Origin: Penicillus capitatus
Lineage: Eukaryota; Plantae; Chlorophyta
Direction: 5' to 3'
Assembly: GCA_965649825.1 (NCBI GenBank)
Contig: OZ287697.1
Span: 1-64,000 of the forward strand
Length of the DNA stretch: 64,000 nucleotides
Positions 1 through 64,000 of this stretch are shown here, piece by piece. The notes below the pieces were generated by a model. That model did not search any database and was not told where the DNA came from. It saw only the letters and a program-made list of their open reading frames with translations. The position numbers were made by a program, and so were the translations under genes. Positions within the stretch are counted from its first letter, which is position 1. Each line of letters starts with the position of its first letter.

Positions 1-3000
1 GGCCAGGTTACACCTGATGCGACGCAACCGCCACGATTTCAACCAAGTACGACACCGCCCAAAGCCAAACGAACCTCCGGTGATCGGCATCCGCGGTGTG
101 TCCCGAGGCGTCCCGCACCCGTCTGCGTCGAAGATTGCCGACGGTGGGCCCTCCGTGGGCCGTGGTCTGCCGAAATGTCGAATCCGGAAAGGTCGCGCCA
201 CAGCCCGAGGACGCCGCCGTCGGGCTCCAACCAAGGGTCCGTCGGCATCCACTCGACCCCGCCGACACATTGCCGCCCTCGCTGGACCGTGTCGCCGGCG
301 TCATCGTGCACTTCCAGATCGTACTGACAGGCCAGGTTACACCTGATGCGACGTAACCGCCACGATTTCAACCAAGTACGACACCGCCCAAAGCCAAACG
401 AACCTCCGGTGATCGGCATCCGCGGTGTGTCCCGAGGCGTCCCGCACCCGTCTGCGTCGAAGATTGCCGACGGTGGGCCCTCCGTGGGCCGTGGTCTGCC
501 GAAATGTCGAATCCGGAAAGGTCGCGCCACAGGCCGAGAACGCCGCCGCCGGGCTCCAACCAAGGGTCCGTCGGCATCCACTCGACCCCGCCGACACATC
601 CCCACCCTCGCTCGACCGTGTCGCCGGCGTCATCGTGCACTTCCAGATCGTACTGACAGGCCAGGTTACACCTGATGCGACGTGACCGCCACGATTTCAA
701 CCAAGTACGACACCGCCCAAAGCCAAACGAGCCTCCACCGATTGGCATCCGCGGTGTGTCCCGAGACGTCCCGCACCCGTCTGCGTCGAAGACTGCCGAC
801 GGTGGGCCCTCCGTCGGCCGCAATCTGCCGAAATGTCGAATCCGGAAAGGCCGCGCCACAGCCCGAGCACGCCGCCGTCGGGCTCCAACCAAGGGTCCGT
901 CGGCATCCACTTGACCCCGCCGACACATCCCCACCCTCGCTCGACCGTGTCGCCGGCGTCATCGTGCACTTCCAGATCGTACTGACAGGCCAGGTTACAC
1001 CTGATGCGACGTGACCGCCACGATTTCAACCAAGTACCACACCGCCCAGAGCCAAACGAAACCTCCGGTGATCGGCATCCGCGGTGTGTCCCGAGACGTC
1101 CCGCACCCGTCTGCGTCGAAGACTGCCGACGGTGGGCCCTCCGTCGGCCGCAATCTGCCGAAATGTCGAATCCGGAAAGGCCGCGCCACAGCCCGAGAAC
1201 GCCGCCGCCGGGCTCCAACCAAGGGTCCGTCGGCATCCACTCGACCCCGCCGACACATCCCCGCCCTCGCTCGACCGTGTCGCCGGCGGCATCGTGCACT
1301 TCCGGATCGTACTGACAGGCCAGGTTACACCTGATGCGACGTAACGGCCACCATTTCAACTCCGTACGACACCGCCCAGAGCCAAACGAGCCTCCGGTGA
1401 TCGGCATCCGCGGTGTGTCCCGAGGCGTCCCGCACCCGTCTGCGTCGAAGACTGCCGACGGTGGGCCCGCCGTCGGCCGTAGTGTGCCGAAATGTCGAAT
1501 CCGGAAAGGCCGCGCCACAGCCCGAGCACGCCGCCGCCGGGCTCCAACCAAGGGTCCGTCGGCATCCACTCGACCCCGCCGACACATCCCCGCCCTCGCT
1601 CGACCGTGTCGCCGGCGGCATCGTGCACTTCCGGATCGTACTGACAGGCCAGGTTACACCTGATGCGACGTAACCGCCACGATTTCAACCAAGTACGACA
1701 CCGCCCAAAGCCAAACGAACCTCCGGTGATCGGCATCCGCGGTGTGTCCCGAGACGTCCCGCACCCGTCTGCGTTGTAGTCTGCCGACGGTGGGCCCTCC
1801 GTCGGCCGCAATCTGCCGAAATGTCGAATCCGGAAAGGTCGCGCCACAGCCCGAGAACGCCGCCGCCGGGCTCCAACCAAGGGTCCGTCCGCATCCACTC
1901 GACCCCGCCGACACATTCCCACCCTCGCTCGACCGTGTCGCCGGCTGCATCGTGCACTTCCGGATCGTACTGACAGGCCAGGTTACACCTGATGCGAAGT
2001 AACGGCCACCATTTCAACTCCGTACGACACCGTCCAGAGCCAAACGAGCCTCCGGTGATTGGCATCCGCGGTGTGTCCCGAGGCGTCCCGCACCCGTCTG
2101 CGTCGAAGACTGCCGACGGTGGGCCCTCCGTCGGCCGTAGTGTGCCGAAATGTCGAATCCGGAAAGGCCGCGCCACAGCCCGAGAACGCCGCCGTCGGGC
2201 TCCAACCAAGGGTCCGTCGGCATCCACTCGACCCCGCCGACACATTCCCACCCTCGCTGGACCGTGTCGCCGGCGTCGTCGTGCACTTCCAGATCGTACT
2301 GACAGGCCAGGTTACACCTGATGCGACGTGACCGCCACGATTTCAACCAAGTACGACACCGCCCAAAGCCAAACGAGCTTGCACCGATCGGCATCCGCGG
2401 TGTGTCCCGAGGCGTCCCGCACCCGTCTGCGTCGAAGACTGCCGACGGTGGGCCCGCCGTCGGCCGTAGTGTGCCGAAATGTCGAATCCGGAAAGGCCGC
2501 GCCACAGCCCGAGCACGCCGCCGCCGGGCTCCAACCAAGGGTCCGTCGGCATCCACTCGACCCCGCCGACACATTGCCGCCCTCGCTGGACCGTGTCGCC
2601 GGCGTCGTCGTGCACTTCCAGATCGTACTGACAGGCCAGGTTACACCTGATGCGACGTGACCGCCACGATTTCAACCAAGTACGACACCGCCCAAAGCCA
2701 AACGAGCTTGCACCGATCGGCATCCGCGGTGTGTCCCGAGACGTCCCGCACCCGTCTGCGTCGAAGACTGCCGACGGTGGGCCCGCCGTCGGCCGTAGTG
2801 TGCCGAAATGTCGAATCCGGAAAGGCCGCGCCACAGCCCGAGAACGCCGCCGCCGGGCTCCAACCAAGGGTCCGTCGGCATCCACTCGACCCCGCCGACA
2901 CATTGCCGCCCTCGCTCGACCGTGTCGCCGGCGGCATCGTGCACTTCCGGATCGTACTGACAGGCCAGGTTACACCTGATGCGACGTGACCGCCACGATT

Positions 3001-6000
3001 TCAACCAAGTACGACACCGCCCAAAGCCAAACGAACCTCCGGTGATCGGCATCCGCGGTGTGTCCCGAGGCGTCCCGCACCCGTCTGCGTTGTAGTCTGC
3101 CGACGGTGGGCCCTCCGTCGGCCGCAATCTGCCGAAATGTCGAATCCGGAAAGGTCGCGCCACAGCCCGAGAACGCCGCCGCCGGGCTCCAACCAAGGGT
3201 CCGTCGGCATCCACTCGACCCCGCCGACACATCCCCGCCCTCGCTCGACCGTGTCGCCGGCTGCATCGTGCACTTCCGGATCGTACTGACAGGCCAGGTT
3301 ACACCTGATGCGACGTAACGGCCACCATTTCAACTCCGTACGACACCGCCCAGAGCCAAACGAGCCTCCGGTGATTGGCATCCGCGGTGTGTCCCGAGGC
3401 GTCCCGCACCCGTCTGCGTCGAAGACTGCCGACGGTGGGCCCGCCGTCGGCCGTAGTGTGCCGAAATGTCGAATCCGGAAAGGCCGCGCCACAGCCCGAG
3501 CACGCCGCCGCCGGGCTCCAACCAAGGGTCCGTCGGCATCCACTCGACCCCGCCGACACATTGCCGCCCTCGCTCGACCGTGTCGCCGGCGGCATCGTGC
3601 ACTTCCGGATCGTACTGACAGGCCAGGTTACACCTGATGCGACGTAACCGCCACGATTTCAACCAAGTACGACACCGCCCAAAGCCAAACGAACCTCCGG
3701 TGATCGGCATCCGCGGTGTGTCCCGAGACGTCCCGCACCCGTCTGCGTCGAAGATTGCCGACGGTGGGCCCTCCGTCGGCCGCAATCTGCCGAAATGTCG
3801 AATCCGGAAAGGTCGCGCCACAGCCCGAGAACGCCGCCGCCGGGCTCCAACCAAGGGTCCGTCCGCATCCACTCGACCCCGCCGACACATCCCCGCCCTC
3901 GCTCGACCGTGTCGCCGGCGGCATCGTGCACTTCCGGATCGTACTGACAGGCCAGGTTACACCTGATGCGACGTAACCGCCACGATTTCAACCAAGTACG
4001 ACACCGCCCAAAGCCAAACGAACCTCCGGTGATCGGCATCCGCGGTGTGTCCCGAGACGTCCCGCACCCGTCTGCGTCGAAGATTGCCGACGGTGGGCCC
4101 TCCGTCGGCCGCAATCTGCCGAAATGTCGAATCCGGAAAGGTCGCGCCACAGCCCGAGAACGCCGCCGCCGGGCTCCAACCAAGGGTCCGTCCGCATCCA
4201 CTCGACCCCGCCGACACATTCCCACCCTCGCTCGACCGTGTCGCCGGCTGCATCGTGCACTTCCGGATCGTACTGACAGGCCAGGTTACACCTGATGCGA
4301 CGTAACGGCCACCATTTCAACTCCGTACGACACCGTCCAGAGCCAAACGAGCCTCCGGTGATTGGCATCCGCGGTGTGTCCCGAGGCGTCCCGCACCCGT
4401 CTGCGTCGAAGACTGCCGACGGTGGGCCCTCCGTCGGCCGTAGTGTGCCGAAATGTCGAATCCGGAAAGGCCGCGCCACAGCCCGAGAACGCCGCCGTCG
4501 GGCTCCAACCAAGGGTCCGTCGGCATCCACTCGACCCCGCCGACACATTCCCACCCTCGCTGGACCGTGTCGCCGGCGTCGTCGTGCACTTCCAGATCGT
4601 ACTGACAGGCCAGGTTACACCTGATGCGACGTGACCGCCACGATTTCAACCAAGTACGACACCGCCCAAAGCCAAACGAGCTTGCACCGATCGGCATCCG
4701 CGGTGTGTCCCGAGACGTCCCGCACCCGTCTGCGTCGAAGACTGCCGACGGTGGGCCCGCCGTCGGCCGTAGTGTGCCGAAATGTCGAATCCGGAAAGGC
4801 CGCGCCACAGCCCGAGCACGCCGCCGCCGGGCTCCAACCAAGGGTCCGTCGGCATCCACTCGACCCCGCCGACACATTGCCGCCCTCGCTCGACCGTGTC
4901 GCCGGCGGCATCGTGCACTTCCGGATCGTACTGACAGGCCAGGTTACACCTGATGCGACGTAACCGCCACGATTTCAACCAAGTACGACACCGCCCAAAG
5001 CCAAACGAACCTCCGGTGATCGGCATCCGCGGTGTGTCCCGAGACGTCCCGCACCCGTCTGCGTCGAAGATTGCCGACGGTGGGCCCTCCGTCGGCCGCA
5101 ATCTGCCGAAATGTCGAATCCGGAAAGGTCGCGCCACAGCCCGAGAACGCCGCCGCCGGGCTCCAACCAAGGGTCCGTCCGCATCCACTCGACCCCGCCG
5201 ACACATTCCCACCCTCGCTCGACCGTGTCGCCGGCTGCATCGTGCACTTCCGGATCGTACTGACAGGCCAGGTTACACCTGATGCGACGTAACGGCCACC
5301 ATTTCAACTCCGTACGACACCGTCCAGAGCCAAACGAGCCTCCGGTGATTGGCATCCGCGGTGTGTCCCGAGGCGTCCCGCACCCGTCTGCGTCGAAGAC
5401 TGCCGACGGTGGGCCCTCCGTCGGCCGTAGTGTGCCGAAATGTCGAATCCGGAAAGGCCGCGCCACAGCCCGAGAACGCCGCCGTCGGGCTCCAACCAAG
5501 GGTCCGTCGGCATCCACTCGACCCCGCCGACACATTCCCACCCTCGCTGGACCGTGTCGCCGGCGTCGTCGTGCACTTCCAGATCGTACTGACAGGCCAG
5601 GTTACACCTGATGCGACGTGACCGCCACGATTTCAACCAAGTACGACACCGCCCAAAGCCAAACGAGCTTGCACCGATCGGCATCCGCGGTGTGTCCCGA
5701 GACGTCCCGCACCCGTCTGCGTCGAAGACTGCCGACGGTGGGCCCGCCGTCGGCCGTAGTGTGCCGAAATGTCGAATCCGGAAAGGCCGCGCCACAGCCC
5801 GAGCACGCCGCCGCCGGGCTCCAACCAAGGGTCCGTCGGCATCCACTCGACCCCGCCGACACATTGCCGCCCTCGCTCGACCGTGTCGCCGGCGGCATCG
5901 TGCACTTCCGGATCGTACTGACAGGCCAGGTTACACCTGATGCGACGTGACCGCCACGATTTCAACCAAGTACGACACCGCCCAAAGCCAAACGAACCTC

Positions 6001-7593
6001 CGGTGATCGGCATCCGCGGTGTGTCCCGAGGCGTCCCGCACCCGTCTGCGTTGTAGTCTGCCGACGGTGGGCCCTCCGTCGGCCGCAATCTGCCGAAATG
6101 TCGAATCCGGAAAGGTCGCGCCACAGCCCGAGAACGCCGCCGCCGGGCTCCAACCAAGGGTCCGTCGGCATCCACTCGACCCCGCCGACACATCCCCGCC
6201 CTCGCTCGACCGTGTCGCCGGCTGCATCGTGCACTTCCGGATCGTACTGACAGGCCAGGTTACACCTGATGCGACGTAACGGCCACCATTTCAACTCCGT
6301 ACGACACCGCCCAGAGCCAAACGAGCCTCCGGTGATTGGCATCCGCGGTGTGTCCCGAGACGTCCCGCACCCGTCTGCGTCGAAGACTGCCGACGGTGGG
6401 CCCTCCGTCGGCCGTAGTGTGCCGAAATGTCGAATCCGGAAAGGCCGCGCCACAGCCCGAGCACGCCGCCGTCGGGCTCCAACCAAGGGTCCGTCGGCAT
6501 CCACTCGACCCCGCCGACACATCCCCGCCCTCGCTCGACCGTGTCGCCGGCGTCATCGTGCACTTCCAGATCGTACTGACAGGCCAGGTTACACCTGATG
6601 CGACGTGACCGCCACGATTTCAACCAAGTACGACACCGCCCAAAGCCAAACGAACCTCCGGTGATCGGCATCCGCGGTGTGTCCCGAGGCGTCCCGCACC
6701 CGTGTGCGTCGAAGATTGCCGACGGTGGGCCCTCCGTGGGCCGTGGTCTGCCGAAATGTCGAATCCGGAAAGGTCGCGCCACAGCCCGAGAACGCCGCCG
6801 TCGGGCTCCAACCAAGGGTCCGTCGGCATCCACTCGACCCCGCCGACACATTGCCGCCCTCGCTGGACCGTGTCGCCGGCGTCATCGTGCACTTCCAGAT
6901 CGTACTGACAGGCCAGGTTACACCTGATGCGACGTAACCGCCACGATTTCAACCAAGTACGACACCGCCCAAAGCCAAACGAACCTCCGGTGATCGGCAT
7001 CCGCGGTGTGTCCCGAGGCGTCCCGCACCCGTCTGCGTCGAAGATTGCCGACGGTGGGCCCTCCGTGGGCCGTGGTCTGCCGAAATGTCGAATCCGGAAA
7101 GGCCGCGCCACAGGCCGAGCACGCCGCCGCCGGGCTCCAACCAAGGGTCCGCCCGCATCCACTCGACCCCGCCGACACATCCCCGCCCTCGCTGGACCGT
7201 GTCGCCGGCGTCATCGTGCACTTCCAGATCGTACTGACAGGCCAGGTTACACCTGATGCGACGTAACCGCCACGATTTCAACCAAGTACGACACCGCCCA
7301 AAGCCAAACGAACCTCCGGTGATCGGCATCCGCGGTGTGTCCCGAGACGTCCCGCACCCGTCTGCGTCGAAGATTGCCGACGGTGGGCCCTCCGTCGGCC
7401 GCAATCTGCCGAAATGTCGAATCCGGAAACGCCGCGCCACAGCCCGAGGACGCCGCCGTGGGGCTCCAATTAAGGGTCCGCCGGCATCCACTCGACCCCG
7501 CCGACACATTCCCACCCTCGCTCGACCGTGTCGCAGGCAGCATCTTGCACTTCCAGATCGTACTGACAGGTTAGGTTACACCTGATGTGACGT
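1..7593. repeat. Tandem satellite array, 329-bp unit (23 full units plus ~25-bp degenerate partial); begins at the window edge
   Basis: Unit start GGCCAGGTTACACCTGATG recurs at 1, 330, 659, 988, 1318 and then every 329 bp to 7240; a partial copy starts at 7569. The unit at 988 is 330 bp (extra A). Unit 1 is 216/329 = 66% GC, versus roughly 45-50% in the rest of the window. Confidence 0.99.
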
Positions 7594-9403
7594 GTGGTAG
7601 GTTTTGATTTGACGCGGATATTAATAACTGCTGGTCATCATGTTGTCAGCGAACAGCTGTCCACCTTCGTGCAGCTGACAAACGGAGACGCGTTGATAGG
7701 ACGTTTGCGTACGTTCGACGCGTATATAATCCGGATTATAATGATTCAACAGTCTTTGTAAGTTATAAGCCTCAGTCGTTAACCCGTTGTTCACCGACAA
7801 CGCGACACATGTCTCCTATGATGATGAGACATTTGTTGAACCATTCCCCTTCTGCTCTTTATCATCATGCCAGTATCCTTGCCACGCACAAGTAAACACT
7901 TCTTTAAATTATCCAATTTATTCAAGTACATGAAGCCCGGCGTAGACACACCAAGTAAACCGTTCATTTTGATTAGACTTCATAAAACCAAAGTGTTGGC
8001 CAAAAGATGATTTCAATTAGGCCTATTACAGATCTGTGGACCGGATGATGAGATTATTATTTAAGGTTCGGCTTCCGCGCACGTTCGACCGATTCTCCGC
8101 CGCCGACCTGAGCGTTTGAGTGCGACACAAAGGCAACAGCAAACGGTCGAGGTACACAGCCACATACACACGGATTACAAAGAGGGCAATGTTTAACAGG
8201 GGACGCGCTTTAAATATACTAATGGAGATGTAGCCCGGAAGGGGACAGCTGTCCGAATGGTACGACAGCGAAGTTAACAGCTGTCCCCTAAGACACAAAC
8301 ATTTCGTGATTTTTCAACAAATTAACAGAAAGAGACAAGTCGTTTGTTGTCGAGATTGCGGGATGTGGGAAGGACTATTAATGTTATGATGGGAGAGCAT
8401 CTGTACAAAACGCCCCCTTTTTAAGATCTTACATTTGTTTTCACTGTTTGTTCGTTCGGCGATGTCTTTGACTACACGGGGATTTTCACCATACCGATCA
8501 AAAAGATTGAATGATAAATCGATTCCACCAATTAACTTTCATGAACACTGTTGGTCTGCTGGCTGATCAAGCGGAGAAGTCTTAGGCGACGGTTTGAGGG
8601 CCGTCAGGACTGGTCGCTTGAACGTGAGGAAGCAGTTAGCGACGGTTAAGAGAGCGCTCGAGAGGGTCGAGAGATGACCGAAGTAGGGTGAAAGACGAGT
8701 CTGCAATAAGACGCGAAAGTCGTGAATTGGCAAATATCCAGAGTTCTAGTCTGGGTGACGTGTATTCTCGGAATGGTCGGAAAACGTCAGTGTCATCTGT
8801 GAACACTTAGACACTCGCCAAAAATCTCAGAAACTGGTGGAATTCGATGATTGCTGAGGTCGCGGCGACGTCCAGTTTAACGCTGCAAATGACCTGCGAG
8901 GTGCAAGCGACGTCGAGTTCTGAGCCGAAAGTCCGAGGCGACGGACGATGCTGTAACCCTGAGTGATCAGCCTGGATTACAGAAAAGGCGAGAAAAGCGT
9001 GGCAGTCAGTTGACGTGACGAAATGGACAGTCGACGCGCTGAGAAGAAGACGCAGCCAGTGGTAAAAGCCTGAAGATGCAGTGTCGCAGTGAGGCGAAGA
9101 CATGAAATCAAGGTGTCGCCAAGAGGCGACGTGAGACGCGAATTTAGTGTGTGTAACTAAGAAAAACGCAAATGATACGGAGAACATGGGCATATAAAAT
9201 AAAAACTTTAGGGGCAAGTTTGGGTTTAAAAGCTTTCGGTGTTGCGTGCATATTCTGTCGATCGAGTCGCTTTGCGTTGCTGACGACTACAAGCGTAATC
9301 CCGCTGCCGTGCTGACGATTTTGGCCTGTTTTTTAGTGCCAATTCTGCCCCATCGTCGCATAGTACTGCAGAAAACCAACAAACACAAACTTGTGCCTTC
9401 AAA

Positions 9404-12400
9404 CTACTCTTTAATTTCAAGATGTCCTAGCAATCCAGGAAATTTCTCATCAAATTCTAGTCTTAAAACCGCAACAAAACGATCGATAGTTTCCTTACCC
9501 CATTTACCAATTTCTTGCGAAGAAGATGTATGCATAACAAAGGAAACAGTTTTAAATTCTGTGAAGTGATTTAGCGTGAATGAGTTTTGCATAAACACGA
9601 GTAGAAGACTTCCTTTACAATCAGAAAGAGAAGATATTGCTGATGGTATAGCTTGTTCGGGTTTTATGCTTGCTAGTGCAGTTCTGGCAGCATTGCGCAC
9701 ATCCAACTGTTCATCGACGCATCCCCTTGCTAACGTCGGCAAAAATACGCCAGTGTGCTGGGGAGCCGCCGCAATAACGCGGTAGATGGACTCCATCACC
9801 GCTTGACGCACGTTCCGGTGATTGTCGCTGTACCCCTTTACTAGTGCATATGAAACCTCGCCGGCTAGCTGCGGCACAGCTGTCAAGACACGGCCGATAG
9901 CTTCAATCGCCACTGGACGCACGTGCCGATGTTCGACACTGCACCCCTTTACGAGCGTCGGAAGAAGCTCGTCGGCGTTTTGCGGCGCCGCGACGATGAG
10001 GCGGCCTATGGCCTCCGTCGCCGCTCGACGTACGCGCCAAGCTTCGACACCGCACCCCTTTTCCAGCGTCGGGAGAAGCTCTTCGGCGTACTCCGGCGCC
10101 GACTCGACGATGCGACCGATGGATTCCATCGTCTCTTGAAGTAATTTCCATTCTTCGTCGCCGGTGTGCCTCCCCAGCCCCGATATAACCACACTGCCGC
10201 ATAAATCCGGCGGCATGATCGTAATGTCTCTGCACAGCCTCGCAAACGTTGGCATAACCTCGTCGGCGTGCTGCGGCGCAGCTGCGACAGCGAGTCCGGT
10301 GGCTTCAATCGCCGCTCGGCGTGCCTCTCGGTGTTCGTCGTAGCACCTCGTCGACATCGTCGGTGTAACACCGTCGGCGTGCTGCGGCTTAGCTGCGATA
10401 ACGTTATCTATATCTATAATCGCCGATCGATGCACGTCCCATTCTTCGCTGCACCACCCTGCTAGTGTCGGCAGAATCTCGGTGACTTGCTCCGGCGCTG
10501 CCGAGGCAACTCGGTCGATAGCCTTTATCGCCGATCGACGCACGCTCCAGCCTTCATGGACGCGCCGCTCTGCCAGCGTCGGCAAAACCGCTCCGGCATG
10601 CTCCGGTGCCGAAGCGACGACACGGCCGATGGCCTCAATCGCCACGTCACACACGTCCGGGTCTTCGTCATCGCACCAGAGCACAAGCAATGGCAAAACT
10701 TCGCTGGCGTGCTTGGGCACTTGTTCTGCGAGAAAAGTTAACCTTTTGATTGACTCCTTTTTTTTGCACCAACTATCCGGCTGTTTTAGTAGTTGCAATA
10801 CGAATTGAATTATTATGTAACTCTGCTTTGAAGAGTGCCGTGCAAGCCTCTGGACATCTACGATTTTCGCCATTTCTATCCATCTTAAATCATGAACACA
10901 TGCTAGTATTCTCTTTGCTTCATCAATAGTTCCACTGAGAATTTGAGGAAATCCTTCTAAAACGTGCGGCAACTGTTGGAATTTGTCCACCACGAGTTCA
11001 CGAATTATAACATCATCGATAGTACTTTCGAGGAGTTGCCTTGCGCTTTCGGCGAGCTTGATTGCTTGTTCGTTGTTCAGAAGATTTTTCAAAACGTAGT
11101 CGTCCGACTCTTCGAGAACTGCCTCGATAACACGCATCTTCAATAAAAAGTGTTGCAGCCCAAGAACTTCAACTGGTTGTTCGTTAACAATCGAAAGCAT
11201 GTGTTGCAGTGCGTCTTTTCCACGGGCTTTTCCATATGCGTGCATCGCGAAGTACATTGTCAAGTCGTTGTTCTGATTGTATTTTTCTTCTTGGATAAAC
11301 GTTAGTAGTCGTCTTTCTTCATCCGATTCTTTTCTCTTCAGGCTTCTGGCAATAAATCTTCCAGCAAAGTACTCTTGAAAGGTGAGATGAAGAAATTGAT
11401 ATCGTTCTTCCTCCAAAACGAATAGGAGGAATCCACTTTCATTGAAAATTCTTGTTGTGTTTGCGGATGTTACATGACTTTCAACGAATCGTTCTTCGAT
11501 AAGCATTTGTCCACTTCGAAGTCCCTCAAAGGCTATCTTCTCGAGGTCTTCGAAAATAGCATCCTTGTTTGCATTCCTTGCCTCTGCCTCTAGCTTTTCT
11601 TTAAACCTCTTCCATACAAAATTTGTCACGTCGTCGTAGATCTGAAACATGCTCGCTCTCTTCTTCCGATCTTCAATAGATGTACCATGTTCTCTAGCCA
11701 GATAACAGAGAATGTGTGCCGTCACTGGGGTATGTGCGGCTTCCCACATACCTCGATCTTGTTGCAAAGAACGAATGAGTCTCGAAGCTTCATCATATTG
11801 CAGTTCTTTTCTTATGTAGTTTTTTAGCTGCTGGTCATTGAATCCAAGACACTCAAACTGGCAGTCGACTTTTCTTTGTGTCCCTTGAAGATTGTATGGT
11901 CGCGCAAGTATCAGAAGTTTGCATTTACTTTTCTCTGCCTCGGAAAGGATCTCTCTGGCATCGTCATTGGCTTCGTCCAATCCGTCAAACACCAGCAATG
12001 TGCTAGATACATCGAGATCATCGTTGATTTGAGTCTTCAACTCTTCAATTCGAGCATGGCTTCTTTTTTGTTTGAAACACAATTGCGCGACCACTTCTTC
12101 AATACCCTCTCCCCGTACAGTTTTGATTTTTGTGAGGTTTAGACGTCTTATCGGAACCACGTAAATGGCTTTGAACTCTTGCAACATCTTTCCCAGTGCC
12201 CATTTGTGTGCAATGGCTTTGCTTATGCAAGTCTTTCCCGAACCGGGATTTCCATAAAGAAGAGCTCTTCGGATTTCGCTCTTGTCAACACCCGCTTCCA
12301 GTGATCTCGGCTTAAACAAGTCTTCTATCGAAATCGGTGTTGTGACCTTTTTCTTTTGTTCGTGGTATTCTTTCAGATCATCCCTTTTTTGTATTGCGAA

Positions 12401-14118
12401 ACTTTCCACTCCCATTTCATCTCCTTCTTCGTCCTTACGCCATTCTCCTCTTCTTTCAGTTCTTATTTTTTCGATGATCTCTTCGTACACAACAACATGA
12501 TGTTCCATATCCTTCACATGCCTACGGACATCTGATTCAAACAAGGAAGGCACCTTCAACACAACCACGGTCTCCGTTTGTTTTAAACAATATCAGAGGC
12601 ACTCACTGTGGCAAAGTTATCGTGTAGGTATGTATTCTTGAGGTCTTCGATGTTAGAACGAATAGTTGACGCATGCAGATATCCAACGGTTGTGCCTGTC
12701 TTAGCGAACAGTTCGTCAAGGTAATTGTTTGTATCTTTGTGGCATGACATCTGAAGCTTCTCTTCCATCGCATTGCCATTTAGCCAAGCTTTAAAAGTCT
12801 CTTTGGCAAGTTCATCGCATGATTGTTGTATTTTTTGAAGAGCTTCGGCTATCTCATGGTTTTGTTTGTCCATTGTGTAGATAAGGTGGAAGGAGTCTAA
12901 AATCCCGGTAAGAATGTCCGCATCGTGGATCCAGTTCTCGGAGATTGCTTGATTTGTTGTCAATTCGATAAGCTTCTTCGTCGCCTCTTTGCGGCTATCT
13001 TGACAGGAGTCTCTATCATTTGCCAGCAGCCTCAGTTCTTGAACGATACCAAATCTCAAGGCTTTTTGGTTATTCGCGTTTCTCGTTTTGCGTTGTCCTT
13101 CCGTCGCCGTGTCATATGCTAGTGCAAGGAGTTCGCATTTTTTCTCTTCCTTCAGCGCACTAAGCCTTGCCGCTGTTAAAATCTGAAGCACGTCATACCA
13201 CTCCTGCTCCAATACTCCCGCATTGGCGATTGCTGTTCGAACTTTTCTGTATGCGTCCTCAGTTGATGTAAGATCGATATCACCGCCGGCCAATTTTCTG
13301 AAAAAGTGGAAGACATGCACTCCACCGTAAAGACCGGCTATGGTACGTCTTTTTGCTTGTGTGAGAGCCGACGGGGCGTCTTCGATTTCCAGACGTTCAA
13401 CCGCTTGCTGAATAAGCTGGAAATGAAAGGAGACAGGATAGTAACGAAGAGATAGCTTCATCTCCTCTCTCTTTTCTGCGACTACTCTGCGAAACCCTAT
13501 CTTCTCTTCTTCGAGAAAATAGCCACGACCGATACTTTGTAAGAGGAATAAGATTTGATGAATGCAGAGAAAGTTTGCTTCGTATTTGAAAATGTTCTGT
13601 TTTGTGAGTCTGGGTCTAGAAGACAAGCTGAGCAAGAGGTCTAGACCCAGATCCGTCAGCTGAGCTGTGTCGTTGTAGACGGCAGAATCGACCCATGTGA
13701 ATGCGCTAAACAAAGCTTTTGCAACGTTCTCGGGGAGAAATTTGTCGGGATGGATTAGGGAACCGAGGCCATCAACCAGTTTTCTCAGAATCTCTGCATC
13801 TTCTTCGGAAACATATACGACTTTGGCTAATTCTGCATACTCAAGTACCGCCTCCGGATTGAGGCAGTCAGTATTTCCTTCGCCATACTTGCGTAACCAT
13901 CCAAGAAGAACGGTTCGCTCGTTCTCATCCGTCACGGCATTGTATGCCGAGACAAGCGACTTCGTGCACATGATATTGTACTTCTTCGCGACAGCGCGAA
14001 GGAGCTTTGGTCCATTTCCCTGCTGGACGTTGAGGTCTGGTGAGTAGCGTTTGCTGCTACTTCCCGACGCGGACGGTCCTTTAACGGACTGTTGTTTGTT
14101 AGAGAATCGTGACTGCAT
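9404..14118 (-). CDS. NLR-like STAND NTPase: N-terminal helical/ARM-like domain + NACHT + C-terminal HEAT repeats (~1553 aa, 2 exons)
   Basis: The 511-aa and 1054-aa ORFs join in frame through a 53-nt GTGAGT...TTGAAG intron (12554-12606), giving HDNFAT|VPSLFES. Walker A GNPGSGKT, Walker B LLVFDGLDE, NACHT winged-helix motif FLHLTFQEYFAG, then ~9 HEAT repeats. Confidence 0.9.
9668..10717 (-). repeat. Coding tandem repeat: ~9 x 37-aa (111-bp) PBS-lyase-like HEAT repeats within the NLR-like gene
   Basis: Recurrent PxHAxxxLPTL.xxC.DE.W.VRR.AIEAIGRV.xxA pattern, visible at DNA level (e.g. CGGCGTGCTGCGGC, GCTTCAATCGCC). One repeat carries a ~20-aa insertion. Confidence 0.9.
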
Positions 14119-16334
14119 GCTCGATAGATAACCTATAAGGCAGATTCCATAACGGCCAATAGAAAGGTACTTGGAGAACGAACTTGTTGTTTTAAAGATA
14201 CGCGAAATTCGCAGAAAAGTTCTCAGCGGCGGATACGATGAGAAAGATGTTCTTGTAGACGTTCAAAATCAGATGATCGTGCTGATACAATTGATTCTCT
14301 CATCAAAGTTGTTGCTGCACAGATAGGCCTCCAGCCGCATTCATTGACTGATTTCTTTCTTTCATGTTGAATTGAGATTCATTATCGACTAAACCCTGAG
14401 TTTAACGGGATAGGAAACAGGGATTCTCGCAGTGAGTTTATACGAGATTAAAATCGTATGAGCAGAACGAGCATTAGATTCACCAGTATTTTCTAGGTGA
14501 TCCAAAAGACGGTCATTAAATTGATCTCCGCCGAAGAGAATCCAGAAGAGCAAACGATATCGAAAGACTAATCTTCAATTAACCCGTACACAGATCAGAT
14601 AGGCGAGCCAACTGAATTGCAATGTCTCCATTCTACCACGTTTAAGAATTTATGAAGCAGCTGTACTGTGTTTCAATACCGTTCAAATCCAAGTGAAGAA
14701 TCTCTAGTCTAAACTGTGCATCACAATTTTGGACGTTCTGTGACAGTTACCCTATTTGACTATCGATGGCATAGGAGATCAGTGCCCCGTCAACGATCAA
14801 ACGAGACACCACGTCATGTGTTTCGCTTGAGCTGTCTTTCTGTCTTCAGCATGTTGATCTCATGTCTCAAAGAAGACCGCCTTAAACGCGTGAACAGAAA
14901 TCCTCGAAGGATTCTTTGAAGAACGTCTGTTCTTTCCAATAAGCTTCTCTCCAGATATGATGTACATCTTCTCACAAGGAGAGATGGTGATTTTCATGAT
15001 GTGCAGTAGTTTGTTCCGAGGCTTCTTCTCGAGTGGCAGCAACTCTGGTACTTGAACATTTGGCATCGCATCGCAGCTTGGAAGGCAGGGCTTGGCGTCC
15101 AAAATTAGAGAATCATCAATCATATCGATTTCGGCAAAGTAAAGACATCCGACTTCAATCTATCACGAGAAAGGTAAGTCAGCTTAGATTTCTTCTCTAG
15201 ATTATAGAAAACACTTACATGAAGAATTCTAGATATATAGTCAGGTTAATATGGTTGAGAGGATTAGGTGTCCTTGTAGCGAGCACTCCACTTTCCTTTC
15301 CATTCGATTGGGTCTTCGAACCTTTGTTCGAGAATCCCTTCCTTCTAAAACGGTTGCGCAGATTTGTATTCTCATGGAAGACATAGATAATCCACAGATG
15401 ACTGAAGCCCTTCAAGTCTGTGTCGGATACATGCATGTGGTATATATATCCTTGCAAAACACGAGTCTAGCCTGCGCTTCGGGTACCAGGAGCGCCTGTC
15501 GTGGCATCCTGTTCTTGTTCCAATTCTTCATTGCGCGACCCTTGGAGCATCTGATTTTGTCGCCGAAACAAGAGACGATGCATCCTGTCTACGCGAATTC
15601 TCTCGACCTTTAGTCGTAGTTGCCTAGAAAGTCAAGCGTTGCCGCAACGCCACCTCCAGAATGTGCTGTCGAGAATTACGAGCGCATGAGTAAGCGAGTA
15701 ATACCCCGGCTTTGATCCCCCTTTTGTTCCCGTCGCCCAAGAAATGTGAAGACAATGGAGAGGCTGTTCCTTCCTTTGGTTGAATCTGTATTCGCGAGGC
15801 TGTCCGAGTCTCGTGGTTCGACCTTGTTCCATGTTCACTACGCATCGCTCGCTAACCGAGACATAGTGATCTTATAGGTCGCACACTGGAAAGCCAAACG
15901 GTCGATTCCGATGCAAGAATAGGAGTCTGTTTGAATGACTTCAACGATAGGCGGCAGTGCGTCCTCGGTGTTCTGTGCATCGCTGAAGTGCTTCGCGGAG
16001 AACGTCTGTTGACAATCTTCAATTTGAGAAAATGGAACGAAGGTAGAGAGACGCGGTCGACGTTACCTCTTGAAGTCTTTAATGTTCTGGATGAGGCAGA
16101 TTGAGCAATGTGCACGATGATCACTAACAATTTAAAGTTGATCTTTGAAGATAGGATCACACTTGCACAAAACCCGATGCAAATCATCTCAGACCTTTGT
16201 CATTTGGGAGTTGACGGGGATCCACTCAAACCAATGACGCGACCATTCCAGAACTGGAGGAGTGGAAAGTGAATGCAGCGTCAATAAGTGAAGCTATCTA
16301 CAGAGTAGAATACGAGCTGACCGCGGTGAAAGTT

Positions 16335-17260
16335 TCAGATGCCATCGGCACAGTGAGTAAACTGTTTTAAAGATCTCGGACAGTCCGACAAAGGGGACAT
16401 AAGGCTGCTGTGGAAGATTGTGATGGAAGAGAAGTGCCGAATGATGTCCAATGGGACGTTGTCACATGAGCATCTGTATGCTTTATTATAGTTTCCCCTG
16501 CGTCTTTGTCTTCTTACTACCGAGCGGCTCACGGCGCTACTCTTTTTTGACCCACTAGGGAGCATGATCACATTTCTTGCAATCTGATAGCTTTCTCAAG
16601 AGAAAGATGTCGAAGCAGATGCACAACGGCAGCACTGGATAGATCTCGTTAGCTTTTGTAACCTTGACCTTTAGAAGCATCATGTACACATCATTCGCTT
16701 CAGCAAGGTATTCTCCAATCGACGCTTTTTATATGGCGTCCTGCTGCAATGCTTCTCCGCGTTCTCCAACGAAGACAGATTCCTTCACAACGCGACTTCC
16801 TGCCGGTTGAGAGGCATCAAATGAAAGTTTCATACCAGACACCTCCAGAAATCGACCTCGAGAGCATCTATTGCAGAGACCTTTGCTTTTGATGCCTTTC
16901 TTAGGATATATGCAACGCAGTTGCCGAGACAGTAGTACTCTTGTGCACGCACCATAATGAAGAAAACGTCGAGTGCGACAGCTGTTCGGCCAAATTTGTT
17001 ATTTTCCAGCGATTCAACATGTTCATCGACGATTGTTTCCACTTCTGGATCTTCATGGATCTCATATTCGACTGGCGGTCGTTCCAGTTGGAAGTTCTTT
17101 TCGTTGCTGAAATCGATAGCGATTTCCATTTTTCGACGCCAAGGTACGAATTCAATTTCGGACTTGATGGGCAAACCCTTTCCGCGGTGTTGGTAATCTC
17201 CAAGCAACCAATTAGCAATATCAAGTATCTATCGTTTTCAACTTGACTGAGCATCACCAT
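16335..17260 (-). pseudogene. Possible degenerate coding fragment(s), unknown family
   Basis: A 125-aa protein-like intronless ORF (16830-17207) is followed by stop-interrupted protein-like stretches (…GEYLAEANDVYMMLL…). No recognisable motif. Confidence 0.25.
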
Positions 17261-18294
17261 TCAACCAACTCATGATCGCGTCTAATGACAGAACCATTCT
17301 CTTGCAATCCTTACCTCATTTCCATACTCCAGTATCCACATAACACAAACGACAGGAGAGTGATTCGCAGTGAGTGATTACCAAATGTCTCATCTGCCCA
17401 GTCGTCAATGATCTATCATCTAAAATGTATTCCGTTGTAAATGTCGTCGGCGAGGAAACCGACAAACAAAAGAGTAACTTGTCAACCGGTAAGTTCACTT
17501 TCCAGACAGAGAGTTACTCTCGACAGTCAAACCGCGCTTCAGGAACAGCAGATATGCTTCTGGCCAAATCAGAGATCTTCCTGCTCAGAAGTCGCCTTCA
17601 TTATACCATCGCGTTGTAAGGCTGAGTCACTTACTTCGCATACTTCTCCTTCCATGCCGAAGAATCGGATTGACGTGCCGCTGTTTGGAAAACGCACAAC
17701 ACTTTGGAGGGCGGACGCTTCAGAGAAGTGATAGTCCGGCCAAATGTTCACGGCCACTGACACAGAAAGTTGCAGAATACTGAGCCGGATTCGGTGTCTT
17801 GCGACGGCAAATCCGGCCGGCACTCTAGATCGCCTCTTCATAATCGCCTGTAAACGAGGCGGACAAAAACATAAGCCGGCAGATTTTCGAGAAGCTTGTC
17901 GCGTTAGAAAACTAGGTCGAACGACGAGTAGATCGGGACGAACGTGTTCTAGTGTCAGTCAGTAATCCTGCGCATCGTGACTTTGTTTTCTCGAGGCGAC
18001 GAAAGAATTTCCTATCACTTTCACAAGTCCACGTCTACACGTTTTTAATACCATGACTGCGGTCAGCCTTCTCGACCTCTAGAGGTTGCTCGCTTTCTTT
18101 CTTACGTCGTCGTTCATGCGCCTGCATACGATTATGACAATCATCATGTAACGCGCGATTGCGCCACCTCTTGTGCCAGCGCGGATACGACGAGGGTTTG
18201 AGACACATAAAAATCGAAACAGGCAATAAATGCCGAGTTGAACGTTGACAGACTTGGGTAGGTTCAATAGACTGAAAAAAATGAGACGGCAAAA

Positions 18295-18703
18295 CTAGAT
18301 GGTAAAAACGTTGGATCGGCGGAAGCAGTTTCCACCGACGTAATTGCCGTCGGGGATGGACTCATGGAATATTTCCCACTTAACGCATGCACAATCGCTC
18401 TTCCTGAAAGTCCAGGCGTTGCATTTGGCATCTGCAAGAAGAACAACGAATGGATGTCGAGTAGACACTGTGGCGTTTTCCTTACCGCACTCGCAGGAGT
18501 ATTTGCAATCGAAAAAGTTATCCGTGGTGATGCTTTCTATCCAGTTGCCCCCAGTGACACGCACGCCTTCGACCTCCGGACAGCTCCTCGCCACGGTCTC
18601 CTGAAACAGATCGCGATCGGTGAAGCGACACCAGACAAGCAACTCAAACGTGGACGGCGACGAAGAGGCAGAACAAGACGAAGAAGTGTTTGTAGGAAGA
18701 CAT
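18295..18703 (-). CDS. Small secreted PAN/apple-domain protein (~100 aa, 3 exons)
   Basis: Signal peptide MSSYKHFFVLFCLFVA; 55- and 54-nt GT-AG introns; apple-type Cys pattern C…DCKYSCECDAKCNAWTF…C…GGNC. Confidence 0.75.
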
Positions 18704-18828
18704 GGCTGCTGCAGGAAACGGGTTCAAGGTAGAAGCGCCGACAAAAATCAAAATGACAAACCACGCGGACTGCCTGCCTGACCCCGCCGTCAATTTAAAG
18801 GATATGGTAGGTTTAGAACTGACTGTAC

Positions 18829-18930
18829 CTGGTCCCGAACCGCGGCTCAAACGGATCTGAGGGTCCAAAATGACGGCGCTGGTCCCGAACCGCGGCTCAA
18901 ACGGATCTGAGGGTCCAAAATGACGGCGCT
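18829..18930. repeat. Perfect 50-bp tandem duplication
   Basis: CTGGTCCCGAACCGCGGCTCAAACGGATCTGAGGGTCCAAAATGACGGCG occurs twice, head to tail. Confidence 0.97.
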
Positions 18931-20960
18931 ACCTTGATGAGCTTCATTTTCAGTAAAAGTACCTACATGGACAAGCAGGACATGTTCCTCTGGACAAGAA
19001 CTCGGCAATGAGAAGTGTGTCCACTCACGGAGTGGTTCACAGTCTCAAAGGTCGAGAACAGGACCAGAAAGTGCTAAACTAGTCAGCTTTTTGTTCTCAC
19101 GCACACCCATCGTTCGTACTTGGTAAGTATAAACAGAGATGCAGAAGAGGACTGTCCGTTCCGAGGAAGTAAGATTTTGACATCTGCTCGGTCGTTTCTA
19201 GCTTGTAAGATGCATCAACGAACTTTTTGCTCGTCTGTTCTCGTGCTGGTACACGACGATGAGATCTCTTGTTGATCGAGCTCTCCGTGAGTGGAAGATG
19301 AACTGCGTCACTGATTAGCGGACTATCTATGGGATAGTCGTTTCGAGGACCCTGACAGCAAAAGTCACAAACCAATGGGCGGGGAACAGACAGTTATCAT
19401 ACCGAGAAACAAAGAGGAAGCGGAATTCGCCGCACTTGCTGTTCTTTTGCGACAGTTGTCATTACACAAACTCCAACGGCCGTTTTCTGCAGACATGAAA
19501 TGATCTATCCCTGAACGAAATGCACAGCAGGAGAAGCGAACAGCCGATTTCTTACATTAGTTCTTCCATACGCACGTCTGAACTGTAAAGCACTCAAATC
19601 CGAGTCATCGCAGTCTTCGTAAAACGGATAAAGGAAATAGACTTGAAGTCTGTTTTCTGTCAAACCTCGACCGCTAGATACCATCAGTAAGAACATGATA
19701 ATTGAGTTACTAAGGAGTTAGCTGTGGACGGATAAAGCCATCGAGGTTGATGCGACTCGACCACTCGCTCTCAGTGAGCATCCCGACATCTGCAAACTTC
19801 ATAGTTACTTGGGCCTTTCCTTACTTGTTACCGTATGTTGATGGTGTGATTCTTATCGCGTCATCTCTGAGAGAAACAGAGATAGATCTGCACTTAACAG
19901 CATGTAAACAACAATCAGTTTTCAAAGAGCACTGCCGAGCCAGTTATGTATCTTCAGAGAGAATGGTATGCTTTTCCTAAACATCATGATAATCTTCTTG
20001 GCGTGCACAATTTCATGTTCTTCGTACGTTGTAACTGACACCTGGACGAGTAGACAGTCGAATGTCTCCGTCCTAACCTCGCGTATAAAATAAAAAGAAA
20101 CAGAAGTAACTCAATTGAAACTGCAGATTATCACAATGATGTTTTTCTTGCCGTCGGAACGATAAACGGTGTGTTGACAAGCAGATTTACGTGATGGACA
20201 ACACATCGAACATAGGGTATCTAATCAAAAATGTAAGGATTCAAAAACTGCTCAGAAAGCAGACGTGGCGGACGAATATGAAGCACAGGAAGTGCCGGCG
20301 ATCTTCCACTTGAGGTATCAGCGACCTCTTCATGACTTCTTTGCGATGAACGATGCGTTGTCCATCCGATTGCGGATGTAGAGATATGTCCGGAGGGTTT
20401 GTGTCAATCTTTCTCACAGTCATCGAAAATACAAGAAACAGAGATCATACCTGAAACTCAGCAATTTCTAAAAAGTGTCTAATATAGAATCAAGTGAACG
20501 GGCAACAATGAACAGGTCGGACAGCTTAAAAGCAAATGGGGAATACCGCCAGCACAAAACCCGCAGCGCATGCTTAAACTCAACGAAATGGCATGAGACA
20601 GTTTAGGTTGATATCAGGGATCTAAATGCCGAGTCTGAAACTTTGCAGAAAACCCAACTTAGACGTCTGGTACAAGTGCACCTACGTAGATCGCAGTGCC
20701 ATCTTAGCAACGATCTTCGGCACGTGTTACTGCGCCGCATATTTAGTCTTCTTGAGTTCGCCGCGGGACAACGCGCCCGAATGCACGAAGAACATCCGTT
20801 AGGGAACCTGGCTACTCATTCGCTTCTATACCGCAACGATGATGGAATGCCGAAACAGAAGCATGGATTCGATAAACAGACAGGTTTTGTAAAGTCGCGG
20901 GTTTACGTTCAACGTCGCGATTTCGTCCTATGCGTCAAGATCCGTCAGCCGCTCGTGTGC

Positions 20961-20980
20961 AAAAAAAAAAAAAAAAAAAA
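20961..20980 (+). repeat. A20 homopolymer
   Basis: 20 consecutive A; the only long homopolymer I noticed in the window. Confidence 0.95.
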
Positions 20981-22040
20981 GATTGCTGAGTCAGACGTTT
21001 CCGCGGCGGAGTACACATTTAGACAAAGACGATTAAACAGAACATTGGACGATAGATGAAAGAGGATTGATCATCCGCGCTGCATGCTTTCTGCTGCCAC
21101 GTACAACCAGATGACCGAGTCAACTTAACCTCTTCTTTCTCTTTTACCGTAGAAGTGGATTTCAATGAAACACATCATCGTCTTATAGTGATACAAGAAT
21201 GATTTGGTACTCTGAATACAGAATCTCTGATTCAACTTTTGTTTGCTTGCTCCACTTCGAGACGCTTCTATTAATCTTGTGCAATTCTTTCCAGTGTTCG
21301 GTCGGATATTACGTAAGTTCTCATTATATACATCAGCCACTCTGTTTTCTTTCTTCTAGTCAGTAACTGTCTTTCAATCGAACGTTGGGTGTATTTTCTT
21401 CTTGTTCTTAATATACTTGATTTTTGGGAGTATTTCGTCGAGTGGACCTCAAAACAAACCAGAACAACAGTCATCGAGCTATCTGACCTTGATCGTTGAC
21501 GTCAATGACAAAATGACATCGGTAATGCCCCAGTTGTATTGGAGATACTGCAAGTAATGAAACGGCTCTAGAACGTGTGTCTCTGAGAAAGTGCGCGGGT
21601 TTCAGTCAGTTTAGCATTCGCGAGATGGATGCCGATTGCAGCACAGAGCTGGCGGGAAATAAGAGATTCACTGCTTTCCTTAACAGTTTTTCTTTTGAAT
21701 GATGTCCAGCTCCCTTATGAAAATGGTATTGTCTTGTCTCGCATGTGTCAACACTTTCTCCTATCTGCTCTCTGAGGTATCGTAACTTCTGTCGCAACAA
21801 ACACCATTGATTTCTGTACTTCTAGAACAAGGTGCTTTTCATACGAAGCAATGACATTATTCTCTTCTCAGCCATTCGGTTCTACACCGAACAATGCCAA
21901 AATTGAAACATGTCGCCGTAGACATAAAGATGCTATTCTTACGGACTTTAAGAAGAAATTCGTACAATGAAAGCTTCAATTCTGTCTGAGGATACGTTGA
22001 GTTTTATCGAGAGCGTCGTCGAAGATCTTCCGAGCATCTT

Positions 22041-22898
22041 CTATTCCCTGGCATCTTTTTCTTGATTTTGACGGTCCATACAGAAGAATCGCTGCGCAAT
22101 CTGTTTTGTACATTCGTGCAATGTCCAACGGTGTCGCAATCTCCACATTCGAGCCACTGCAGTGAAAGGGGACTACAAAACATCACTCTTGTTCTAAAGT
22201 CTTTGCAGCTGGAAATCACCTGCGTTCATGAAAGCACTCGTTGCGTTGAAATCACTGTACACGGTGATCCCTATGACCGTGTAAATGCGTCGACACGTCC
22301 CACCAAAAAAGCTCCACAAGACACAGGCTAGAGAAGAACTCTTTCTTGATCGTCCACTGGGCATCGATTTTACCGCCGTGCTCTACACAGCGCTCGCAGC
22401 ATTGATGGGCGTCTTTGGCTGGAATCTCGTCCTTCTCTGTCGGATTTCCAGCGTTATAAGCAACTCCACTCGCTCTCTCGCCGCAGGAAGCATTCAAGCC
22501 TGCTACCACACTTGAAAATGAAACAAAACTGCCAGAATCTTGCTTGGTCGGATTCCGAAGACATCGCCAGAAATTCGGATGCGATTTAGCTTTGGAGGTA
22601 CATCAAACTTAAGCCAACAGTTTCCGCTTGCAGTTCGCACCCATGCACGACATCCTCGATTGCGTAAACACTGCCTGCAACAGTCTTCAGGAGTCAAGGT
22701 CTTTTCTTGAAAGCCATCATTGAAATCGTATCCAAAACCGTTCGTGTCCATGTGCATCTGACAAGGACTCCCTGGACAAACACACTAAGGAGGAAAACTC
22801 AGGCGGGTGCAGACAGAAAGACCAAGAATGGCTGCCGAGTGGCGTCTGAGTCTGGTATCAGATGAAGCACAGGCTCTCTCTAAAGTCCCACAAGCCAT
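22041..22898 (-). CDS. Probably secreted protein with two PAN/apple domains (start approximate)
   Basis: Domain 1: CQMHMDTNGFGYDF…EDCCRQCLRNRGCRAWV…GNCWLK. Domain 2: CGERASGVAY…QCCERCVEHGACVLWSFFGGTC. They are joined by a 44-nt GC-AG intron (22500-22543). Confidence 0.75.
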
Positions 22899-23455
22899 CA
22901 AGACCGCCCCAATCTGAGTTTGAAGATGTTGTTGTTCACAGGTTTTCGTGTATCCTGCGCGCTTACACACATTCTCATCGATGGGTAACCGTAGAGGGAG
23001 AGATGTGTTTTGCACCTTGAAAGGTGTCTCTTAGACCTTCCAAGAAATTCTGTTCGTGGTGTCTGTATGCATCTATTGTGGAAGCTGCTGGATTTAAATA
23101 AAGTGGCTAAAGGGTCGGTACCATCAATGATCCCGGCGACGCAGTCCCCTTGACGACATCTATCGACAGAATGAATGGATGCAAACAAGGAGCATCGATT
23201 GCAGCAAGCATGAAATATCCACCCCACGCAATCTACGGCGCGGACTTGAGGTCTTGTTTGAGAGTCGACACAATTCACTTACCGTCTCGTTGCCGGCATT
23301 CCTCGCAACACTCCTTCGGCGTCGCGACGCCGAGTGGCCTCTGGAAGATATGTTTTCCGTTCAGTTGAATGTTGTACCGTGTGTGACACTCATTGTCGCC
23401 TGAAAGAGTGATTTTAAATATCGAAAAGTGACTGTTTCGTCTCCGACGCATACCT

Positions 23456-24255
23456 TCAAAGAACTTTAGGTCCGCGGAGGCGGAAGTAGACTTCGAGGTC
23501 GTGTTTCCTGAAAACCAAGGCAGCGATGAAGGAGAAGCGCAGATGACAAGTTGTTCGTTTATTCACCTTCCGAGAGCGCAGAAGCGATAGAAGGCTACAA
23601 AGAATGAAACAGAAATGCTCGAAGGCGGATGTAACGCACTTTACCGTTGGTAGCAGAAGGAACAAACCCGTGGTCAACAAACACTGTCTTGCTCGTGCCC
23701 AACGGGAAACCTTTGTCTGATGCGCTCTGTGTTCATGCATAATGAAATGAGAGAGTGTTCTCGAGAAAACAGTCTATACACTATACAAGAAGTTGGTAAC
23801 GTGTGCTGTTGCGGACAGGTGGCGCTTTTGCGGCCGATGCTACGCGTCAGCTGCAATGTCGAGAATGACTCATTGTTTGTTAATGCGTGTTGCAGTAGAA
23901 CAGGTCGTAACAGATGCATGCAGCGATGAATGACAAGCATCATCATCAGCGAGGCGTGTTGCTCACTAATCTGACACAAACAACTCTACTCTACCTTTTA
24001 AACAAGGAGTCCATTCTCTCATTTATGCGTGTAAGATATAAGCGGAATTTCCAGAGGAAATCGGTGTTCAGTCCATACGGTGTTGTCATCGACAAGCGGG
24101 TTTTGTCGACGTGCATGGGTGAGTGGGTGTAGTCCATCTAAATCGGCCATAGGTTTGATAGCCGAGGTGTCTTTGAATCGTTGAAATAGAGACAGTGCGC
24201 TGTCAGACGCATCATTTGCACAATTAAAATCCATCAGCGCCGTCAAATAGTTCAT
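23456..24255 (-). CDS. Hypothetical protein (exon structure unresolved)
   Basis: Several protein-like ORF pieces with short intron-like gaps, divergent from NOA36. No recognised motif. Confidence 0.25.
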
Positions 24256-24271
24256 CTCAGACGCTCTAAGA

Positions 24272-25411
<1,140 letters not shown>

Positions 25412-25647
25412 ATAGAGACTGTCCAGCATTCTGTCATTGCTGACTTAAGCATATAATTGAACCAAAGCAAGATGTTGTGGATGAGAACACACTGTTTGCG
25501 GATTCTCTGTTGATGACATAGTTCTGTTCACAACCTTTAATGAAGAAGATGTGTTGACTTACCTCTCTGATCCCCTCTGACTGGATTTTGTTCTTCGTTT
25601 TACACTACCTCGACGCAGATGGCGAGCATTTCTGCCTCAGACTAAGA

Positions 25648-27270
25648 TGCAAATTCTGAAGCGTTTGATTTCTGTTTCAAGGTAAGGTTTTGTGAATCGT
25701 GGGAGCATGTGGGTAATCTCTGCACGTTCGCACTGTGGCATCCTTGTTTTCTGAACGATCTTACATACAAACAATGTATCGTACAGTCGTCGGTCGGTCG
25801 TCGTGTTCCGATAAAATCCTTTTCGAGTGGTCCAGTGCGCATTCGCTGAGTCGATTCGGAAACCTGTCTGATATTCTTCAGCAAATTTGAAACCGGCATC
25901 TTGACTCATGCAACTCAGGCAAATGTCGACATATGCTTCTTTGAGCAATATTCTTTTCTATATGTAGCAAGAGAGTCTCTCTACAAGCTTCCCCGTCGCT
26001 TCTGCTTGAGAACTTGTGCATCTTTGGATGTTGTACAGCGTATGCGCACAAAACGCAGGTGAAGGAGTGGTTCGTGTTGAAGACGACTCCACGACGCAGA
26101 TTTCTGTCAAGGTGCACTTTGTCAAGACGAAGCACCTTGTTGGGTGCTCAGAACCGTGTTTCTCAAAAGCACGGACTCTTCCGACTGCCTTTTCGATAAG
26201 GGTCATTCTCAGGTGGATTGCGCATCCATGATCTTGTCCATGGCGCCATACTCAAGCGACGAAACTGATTTACTGCTGATCGCGACGCGAACGACAGCAC
26301 TAGTAACTGAATGTCGACGCAGCTCCGTGTATGGACGGAAGCACTGCTGTGCTTCCAGCTTATCGACGTTAGAAACCAGCGAGCGGTGCACGAATTGAAT
26401 CTCCACGAATTGGAGAGTTCAGATGCGATGACAGCTGTACATATCATTCATCCCGGCTTAGCATTCGCTGCGTCAGATCGTGGAGCGATTTACGCTCTGC
26501 ATTTTGCGTCTACGGACAATGCGGTTGGATCACAAACTCGAAGATCATCCCATGGAATGCGTTGCGTCAGAGAAATCTCACCTTGCGGTACCGGAATCAC
26601 CGCTCTTGGCTCACACAGGTGCGACACAAACATCTCGGGCCGACGCGACCTCACAGAGAACTCCCAGGTCGGACAATGGAGCTCGGCTTGTGAGCGGTGA
26701 TGAGTTTGGAGGAATGCGCTTTTGGTCTCTGGAAAACGGTTTCATCGAATGCTTAGCAAATTACAGTGGCAAAGGGATTTGTTGCACACAAATCATACAG
26801 TGGCGTACATTCATCGCAGTTGGAAAGACGAACGGAGACGTTTCTTTCTTCGACAAGGTAAATGTCATTCCAGACAACGAAACGGAAAATGTACTCCACC
26901 GCGATCCGTTGTCGTGCCGCTCCTCCTCTCTAGATCGCCGTATGAATTGCTGAAGCTGCTGACTCCCTTGTGTCTTTAGAATGGCCGACAGATCTTCACT
27001 TTTATTGCTTGTTCGCGTCCAGTGCAGGGCATGGCTTTCCATTCAACACTCCCGATGATGTCTGTCGTCTCCGTCGATGGCCTGCTGCTCGTCATAAAGC
27101 TTCCTTTGATTGACAATGATAGGTTTTCGACATCTTCACTGCAGAAGGTGTTCGAAGAGGTCCATGAAGATACTCCCCTGACAGGCGTTCGCTTTCTCGA
27201 CGCCGGCTCCGTTTCTATAGTTGTGTCTGGTTATGATTCGAATGAGCTTCTTGTTTACACCGACGTGTAA
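25648..27270 (+). CDS. WD40-repeat protein (5' end uncertain; possible F-box-like N-terminus)
   Basis: WD-like blades: TAVHIIHPGLAFAASDRGAIYAL, RLVSGDEFGGMRFWSL, FIAVGKTNGDVSFFD, IVVSGYDSNELLVY. Confidence 0.55.
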
Positions 27271-27919
27271 GTGTCTGGAAACTTTGTGCCGTGAGCAAAC
27301 ATGTCGAAGCTAAATAGTAAGTGTTGTTTAACCGACTCAAATCGCGAGTGAACCAGAAGTCTGCTGCCGCGTACCAAACGTAAGAAAGCCAGAGAGATCC
27401 ATTCAGTTTTGTAATATCTGGACGATTGACAGCAGCGATGGTGAAATGAAGAAAGGTCTATGATCGATATCAGACGGATCCAAAGAGAACAAAACTTGCA
27501 CGACCCGCGAATCTAGGTAAAGGTCGGCGACATAGAAACAACAAGCCACCAAAGATGTGTATGGACAGCCCTGCGGCGTTGACCTTCGAGAATCCCTGCA
27601 ACACCAGCAAAGGCGACAAGCAAAGATTTCCATCGATGTTGTTGTCAGTGCTCGTGAACCTTGCGAGGAGCATATTGAATCAGTGGACGTCTGAGATTCC
27701 TGTGAGAATACTCTGCTGCCATCTTAGAGCGTGATGTGATGTTATCATTCCGATCTGTCCATTCTGTTTCCATTGGCTGTCACGCACCAACGGTAATGCG
27801 AACGAAGAGATTCTCTGATAACGACTGTCCTCATTGACTCGACGTCATGAGAATTCGAATTCCATTTCGAAGTGTAGGCGACTCACATGATCACGAGTCC
27901 CTGTTCATGAATTTGGAAT

Positions 27920-30580
27920 ATGCCGGTAGTCAAGAATCCGAAGCGAAGAGGATACATCCACAGGACCTCATCGACTTCAGAGTTTGCTTCACACGTTGTC
28001 ACACGGTCACCTCTGGAAACGAAGGAGTTCGGAAATCGAATTGCAAACGCTCCATCCAGAGAAGAGCCTCGCTTCTGTTATCGTACGATTTTCTATTCGT
28101 ATTGTGTGCGATCTGTGAACGGTGACTGTTTGTCGCAGAATGAAGTGTTAGAGGAAGAAGAACATCTCCAGCTGCTTAAAAAGACACCACCGTTTCGAAT
28201 TGATCCCGAAGGGACATTCAAGGCAAAGTGGGATGTCTTCATGCTTTTCTTAGTCTACTACGTCAGTCTGGTCACTCCACTGAATCTGGCATTCTTTTCC
28301 AACGAGTCGACGCATCGAGACTCCCTCATCGAATACCAGGTAGCCACGTTCTGTCTTTCTTCTCTTCTCAGCTCTGAAGGAAATGATGACACATGTCATG
28401 TAGCACGAATTCTCTCAAAGATGTCAGAGCAATGATGAGGCCCACGGTGCCATCACGAGTTTTGCAGAGATCGAGTACATACCTGATTCAAAGCTCGCCT
28501 CCTGAAATGGATGCTTACACAGATTTATCATCTTCCTCCAACAACCACCCACGGCCTACAGAGTGCTTGATATTGCTGTGGACGTTCTCTTCTGGATTGA
28601 TTTGATCCTGACATTTTTCGTCGGGTTCAAGCCGAATCGGAGCCTCGATACCGAATACGATCTGAAGAAGATCGCCAATCGATACCTTCGGCGCTGGTTC
28701 CTCCTGGATTTTATTGCCGTCCTGCCCATCGATCGCATTGTCGATGCCACTGTATCAAGTCTGAACTGAGCCATTGGAGAATCATGCAATTCCTTCCTTG
28801 TGTTATGTCTGGACAGAAGGAAGCGTTCAAGTGCAGGTTGTCAAATTGACGCGTCTTCTCAGACTCTCTCGCCTGTTGAAGAGATTCGGGGAACTCATGG
28901 CGTCAAAATCATTAAGAATTGTTTATTTGCTTATCCTGTACACCACGATCGCACATTGGATCGGATGTGCCTTTTTCTTCTCGGTAAGAAATGCGTGTCT
29001 CGTCTTTCTCAGATGACAGACGAGGCATTCCTGCTCAGGGCAGATGGCAGGTGGAGAATCTTCAGAATGGAGGGGCCAATGCTTTTACAGGCAATCCATG
29101 GCTGATGGATCAGTGCCTGCAATTCGCCAACTTCCGCACGCAGTACTGCATGTCTCTTTACTGGGCTTTTACGACAATGACCACGGTGGGGTATGGAGAT
29201 GTTTTGCCGACAACAAACATTGACAGGTGAGGCTTTCTTCAATCTCTGTTGAGACCTTTGTTCCGTCCGTCTTGAATACGTTTCGTGCGCTTTCCTATTC
29301 TGAACGAGTTTGTGGATGCAGAAACATCGCCTGTATTGTCATGATCGTGGGAGGCATCATTCAAGCGATCATTTTTGGAAATGTTGCCATTCTTATACAA
29401 ACGATGGGAGAAGCCAGGAAAAGACTGGAGAACAAGCTCGACGTCGTACAAGAATTCCTCACCTTCCACGGACTTCCAGAAAATCTCACGCAAAAAGCCA
29501 TGGATGCCATCGAGTATTCCTGGAACTATTCTCAGGTATGCAAAAAGAAAGAGATCGATAGATCTCCCATTGCCAATGACGCATTTGAAGGGAATGGACG
29601 ATCGTTCCATTTTGGCGGACTTCCCAAAGGCCTTGCAAACAGATCTCATGATCCAGACGCAATCTCACATTGCACCCGTTTTCAAAGAATTGAGTGAGGG
29701 ATTTCGACGCGCCATCATATCGCACTTTCATCTGAAGATATTCGTTCCAGACGAGTGCATTATTCATGTCATTCTCCGACTTGCATGCAGGACTCTTCGT
29801 TCTGATGGGACATTTGTTCAGGCGGGAGACACTGGTGCAGAAATGTATATCATCAGAGATGGCGAATGTGTTGTCCTCTCGCCCAATGAGAGAACGACAC
29901 TGGCTCTACTGAGATCTGGGAGCTTCTTTGGTGATATCGATTTGATTCTGCGGTCACGAAGAACGGCAACTGTCAAGACACGAACATACTGTACGATGTT
30001 TGTTCTCAAGAGGTCGATCAGCTCATGCTTCACTCACAAAGACATACACAAGAAACAAACTGTCACCTCATACAGGGAGGATCTTGAGAATATCTTGGAA
30101 GAATTCCCAGGACACAAGACAACGCTCATTGAGAGCACAAAGAGAAGAAGAGACATGCAACAACAGAAGAATGCTTCATTCACTGAGTTCTTGAAGTGCT
30201 TGTATCTTCCTCTAAAATTCTGGTTGGACTGGTTGCAGATGCCGGAGACAGCAAGCATCCACAAACAACGACGAATCAGAATTGCTTATCTGTGCATCTC
30301 AGCGCCATCCATCCTCATCTTCTCACCTTCCCTCAGTACTCTTTGGCCAACTGCTAGTCGGCGTACTCAGTCTTCTGGTATCGTGCAGGAAACAGAAAGG
30401 CACGAGCCTATGCTTGACAATGCAGATCGACTCAATGAGCTGTCCGCCAAAACGATGGAACAGCCACCGAATGTGGCTCCTTTCCATCATCTGGAACCAC
30501 TTGCACACACTCTAAGTCACCCAGTCTTCAGTCCGGCACAAGATTTCTGCTCGTCAGACAGTTTCGATAGTGCCGATTAA
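27920..30580 (+). CDS. Voltage-gated K+ channel with cyclic-nucleotide-binding domain (KCNH/Shaker-CNBD type)
   Basis: S1 KWDVFMLFLVYY; S3 YLRRWFLLDFIAVLP; S4 KLTRLLRLSRL; pore SLYWAFTTMTTVGYGD; CNBD AGDTGAEMYIIRDG…GSFFGDIDLILRSRRTATVK. C-terminal exon boundaries are uncertain. Confidence 0.92.
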
Positions 30581-30953
30581 TAAACCGCCCGCTGTATACT
30601 CACGCAAATGAGGCCTCACGTGTGGAATATCAGATGCGAGCAGTCTAGACACATCAGTGCCGATGATAGAAGGCGTCATTGAAACCATTGGATTCCGCGT
30701 GGATGATGACAGTGTTGTTGTTGCACCTGATGGGGGATACCATCTCCAGTTGTCATGTCACTCGCAATGTAAACGAGTCAGAGTCATTGCACGTGTGGGT
30801 CGCCATGAAATCTCAATACTTACAAAGGGGGTGTTCTGGACGACAGTAGATGGGTTTTGATTTTCATACTTTTTGTTCACAACACCTCTTTTTTCGATCA
30901 AGGAATGGATCAACGTTTCAGATGGACTTGTCTGAGTAAGGTGTCCGCAGAAC

Positions 30954-32138
30954 TCATTCTTTTTCCCAATCCACATCGTCCATCACTCTATAAATTGTCG
31001 CCCATGGATACTCCCTCCTCATCAGCCAGGCCACGACGCGTCGTCTAAGTTTCAGTATGTTCATCGTCAACCATCTACTGCAGTATATTGTACTTCTTTG
31101 CCACAACATCGATCCTGTGCATGCTCTTTAGTTTTGCTTTCACTGTGGATATCAGATCCTCATAATGCGCTGCAGATCAACAGATATTATAGGAAAGTGT
31201 TGTCAATGATCATCCTTACCTTCTTCTCTCTCGACCCCACCCAACAATGACGATTTAAGTGCTTCGTCAACCGTATCATCACTCATCCCATGCGTTCCTT
31301 TCAGCTCCTACAGTAATCTCTGAGTCGCAGGAACCTCGGCCATCCATTCCCACCCTTCGGATCTTATTCATTGACCATTTGTACTTGTTCAACTTTGTAT
31401 ACGCAAAGGAAGTGGCGTACTCCACATCGTCGATGAGTTTCTACAGTGAGAGATGGCATTCAGATAATAGTGCCGCGTTGCGGAGACTGGACCAAGTTGC
31501 TCATGAGTTGCACGGCCTTATCGATTGCTCCATCGTCCGTCACACCTCGTTCTCTCAGTTTTGTCCTCAGCTGTTTCTCCGAAGCTATCCTCTTGTTTAA
31601 CCATCCAATGGCAATATTCTTTGCTTTTCCAAACTGCTCGTTCTCCCAATTCTGTCTGAATACCATGCAAGAAGGAATCTCAATATCGCACATCAATGTT
31701 GCACTTTTCCGTCGCTTCATCGGATAAGGAAAGCGTTTGCGATTCATCTAGCGAATCATCCGTCGACTGTCCCGATGCTCGAACGCCCATTCGGAGGACA
31801 TTCGTCGACGCCCTTCCCATCCTTTGTATGGATGACCAACTCTGCGATCCCAAGCGGCGCATTTTCCACCGAGGTGCCGAGCAGATCGTTCCTTGGCGAA
31901 GGAGTGCGTACGACAGCATTCAGAATTGCATGATCTGCGCCACTCGGTTCATTAAACGGCGAGATCGTTGCAATGGAAGCCAAGCTCTTCCTCAGGAGAC
32001 GAGAACGTCTTCACCTGAGACTTCCGACAAACCGAAGCTCGATAGGTCTATCCGCTGTACGAGAAAGAGTTCAGCATCGAGTCCGAGAGATGTGCTGCGC
32101 CGTGTGGAAGTGGTTGAAGACGAGGTCACTCTCGCCAT
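30954..32138 (-). CDS. recX: Organelle-targeted RecX regulatory protein (start approximate)
   Basis: AKNIAIGWLNKRIASEKQLRTKLRERGV…LIDDVEYATSF…KIRR…RVVAWLMRREYPWATIYRV matches the RecX three-helix repeat pattern. The N-terminus is Ser/Thr/Arg-rich. Confidence 0.8.
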
Positions 32139-32165
32139 GTCTCTAGATCTTTGGTCCCTTCAGTG

Positions 32166-32746
32166 ATGCCGTCGTGCCTGCAGAGATCCTCAATTGGATT
32201 TTTGGTTCACGCCACATAGTCCCAAGAATTCGACAGGGGAAAGAGAACTGACGCGGATCTTTATCGCTGGTCGTTTTGCGGCATTGATCCCTGGTAACAG
32301 TGCGGCAGAGTATGTCATCGCCAATGGATTCCTGAACTTTCTGTAATCCTCCTGCGAATGCCCCGGTCTTCTGAATGATCATCATTTGCAGGAATCTCTA
32401 TAACTATGCCTTAATTGGACGCGTGCTTCTGACCTGGTTTCCCTCAAGGCCACCAGCTCTGGAACGCCCACTCAGGTCTGTCATGGAGTTCTCCCACTCT
32501 CCATCCGAATCGTGTTGTTGTAGTACCATCTGTGACCCTTACTTGAATCTATTTCGAGGTATCATTCCTCCACTCGGAGGACTTGATTTCTCTCCCATTC
32601 TAGCCTTTGTGGTACTCAACGTAAGATTTTATTCTCTACGGATAAATTCAGAAACTGTGTATGATGCTCTTCAGGTCTTCACAAATGCAGCAGCAGCCTT
32701 ACCAGCTGAACTACCCAAAAGAAAACCGTCAGATTCTGAGAGCTGA
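32166..32746 (+). CDS. YLMG2: YGGT/YlmG-family plastid protein (start approximate)
   Basis: FAALIPGNSAAEYVIANGFLNFLNLYN…RVLLTWFP…STICDPYLNLFRGIIPPLGGLDFSPILAF. Confidence 0.9.
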
Positions 32747-32994
32747 TGAAGCAGACCCATGTTGCAAACATTCGATGGAGAACTCGTTCTCCATTTTTTT
32801 GAATATCGGTTGAAACCACCCACCCTTGTGTTTTACTCTGGACGTCAGGTTTCTTCTGATCTTCCTGAAAAGCAAAGGATGCTTGAATGCGTTTACTTCA
32901 GACGTCCACTGGACTCAGAGTGAGATCCACGATGAACAGAACTAATGAAAATACAGCAATCGAATTCAAAATAGTGCACTCAAATGTCAGACAT

Positions 32995-34121
32995 CTACGG
33001 GCGGCTGCGAGGGGCAATCAACTCAAACGGGGCAATAGATGCCTCAAATGCCTCATCCGTATCGTGATGCACCATCTATAGATAAGAAGTTGTCGATACA
33101 GAGGAATGTTCCATGCAACACCCCGTTACGCACTTTGAAGCTTCCCTTCATGGTGGCACGTGGATGTGTGGTAGAACATCCACTCGTGTATTGGAACTCG
33201 GATCCATCAGCTGACTTGTTCCGGACAAATGTCGGATAGAGACCTGGATGAAACTCAGATCAAAAGACACGGGATGGTGACCGCACCAACGACTCCAGGA
33301 GCTCCCTTTGGAACGATCTCTGCCCATTCTCCATCTCCCTCCTGTGTCACGCCATTGTCAGACCTAAAATCAGAAATGATGAAACCTGTGATGGTCACCT
33401 TGAGCATCCAGTGTCGGCTCTCCAGTTGAATGGTCGATGTCCTGGATCAACAGATTGTTTATTCTCGCTTTTGACAGAACGAGGAGAGAACACACCCAAA
33501 GTAACGCATACGTATTCTGTAAGAAAACACATAAGCCGTATGTCCCTCTTCGGTTTGTGCCTCCTGGCAGAGAACGGCGAGTCAGCCGTAACTTCCTCTT
33601 TTCGATGCATTTGCACCTACCTCTCTAAATCCTGATGTGACGTCCACCTGCAATCCATTTGTGACACAGACACTCGAACAGTGATGCAGGCGCATCTGCT
33701 CCAAGCCCACTCTAAGTGCAAGGACTGCCTGAACAGAGGTCACATCTCATTCAGCAAAACAGACACCGTCGTCCATTCGCACCTGTGTTGAAGATGTCTC
33801 AGTTCTTGGCTGCGAGAAGTGATGGAACAGCAATCTCCTTAAATCCTGCGCTGTCAGTGACATTGCCTCTCTCTTCTCCTGCATGAACGGCAGCAATTGT
33901 CCCAACGAGACCTCTGCATATTCATGCACACGCATTCATTGTTTGCATGTGGACGACCCATCGTCGCTGATCTTACGCGAATCACAGTGCCTCTGCCAGG
34001 ATCCCCGTCCCCATGTATGATCTAAAGGGCGCCGTAACACAAGAGCATTTCCGCCTGTCGTCAGGCGCCTCTGCAGACGCAGTAACGATCGGAACACAGA
34101 TAATGCGAGTCGTTCGGCCAT
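32995..34121 (-). CDS. ApaG (DUF525) domain protein with LYR-like N-terminus
   Basis: VTNGLQVDVTS…YVFSYRIRM…IQLESRHWML…GVVGLYP…FQYTSGC…MKGSFKM…FEASIAPFEL. The N-terminus is ALSVFRSLLRLQRRL. Confidence 0.85.
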
Positions 34122-34161
34122 AATGATGATATCGCCGACACAGAACTTTCACGCCTGAGAC

Positions 34162-36747
34162 ATGGCGACGCGCAAGGCAAGAAAACCATCCATCGAGTGT
34201 CGGCAGTCGTGCATCTCATGTTCGCGTTCAGGGGGCGCTGCTGAAGGAAAGGTTAGGGATGGAGAAGTACTACACTGCCGACGGTCGAAAGAAATATACC
34301 ATCAAGCCATTCGAAGAAGAGCTTTCTTTCGACAAGGTCAGTGGCGGCTGCCTCGTTGTCTTGTTATTCGTGTCTCAAGGGCTTTTTCGTGTTCATCCGC
34401 GCTATTCAACTGCTAACGAGTCACAATGAAGGAACAATCATCATTGGGTTGGCAGGGCCTTCCGGATCTGGTGCAATTCTGTGGCATTCGCCATGAAACT
34501 GGGGGAAAGGCAACATTCTGTGATCTCTTTAGGAAAGACAGCCTTCTCTGAAAAAGTCCGATCCTTCATGCCAGGTGATGGACCGATCGATGCACGCTAT
34601 CCCTGTTCGACAGTTTCTTGATCTGTTCGACAGGCGTCTGCGTGATTTCGATGGACAACTACAATGATGGTGGAGGATTCCTATCCGAGAGAATGTTCTT
34701 TTCAGAATCTGTGTCATAATGCCAGGATCGAAAGTGATTGACTCGAACTTCGACGATCCGAGATTGACCGATTATGACCTATTGCTCAAAAACATCAAAG
34801 ATCTGCAAGATGGGAAAAACATCCAGGTGAGCAGATATGCCTTTTCGGCTCAATCAAATTCCGTCCTCTGAAATGCCTGTATGTGATTATGATAGATGCC
34901 AATCTATGATTATAAGAAGAGTCAGAGAGTGGGTTACAGAGAGGTTGCTGTTCCAGCATCGAGAGTGGTCATCATTGAAGGCATCTACGCCTTGGCTGAA
35001 AGACTGAGGGGATTTCTAGATTTAAGAGTTTCCATAACAGGTATCCGCTGGAAACAAAAGACAAGAAATCGACCAGCAAACCAACAGGTGGCATTCATTT
35101 TGATTTGGTCAAGAGAGTTCTGAGAGATCTGAACCGTTCTGGACTGCAAGCAGACGAAATCATTCAGCAGGTACAGCAGATACCCCTGGGGAAGATGCGA
35201 TCAGGCGAGGGATGTTTCCCAGGTGTCTGACACTGTCTACCCTATGTACAAGGCATTCATTGAGCCAGATCTGAGGACGGCTCAGCTGAAAGTCTACAAT
35301 AACTTCAATCCCTTCTCTGGATTCATCTGTAATCCCATCTACATTCTGAAGTCAAAGAAAGAACTGCCGATCAGCGAGATTCTCTCTGTCCTTGATGAGG
35401 TGTGCCGGATCCATATCGACAGACATATCATCAGCTGGAGATACGGTGTCTGTAGGATCGAGTGGATGTTACTGAGACAGAATTGGTGGATATCTACTTG
35501 CTCCCTCCTAATGAAGACCCAGAACAATGCACGAGCTGGTTAAGAATGCGCAGTAGAGACGGTCGTTATTCTCTGATGTTTGAAGAATGGGTTACTGAAG
35601 TTCCATTTGTCATTTCGCCTCGAATTTCATTTGAAGTTAGCTCAAGGATTCTGGGAGGACTGATGGCTTTGGGATATGAGATCGGTCCTATCCTCAAGCG
35701 TAAGACAATCGTTCATGCCGACGGTGTTTTGTCCATCAAACAGGATACCATTGAGAAACTAGGTGCAATGCATTCCATCACACATTTGATGGGGCTGATG
35801 CAAAAGACGCCGGTGTCTGTGGCCAGGCAAATTCATTCAGATTCATGGAAATGATCGTTCGAAGGTGCATGCAGCTGGTCAACAGCTTGGATTGGAAGGT
35901 AGCTACATTCCGAGAAGTTTCATTGAACAGGTGATGCGATACCCACGTTCTATTGCTGTGCCATGAGATCCGGATGTGAGCTGCACGATCTCTGTCTGTT
36001 CTTGACTAGGTGCAACTGGAGGACTTGGTTGCAGCATTGAAGGCTGCAGACGTGACAGAACACCTGGGCATTGAACGTTCTGCGCTTCCCCGTCAGGTGC
36101 CTTTGGGGGCCAACATCCAGAATGTTGATCATTTGAGCAGTGGGGGGAAACAACATTCAGGTATAACATGCGTGAGATCTGTCTGTCATGCATGACATCG
36201 CGCATCTCTGTGGTATGGTGCAGTGCCGAATATTACTGCACAGCATGGTCGTCTTGTCAGAGGAGGATCTGCCATCTTTCCTTCAAGTGAAAACACCGTC
36301 TCCCAATACCGACAGAAACATGCGATCACGTCTCGTCCTGAAGGTACAGGTGCATACAGTGACGATGGCTACGGAAACAGAGGAGCAATGCAGCAGTCAG
36401 AATTCTATCTGACGAATACGTCATGTCATGCAGACAATGTTCACTTTCCATATCAAATGACTGCTGCAAGCAATGTTGTCTGGCTTTAGGAGGATTTGGT
36501 GGGATCCGTCGAATCGTATTCGCAGTCTCCGCCACATCAACACCAGATATCTAAGATGAATAATACGCATGCAGCACAGCTGGATCAACGTACTGTTGAG
36601 CTGACCAAGGCAGTGAAGCTGCTGGCCGATAGCCTCGACAGCAATAGATACATGAGTTTTCGAGAGCTCCAGCTGATGTTGTTCGCAGCCGGTTGCATTC
36701 TCTTTGGTGCAGGGGCTGTCGTTGGTTACCACTTTGGACACAAATAA
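34162..36747 (+). CDS. TTM: Triphosphate tunnel metalloenzyme (uridine-kinase-like + CYTH domains, C-terminal membrane anchor), TTM1/TTM2 homolog
   Basis: IGLAGPSGSGKT, NFDDPRLTDYD, IIEGIYAL, VYPMYKAFIEPDL, WLRMRSRDGRYSLMFEEWVT and a C-terminal TM segment. The first intron is GC-AG (34177-34231). Confidence 0.93.
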
Positions 36748-37201
36748 CACAAGAGAATCCTGTTTTGCAGTGCCCTTGTTTCTTACAAGTGACAACTGAC
36801 AGGTTTCCTCCATACGCCACGAATGAGTTACAGTCAGAATCTTCTCAGAAGAGGTTGAATGTGTCGCCGTGTCAAAAAATTAGATCAAAACTGAGAGACA
36901 TGTTCTTACGAACATGACAAAAGTAAGGATAGGGATATCCACCCACACTCGCGAATTACGGTAGTTAGTGCATGGACAAGGTGAGAGCTCAGAAAGCAGT
37001 TGACGGCAGAGAGCACCGAGAACGAGAATGGCTCGCCTATACAGAGTCTCAGGTGAGACGGAAACCAGCACAGCACAGAGACGTTAGTAGTATTCTTCAA
37101 TCCCCCTTGAACAAACAGCAAGCAATAAAATGGTGTTATAGTACATCCAAAATAGAAGTCAGGGATTGATTGTATTCTCTCATGTCATCGGGGGAGGACA
37201 G

Positions 37202-39116
37202 TCAGATAGCAATGCTGCTTGTTGGACCCATCATCGGAGTGGACGCGATGGTTCCTGATGTGTCTATATCACCACAGCTCCTGCAGACACATACAGATGT
37301 GCTGAGAGAGGGAGTGGAAGGGAAGGACCTCGTTCTCAGGAGCATTGATGTCTTCGACGGAAGAGATGTTTTGACACCACCACCACTTTCACCATTCTCT
37401 TCTTCGAACGCTTGGAATGTATGCATTCCTACATGATGTGTAATTCGGCCTTCAAAATCACGCAAGGGAACAATTGAACAATCGTTCAACACAGGCTGGC
37501 CTGCACACAGTGCCACAGGAGAGGTAAGACCGATGGATGCATGACCGTCGATGTACCTACCATTTCTCTTGTAGTTCACCAAACGCGCAGAACCTGAACG
37601 GCCTTCCCGAATGGCACGGCGAAGCGTCTTGGAGCCGTGAGATGGCACAGCACTTCCGCCAGGCGGCGCCTGGATCTCGAGTTAAGATCGAGGTCGTCAC
37701 TGTTGAGATGGTTCCTACCTGAAGGAATCTACAGTTTTTCCCAAGAACGTCTTCCGATCGGTACCCAGTCTGTTCTTCAAACGACTTATTCACGAAGACA
37801 AGGTTTTCATCTCCGGCACTCGTGACAACCAAAGAACAAGGGCTGTCTTCCAATAACTTCATAAGCATCTTCACAGAAGCAGCATCCTCTCGAATCGATC
37901 CTCCTGATCAGAAGAACGCGTCGATATCAGATGCATTGAGCACAGTGACTGCTTGCCTAGTTTGTTAATAAACTCCTCTGCGGGCGATTTCGCCTTGGAA
38001 GCTTTAAATGCTGCTGCATTCTGCTTCTTCTTCGATCTCTTTCCACTCTTTTTGGATGACTTAGGCAATGAACTGTGTGCATCTCTCTGTTGGTGTTGTT
38101 CATTGGATCTCCACCAGTCGTGACCATCTGCACGATTCTTAGTCGAAGCAGAATCCATACTGTGTCTTCCAACATTCACAGCATCCAAGCTCTTGCGGCG
38201 ATCTGCGGATTTGTGGAAATGACTCAGATGTGCTGAGTCAAGACTAGAACGTCTGGGTTTCCCGACTCTGTCTGTCGTTTTGCAAAACAATCCAGCCAAT
38301 GCTGCATTTGCTGCAGAGCTGGCTTCCTCTGCCGAATGACGCGCTTCGGATTCTGGATTGGCAAACTTCATTGCACCAGCATGCCATCCATACTTATAGT
38401 GACCCGCCGGAATCTTCTCGACATCGCGTGCGTCACTGGGATAGAAACCACGTGAGGCGATAAAGAGAGAATTGTCCGAGAGCTTCCCCTGCACCATCGG
38501 AATCGATCCAGAGCAATCTGTCCCCGCCAGCACACGGACCTGGAGACGACGGATGCATCACACTCTCCCACACCGTCATATATCGACGTCATCTGGGCTT
38601 ACCGTTGTGGCATCATAGATGCAGAAAGAGAAATGTCCACGGAGTTTTGTGATCATCCCAGTGCCCATCTGAGAATACATCTTGCAAAGCAATTCGGCTT
38701 CCTGGATAAATGGATTGCATACAGTGCACAGCAATGTCATGCGTGATCTCTATGGGTGATAGGTGTGGACTCACGGAGACAGGCATTCTCTCACGGACGG
38801 CTTCGAGTGTGACATTGTGTGGTAAGTGCAGCTCATGTTGTAAATACTTCTTCACCAAATACGCATAGTTCTGGATCTGTCCTGTCAGTGCTCCGATCGT
38901 CGAACTGTCAGAGTCGGCGGCGATTTTGGGCGCTGTGTCGTCACTGGATTCGACAGCGATGCCTCCTCCAGGGAGAGTCAGGATCGCCTTCTTGCCCGAA
39001 CTGGAGTTCACAGACTCCAAAACTCCACGAATAAATTGCTCTTTGGTGCATCGATGCAATTTTTCATCCGCGCCGAACTCCAACGACTTTTCGGGACAGA
39101 CGCATAGAAAAGCCAT
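37202..39116 (-). CDS. Ntn-hydrolase (Wali7/DUF3700, AsnB-N-like) domain fused to a C-terminal LOV domain
   Basis: GALTGQIQNY…MITKLRGHFSFCIYDATTVRVLAGTDCSGSIPM…SLFIAS, then a Ser/Arg/Lys linker, a 53-nt GC-AG intron (37904-37956), and SPCSLVVT…FVNKSFEEQTGY…VLGKNCRFLQ…LVNYKRNG…VLND…ITHHVGMH. Confidence 0.85.
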
Positions 39117-39362
39117 AAGGCTTGAGACAGACAGACAACAGACGGCAAACAAAGACGATCTTCAATTGGAAGTCGATGAGGTCGTGTGTGTATCAGACAA
39201 AGTGAACGTAAACGGCAAGTCGTGAAAGCGGCAATGGGCAGAGCCAGTCGATAACGAATAGGACCCATGCGTGTGTCCTGGTGGTGCCACGCTGTCGTTG
39301 ACTCATCCTGTCTCATGATGACGAGATCGTTTATTCAATTCGATCCAGAATTCTGAAACTGA

Positions 39363-40442
<1,080 letters not shown>

Positions 40443-40904
40443 TGGGTGATGCCATGCAAGTAGACCTCCAAGCGCATCTGTTAGGGGAAAGAGGATACAT
40501 GACGTGAATTAGCTTTCCATTCTGTTGTCTCCAAGAACCATGAGTTTTGTCACTCCACGAATGGAATATTAAAGGGAATTAATTGCCCATTCATTGCTCA
40601 ATGGCAAACTTGAATGTCAATAGACTTCTCGATGGAGAAGAATGAATTTATTCAACTCACGATTCCTAACTGAATGACCATAAAAGCAAGTAAAAGAAGG
40701 CTTCAACCGCGATTCATGAGTAATCTCCGCGAACTGGGAGTATAGGAGGTTTTATTGGGCCAGCCAAATCAGAAAGGGGCACCACCATTGATAGATCATG
40801 CTCATATTTGTTGTTGTTGTTCATCGATTCGTAAACAGGATAGGTAGTGAACACCGATGTTTCGGTGGCAGATGTCAAAGTGCCATGGGAATGCAGTACG
40901 ATCA

Positions 40905-41966
40905 TCACTGATCCAAATTCAATGGAATGCAGACAGACAAAACGGCCAGGAAACACGTGTGCATTACGTGATTCTAGGGAAAACACCACCAACACGTTTT
41001 TTTGCAAACACTTTTAGGGCGGCAAAAAAAGCACAAGAAAGTTCTTACAGGGCTGCCAATTACGAGCAATTTGCGATTCAGCTGACTCTGTAACAGGAGA
41101 AACACTTGAGCGCTTAGAATCTAATGTATGGGCCTCACTTCGAGAACGGTGTCGTCTAGGATTTCTTGCATAAGAACGCGGTCGGCGAGTATGTTAATGA
41201 TGTTGACTTGCAGCATGAACTCGTTCACACCTTCCGGGAAAACTCCACCTAGAGAACCCCAATGCATCTGTCGACAATGCATACATGCGTTTCAACTTTC
41301 AGGTGTAATAGCGATGATAAAAGCCTTGGCCAACTTGAGAATGCCCATAATTTGTGGATTGTTCTCAACAGCGCCTGGGACGGACAACGTGTCCTACAGG
41401 AACAATTTTCGTCTTCCATTTTGAAAGCATGTTTAAAGATGGAGTTGATTGAGTACTACTTACTCGCACACAGTCTGCAAGACGCAAACTGGCACCAGCG
41501 ACTGCTCTCATGACAACGATATCGGGGTCAGATTCACGTTCGGCTGTCTTAATAGCATATTGATTTGGATCTCCTGGCGGGAAACGCATCCCGGCTCCCA
41601 GTTCCTGGCATACAAGCAGTACATAACACACCGAGGTCGTCTGCATGTCCTCTCACATTGGGGTCACTGTTAACAATCAAAATCGAAGTAGCTAACTCGA
41701 CATCGCCATCAAGGATGGCATTGCGCAACTGCGTTGTCGTGCTTTGGTAGACTGTTTTGTAGCGATTTAGTACATCTTCCTGCTTCAAAGTTCTTTCTCC
41801 TCCTACACAAACGGCAATGCACAGTCGCAAAGGGGCTTGGTTGTGAATAAAACGCCAGAAGCAAAGCGTGTTAGTTACCCTTTTCAAAAGAACGGCCATC
41901 TGCATGGACTGTCAATGCAACTAGCGCTAGAGCGACCAAGAAAGAGCGACTCGTCGATGTATACAT
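40905..41966 (-). CDS. Uncharacterised secreted protein (~210 aa, 7 exons)
   Basis: Signal peptide MYTSTSRSFLVALALVALTVHA. Six GT-AG introns give a continuous ORF. One ankyrin-like segment, LRNAILDGDVELATSIL. Confidence 0.6.
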
Positions 41967-43090
41967 CCTTAAACGAGCTGTTCCGACGTGGAGTTTTATT
42001 TGTCCAACGTCTTTCAGTGTACTGGACAGCACCCTTGAGTCTTGAATGGTCGAACAGTGCGTAATGGAAAACAACGACGATTGTCGCAGTTGACGGATGT
42101 GGTTCTTTCTAATGCTCAACGGATTTTATCCAACGTCACAGATAAACGATCCTTAACGTTTCCTTCAAGTGCATGTGTCACTTAATACCGCAGAAACGTA
42201 TGGCGGTTGTTGTGGGATTTGTTGGAAGAACACGATGAGCATGCGACGGTTTTTCAGATCGAGAAGCTCTCGTCGATTTTCTTCAATGGCTCAGGACATC
42301 TACGTGCATTTTGAATCATGAGATTTGACGTGTCTGTCCACTGTCGCAATTAATGGTGCATGAGAAAACGCTGTGACCAACTTCTCTCTCTTCCCGAGAG
42401 CCATGTGTAGCGAGCGACACTTCTTTCACTCTTGCTGACGAATCTGATCAATCAAGAATACGTAGACAAGGTGGGCGACCCGTCTGGGTTGTCGATGGAT
42501 CACTTAGACAGACTGCGTTTTGGGGAGAGCAATATGGTTATTAGGCATCACCTTGCTTACAGTTCACTGTCTGAATCGTCAGAAAACCAACGGAAGAGAG
42601 ATGCCTGCTGCCCCTAATCGGTGCGACAATGTCAGCCGAATGAAACAGAACAAACATAGAGCAGCACTCAATGAGCGTCAAGTAAGCGCGAACAAGCCAG
42701 TAGTTAAGTCAGAAACCGAATGCTGTTTGACCAATGACCTCGGTGACTAGGCTATCGAACTGCAGCCAATGAATGATTTGTCATCCTACTCACCTCCCTC
42801 TTACTTTAAATAACGCGAGTACGCGCTACTGACCGAGTGACCAACAACAGAAGTGTCGCAGCATTTGCGCCCAGACGACGAAGTCAAATGGTCAGTAATC
42901 TCTGCGAAACACACACCCGTAGATGACGCGTTTCTTAGCGAGACTTAGAGTTCAGAGCGAGAGAATTGGAGGCCTTATGCCATTCCAAAGAGGCGAAGAT
43001 TCTTTCCCTTCTGCATGAAAACGACCAAATAAAGTCAGACTTTCGCTTTAACATGAAGGTGTCTGCTACTAGTTGGAAGCGACAGATCAA

Positions 43091-44705
43091 ATGGCGACCT
43101 CCTTTCAGGTGTTAGAGGAGAGAGACGTCGAAATTGAGCGACTCGAGGAAGAGAGTCGAAACCTGAAAGAAGAGTTGAGACATAAACAGAAGGTCCAGAT
43201 TCTGGCGAGATGTCCTCATTGAGGCATTGCTTGCTTCCACCCTACTTCAGGATGTCGACGATGCTCAGAGAAAGATTGACGATCTGCAATTTTCTATCGG
43301 ACAGATGCAGCAAGAGAAAGTGATTTTCCAAGCAGAGACGAAGGCGAAGCTCGAATCGTGCGAATCTGCCATGGGCTCAGAGAGAAACAGAATGTGTATC
43401 GTTCGAAAAGCACATCAATCATGATACGAGTTGTAAGTATAGGCGTGACTTCGTGTTCGAGATGCACGAAGCCGTGCAAGAGGCACATCAGAAGTTTCTG
43501 TCGGATCTCAAACTCCAAAAAGAAAAGCACTCGAAGGAAAAGGAGCAGATGAGGGGCGAGTTGTTAGAGATGTCACACGAACTGGAGGAATTGAAAGCGC
43601 TGAATTTAAAGAAGGAACGAGCAATGGACGATAAAGAGGAACAAGTGCGGCCAACCAGATTTATCCTTTCCTTCACGTCTTGACTGCTTGAATCGTCGGT
43701 GCAGAGGAAAGAACAAGAACAGCAGATTCTGGAATTGAGAGACCAGCTGGAAGGGGCATCGTTGCAAGTGCGTCACGTAACAGAGAACAGCAAAGAAGTA
43801 CAATTCGTTTAACAGTGACTCTTGCTACTATCGATGGCATAGCACAGGAGAACGCCCGGTTGCTTCAGATGGTGACCGAGAAAGACAGTCGACTTCAAGT
43901 TTGGAAGGACCCTTTTGGCGACAGTTCCATTTACACTGGTTCGCAGGATCTCGAAAACGAGATGAAAGGACTAAGGGAAATCGTAAAGGAGCATTCGACG
44001 TTCTGCCAAGAGCAAGACTCGATACAGGATCGAGTACGGGACAAAGAAATGGAACACCGCAAGGAAATTGTCCAGCTAACGATGAAACTGAGACAGCAAG
44101 AGGGACAGTGCATGTCGTTACAGAAGCAACTGATCGTCGTCAGAGAGGAACAGGCAACACTCCAGGTGCTATCTTCTCTTCGAATGAGAGCCATCACGTC
44201 GCTCTTGCAGAAAGAGCATAAAGATCTCGAAGGGGCTTTGGAGAGAACGATGGAACAGAACGAGGATCTAAGAAAGCAATTGGACAAAGCCGCACGTTAC
44301 GTGCAACGCAAGAAGACATCGATGCATTCGGAAATCACAGATCTCCAGAGTCGACTGGTCAAGAAAGAACACCAGGTAACGCCGCCGTGACGATCTAGAC
44401 CTCGACGTGATGTGTTGTCTTTAGAATGAGATATTGAAAGCGGAAGGCAGGAAGGAACAGCATAGACGGCGAGTACTAGAGAGGGAACTGCATACAAGGC
44501 AGAAGAAAGAAGCACGACGGCATCGCAAAACGACGGAATTGAATGAGATGCTGGCTGTTCTGGAGGCAAGAGAATGCACAACTGTCTCTTTCTCTCTCGA
44601 TGCATGTGCTGCTGACAGAGCGAAGCAGACAGCCAGACCTTATCAGGGGAGCAGTTCTCGGTCACTAAACGAAGTCCAATACGAGAGAAGTCGCGTCCAT
44701 CGTGA
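43091..44705 (+). CDS. Long coiled-coil protein, family not identified
   Basis: E/K/Q/L-rich heptads across multiple exons. The predicted last intron is GC-AG (44566-44618). Confidence 0.7.
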
Positions 44706-44755
44706 TCCCGAAGAAATAGATTGCTTTCATTCTCGACATCTTTGGCGTTGAGAAG

Positions 44756-46084
44756 ATGACCTCTGTTGCGAGAAACACCATGTCTGCTCGATACCAAGTC
44801 ACTTGGTCTTCCCACGCAAGATCTCCAACGCGCTCGCCGAGTTTTTCGACGCCGTTTGTCTCTCGCATTCGCCAAGCGGCGAGTAGTCATTCCAGGATCA
44901 CTAAATCGCTGTCGAAGAGAGACCCTCGTGATCGCGCATCTGTTCGCGCATCGCTACGATCAGAAACTGAAATCATCAGCGCGCCATTGACATCAGGTTT
45001 CCTTTCCGTTTCAGTTCACTGAGTCTTGACCTGTCCGATGTTCTTCAGAATCCCCCAAGCAGGGAGATGCTCCATGCGGAAATGGCCTCGTTTCGAAGAG
45101 CGATCTTCTTTCATTGGAGAATGAGCTTTCACAGGGAGAGTCCATCAAAGCGCTTGCCAAATTCAACAATGCTCTTCGTCAACTCGATACATCGAACTGG
45201 GGTACACATCGGAACACAGAAGCCGAGATCTCAGTCAAACTGTGCGCCCTATAGAAGCAAAGCTCAAGCCTGTCTTCAAAGAATGGTGTTTCAATTTGGA
45301 ATCCTTCAATCCTGCATTTGCTGCCGTTCTTCTCCAGGCATTGCCAGCGAGATCATAAAGATCACATCAGATCATGTATGTTGTGTTTAGGTTCAACTGA
45401 GTATTGGCAAGAGTGATTACTATCGTCGAGATGACTGCTTGAGGTGTCTTATACAGCCATTGGCCGGAGAATATGGAATGCACAATAATGAACCTCAAGG
45501 TAAGCAAGGAAGTTAAGTGGGATGTTCTGAGTGTTCTCTCAGGGAAGACACATCGACAACTGTTCAAGGAATTCTTCGAATCGCTCTTTCCCGATTCTTC
45601 TCTAGACGTGCTGCTGGATTCAGAGCCTCTTCATGGAAAGACGCTTTTCGAGAAAATGATCCATGATATCCAATCTCATGGTACTTTCCTGTTGTCCTTG
45701 TGCTCTGAAGAAAGGTTTCGCACAGGCAATGATCCGATTGAGAGAGCGAGCTATGCGTTGGGATACAACCTGGCTATCGAGTATTTGGCAGATTATGAGA
45801 AGCGATGGATGCTACAATCCTTTCGACAGCTTTCGTCTGGGGCGATTCAAAGAGACATCGCGTGGCTCTTTCTAGAAATCCACGCTGAAGGCAGGATCAT
45901 TCTATGAGCGCCCGTCATACACATCTTTGACTGTTTAGATGAGAAAGAGCATGCGGCGATTGGACACGAAGCCGTTCTCAGCTTCGTCCCCTCGTCACAT
46001 CTAGCATTGCTGCAGAAGGCAATGCAGGACCATGATCGAGACTTTGCTGTTTTCTACAATCACCTTGCCTCGATGCTGAAGTAA
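44756..46084 (+). CDS. Plastid-targeted heme-oxygenase-like diiron enzyme (CADD/PqqC/TenA-like superfamily)
   Basis: Ser/Arg/Thr-rich N-terminus; LAGEYG…KTHRQLFKEF, ALGYNLAIEYL and FLEIHAEDEKEH (H-x3-E-x2-H). Two GC-AG introns (45338-45390, 45891-45938) are needed to keep the frame. Confidence 0.72.
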
Positions 46085-46366
46085 AGGCGAAAAGAGAGTA
46101 TGTTTAATGAATGGATGCACGCATGCCATCTGAGTGGATGCCTAGACAGGGACTTTCCAACAGATACAAATGGGAGATCAGGTTGTTGTACTTAAAGAAC
46201 AGCGTCCGGCTTAAGAACAAACAATAACTGTCAGGCAAGAGAATCAGACTTCGATGCTCCAGAGTAATCGTCGTGATAGGCAGCGTGACAGCGAGAAAAG
46301 TATTCTTGTCTGCAGCGATGATGGCTTTCTTAGCAGAAATGAGATCTTTTGAATCCACGAAATTTC

Positions 46367-47562
46367 TCATCTCAAAATAGACTTGTCGAAATCATCAGGT
46401 ATCAGCTCGGATATCCATTGTTTCAACTTATGTATGTGCTCTGCTCCGGCATGTGCACCTCTCAGGTCATAAAGAGTGCACAACGTTCGAATGAGGGGTT
46501 CCTAGATAACAAAGATATCGCTCGATTTGGGATCACGGCGATTATTTGTGGACCTACCTGTATGTGCTTGAACGGCTTAGCGTTAAGATTGCTTTGCACA
46601 GTATGGATTGCTGCTTGGTTGTTGCACCGGAGCAGTTCACAGATGCTCTTGTTATTCGCAGCCACTGCATGGATGTCCGAATCACTCGAGACCTTGTCAA
46701 AGTGGCTAATGGCCCCTGCAGTGATGCATTTATCGTCTGTATGACGACACATCTGAAAACAATCGCTAACCATTGTAGTCTGCCTCGGAATAGGAACAGA
46801 GTCCAGCAATCGTACTGGACAGATCTGGATTCGTCAGTTTCTTCCTTGTTTCCCTTGCATGCTCGATATCCCCAAGCATCAACATAATACAGCAGACAGC
46901 GAACCATGCCTACAATGACATCATCCGATTTCTTTCGTTTGGAAAGATTTCGATATACCCTTTGGTTTTCGGCATCCATGGTCAGCAGTTCATTCAACCA
47001 CTTGAGTGTTTCTATGTAGTCCTTCATCTGACTGTAAATATTGACCACACACCAGATCACTATCTCACGTTTTCTTTTATCCTTTCCCACAGTCTCGTAT
47101 AAAAGAGACAGGCGATCCATTGCCATTCTTGGATTGTCCATGAAGAATGGAAGCAATGCATGGAGCAAACGAACCCCGAACGAGCAGGCTGAACACATAT
47201 ACTTGCATCTGTGCTTCTACTTCCTTCGATAGCTTACTTGAAATCGAAGCCTCCAGTTTTTCGAACTCCTCTGCTGCTTTCTTGTACTTGCCCATTTTGA
47301 AAGTAGCCAACGTCAGATAGGTCTTCTTTGCGACATGGTCGTCAAGACCACCGTGCAGAATCTCGTCTTTCGCCTCCAGTATGGCATTCCAGCAACCCTA
47401 GACGACGACGGCGTCTTCGTTGACAGTGATTCGGGCACTCTGTCGCTTTACACGAAGAGCAAGGGCCTGTAGTCCTGGCAAATCGAAGCGAACGTCTGTC
47501 GTGGGTCGCAACAGAACGGCCGACCATTCTTCTTCAAAATGAACTTTTTGTAGAGGATGCAT
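46367..47562 (-). CDS. TRAPPC12: Trafficking protein particle complex subunit 12 (TPR protein)
   Basis: GLQALALRGCWNAILE, FGVRLLHALLP…MDRLSLL, AANNKSIC, TLCTLYDL…DDFD. Confidence 0.8.
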
Positions 47563-47586
47563 GCGTCGTCTGTCTCTGACCGTCGA

Positions 47587-50500
47587 TTACACATGAGGTA
47601 TACTCTCGTGTACGTCATCATGTTGCCCGAGTTCTTTCATCACATTGAAATAGGGAGCGAATTCGGGCACAGATGAAAAGTCCTTGTAGATCTCCTCCCA
47701 CAAGTGAGAACGTTTCAATTGAAAACTGACGACGACAGGCATGTGCTGTAGCAACAGTGCCAAAGCCAGTGACCACGTGTCACATCTGTGCGCAAGACAT
47801 GGTGTGAATGGGGAAGCGCAAGAGCTAAATGGATGTACCTGGCGTGCTGACAGATTTCAAGGAGTAGTTCTGCATCGCTGTGCAACTGTTCCGACGACAG
47901 CTGTATGTGCACTGTCATCATTGCCGAATGGATACTGTCTTTTGTCACGGTTTCCTTCAACACATCTTTGTCTGTGCAATAACCCTAGAAACAGCGACAG
48001 TTAAGTATCCCCAGAGCGTTTTCATTAACAGCATACCATTAATGCTGGCAGGCCACCGCCCAGTGACGAGACAGACTGTGCAAGTGCCAGCAATGGCTGT
48101 AGTTGGCTAAACTCTAGCAGACACCATACATGTTCGCGCACGACCTGGACAGAATCGATCTCGAGCAGTTAAGAGTGGGTGGGCACAGCACCTTTGCCGC
48201 TTCCAGACTGGCTCCAGACAACACAGGCTGCTGATGATCTGGAGAGCTTTCTTGCCCTTTGTCATCCGATCCTCCCCACATCCATGAAAACCATGACGAT
48301 AAGCTCCCCTCTGTTGTAGCAGCTGGCGAAGTATTTGTGACGGTTCCTTTCAAAAAGATACGATCGAAATCGGATTGTGTCACGGCATAGCGCAAGAGTT
48401 CTGCCACCAACGCATACTCTCCACCTGACAGAGCGACTTGAAGCACTTGCAGTGCCAGTGCTCTCGCCAGAACACTCCCTTCCATCTTATCAATCACGAC
48501 CAACAGACAAGCAGCCGAATGTGACGCCCCTAAACAAAGAGCATCCGGATAATCAATATACATCATGCAAGAAGTACCAACCTTGATTCAGTAGAGTATC
48601 CAGCACTTCACTGGGACGACCAACAACGTCAAACAGCAATGGCCACAGCTGAGCATCCGTCTTCCTGGCAACACTCACGACCACGTCTGGATACTGAGAG
48701 AAGTCTTTGACAAGTGCTGTTGCCAAAGACAGGAGAGATCTGTCTGGTTTTGAAGAGCCCTAAGCATAGAGCGCACCATTGCAATGAAAGTAAGTCGATC
48801 GATTGCGCAATTACTGTGGAAGGATGATGTCTCTTGTCTTTCTTTGATGACTCTGTTGCTGCCTGAAACTCCAATGCAGTAAAGAGGAGCCATTCCAGAG
48901 ATTTTGAGAAATGCAGTCCGACCTTCTGGTGCTTTCTCGCCAACAGTTTCGCCTCCTTCATGACAAACATCTGTGAAAACTACGACTTCGCATGGTGCAT
49001 CACCTGCACAGCTCCTCTTTGAAGCAATCGACGAAGCAGGCATGGCAACACAGGTTGTGTGTCTGGCATTGGAGAGAAGCATGGAAGCGACAATGAAGGC
49101 GATGCTGATGGATCTGAATTGCATGCTGGTGGACGAACGAGGCGTTGTGAGACTCCAATGATGGCTGCATCTGCCAAAGAGATGCCGATTGGGTACACCT
49201 GCGAAGAACAAAACCTTGATCACAAGATCCTTTCTTGTCTTCCACATTCGTAGCACGCACCTCCCGATCAAATTCCAGTTCAGGATCTAACTGTCCTGTG
49301 ATGGCGTGGCCCGTGGACGGAATGCGTCTTGGCGATAAAGGTTCTGACAAAGATGAAGGAAACCAGAGTTCCATGCCACGCACACCGTATGCCCACCATG
49401 GCATTTCAACCATGTTGACTGCCTGTCGATTGCGTCCAGCACACGGCAGTTCTGAATGTCCCATCGAAAGCGATGGAAGAATATAAGAAACGGCCGTGGT
49501 TGAATTAGCTGGAACTTTTGTGGCATCGCTCAGCCAGAAGCATTCCACCTCGCTTGCCAAGAACTGTTCAACGCCTTTCTCCATGTCCAATAGTGTCATG
49601 ACACCGCCCCAACGCAACACGACACACTGGTCTGGAACCTTGAAACCCATCCAGAAACAGCATATGAGTTGGCAGAAGAAGAACATGTCACGACTGAAAT
49701 GCACCTCACCTTTGAAGAATCGTCAGATGTCTTCGTGAGCGATACATTGAAGAGGGGACGTTGCAAACTCAGAATCGACAGTTCTCGCAGAGGAAGCAAG
49801 GTTGCTGTGGCCCTTGTTGATTTGGTAAGTTCTCCTTCGATCTGACATTCGTAGAGAGCGATATCCAGTGGCTCTGAGGCAACTAAGACGTAGCGGTCTA
49901 AACAGTCCAATGCCACTGGAGTGTGCTGCAACTTGTGGCGGAGCAAAAGTGATGCAAAGTCCAGATGATAGTGAGGGAAAAGGAGCAAGTGGGATTTTCC
50001 ATCTTCTGCGTTCGAGCAAACGACGATGATCTTGCAAAGCCAGTTGATAAGGGACGCAGAAATAGACTTCTCCTGGCTCACATCTCCAAAGAGCTTCCAT
50101 TTCTGTGTTCGTCGACTGTAAACGGCCAACCCATGTCGACCTGCCATGGCAATATCGGAACCGTCTGACGAAACGGCGGCCACTCTGAAAGGCCAGTTTT
50201 CAGAAATGTATTCCTGAGGTGCTTGTATGTGCCGGACAGTCAGTTGACTCTCCGAGAACCGGGAATCCAGGAGACCAGCATCGACACCATTCTCTCCATC
50301 CTTCCCTCTCTGAAACTCTGAGATAAGAAGCAGGCGATCGTCTCCTTGGAGAACGTGCACTTCTTCCAATGCTGCCTCAGATGGCTCCCCTTGTTTTTCA
50401 GATGGATGAGAAACTCGGTGGCGTCCGGACAAGGAACGCACAAATCTCAATTCCCAAAACTCTTTTGCATGGCCTGTCTGGCCGACCCACAATCGATATC

Positions 50501-52218
50501 CATCCACTCCCCATGCCAGAACAGATACTCCCCATTCCAACGTGGGAGTGTCGATGTCAAACGAGCCAGAGAGATTGGCTCTGTGTCCTGGTGTCTCAGA
50601 CTAGAAAGAAATCATAGAAGTGACATAGCGTGTGATATACTTGTGGGATGTGCCTACCCTCGATTCCTCGTTCGTTCTTCCTGAGAACCCTATCTTATCC
50701 GTCGTTCGAGAATTGATAGCCGTTTTCGTTGAACTGAGAGCTGTCTTTGGTTTCAATGGGGTCTGCGGCAATGAACACATCAAGCGACACCCAGAGGGTG
50801 TCCATACAACGATTCCTCGTTGCCGAAATCCCACAGCAAATGCCGTGCAATCCCCACTCCAACATATGTCCTGAACGGGACCTGTTCGCCAAACCACGTC
50901 TTGCGTGCGTTGAGCCATGTATTGTGCTGCCTGTAATTTCTGGCCCATGTCCCCAATCGGAGAGATTGAGCCTTCTGACTGGACTCGGAACAGGAGTGCT
51001 GTTTTCCTCGGACGACTGCCCAAAGATACCAAATGTCTCTGTCAACCTAAGGACAGCTGAGATATCCATCAGGCAGTCAATCGTGGTTTGCCTGAAGAGA
51101 ATGACCGTTCCATCAGTGCACCCAACAGCAACCATGTTTGCACAGTCTCCGATCCGAGCACAAGTCACTTTGTAGCTCTCTGCTCCTGAAGTGAAAACGC
51201 AAGGATGACAGCATTGAGCTTGTTTATTTCGAGAAAGGAGTCTACCTTCATTGATCCACTGATTTACGTGCAAGCCTTTCATTGAAGCATCTGCCGTGTG
51301 GCAGAGGCCGGTCGAACCATCTTCGAACGTCACTGCCAATCTTTCAACGCGACTGGAATAATCCATATCAACAATTGCTCCTTTCGAGATCTTGTTGCCT
51401 GAAAAGTAGACCGTCGGATCACTCCTCAGAGCGTGGTACTTCTCTCTGATCACTCGATGAGCATTCAGGACTGGCCAGAATGAAAGGGCTTCCGGAATCC
51501 TCAGCAGAATGCGGAGTTCTCTCCATACTCAGCAGATCCAGGCATCCATCAAACCAATTGGGAATCTCTGTAGCGAGTATTCATTGAGAGGCAAGATATG
51601 CGAGCAGCTTTGCCTTCATCGTGAAATTCATACACCTCTTCCGGTTGCAAATTCTCATTCATCTTTGGCCAGTCATAGATTTGAAGCATCCCATCTCCCG
51701 TTCCAATCATCACGGATGAACCCATTGTCACCAAACAGTTGCCGATCTAGCCAAGAATCGAATCGATCAGCGCAAGTCATTGTTGATAGCACGTGACGTA
51801 CAGAACTGCCAAACAGTTGCACAGTGGCATGCACGGTCATCCTGACAGTGGTGGCATCGCGCAGAGGACCGGAGACTGACGGTCTGTTGACCAGTTTCTT
51901 CCCCGTTGAGGTGACAGAATATAGAAGTATCCATCCCTTTGCCGTCAAGCAGATTGCACTGGAGAGTTGTGCATTCCATTCTGCCGCAACCTGGGGACCT
52001 AATCTTAGCAGCTCTTTAGGTGGAAGGAACATCTGTCCAAGTTTAAAGGGATTCTCTGTTCCTGCCCACAACTGCACGGCGCGTTTTGAGGCCAAGAAAG
52101 TGGTGGGGAATGAGAAGAGGGGTGAAGAGGGATGTGTGAGGCAGGAAACGATTTCATCGTGTCCGTATTTGGCTGGGAAGGCGATGTAAGATTTCGGCCA
52201 ACCACATGGAAACAGCAT
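47587..52218 (-). CDS. RIC1: RAB6A-GEF complex partner RIC1
   Basis: N-terminus MLFPCGWP; WD-like region; MWVQLYGDDHWTV-type WPFRVAAVSSDGSDIAMAGRHGLAVY…KWKLFGDVSQE segment; VVVSVARKTDAQLWPLLF; C-terminus DAELLLEIC…WSLALALLL. Confidence 0.9.
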
Positions 52219-52401
52219 CTCGACGCTGAACAAACGCAACGTCTGCGCGTCGTACGTTGTACGTCACAAATGCCCAACTATCTCTGTGCAGTCCTGTTTG
52301 CTTTACTAGCACTCTCTTGCACGTCGTGTCCCCTTGAGAAGCGTTGCTTCGTTACACGACGCCTTCGTTAACGAGATTTCGTCATTGTTACCAATACTGA
52401 A

Positions 52402-52967
52402 ATGTCGGCGTTGAACAAAGAGACGCCAGATTCGAAATGGAAAGAGATTCTAACGACCACCGAGGTCCGTTTTAATACAAGGCAGTTGAAAGACACGTTT
52501 TTTGAAGCACTTGTGTCTGTTTACAGTACCAGGTTCTGCGAAAAAAAGGAACAGAACAACCAGGTACAGGTGAATACAACAAGTTTTTTGAAGAAGGAGT
52601 ATACAAGTGTGCGGCCTGCGGGGCTGAGCTCTACAAGTTCAGTTCACTCGATCGAGTTTATGCACGTCGCTCACAATGTTGGATACAGGTCGGAGACCAA
52701 ATTTGATTCCGGATGCGGCTGGCCCGCCTTTTATGATGAAATCCCAGGCATGCATGATCATTCTTGTTTGCGAACCACAATGGCCAACGATTTATAGGAT
52801 CTGTTAAGCGAAGGGAAGATGTATCGATGGGAATGGCCCGGACAGAGATCACGTGTTCCAATTGCGGCGGGCACTTGGGCCATGTATTTGTGGGAGAGGG
52901 CTTCAGAACACCAACAAATGCCCGACATTGTGTCAACAGCGTGTCCCTCAGATTTTCAAAGAAATGA
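52402..52967 (+). CDS. msrB: Methionine-R-sulfoxide reductase MsrB
   Basis: [51 protein letters not shown]. One intron is GC-AG (52748-52797). Confidence 0.96.
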
Positions 52968-53260
52968 TTCTACAGTGTATCTGGGATTTTGCGTTCTCTT
53001 CCCATCCTTTTGAGTATTGAGATGACAGAAATTCAAGAGATTTATCCTTGCGAAAATCCTATCTGATTTTTCTACTAGCTTCATAAGGACGAGAAGCATC
53101 ACGTACGTTTTCATCCATTTTACGTTACCGACAGCTTTAGGAAGCTGTCCGTAAAATCCATTCCGACTTACTCCTATCGGAATGATTGATGGGCACGATC
53201 ATTTATAGGCAGAGTCGTGCCCATTTTTTATTGTATCTTTGTAAATCACAATGGAAGAGA

Positions 53261-54348
53261 TCATGGATTACGATTTCTTCCGGACTTCCACCAGTCTATC
53301 ACCATTAGCCGCTGCTGCCGACGATCGCGATCACTAGACGAGGTCTCGAGATATATAACTCTCATAGCTGCATTAGACCAGGTGATGGAATACATGAGGG
53401 AGCTATTGCAACAAACAAGAGAATTCAATTCACAGACAGAAAGTGAGAGTGACCTTACCACTATGTGCTCTCTCCAGATCATTGATGTCTGCTGCTTCTG
53501 GCAAATCGAGTAGTCGAGGACCTCTTTTGAAGGAAGCTGGGTAAAAAGGGACGTGTGAGTGAAATCTTCGATGCATGAAGACTTCGGGAGGGAAAGGAGA
53601 CAAAACGGTTCTCTGCAAATCTCGTGTACTTCTACGATCATTGATGGATCTCTGAGGAAACAAACATGGTCGTCAGCAGGAGACGATTTCAGCATCTTGT
53701 GAGATTACTTTCAAGAATGACACCGGCCCCTTTTCTCCTTTGACTCGTGCAGCGATTTGCAGAAGCAGGTAAATCAATACCAGTTGGATCAAAATCGAAA
53801 CAGCAAGGAGTGAGGTCGTCAAGCCGAAGAGTAGTTGATTGGCGTCATAGAAATACTGCCACGATGTTAAGTATGTCATTATGAGGACGTCTGAAGCTAG
53901 CAAAACAAGGTTCATGAGAATGGCGACTCTGCAGCTGGAAGGCAACTGATGGTCCATCAGATTCCGTGACCACCTCCGTCCTTTGTCGTGATAACAGACC
54001 ATTGGAGTGTTGTTTGCAGCAGGAAAGGGAAGATACCTTTGGTTGCATAAACTCCTGTGACTCCGCACGCTACATAACTACCCAAGGCAACGGTTTTTAG
54101 TCCGCTTTTGAAAGAAACGACGGTGTACGAACTTACAGGGGGACTCCGATGAAGAGCAGTAAGTAAATCTTGTCATGCACGTAGGACGCGTATACAGCCG
54201 CGAGGGTCCGCAGGGCCGCGATACCGAACTGCACCGTGTTCACATGGTTGATGTAAAGTGCTCTAGTGACTTCTACCTGTAGAATTGGGCTCCATACCAA
54301 ACACGACTCTGCGTAGAATCGGTCCTCCCGTTCACGACGAGATGTCAT
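53261..54348 (-). CDS. Multi-pass membrane protein, unknown family
   Basis: Several hydrophobic segments (VAILMNLVLLASDVLIMTYL; LLFGLTTSLLAVSILIQ) across exon-like ORF pieces. Confidence 0.5.
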
Positions 54349-54453
54349 TGCTCTAGAAAAAATATCGCAAGCTGAACAAGGTCACATCTGAACCACGAAG
54401 TGGTGACGGATGTTGCAGTAACCGATATAGATTAAAGTGACACGTGTCGTGCA

Positions 54454-56039
54454 TCACTCACGAGGCATTTTCATACTGGTTTGAATTTCTCTGAGAATTT
54501 CCGAAAAGTCAGGACGTGATTCCGGATCGGAAGCAGTACATCTTCGGTACAGAGACTTAAGATGGGTGTCCATTTCCTGTGGAGCGGGCATCGCATACTC
54601 TTCACCTTTCAGGACTTTCTCATAAATCTATCAGAGGACCGTTTAGTGGTGTGAGAAAGAGTGATGCGTCACCTGTCTAAAATGCGTGTGTTCGTACGGT
54701 TGTTCACGGGTACACATTTCCCACAACACGACCCCGAAGGAGTACACGTCAGACTTCGAACTCAGTTTACTGTTCGTGAAAAACTCTGGACTTGAGTACT
54801 GCCATGTGCCAATACCGACGGTCATTGTTGCGTTCTTCAAATAGTTCCTTGCCAGTCCGAAATCAGCAAGTTTAACGACATCCCTCACATCTGTCCGAGT
54901 AACAAGGAGGTTTCCAGGTTTGAGGTCACGATGTATCATTCTCCGCGTGTGAAGATGCAGTAGACTACAGGCGATATCGCACAACATCTCTTTCACCTAT
55001 GTCGATGCTAGGAATGTGGAGGAGTGACAGACAGCACGGGAGATCACCTTCATGAGTGGAAGAGGATATTCTGGTTCATGAATCAAGTCGAAAAGGGAAC
55101 CAAGATTGCAATACTCCAACACCAAGCAGGTTCCAACGACGCCATACATCTTGATGATGTTGTCATGTTGAGGAATCTTCTGAAAAATCGCGCACTCTCG
55201 ACGGAACTCTTTCTCAAAATTGCTCTCTTTCGAATACACGATGAATTTCAGCACGACTTCATCGCCGCGATACCATCCTCTATACACCTAGTAGACACCT
55301 AATGGCTGCCTGCCTTCTTCACGCTATGTCGCACCTGAGAAGATGCCCCATGTCCAATGAGTCGACGACTACAGAGGATCTCTGACGGATCGAGGATCGC
55401 ACAGCCACACTCCACTGGCTTTGTCGTCTCGCATTCGATCTCATACAGTTCCGAAAGGAGAACGAATTCGTCGTCTCCGGCCGAGAGCTCGTGGCTCGTG
55501 TGTCGGTCTTGTGAATTCGCCGTCAATGGATGTGCTCTTAGTGTCATAGGCGCGGTCACTGGCGTGAAGAGGCGAACATCCTTCACGTTTAGATCTCTCA
55601 CGCGAACCGTTTCGGGAGCCTCTTTAGGTGAATAGTGTGCTGGAATGTCCGTTGCGCTGTCGGCAATGCAACGACGGCCTGACGAATTGGACGTCTCTGT
55701 CTCTTCACGATTCGCATACGGTCCCTTTTCTGGTGAAAACTGCGTCGAATCCCACGAAATCTCGATTCTCGTTTCGTTCATTCTGTCATTCGACAAGTCT
55801 GGCGGAGAGGATGATGCCTTTCTTTGTCTTTGCGGCGGTGCCAGAATCGTCTCTGCGATTCCGATGGTCGAGAGGCCCTTCACGCAAGGAGGTCGACAAG
55901 GGAGAAGCAGAGCGACGCTCACATATGCAGAGAGGCTCTCCTGTGGAGCAGCATTCTCAGCGTTGGCCGTCTCTTGTTTGAGCGAAAGCTTTCTTAATGG
56001 TTGCCACAGATTTCGACAGACACACCATAGAAACGACAT
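54454..56039 (-). CDS. Tyrosine-kinase-like (Raf/MAP3K-type) Ser/Thr protein kinase (start approximate)
   Basis: IGHGASSQVYRG, VVLK, HRDLKPGN, DFGLAR, GTWQYSSPE, DVYSFGVVLWEM, SRPDFSEI. Confidence 0.92.
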
Positions 56040-56220
56040 GCACGCCCACAGTCTTCGCTTGGATGACACTTCTCTCTAAATCTCCTAGCACTTTAGTCTT
56101 TCCGTGATTTTTCGCTGGTCTGTTCACAAATGCGTCAAAAAGACTTCGCTGCATGCAGCGTCGTTTTGCTTTTGGAAGATGGTTCGTCATTTCAATGATT
56201 TCTCGCGTCTTCCAGTCGAA

Positions 56221-57224
56221 ATGGGTTTCTCTTTGCACGAATTCGTATCTTGCCGCTGCCACCCGCAGCTCCAAGCGCAGCTAACGGCACTCGACCCATT
56301 CGATGCAGATTCTTATACGTGCTTGATCACCGGACCGCCAAAAAGGTCAGCTACTTTACGCATAGCGACAACACAAGTACCATAGACTCCTCCTGTCCAG
56401 CGGAAAGACGTCACTTCTCATGCACTTTGCTTTGAGTGAAGCGGCATCCGGGAGAAACTCGGTGTTCGTCTGTCAGCGAGACAAGATTGAAAAAGACCTT
56501 CCGGTACTTCCTGAAGGCATGGACCCACATCATAACCTGCTAAATGCTGTCCACATGAAGTGTGCCTCTCTGCTGTTATGTGCGTGTGGAACCATCTCTT
56601 CTCTCTGTTGTTTCAGGTACGTATCAAATGCAAAAGAGCTTGTGAGTTTCGCCATCGATGGGCGCTTCCTGACGGACAACATTGACAGTATCGTGGTGGA
56701 TGACCTTGCTCTTCTGTTACCACCAGAGAGGCAAGAGCATTCCTTTTGCCATTTCAGACATATCAGCCGACGGAGCACGCTTTGCAGAGAGAAGAGGTTT
56801 GAGAACAGAAGTGATATGTTCAGAATGCTCGCTTCCCTATATGAGCTATGCAAAACGCTCAGGTACTTTGTGTTTTTTGTACCAAGAAGATATTGGCCAC
56901 TCCAAAAATAGGGAGAAGGGCAAGGCTTCTCGGCTGGTTGTTACTGGGGCGGATGTGCAGACAGGATTCATCGATCGGTTTGTTTACAGCAAATGGCTCC
57001 ATGCGCGTCTTTCTATATCAGGTGATCTTTCCTGAAAGCGCTAGAGACTCAATGTATGTCTTCACAACACAGGCAATCGACCAATTTTTCAGATCACTCC
57101 ATTCGAAGAAGATCAGACGATAAAGAGGGAGATGGGCACTCCCAGAGTATCATTTGTTTTTGCGTGCGATGTCTTTAAAGCATCATCGATCACACAGAGC
57201 CATTCATATCGTGGATTAAGATAG
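56221..57224 (+). CDS. SWSAP1: RecA-fold ATPase resembling SWSAP1 (Shu-complex RAD51 paralog)
   Basis: CLITGPPKSGKTSLLMHFALSEAASGRNSVFVCQR…HMKYVSNAKELVSF…IVVDDL. Confidence 0.65.
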
Positions 57225-57419
57225 AATGCAATGTTCCGTCATACAACGACACAAATCATGGAACGATGACATCCCGCAGCCACTCGCCTTGTACATTAAC
57301 ACTTTCTGCAAGTACCCCCGCACAAACAAACACTGACAACTTTTGACAGCAGAAACAGCGTGGCACAGGAACCAGCTACGACTACCAATGGTTGAGCTGT
57401 CTATGTCGGAAAGACAAAA

Positions 57420-58452
57420 CTAATTGATGACTGATCGTAGCGACTCTTGCAAAAGAGAGCAATTGTCACATGTCCAGTCACTCAGCCATATGCCCATTGT
57501 ACAGCTGCTCTTGCAGTTTGAGCACATACTTATGCAGGCTTTCATTTTCCTCTTGCAATTTCGCCCTCTGATTTCTCTCTTCCAACAAACTTGTCTGGAC
57601 TTGTGCCAGATCTTGCTCAAGCTCATGAATTTGATCTTCCAATCTGTATGTCTCAATCGTGCTCTGGAACTGTGGGGAAGGTGCGGCATCTCCATTGACT
57701 CCGGCAGAGGACAGATGATTGCCAAGTGTGCGATCCATTTCTCCTTTCACTTTGTTGTATTCCTCCCATGCGGATGCTGTACTTGAACACTCTGAAACGA
57801 GCTCATTCACACGTCTCTCTCCCGCACTGACCTCACCCTTCAGCCTCGCAATCTCGGACTCGTACATCGAACACATGCCGTTGCTCTCATTTAATTTCTC
57901 TTGAACTTCAAGCAAGGTTGTCTAAACACATGAGCAACACCACCAACACAATAGCTCTCCCCTCAAACGCAATGACTTTGCGCACTTGCATGTCTTCGGC
58001 TTGTTGGAACATCTCAGCTTCTCGGGTTTGTGACTCTGTTAACTGTTGAAGGATATGTCTGAAAGACTCTTCTTTAGATCTCCACGGATTTCTGAAACAA
58101 TGCATGCATGCTAAGATGTCAATGGCGGTTTTGGAGGAGGGTACGCACTCGTCGTTCTCAAAGGACTGCAATCTGTTCAGTGTTTTGCCTAGCTCACTCT
58201 CCACCACCTCTAACTGTTCTTCCAAGGCAGAGACTGTATCAGATGCCGTCTGCGCCCATGCCACCTGTAACACCCATCATAGAACAAAATAACTGCGAGC
58301 GCGACCCGAGGACAAAACCATACAGCGCATTGTGCTTCTGATTCTTTTTCGCTTATTAACACTTCCAACTCCTTCCTTCGCCGAATTTCGAATTCCAGCT
58401 GTTCTTTTATTTCAGCCGTTTCTTGTGCTCGCTGCGTATCGACGTGACTCAT
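57420..58452 (-). CDS. Coiled-coil protein, family not identified
   Basis: Heptad-rich exons (LEEQLEVVESELGKT; LEDQIHELEQDLAQVQ) joined by short introns. Confidence 0.65.
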
Positions 58453-58596
58453 GCGCACAAGTTCGCACTTTGCTGACTATTATAGTGGAAAAGGCAAAAC
58501 AAATAAACGTTGAGGCAAAGGTAACGATTAAAGCCGTTCGCTGTACAAGAAGAGCATCGACCCCGAACGCACACACGCGGATTCGCCATCCATGGC

Positions 58597-59033
58597 TTAG
58601 GAGATACCTAGCAACTCAACATCAAACAATAGCGTCGCATTTGGAGGAATCACTCCTAGGCACACGAACCATCATGGTATATCTCTTCTTCTTACGAAGC
58701 AGCGACGGAAAGGCATTACCTCCAGCACCTGCCGATCCATATCCATAGTCTGGTGTAATTTCGAGAGAGGCTCTTTCACCAAGCGTCATTTGCGCCACAC
58801 CCTCATCCCATCCACGGATGACCTCCAGAATGAAGATGTGTAGAAGGGATCAATGTATAAGAGAATACCTCGCCGACACCAAGTCTAAAACGAAAGGGAC
58901 TGTTTCTATCGCGAGAGGAGTCGAATTTCTCTCCATTTGTGAGTGTTCCGGTGTAATGCACCGTCACTGTCTGTCCACGGCTCGGACGCGTGACGCCGTC
59001 GCCCGGGTTTATGGTATTCTTGGTGACTCCCAT
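58597..59033 (-). CDS. FKBP12: FK506-binding protein 12 (peptidyl-prolyl isomerase)
   Basis: MGVTK…VTVHYTGTL…FDSSRDR…[10 protein letters not shown]…[16 protein letters not shown]; two introns. Confidence 0.97.
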
Positions 59034-59130
59034 TATACGAAGAAGATGCGTTTCGCTGCGTATCATTTGTTGACCCTTTCTGAATCTTCTGGCCCCGTGC
59101 ATCGTCGTCATCAAGCCAAAACCGCAAGAG

Positions 59131-59800
59131 ATGGGATTCCGCGCTCTTCCTGCAACACCAACACGAACGACACGACCCTTAAGAAGATGGCTGAAGTAGA
59201 TCTCCCCTAAACAGACGTTCCTGCCCCTCGACTGGACGACCTGTGTTCGCGACCAGACGTCTCTCTCTGCCGAAAGGACTGTTCGCGCACAAATCGAAAG
59301 GTGAGACGCTGGTATTCTTAAGATATCGACCGCCTACGCATTGTATGTGGGATATGCAGTCCGATGTCTTGTCCGAAGACGTCCTCTGTCAAAGATTAAG
59401 GCCAAAGAAGAAGAGTTGGACTGGACGGAGCGATCCAGGGAGCTTTTCGAAACGGCCTTGGACAAAGGAACGGAATACACCAAGTCAGCCATGGTCTGTC
59501 CCTGTTGCCATGTTGGCTTCTGTCACTTCGGCTTTTGAATAGGACACATGGGATAAGGCCGATGATAAACCTGCCATCGTGGCGATTGCCATGATCGGAT
59601 TGGTAGTGATCTATGCGACTAATGCCACTCTTGGGGCCATGGAGAGTGTTCCGCTTGTCGGGGCTTCGCTGAAAATCGTGGGATTGTATGTGACGGGATG
59701 GTTCATTTACCGCATGGTTGCTTACGAAGTGGATCGGGATGAATTCATGACGAGCCTCAAGAGCTTGTCCGATAAAATCACTGGTGAACGAAAGACATAA
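59131..59800 (+). CDS. CURT1: CURVATURE THYLAKOID 1 (CAAD domain) protein (5' exon uncertain)
   Basis: [11 protein letters not shown]…[24 protein letters not shown]…DRDEF. Confidence 0.85.
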
Positions 59801-60359
59801 ACATGGTCTTCCTAGATTATGCCTAAACAGTTCGAAACAATGATCTTAATGTGTTACTCTTTGAACAAGAAGTACTGCTGATTGCAGAACAGAAAGGAGA
59901 GTATCTCCTATGCGGAACGATGCACATCGCTAGGCCTTATTTTGCAAAGGATCTCCTGGTAGAAATTCCCGCCGTAGAAACTGTCGACTAGCGTTACGAC
60001 AGTTTGAAGTTTCGACGCTCATACACATCCGGCCAATTCGGATCCGTGTCGAGTAGATCCCCCATTAACGTTGGTTGTCGAAGACGTCTTTGAATATCGA
60101 TGCAAATCGCTGTCTTAGAGATCGAGTCGCGTTCGCATGGTTACGGGGGTCGACAACGAAATGCGTCAATGAGAGGCGTCTGGAGTCATGTCGAAGAAGG
60201 GAAAGCTGTCCTCTTCGGATCTCGCTGTCTCTGTAATACATCGTCGTCATCGCGATTCCGTGGACAGTCTATTTCATCTTCGGTTGATGTTACCGTTTCC
60301 AAGACGCGACTCTAGAGCGCGTTGGCGAAGGTATTCTGATGTCAGATGATGATGATGCT

Positions 60360-62571
60360 TTATTGAGCAGGTGCCCTTTCCCTTAAATACTCCAATAATG
60401 GTCCCGTCCCCTTGTTGAGGATAGATCTACGAATGGTCTTCAATATGTTTCCTAAACACAAGCACGCTCCATGTGTGAGACGATTGTTCCACAGGAGACA
60501 GCAAGCACCTTCCAATTTGAGCGTTTTTAAGACGGGGTCCATGAATCCAAGTCGTAGGGGAAGGGAAGAAATGCTGTTGTTACTGATATCGAGGTATTCC
60601 AGGTTTTCCAGTCTGGTAATGTCTTCCGGCAGGATTTCAATGCCGTTCTGGCTGATGTCCACATAACAGAGAGATGGCACTTCCAGCAACTCGACTGGAA
60701 ACTCCCGTAGCTGCGTCATGGACAGAGACACGGATTTGATGCATTTCAATGAGACAAGGCATCCTTTTGGCATAGAAGATGCCGAGAGAACACCTAGAAC
60801 ACAGTACTGTCGAGTGGCAACGAAAAAAAAACATATGATCTGCTGTTGGACCATTGAGGTTGATCTCGCTCAATGTCTCGGCACAAGAGACGAAAGCATT
60901 CTCTGGAATGGGCATCTGTTTGTTTCTGGACAGATCGAGTTCGACAAGACTGGATAAACAGTCTGGCTGCGACGGCAACGGCCAATTCTGTAATTGGCAG
61001 CACTGCATGAGGAGTGTCTTCAAACGAATGGCATCACACATTGGACGACCATCAAACTCAACCAACTGCAGCACACATCACACTTTTATACTACAAGGAA
61101 CTACAGGTGCCTTGGAGATACATACAGGGTTTTCGTTGAGATCGAGTTTGTTGACATATCCAATGTGGATCCAGATATCGGAAGGGACGTCTTTAAGGTT
61201 CATTCTCGACAGATTCAATTCGCCAGGGGTCTTGTTCGTCACATAGCTCTGTAGCAGATTCTTGATCTGTGTGAAGGGATCTCCTGTGATCATGACACGA
61301 CCACTACTGAAAGGAACAGCCTCGTTCACGTCCTCTTCGACTGGCAGCTTCTTTCTGAGAGACTCGAGCAGTCGACCAATGGGACCCATTGTCAGATCTC
61401 TTCGGATGGTGCGCAAAGGATTTCCATCCAGAGGCAGACGTCTGAGCGTCGTAATCAGTCCCACTTCACCAGGCAGTCCACTCAGATTGTTATTGCTGAG
61501 ATCTAGCGTCTGTAGCTGCATTTCTCGGCAAGAAGGGCCTGGGAAAGATTTCATTTCATTGGTGTTGAGATCCAGGATCACCAAACAACGCAATGCCCCT
61601 GTTGATTGCACAGAATCTGTGTGGCCCTTGCTGACAGACGACATCCTTACCAATGGAATCCGTTAGCGTTTGGATCTTGTTGTAGCCCAAGTAAAGCTCT
61701 AAGAGGCTTTTGCATCCAGAGATTTCATCTGGAACAGAAGTCAGATGATTGTGCCTGTATCCAACACAGATGTTGAAGACGCTGCGCTCGAATGACGAGA
61801 GACCTGACTCTGAGAATCTTTAGATTCGTCAAGTGCTGCAGTTCCTTCGGCAATTCTGTCAACTGATTGTTGTCGAGATTCAATTCCGTCAGGGCGTCCG
61901 TTCCACGAAAGATGCCACCGGGGAACCTCTCTACCGACACCACATCCACAACTCAGGCACGGTCGAATCCGCCAACGCCGGTTCTCACCGATTCTATTCT
62001 TTTCGAGGTTGAGAAGGGAGAGGGAATAGGCATTCTTCAATGCCATTGGCAGCGTTTTCAATGCATTGTCCGATGCCTCCAGTTTGGTCAGTTGGTATGC
62101 CATGGAGCCAAATTCCAAAGGGAGTTCCGTGAGTTGATTGGATGCACAGGACAGACTGACAAGCGTACTCAATCGACTCATCTCGTCCGGCAGTTCCGTA
62201 AATTTATTGTGTGAGATATCAATGGAACGCAGTTCACTGATGGTAAACAAATCGAGTGGCAGATGTCTCAACTGATTGTGACTGACATCAATCAGTTTCA
62301 GTTCATAGAGCACTCCCAAGTCTTCAGGCAAGGATTCGAATTCATTATGAGACAAAACTAGCTGAACCAACTCCACTGTCTATAACCATCAACCGTGTGT
62401 TTGCGTGAAGATAGAGGGACAGGTGAGGCGGTGTACATCGAAGAAATTGTCGCGTTGCGCACGGTTGTAGGCCTCAGACGGTAGAGATGTCAGTCCCTCT
62501 CCGCGCAGATTGAGTGTTCCCGATTTTTTGGACGTCTCGACTTTGCGCATGAACGACACCGGCAGTGCCAT
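60360..62571 (-). CDS. LRRC40: Leucine-rich repeat protein LRRC40-like
   Basis: SKKSGTLNLRGEGLTSLP, many LxxLxLxxN repeats, and two GNPLRTIRR/GNILKTIRR…LLEYLR caps. Confidence 0.8.
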
Positions 62572-62648
62572 GGAGTCCGTTTCCGATACGTTCTCGAAAA
62601 GGCAAGAAGAACGCAGGAACGAACGTACACACGCAAGTCACTTCTCAA

Positions 62649-63378
62649 ATGCGTGCACGTTTTGTGGCGCAGCAATGCCGTCGGCTGTGCTCGTCGACAT
62701 CTCAAGAGAGCTCGACAAGGACAGGCATCGTTGAGGCACTGGCCTCGGTCTCTAAGACATCCTCTGCCCAAGTTCCTGCTGTCGAAAGGCCTCAAGACAA
62801 TCCGTCCTACATTCCTTGGACGCCAACAGATCGGCTGTCAAAGAAGAAGACCTACTTCAAACGCATGGCCTTCCTGATCGATGTACAAATCCATTCCCTC
62901 CATAAAAGGATCATTGCAGAGATCAGCCCGCATCTGTGCTGCTGCATAGACATTGGAAAAAGAACAGGAGGCTGTTGCACAAACCAATCGTCCGACGCCA
63001 AAGTTCAATACGGGCGACACTCTTAAGCTGACATTGGTAATCGCTCAATTCCTCACTCTTGTCCGATCTCTCTCTATTCAGCGTTTGCCGGAGAATCAGA
63101 ACAAAGAGACCGAGTATACAGGGATCTGTATTGCCAAGAAGAACAAGGGCTATCGTTCCAGTTTTATTGTTCGCAAGACATGGCCGCCATCACAGGGTGT
63201 TGAAAGAACCTTTCCACTGTGCGGATATGTCCTCGTCTACATGAACCATTGCGACTGTCAGTGTGATTGGTGCAGATACTGTCCAACCATTCTCAAGATC
63301 GAGGTGATCGCGGAGAAGCGGCACAACAAAGCGAAACTCTATCATCTGAGAGAGAACACTAAAGCGACAGCTGTATAG
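62649..63378 (+). CDS. MRPL19: Organellar (probably mitochondrial) ribosomal protein bL19
   Basis: PKFNTGD…YTGICIAKKNKGYRSSFIVR…GVERTFPLY.P.I..IEV…KAKLYHLR, with a presequence-like N-terminus. Confidence 0.85.
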
Positions 63379-63421
63379 TCTATCGTCCATAAGGTGTGGA
63401 GTATTACATGTGCTGACGCAA

Positions 63422-64000
63422 ATGGTCGCGATTGCTCTATTGCATCGATACGCGGCACAACCGCTTGGCACTCGAACGCGTACGTCGTGGAAACGAGCAC
63501 TGCCGCATCTGCGCATACAAAAAGGCGACGTTCGGCGACATGCGATAAAAGATGGCGACGGCGTGGCGACGCACCAGTTTGAAGGACCATCGCCCAATCG
63601 ACGAACAGAAATCGATGAAGAAGGACAACAGAAGTGGATCGCACAGCTTCCCTTGAAGCGCATTGCCGCTTGGCTGTTCGTTGGATTTCTCGCACATCAG
63701 CTGAAAGATTTTTTCGGGGTGATTCCTTTTTTCTCATGGATCACTATGGACAGTGATTGTGCCTTGTCAGATTGCGATGGGTGCTTTTGTGATTTCGGCC
63801 ATCGGCAACAGCTTCGCCGATTCCAAACAGGCGGCAGCAGTCATCGGTGTTGTTCCCGCTCCACTTCGTCGACGTTTTTTGGTCCTTCTGTATTTCTCCA
63901 TCATTTTCTCTCTTCTCACTCTTTTTGGTAGAGTCTCTTCCTCTGATCATGCGGAGATGACTGTGAATTGGAGGTAGGGGCCGTGACCATTCCAGACATC
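63422..64000 (+). CDS. Plastid-targeted membrane protein, probably AI-2E/PerM (UPF0118) transporter family; truncated by window end
   Basis: Transit-like N-terminus, then IAAWLFVGFLAHQLKDFFGIAMGAFVISAIGNSF and RRFLVLLYF. Confidence 0.55.

Follow-up and report, generated by a model that had tools for sequence, protein, structure and literature searches.

The window, i.e., the whole stretch of 64,000 nucleotides that was analysed, contains a nuclear gene which probably encodes a plastid dimetal oxidase of the HDO type (heme-oxygenase-like dimetal oxidases). The gene is one member of an old, conserved and unstudied pan-chlorophyte family, and neither a one-off nor peculiar to this genome. From the conserved residues, the predicted fold, the presequence and the bacterial relatives we infer metal binding, O2 chemistry, a stromal location and a class of substrate. 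The sequence-only reading, which had proposed a plastid-targeted HDO at this locus, is supported by the gene model, the fold, the invariance of the putative ligand set, the character of the N-terminus and the distribution of the named members.

Gene model and splicing

The coding region and its features are listed in Table 1. The spliced coding sequence of 1035 nt gives a protein of 344 amino acids, referred to here as the HDO-like protein. All introns are short (52, 53, 53, 43, 45 and 48 nt for introns 1 to 6); four have GT-AG borders, while introns 3 and 6 are of the GC-AG type. In an alignment of the spliced protein with 17 homologues, zero indels occurred at every exon junction, and this gap-free alignment fixes both GC-AG junctions, which read AVLLQ/VQ and HAE/DEKEH. 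Across the site of intron 6, the homologues show HAEGEAEH or HAEDEKEH without a gap. The unspliced open reading frames of the locus terminate within introns and, since H294 on one side and E298 and H301 on the other flank intron 6, the H-x3-E-x2-H motif is present only once the transcript is spliced.

Intron positions 2–4 are common to Elliptochloris and positions 3–4 to Bryopsis; in the case of intron 3, both algae have an exon junction at the equivalent alignment position (within 1–3 residues). Intron positions shared with other green algae identify the gene as an old nuclear resident and not as a contaminant. The locus is a real seven-exon nuclear gene, and the intron-containing version suggested from the DNA alone is confirmed with six introns. 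Its neighbours in the window are ordinary, unrelated nuclear genes, encoding a coiled-coil protein, RIC1, an LRR protein, organellar L19, MsrB, GNAT, CYTH and a cNMP-binding channel, and no functional clustering around the gene was found within the window.

Table 1. Coordinates of the gene for the HDO-like protein, its exons, the two GC-AG introns and the codons of the putative metal ligands (positions in the window).
Feature	Position	Strand	Description
Whole coding region	44756..46084	+	7 exons, 6 introns, 344 aa; stop TAA 46082-46084
Exon 1	44756..44996	+	Residues 1-80, bulk of the transit-like peptide
Exon 2	45049..45201	+	End of presequence and first conserved helices (L-E-x-E-L, RRFN-like motif)
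Exon 3	45255..45337	+	N-L-E147-S-F-N-P helix
Intron 3	45338..45390	+	53 nt, GC-AG; junction set by gap-free alignment
Exon 4	45391..45499	+	Y169, R172, P-L-A-G-E186-Y-G motif
E186	45469-71	+	Putative ligand 1, C-terminal end of first half of interrupted core alpha1
Exon 5	45543..45680	+	T-H199-R200; R200 invariant
H199	45551-53	+	Putative ligand 2, at start of helix after E186
Exon 6	45726..45890	+	Y-A-L-G-Y255-N-L-A-I-E260-Y-L-A-x-x-E266 and F-L-E-I-H294-A-E
E260	45779-81	+	Putative ligand 3, core alpha2
H294	45881-83	+	Putative ligand 4
Intron 6	45891..45938	+	48 nt, GC-AG; interrupts H-x3-E-x2-H; retention leads to in-frame TGA
Exon 7	45939..46084	+	E298 and H301, then invariant H328-D329 and Y336 on last helix
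E298	45941-43	+	Putative ligand 5, core alpha3
H301	45950-52	+	Putative ligand 6, core alpha3

Predicted fold and putative metal ligands

For the mature domain (residues ~90–344), AF2 gave a model with a pLDDT of 94.8 and a pTM of 0.91. According to the model, the protein has the all-alpha (seven-helix) heme-oxygenase-like fold, which is shared by the HDO superfamily (UndA, BesC, SznF, RohS, AetD, PolF, HrmI, FlcD, CADD), and dimetal HDOs are its nearest neighbours among solved structures. Foldseek assigned a probability of 1.00 to CADD, Npun_F6505, PolF, BesC and UndA with TM values of 0.61–0.77, and an earlier full-length model returned the same set. The best matches in size and topology are CtCADD from Chlamydia (CT610; 1rcw/8va9, TMt 0.73–0.77) and Npun_F6505 of Nostoc punctiforme (3b5o, TMq 0.70, TMt 0.75), together with TMt 0.73–0.77 and an rmsd of 3.5–4.3 Å, followed by PolF (TMq 0.67–0.69), BesC (0.65/0.71) and UndA (0.67). 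TenA homologues reached a TMq of 0.53–0.58, and the heme oxygenase HmuO merely an E-value of ~0.05 and a TMt of 0.54 with the earlier model. The kinship with CADD and related HDOs expected from the DNA alone thus agrees with the ranking, in which dimetal HDOs stand ahead of TenA and heme oxygenase.

At the sequence level, the sole Pfam family match is PF14518, ‘iron-containing redox enzyme’ (Haem_oxygenas_2), with 21.5 bits and E 2e-4, which is below the gathering cut-off of 28.9. This family is matched by 8 of 18 family members at E<0.01, and a precomputed PF14518 match is on record for some of the orthologues and for many proteins of the bacterial sister group. Canonical heme oxygenase (PF01126) is absent in the Pfam search, and the first invariant His of the family is H199, while the proximal His of a heme oxygenase would be on the first helix. 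Sequence searches against solved structures, with phmmer for the protein and hmmsearch for the profiles A1, A2 and A3, gave chance matches only (uL23m, PsbH and R2lox with E 0.66); the identity of the protein to any solved HDO is 12–15%, with no HMMER-detectable similarity. As there is no HMMER link to solved HDOs, the ligands are assigned from the order of the motif, its place on the helices and the class of fold, and not from a residue-by-residue superposition.

HDOs are defined by a set of three His and three carboxylate ligands (3H/3C) on the core helices alpha1–3, with E...H on alpha1, E on alpha2 and H-x3-D/E-x2-H on alpha3 (PMC13108848, PMC7848743). The six putative ligands of the HDO-like protein are located on successive predicted helices in this order in the AF2 models, and all six are 100% invariant in 94 sequences, comprising 29 eukaryotic sequences and 65 bacterial relatives, so that the pattern read from the spliced gene beforehand is present throughout. 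The predicted ligand set fits the 3H/3C definition (PMC13108848). The spacing of 13/61/34/4/3 residues runs parallel to 10/56/30/4/3 in SznF, whose ligands are E215, H225, E281, H311, D315 and H318 (PMC7848743). Differences from SznF, the only HDO used for this comparison, are the Glu instead of Asp as second residue of the helix 3 triad and the 12-residue loop between E186 and H199, which is longer than that between E215 and H225 (PMC7848743). In the first model, the helix bearing the H-x3-E-x2-H motif is broken at residues 297–298, a feature shared with core helix 3 of the superfamily. The helix bearing H-x3-(D/E)-x2-H is a mobile helix in HDOs.

UniProt names some of the orthologues ‘Thiaminase-2/PQQC domain-containing protein’ and TenA structures are found lower in the Foldseek list, which would suit an enzyme with this fold but no metal, either a thiaminase II (aminopyrimidine hydrolase) of the TenA type or a cofactor-less oxidase like PqqC, with the His/Glu pattern as a substrate-binding surface. 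However, we regard this as scarcely credible. All of the HDOs match better than TenA does (TMq 0.65–0.70 for the HDOs), the TenA/PqqC family PF03070 (TENA_THI-4) is absent in the Pfam search even at E<=10, and a search of NCBIfam gave no match. Furthermore, no Cys is invariant in the family alignment and hence the TenA nucleophile is absent, and neither TenA nor PqqC is characterised by an exact His/Glu/His triad at i, i+4 and i+7 with three more invariant residues of ligand type in the order of the HDOs. The exclusion of a TenA-type hydrolase, on which the sequence-only reading depended, therefore holds with regard to both the Pfam match and the Cys.

An HDO scaffold does not necessarily carry dinuclear chemistry, as mononuclear variants of the fold exist, which have lost two of the ligands of core helix 3 (PMC13108848). 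The algal protein could accordingly be a mononuclear-iron enzyme or a plastid metal-sensing or metal-buffering protein, and HDO clusters are labile. We give this only a slim chance, because all three helix 3 residues, H294, E298 and H301, are invariant, and the invariant pocket-type residues Y169, R172, R200, Y255 and Y336 argue for a specific substrate. Around 17 positions are invariant across the family and its bacterial relatives. Among the acidic and His residues, E147, E266, H328 and D/E329 are invariant in addition to the six, which distinguishes the algal protein from the superfamily and leaves room for an alternative ligand set. E147, which is invariant in the 94 sequences, is located on the helix 131–161 preceding core alpha1 and could be a seventh ligand. 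N-oxygenase HDOs of the SznF and RohS type possess such a 3H/4C set, with the extra Glu on the auxiliary helix alpha2 by means of a beta-turn insertion (PMC7848743), whereas the helix with E147 is predicted to be continuous and without a turn insertion.

Distribution, bacterial relatives and probable targeting

The database search yielded 198 homologues of the green lineage (best E 9e-95, 61% identity), which excludes chance when taken together with the complete conservation of the six residues. Named members are found in Chlorophyceae, Trebouxiophyceae, Ulvophyceae, Pedinophyceae, Tetraselmis, Pyramimonas, Cymbomonas, Dolichomastix, Prasinococcus, Amorphochlora and Dinoflagellata sp. MGD. Among the named matches, there are thus only lineages with green plastids, including secondary and tertiary hosts such as the chlorarachniophyte Amorphochlora and the dinoflagellate MGD. 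The identity kept across the green algal classes is ~45–60%. In a neighbour-joining (NJ) tree, the HDO-like protein groups weakly with Ulvophyceae (Ostreobium, Bryopsis, Ulva); the orthologue of Dolichomastix is only 50% identical and does not group with it, for which reason the idea that the window might come from a low-GC outlier chromosome of a mamiellophycean alga (Mamiellophyceae) was rejected.

The nearest non-eukaryotic kin is a bacterial group named ‘iron-containing redox enzyme family protein’ (hhalign 99.8%, E 8e-29, 26% identity over 231 columns), with sequences from Actinomadura, Nostoc sp. UHCC 0870, Cyanothece sp. SIO1E1, Phormidesmis, Byssovorax and Elusimicrobia. This sister group shares every putative ligand as well as E147, Y169, R172, R200, Y255, E266, H328 and Y336 with the algal family. 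In contrast, its proteins comprise 233–270 amino acids without an N-terminal extension, are patchily distributed and are themselves uncharacterised, and their genes adjoin NRPS, aminotransferase, cupin or transporter genes. A phylogeny had been suggested for finding a bacterial donor, but none can be named; in the NJ tree, a long branch sets the bacterial relatives, cyanobacteria included, apart as a clade of their own.

Judging from composition and model, the first ~88 residues resemble a transit peptide for import into an organelle. Residues 1–88 are disordered with a pLDDT below 50, residues 1–55 contain 0 acidic and 10 basic amino acids, and residues 1–70 contain 24% Ser. The stretch encoded by exon 1 shows no sequence conservation with the homologues in the alignment, and the alignment with the bacterial relatives starts near residue 107. 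The transit-like peptide noticed beforehand is consequently recovered as a Ser/Arg-rich, non-conserved extension that is acid-free up to position 55.

The enzyme is probably targeted to the plastid, although composition alone does not separate plastid from mitochondrial targeting. Presequences of green-algal mitochondria and chloroplasts are alike in composition and an Arg-rich, acid-free N-terminus suits both, so that the same enzyme could be mitochondrial or dual-targeted; the literature search found no experimental localisation. For the Chlamydomonas orthologue, Cre05.g238200, neither this name nor the accession numbers gave a literature text match (‘g238200’ matched soybean and sorghum genes), and the supplements of the TurboID proxiome paper and the chloroplast atlas preprint, two studies of the Chlamydomonas chloroplast, do not contain it; likewise, the Volvox orthologue had no literature match by locus or accession. 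A location outside the plastid nevertheless appears unlikely on three grounds. The named members track green plastids, including the secondary acquirers Amorphochlora and the dinoflagellate MGD. The N-terminus of the copies from MGD and its relatives is a hydrophobic signal peptide, which is what a complex plastid would lead one to expect and a mitochondrion would not. Finally, ASVRA/S in the presequence resembles the V-x-A motif of stromal processing, and orthologues possess VxA-type sites, too.

Putative reaction and comparison with characterised HDOs

For a plastid HDO-type oxidase, the presequence would be cleaved off after import into the stroma and the helical bundle would bind two metal ions (Fe2, or Fe/Mn). 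Core helix 1, which is interrupted, would provide E186 and H199 as metal ligands, core helix 2 would provide E260, and core helix 3 would provide H294, E298 and H301. The reduced cluster would then react with O2, probably after substrate binding, to form a peroxo-bridged intermediate which oxidises a small molecule.

The type of this molecule may be reflected in the bacterial neighbourhoods and in the invariant R172 and R200. In two independent bacterial loci (L005, L014), the HDO gene lies between those of an AMP-binding enzyme and an NRPS; elsewhere, a DegT-type aminotransferase precedes and a cupin follows it (L003), or it is followed by an EamA transporter (L001) or a DcuC transporter (L012). 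Natural-product-type neighbourhoods of this kind are also known from the HDO superfamily. No consistent operon partner was found in the bacterial loci, as their neighbourhoods are heterogeneous: the NRPS cassette occurs twice, and the other loci have transporters, the aminotransferase together with the cupin, or uninformative neighbours. Together, the two Arg residues and the neighbouring adenylating enzymes with NRPSs, the aminotransferase with the cupin and the small-metabolite transporters point to a polar, carboxylate-bearing, amino-acid-like substrate, although weakly, since the neighbourhoods vary and the proteins in them are merely 23–29% identical to the HDO-like protein.

A substrate of this type would resemble that of PolF, the diiron azetidine synthase of polyoxin biosynthesis (9pj2, 9j3v, 9prr) and the top Foldseek match of the full-length model. 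PolF acts on a free amino acid, which chelates Fe1 by its amine and carboxylate, and has no bridging carboxylate (PMC12614342). The amino-acid type of substrate is suggested for the algal protein by R172/R200 and the NRPS-linked relatives, but the identity to PolF is 12–14%, and PolF is encoded in a biosynthetic gene cluster of Streptomyces, not by a conserved gene of the housekeeping type.

The closeness in fold to CtCADD and the CADD-like protein from Nostoc, which have a 3H/3C set of the same kind, raises the question of a self-sacrificing p-aminobenzoate (pABA) synthase, in which an Fe:Mn cluster would cleave a Tyr of the enzyme itself, with a Lys as amine donor, to supply pABA for plastid folate. 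Candidates for both residues exist, namely Y169, Y255 and Y336, which are invariant in the 94 sequences, and K267, which does not vary within the eukaryotic clade. However, K267 is not kept in the bacterial sister group and sequence similarity to CADD is undetectable. In CtCADD, the sacrificial Tyr27 is located in the N-terminal helix region with Lys152 nearby (PMC9522330), whereas residues 95–168, the mature N-terminal helices of the algal family, contain no invariant Tyr and have F119 as the conserved aromatic residue, positions being compared by alignment region only. A conserved counterpart of the sacrificial Tyr is therefore lacking in the algal family, and we consider a CADD-type reaction very improbable. 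Besides, pABA is made in green algae by way of the usual ADC synthase, which leaves no obvious need for another route limited to a single turnover.

A further-reaching reading of the HDO-like family, which we put forward tentatively and would not yet favour, is that of a eukaryotic, organelle-resident HDO clade, i.e., a stromal enzyme across Chlorophyta and secondary and tertiary green plastids, whose O2-dependent reaction, with a small metabolite that bears a carboxylate or resembles an amino acid, would be unlike the about one dozen validated HDO reactions. The named enzymes among those with a validated reaction stem from bacterial secondary metabolism or, in the case of CADD, bacterial folate synthesis. 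A conserved HDO in green-algal plastids, encoded by an intron-bearing eukaryotic gene with a transit peptide, would differ from them. A limited look at the literature found no earlier description of such a clade. According to the HDO mini-review of 2026, the superfamily occurs ‘in a myriad of bacterial species’; the words eukaryote, plant and alga are absent from this review (PMC13108848); in a word search, eukaryotes were unmentioned both there and in the 2021 survey of ~9,600 sequences.

Strong conservation and retention through secondary endosymbioses point to a role in primary metabolism, which is not mentioned in the HDO reviews consulted. If this reading is true, it marks an unassigned step in green-plastid metabolism; if a metabolite found only in green plastids is formed or broken down by the enzyme, a reaction is added to algal biochemistry as well as to the HDO repertoire. 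The gene in the window, taken alone, is one more orthologue, and Cre05.g238200 provides a tractable model of the family. Two specific reactions were considered and rejected: carotenoid C19 hydroxylation, because a soluble protein with two invariant Arg is unsuited to a carotenoid, and DMSHB decarboxylation, because the DMSP producers do not match the distribution of the family.

Gene structure and surroundings

The interval 44756-46084 on the forward strand consists of short open reading frames in shifting frames, and the gaps of 43-54 nt between them carry splice-site ends. Joining the seven exons yields a coding sequence of 1035 nt and a protein of 344 aa, referred to here as the window protein. 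Four of the six introns have GT-AG ends, and introns 3 and 6 are GC-AG. In an alignment with 17 homologues, the spliced model was gap-free at every junction, and the residues joined across the two GC-AG introns, AVLLQ/VQ and HAE/DEKEH, are among the best-conserved of the family. If intron 6 stayed in, a TGA would come next and, since this intron divides the H-x3-E-x2-H motif, the motif is present only after splicing of the transcript.

Coordinates of the gene for the probable heme-oxygenase-like dimetal oxidase (HDO) and of other features in the window
Feature	Position	Strand	Remark
HDO exon 1	44756-44996	+	
HDO exon 2	45049-45201	+	
HDO exon 3	45255-45337	+	
HDO exon 4	45391-45499	+	
HDO exon 5	45543-45680	+	
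HDO exon 6	45726-45890	+	
HDO exon 7	45939-46084	+	
HDO intron 3	45338-45390	+	GC-AG, by homology
HDO intron 6	45891-45938	+	GC-AG, by homology
Candidate intron, upstream coiled-coil gene	44565-44617		GC-AG, 53 nt, GCAAGA...ACAG, judged by eye only
ORF downstream of HDO	46104-46370	-	ends 19 nt past HDO stop codon
RIC1	48114-52239	-	several exons
RIC1 intron	about 50600-50665		GT-AG
MsrB/SelR domain	52402-52797	+	
Ribosomal protein L19	62953-63378	+	bacterial-type (organellar)
Cyclic-nucleotide-binding protein	29375-30580	+	
Tandem satellite	1-7593		329-bp unit, 23.1 copies, 94% matches
296-aa ORF	697-1587	-	across satellite repeats, probably spurious
1054-aa ORF	9404-12568	-	NACHT NTPase domain and HEAT repeats
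511-aa ORF	12583-14118	-	no Pfam match
Tandem duplication	18829-18930		50-bp unit, perfect, 2.0 copies, 100% match

With two homology-based cases in the HDO gene and a third candidate upstream, GC-AG introns seem common in this genome, and the introns seen are without exception very short (43-62 nt), that of RIC1 among them. Genes are packed extremely tightly around the HDO gene (44698-44756 and 46084-46104): the stop of the upstream forward-strand ORF lies at 44751 (about 44703 with the candidate GC-AG intron), leaving 5-55 nt to the HDO start codon. With such spacing, the UTRs must overlap or be very short. The neighbours are ordinary nuclear genes unconnected with HDO, and LRR, GNAT and CYTH proteins are encoded elsewhere in the window; the nearest relatives of a RIC1 exon are only 62-63% identical. 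The satellite has a GC content of 66%, compared to about 47-49% in the remaining window, and is adjoined by two long unbroken ORFs (9404-14118, reverse strand), which are intronless, unlike the other genes with their many short introns.

Putative ligand set, fold and family assignment

The six-ligand pattern proposed in the sequence-only reading was found in the spliced model as E186...H199 / E260 / H294-x3-E298-x2-H301. When 29 eukaryotic and 65 bacterial sequences were aligned together, all six residues were 100% invariant, as were E147, Y169, R172, P182, R200, L202, Y255, E266, H328 and Y336, and residue 329 is acidic throughout (Asp in algae, Glu in 98% of the bacteria). The putative ligands follow the order of three His and three carboxylates (3H/3C) on core helices alpha1-alpha3 that defines the HDOs (PMC13108848), and their spacing of 13, 61, 34, 4 and 3 parallels that of SznF with E215/H225/E281/H311/D315/H318 (PMC7848743). 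In the AlphaFold2 (AF2) models, E186 lies at the end of one predicted helix and H199 at the start of the following one, in agreement with the "loop/turn interruptions" that core alpha1 is reported to have in SznF. The helix carrying H294, E298 and H301 breaks at 297-298 in the first model; it corresponds to the mobile helix of HDOs. A ligand set with an additional carboxylate (3H/4C) is the signature of N-oxygenase HDOs, and the invariant E147 may be a seventh ligand of this kind, although its predicted helix is without a beta-turn insertion.

Sequence searches gave little assignment: the only Pfam match was PF14518 "iron-containing redox enzyme" (E 2e-4, 21.5 bits, under the cut-off of 28.9), the window protein had no match in NCBIfam or, with HMMER, among PDB sequences, and the family profiles reached none of the PDB sequences either. 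AF2 modelling with an 18-sequence alignment was confident for residues ~90-344 and left 1-88 disordered; an alignment of 37 sequences covering the mature domain gave a pLDDT of 94.8 and a pTM of 0.91. When the models were compared with the PDB by Foldseek (TM-scores for query, TMq, and target, TMt), dimetal HDOs ranked highest, which bears out the predicted heme-oxygenase-like fold. These included CtCADD (TMt 0.73-0.77), the Nostoc CADD-like protein Npun_F6505 (TMq 0.70, TMt 0.75, rmsd 3.5 A), PolF (TMq 0.67-0.69), BesC, UndA, HrmI and RohS; TenA homologues (TMq 0.53-0.58) and the heme oxygenase HmuO (E ~0.05) ranked lower. Sequence identity to all these matches is 10-16%.

The TenA-type alternative raised in the sequence-only reading found no support: there was no match to PF03070 (TenA/PqqC), and the family has no invariant Cys. 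A canonical heme oxygenase was likewise rejected, with no PF01126 match and no invariant His ahead of H199. Another possibility within the same fold is a CADD-type self-sacrificing pABA synthase. Such synthesis requires a conserved N-terminal Tyr (Tyr27) plus a Lys (PMC9522330), whereas the family has no invariant Tyr within residues 95-168, and K267 is conserved in the algal clade only. The window protein belongs to no functionally assigned HDO subfamily. It does show the features of HDO membership that can be checked in silico. It is likely to have the HDO fold and a complete set of dimetal ligands, and it is predicted from sequence and models to work like an HDO.

Distribution, probable targeting and history

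A large protein collection contained 198 homologues (best E 9e-95, 61% identity across the C-terminal 73% of the window protein). The spliced window protein itself is missing from it, which is explained by the prokaryote-type ORF calls on its eukaryotic contig. The named matches are nearly all green algae: Chromochloris, Tetradesmus, Chlamydomonas, Volvox, Haematococcus and Dunaliella; Chlorella, Coccomyxa, Trebouxia and Elliptochloris; Ulva, Bryopsis, Ostreobium and Neomeris; Tetraselmis, a pedinophyte, Pyramimonas, Cymbomonas, Dolichomastix and Prasinococcus. Two more occur in hosts of secondary or tertiary green plastids, the chlorarachniophyte Amorphochlora and the dinoflagellate strain MGD. 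Streptophytes, red algae and diatoms were absent from the named top matches. Some gene models of Chlorella ohadii and Chlorella vulgaris (P0041 / P0133) fuse HDO with a peptidyl-prolyl isomerase of the Pin1 type (PF00639); since other models of the locus separate both, the annotations were probably merged and the fusion is not a true one. In the metagenomic protein P0137 (JGI, 610 aa), a signal-peptide-like N-terminus is followed by two tandem HDO domains of this family, both complete; a natural fusion or duplication in a complex-plastid alga could account for it.

Residues 1-55 of the window protein include ten basic and no acidic residues, and residues 1-70 contain 24% Ser and 17% Arg with a net charge of +11, as opposed to -11 for the mature domain. 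This extension is lacking in bacterial relatives and unconserved between orthologues; in those of complex-green-plastid organisms (strain MGD, P0138, P0137), the start is hydrophobic and signal-peptide-like. The acid-free, Ser/Arg-rich and predictedly disordered character of the extension in the window protein agrees with the transit-like peptide proposed earlier. Given this character and the distribution, a plastid location is the best reading, and the protein likely acts there; a literature search for the Chlamydomonas orthologue gave no localisation data. The complete description, a plastid-targeted HDO-type dimetal oxidase, is reasonably probable, and the sequence-only reading was supported overall.

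Introns 2, 3 and 4 follow residues 131, 159 and 195, and at tblastn resolution exon junctions coincide with all three in Elliptochloris and with introns 3 and 4 in Bryopsis; this dates the gene's residence in the nucleus to before the split of their classes. A bacterial donor did not emerge from phylogeny: the neighbour-joining (NJ) tree unites the eukaryotic sequences in a single clade, set apart from bacteria by a long branch, and no donor can be named because the cyanobacterial sequences are not its specific sister. Within the clade, the tree weakly suggests a grouping of the window protein with Ulvophyceae.

HDO members number more than 10,000 "in a myriad of bacterial species", with about a dozen validated enzymes, according to a 2026 mini-review in which the words eukaryote, plant and alga are absent (PMC13108848); a 2021 SznF study surveying ~9,600 sequences does not mention eukaryotes (PMC7848743). 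Database labels for the algal family are only "hypothetical", "iron-containing redox enzyme family" or "Thiaminase-2/PQQC domain" proteins. Taken singly, the window gene is ordinary, and it points to a eukaryotic HDO clade of which we found no study. This algal family is conserved, plastid-associated and worth study in its own right. A model organism for testing it is already at hand in Chlamydomonas reinhardtii, whose orthologue, Cre05.g238200 (PNW83650.1), carries the annotation "hypothetical".

Bacterial relatives and putative reaction

When 1.84 billion representatives were searched exhaustively with a profile, 529 matches were returned, mostly metagenomic exon fragments. A few were short bacterial proteins (233-256 aa) without N-terminal extension, with relatives in Actinomadura, an Elusimicrobia MAG, Phormidesmis, Byssovorax, Nostoc sp. 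UHCC 0870 and Cyanothece sp. SIO1E1. Profile-profile comparison joined the algal and bacterial groups with a probability of 99.8% (E 8e-29, 26% identity). At two independent loci, in a Byssovorax MAG (L005, 5597-14403) and on ENA contig_75235 (L014, 4017-12732), an AMP-binding (adenylating) enzyme lies directly upstream of the HDO relative and an NRPS downstream, and in L014 a cupin/AraC-like gene precedes the cassette. The cassette may belong to a natural-product pathway and is a candidate for assigning a substrate to the bacterial relatives. Elsewhere, a DegT-type aminotransferase precedes HDO and a cupin follows (L003), or a transporter comes directly after it (EamA in L001, DcuC in L012); further neighbourhoods were uninformative.

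In the most probable mechanism, the algal protein would be imported into the stroma and lose its presequence, after which the six ligands would assemble a labile Fe2 (or Fe/Mn) cluster; substrate-triggered O2 addition would give a peroxo-level intermediate that oxidises a small molecule. The invariant R172 and R200, together with the bacterial gene neighbourhoods, suggest a polar, carboxylate-bearing, amino-acid-like substrate, although its transfer from these neighbourhoods to algae is weak because the bacterial relatives are 23-29% identical. Both arginines could be carboxylate anchors. In PolF and AetD, Fe1 is chelated by the amino-acid substrate (PMC12614342).

Follow-up and report, generated by a model that had tools for sequence, protein, structure and literature searches.

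Termination-reinitiation, in which a ribosome ends one ORF and starts the next, is exemplified by the calicivirus TURBS, the influenza B M1/BM2 pair and Drosophila stoned A/B. A TURBS-like element lies 40-90 nt upstream and is complementary to 18S rRNA. Among green-algal bicistronic mRNAs, the inter-ORF distance has a median of 183 nt in Chlamydomonas and of 40 nt in Auxenochlorella (PMC7896298, PMC11291117), and the stop and start codons even overlap at some polycistronic loci (PMC11291117). The first ORF of these algal mRNAs is short, with medians of 291-357 nt, and contains few AUGs in weak contexts, which allows leaky scanning (PMC11291117, PMC7896298), and the two ORFs share a frame about as often as chance predicts (1/3; PMC7896298). 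In other eukaryotes, overlapping transcripts are a documented result of genome compaction (Williams et al., 2005, PMC1182411, as relayed in PMC6009652).

The DNA analyzed here is a stretch of 64,000 nt (hereafter the window) on a metagenome contig of a green alga related to Bryopsidales, in which RIC1 and a TRAPPC12 orthologue lie head to tail on the minus strand and in the same frame (Table 1). RIC1 is a subunit of the Rab6 GEF and a membrane-traffic gene. Membership in this family was judged by the second beta-propeller domain and the C-terminal alpha-solenoid domain, and both were present in the window protein, with Pfam matches to PF25440 (E = 7e-46) and PF07064 (E = 1e-25). The 247 homologues were named RIC1 or RAB6A-GEF partner, and the identity was 53% to P0002, 52% to Caulerpa lentillifera and 45% to Bryopsis. 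Spliced alignment to P0002 gave introns mostly of 47-62 nt and a coding sequence of 3,702 nt that contains 82 AUGs, its own AUG having G at -3. The C-terminus ended within a few residues of those of nine other RIC1 sequences in the alignment.

TRAPPC12, also called TTC15, is a subunit of TRAPPIII with a TPR-rich C-terminal region. The window gene has introns of 54, 49, 49, 55, and 56 nt, and its product is 39% identical to Bryopsis P0001, which likewise starts with MHPLQ; other chlorophyte homologues begin with M-x-HPL. The name rests on matches to named orthologues, obtained by HMMER with Bryopsis P0001 as the query, namely a Cymbomonas "TRAPPC12" (E = 1.4e-37) and a Nematostella "trafficking protein particle complex subunit 12" (E = 5e-14). 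The family profile matched TPR chains in PDB. There was no match to a dedicated Pfam family and no TRAPPC12 chain in PDB, and searches of PDB and NCBIfam for the TRAPPC12 name returned generic TPR matches only. Judged by these similarities, the downstream ORF is exon 1 of a TRAPPC12 orthologue, and membership of its product in TRAPPIII is predicted from the orthology.

Table 1. Features of the RIC1-TRAPPC12 region, in window coordinates.
Feature	Position	Strand	Description
Gene X, convergent neighbour	45081..46084	+	No Pfam match; tblastx, alignment
TRAPPC12 orthologue	46367..47562	-	310 aa; ATG 47562-47560; sequence reading and translation check
TRAPPC12 exons	47562-47452, 47397-47238, 47188-46959, 46909-46771, 46715-46558, 46501-46367	-	
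Overlapping +1-frame ORF	47448..47621	-	57 aa; ORF list and sequence reading
Candidate cryptic GT..AG intron	47544..47603	-	60 nt (GTATAC...AAAAAG); enumeration
Conserved block	47555..47685	-	Last ~99 nt of the RIC1 CDS, spacer, and first 8 nt of TRAPPC12
Inter-ORF spacer TCGACGGTCAGAGACAGACGACGC	47563..47586	-	24 nt; no ATG
RIC1	47587..52218	-	ATG 52218, ~14 exons, 1234 aa, stop TAA 47589-47587
Last RIC1 exon	47587..47785	-	Variable C-terminal tail (...NVMKELGQHDDVHESIPHV, then stop); spliced model and C-terminus alignment
TGACGTAC (ACGT-core motif)	47610..47617	-	-55 to -48 of the TRAPPC12 ATG
TGACGTAC, second copy	52259-52266	-	-48 to -41 of the RIC1 ATG
RIC1-MsrB divergent spacer	52219..52401	.	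183 nt; RIC1 ATG to MsrB (SelR) ATG 52402(+)

At the junction, the RIC1 stop is preceded by the codons CCT CAT GTG, and the TRAPPC12 ATG is followed by CAT CCT CTA CAA. To judge from the aligned termini, these stop and start codons are the natural ends of both proteins. The two gene identities given by the initial annotation were borne out by Pfam, spliced alignment and named orthologues, and re-reading of the sequence returned TAA, 24 nt and an in-frame ATG exactly as it had described. By itself, a common frame has one chance in three of arising at random. The tiny spacer, on the other hand, is more than chance, since it is found again in three other genomes, one of which (L013) matches it at 24 of 24 positions. 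The ATGs of the overlapping +1-frame ORF, at 47621, 47618, and 47594, would precede the TRAPPC12 AUG as upstream AUGs in every mRNA that begins 5' of them. A micro-intron of 17-23 nt within the 24-nt spacer was sought by hand in the window sequence, and none preserved the frame. The window contained no Rfam matches and no tRNAs.

The arrangement was then compared with that in relatives. RIC1 and TRAPPC12 were in tandem in L013 (24 nt), L008 (29 nt), and L006/7 (69 nt), whereas they were not adjacent at six other loci, namely those of Bryopsis, Micractinium and Apatococcus and the Bryopsidales-like RIC1 loci L002, L010, and L011. The adjacency that the annotation had proposed to look for in other chlorophytes was therefore found in three relatives and failed at the other six loci, and the pair appears to be confined to one Bryopsidales-related clade. 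One of the non-adjacent loci was a cDNA-like contig from a Caulerpa-like alga. Scans of JGI metagenomes yielded no further RIC1-TRAPPC12 junctions. The shared frame was also present in L013 and was not conserved beyond it: the L008 spacer is out of frame, and the 69-nt spacer of L006 carries an in-frame TAA. The sequence TGTAA, which coincides in part with the RIC1 stop and has two copies in the L006 spacer, was rejected as a general poly(A) signal, being absent 3' of the TRAPPC12 stop in all four species and from the L008 spacer.

The synteny extends past the pair. Gene X was syntenic in L006, L008, L009, and L013, and the kinase, the TM-like gene, RIC1, TRAPPC12 and gene X were all syntenic with L013. 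Because the next gene downstream is syntenic too, in a collinear block, adjacency is not evidence for a selected functional pair, and the operon-like pair suggested by the initial annotation found no support on this ground. L009 was considered as transcript evidence and set aside, since it retains one intron and is thus genomic DNA of an intron-poorer relative.

The genome of the window is very compact, with introns of about 50 nt (47-62 nt) and other gene spacers of 105-282 nt. The longest of these separates the stops of gene X and TRAPPC12, and this convergent spacer is ~65-140 nt in relatives. Two other tandem spacers in the window measured ~105 and 144 nt, with starts read by eye and without homology support; a codon-usage gene finder was run on the window, and the codon bias was too weak to set gene boundaries, so that these yardstick spacers were taken by eye. 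At 24-282 nt, the spacers are shorter than combined UTRs plus a promoter, as in compacted genomes.

Conservation was measured against L013, which is 86% identical and was aligned over 14.5 kb. From -123 to +8 of the TRAPPC12 ATG, there was one mismatch in 131 nt. This block was the longest stretch with at most one mismatch in the alignment, and it included the longest perfect run (83 nt). The last RIC1 exon was 95.5% identical, the highest value among the RIC1 exons, and the inter-ORF spacer was fully identical compared to ~72-78% for introns and other spacers, the kinase-to-next-gene spacer apart. The latter, also a tandem spacer, was 93% conserved compared to 72-74% for divergent and convergent spacers. 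The divergent RIC1-MsrB spacer was 72% conserved over its whole length, while the ~65 nt beside the RIC1 ATG, which contain ACGT motifs, were ~92% conserved. Past +8, the third codon positions of TRAPPC12 varied normally. In comparison with L006 and L008, the third codon positions of the last RIC1 exon were not clearly more conserved (0.57 vs ~0.45; 0.50 vs ~0.48; small n). The conserved stretch formed by the end of RIC1 and the spacer is a new result, and as the best conserved part of the 14.5 kb it points to constraint on some element 5' of the TRAPPC12 start codon, the block itself being seen only in the close pair with L013.

Within this block lies the 8-mer TGACGTAC, of which the minus strand has just two copies over the 56 kb of the window outside the satellite. 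The copy on the RIC1 side reads TGACGCGC in L013, and related motifs were GACGTAC at about -49 in L008 and ACGTAA at about -75 in L006. This ACGT-core motif was picked out post hoc and is a weak candidate for a regulatory element.

The reading that we prefer, and to which we give about an even chance, takes RIC1 and TRAPPC12 as separate genes whose transcription units overlap, with the promoter and leader of TRAPPC12 located inside the 3' end of RIC1. The intergenic space in this lineage would have shrunk to 24-69 nt, and since this is too short for a 3' UTR, a promoter and a 5' UTR, the transcription units would have to overlap. The two products would be translated separately. The start site of TRAPPC12 would most likely fall within the final ~125 nt of RIC1 coding sequence, possibly with a role for the ACGT-core motif, and RIC1 transcripts would cross the TRAPPC12 promoter and terminate inside or past TRAPPC12. 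The constraint that ends at the start codon is what would be expected of a promoter and leader overlaid on coding sequence. The natural protein ends at the junction, the compactness of the genome, the collinear block and the poor fit of RIC1 to the algal bicistronic mechanism favor this reading as well. The 93% conservation of the other aligned tandem spacer also argues for it, and the position of TGACGTAC ~50 nt upstream of both ATGs points weakly in the same direction. On the other hand, the upstream ATGs within 60 nt would require a TRAPPC12 start site at most ~31 nt upstream, or else an mRNA with upstream AUGs, and near-perfect identity over 131 nt exceeds the typical promoter conservation in this genome.

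A true bicistronic mRNA, made from the RIC1 promoter with a common poly(A) site and translated into TRAPPC12 by termination-reinitiation, is the main alternative, tentative and rather unlikely. Ribosomes would stop at the RIC1 UAA and restart at the first AUG 24-69 nt downstream, with the conserved ~100 nt ahead of the stop assisting reinitiation like a viral TURBS element. The four genomes, with spacers of 24, 24, 29, and 69 nt and an AUG in none of them, are in agreement with such a restart, although the absence of AUG across a total of 146 nt has a probability of ~10% by chance. The end of RIC1 and the spacer being the best conserved part of the alignment, with a constraint that ceases at the restart codon, also suits reinitiation, but the RNA structure at the junction was nothing unusual (z = -0.21), no motif was common to all spacers in a three-species alignment, and UGGGA, found in the window, L013 and L008, was absent in L006. 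The upstream AUGs near the TRAPPC12 AUG, awkward for a long independent leader, favor a bicistronic mRNA, while the lack of adjacency at the six other loci speaks against it. Nuclear polycistronic mRNAs with short gaps are known in green algae (PMC11291117), but the efficiency of reinitiation drops steeply as the first ORF lengthens (PMC11291117). Leaky scanning is excluded because the first ORF has 3,702 nt, 82 AUGs and a purine at -3, and RIC1 in this position would not match the leaky-scanning mechanism of the known algal bicistronic mRNAs. That a single bicistronic RIC1-TRAPPC12 mRNA is conserved throughout the clade, with reinitiation after a 1,234-codon ORF aided by the conserved ~100 nt, we regard as more doubtful.

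Fusion of the two proteins, through readthrough of the stop as the initial annotation had envisaged or through an alternative small intron deleting the stop and the ATG, is very improbable. The common frame in the window and L013 would allow it, and frame-preserving cryptic GT..AG introns were enumerated in the window (60 nt, the splicing of which would join RIC1 and TRAPPC12 in frame) and in L008 (53 and 62 nt); those of L006, however, were only of 90 and 129 nt, outside its 38-48-nt range. Readthrough found no support: the frame is lost in the 29-nt spacer of L008 and interrupted by TAA in that of L006, a U comes after the UAA stop, and chlorophyte homologues keep both the initiator Met and the MHPLQ N-terminus. 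UAA-U is an efficient terminator context. Moreover, none of the 120 RIC1 homologues listed was of fusion length, the longest having 1409 aa. Least probable of all, and hardly credible here, is a polycistronic precursor cut into two monocistronic mRNAs, for instance by cleavage/polyadenylation and spliced-leader trans-splicing as in nematode operons. The window does have AG dinucleotides shortly before the ATG (GTCAG, ACAG), and in L008 a pyrimidine tract precedes an AAG at about -7, but these putative acceptors vary in position and sequence, and a 24-nt spacer leaves nearly no space for a poly(A) signal plus an acceptor. Chlorophyta, moreover, are not known to use spliced-leader trans-splicing, which also counts against such a precursor.

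If the transcription units merely overlap, as we prefer, the locus would be a clean case of an upstream gene whose coding end harbors the promoter and leader of the next one, in a free-living or holobiont-associated green alga with a packing about that of picoplankton algae, and annotators should be warned that UTR-based gene models will fuse such pairs. If the mRNA is truly bicistronic, algal polycistrony would extend to Ulvophyceae and would need reinitiation after a very long ORF, which is excluded by current green-algal models. Such reinitiation would be a cellular counterpart of the viral process and a second mechanism of algal polycistrons besides leaky scanning. Under either reading, the ultra-conserved 131-nt junction is a concrete and testable element.

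Compared with the green-algal bicistronic loci (Gallaher et al., 2021, PMC7896298; PMC11291117), the window likewise carries two full ORFs on one strand, each with a stop and start of its own, separated by a very short gap (24 nt) in a chlorophyte host; as to conservation, the pair is kept in three close relatives and not at the six other loci. It differs in its first ORF, which has a good AUG context and, at 3,702 nt with 82 AUGs, stands against medians of 291-357 nt, and in that the pair is known from a single Bryopsidales-related clade. With viral termination-reinitiation it shares a long first ORF, a stop near the restart AUG with no AUG between them and, in the close pair only, the conserved ~100 nt upstream of the stop-start site; unlike the TURBS systems, the clade has no conserved 18S-complementary motif, and the junction gave no structure signal. 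Set against the compacted genomes described by Williams et al. (PMC1182411, as relayed in PMC6009652), the window belongs not to a nucleomorph or parasite but to a free nuclear genome, that of a green alga; its GC content is 47%, introns of ~50 nt are numerous, the contig spans at least 1.46 Mb, and transcript overlap is deduced from spacing. The likeness to these genomes lies in spacers too short for regulatory signals; in the account relayed there, UTRs and promoters are expected inside neighboring genes, with multigene or overlapping transcripts as a by-product, and the same would be expected at the RIC1-TRAPPC12 junction.

The genes of the window are eukaryotic in character, with short ORFs interrupted by very small introns. 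The upstream gene of the tandem pair on the minus strand was identified as RIC1 by matches to Pfam PF25440 and PF07064, and the nearest named RIC1 proteins among the matches listed were those of Caulerpa lentillifera (52% identity) and Bryopsis (45%), which places the source among green algae with affinity to Bryopsidales. Protein-guided spliced alignment placed its ATG at 52218 and gave a protein of 1234 aa, with about 13 introns, most of 47-62 nt. The C-terminus, ...NVMKELGQHDDVHESIPHV*, was compared with nine other RIC1 C-termini; it terminates no more than a few residues away from them, so the TAA is the natural stop of RIC1. The downstream protein showed 39% identity to Bryopsis BSKO_06358, and both begin with MHPLQ. 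An exhaustive HMMER search found 330 relatives of the Bryopsis protein, including Cymbomonas "Trafficking protein particle complex subunit 12" and Nematostella "trafficking protein particle complex subunit 12". Since several chlorophyte TRAPPC12 orthologues share an M-x-HPL start, the ATG at 47562 is the natural start. These matches bear out both gene names of the initial annotation, and the sequence, CAT GTG TAA, 24 nt and ATG CAT CCT CTA CAA, agrees with the gap and the shared frame that it had read.

Features of the window discussed here
Feature	Position	Strand	Details
Tandem satellite	1-7593		329-bp unit, 23.1 copies, 94% matches, about 66% GC, strong GC skew
NACHT and HEAT-repeat gene	9407-14262	minus	1062-aa ORF and upstream 559-aa ORF
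Protein with cyclic-nucleotide-binding domain	29345-30577	plus	
TRAPPC12 gene	47562-46367	minus	six exons, 310 aa, introns 54, 49, 49, 55, 56 nt
TRAPPC12 ATG	47562-47560	minus	
RIC1-TRAPPC12 spacer	47586-47563	minus	24 nt
RIC1 TAA	47589-47587	minus	
RIC1 last exon	47785-47587	minus	protein-guided spliced alignment
57-aa ORF, +1 frame	47448-47621	minus	probably not a gene
Near-perfect stretch against L013	47685-47555		1 mismatch in 131 nt
Protein kinase	54454-56280	minus	
Kinase to next ORF spacer	54349-54453	minus	about 105 nt
FKBP12-type isomerase	58597-59033	minus	
Leucine-rich-repeat proteins	60363-62637	minus	

The distance from the RIC1 ATG to the ATG of the divergent MsrB (SelR) gene was 183 nt, and that from the TRAPPC12 stop to the stop of its convergent neighbor, gene X, was 282 nt. 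Two further tandem spacers, whose downstream starts are putative, measured about 144 nt between FKBP12 and a coiled-coil gene and about 105 nt between the kinase stop at 54454 and the next ATG at 54348. As spacers elsewhere span 105-282 nt, the 24-nt gap is an extreme case within generally tight packing. Spliceosomal introns were very small throughout, with lengths of 47-62 nt within the window (46367-52218) and, on two contigs of relatives, of about 38-48 nt (L006) and about 51-56 nt (L008); another relative's contig, L009, was without two of the five TRAPPC12 introns. The stops of TRAPPC12 and gene X lay about 65-140 nt apart in relatives (L006 5851-5921, L008 2973-3060, L009 558-700), which leaves room only for overlapping or extremely short 3' UTRs. 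At the start of the window, the satellite adjoins gene-dense sequence of 47% GC and could be subtelomeric or centromeric. The large gene beyond it, in which a NACHT P-loop domain is followed by many HEAT repeats, has an NLR-like architecture, unusual in a green alga.

The genomic contigs of relatives were reached via exon-sized fragments from the HMMER search. In L006/L007 (Logan SRR33785045/46), the RIC1 TAA at 4639 and the TRAPPC12 ATG at 4711 were separated by 69 nt; the ORFs share a frame, but an in-frame TAA lies inside the spacer. In L008 (ENA ERZ27276715), the RIC1 TGA at 1750 was followed by the ATG at 1782, with a 29-nt spacer, out of frame. A further relative, L013 (ENA ERZ26696514), was 86% identical to the window across 14.5 kb and had an identical 24-nt spacer. 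TRAPPC12 began with MHPLQ in all of these. The adjacency was absent in Bryopsis, Micractinium and Apatococcus, in L010 and L011, where RIC1 is followed by a convergent RPAB4 gene, and on L002, an intron-free, cDNA-like contig of a Caulerpa-like alga. Synteny extended to gene X in L006, L008, L009 and L013 and, in L013, to the kinase block upstream, so the adjacency is part of one clade's collinear block. Adjacency alone does not speak for selection of a functional pair. The L002 contig extends 2.8 kb beyond the RIC1 stop (3964-6743), crossing an unspliced trypsin-like protease gene in antisense orientation, which hints at extended read-through transcription, or at the merging of convergent transcripts, in this alga.

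The new result came from comparing the window with L013. Identity at codon positions 1, 2 and 3 was 95.5, 97.6 and 81.9% in RIC1 and 94.9, 97.1 and 76.8% in TRAPPC12. It was mostly 64-83% in introns, 72% in the RIC1-MsrB spacer, 74% in the TRAPPC12-gene X spacer, 93% in the kinase to next ORF spacer and 100% (24/24) between RIC1 and TRAPPC12. No near-perfect stretch elsewhere in the alignment was as long as that at the junction, which takes in the final ~99 nt of RIC1, the spacer and the first 8 nt of TRAPPC12 and also holds the longest perfect run (83 nt). Directly past the start, TRAPPC12 third codon positions showed their usual variation. With ~12 mismatches expected at 9% coding divergence (P roughly 0.01, an estimate allowing for the windows tested), the single mismatch indicates nucleotide-level constraint on something 5' of the TRAPPC12 AUG, whereas the RIC1 tail encoded there varies more among distant relatives than any other part of the protein. 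Comparison with the distant L006 and L008 did not reveal this signal. The 57-aa ORF runs from the end of RIC1 across the spacer into exon 1 of TRAPPC12, and its three ATGs are kept in L013; any longer leader of TRAPPC12 would carry it as an upstream ORF. The kinase spacer, far above introns and other spacers in identity, carries a palindromic, G-box-like ACACGTGT and may represent a further tightly spaced tandem junction, or coding sequence that has escaped recognition.

The most likely reading, which we hold with about even confidence, is that RIC1 and TRAPPC12 are separate genes, each translated on its own, whose transcription units overlap. A promoter and leader embedded in the conserved stretch would fit both the compactness of the genome and the equally conserved kinase spacer. 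The same conservation would also be expected of a reinitiation element. In the 56 kb outside the satellite, the minus strand carries the ACGT-core 8-mer TGACGTAC only twice, before the TRAPPC12 ATG (-55 to -48) and before the RIC1 ATG (-48 to -41). About 65 nt adjoining the RIC1 ATG are conserved in L013, yet the copy there is TGACGCGC. ACGT-type matches occurred in L008 (GACGTAC, about -49) and L006 (ACGTAA, about -75). The evidence for this motif is weak and was gathered post hoc.

We give a lower but real probability to a conserved bicistronic mRNA, with TRAPPC12 made by reinitiation; it would be the interesting outcome if true. The AUG-free spacers are compatible with termination-reinitiation, but are expected by chance at roughly 10%, and neither an RNA structure signal at the junction nor a motif common to all RIC1-TRAPPC12 spacers was found. 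Since the RIC1 ORF has 3,702 nt and 82 AUGs, with a purine at position -3 of its start codon, a bicistronic RNA would depend on termination-reinitiation once a very long ORF had been translated. The readthrough fusion proposed in the initial annotation found no support, because the frame is not conserved, the UAA is followed by U and the initiator Met is conserved. Fusion through splicing of a cryptic in-frame intron is unlikely: normal-sized candidates are present in the window (60 nt) and L008 (53, 62 nt), but not in L006, and none of the 120 RIC1 matches listed had fusion length. The original observation stands, and its interpretation is supported in part.

Nuclear polycistrons are established in Chlamydomonas and Chromochloris (PMC7896298), as that annotation had stated. 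In algal polycistrons, however, ORF1 medians are 291-357 nt and ORF2 is translated through leaky scanning (PMC11291117), in contrast to the length of RIC1 as a first ORF. Two separately translated genes would resemble the overlapping transcription units of other compacted eukaryotic genomes, as described in a passage of PMC6009652 citing Williams et al. (2005).
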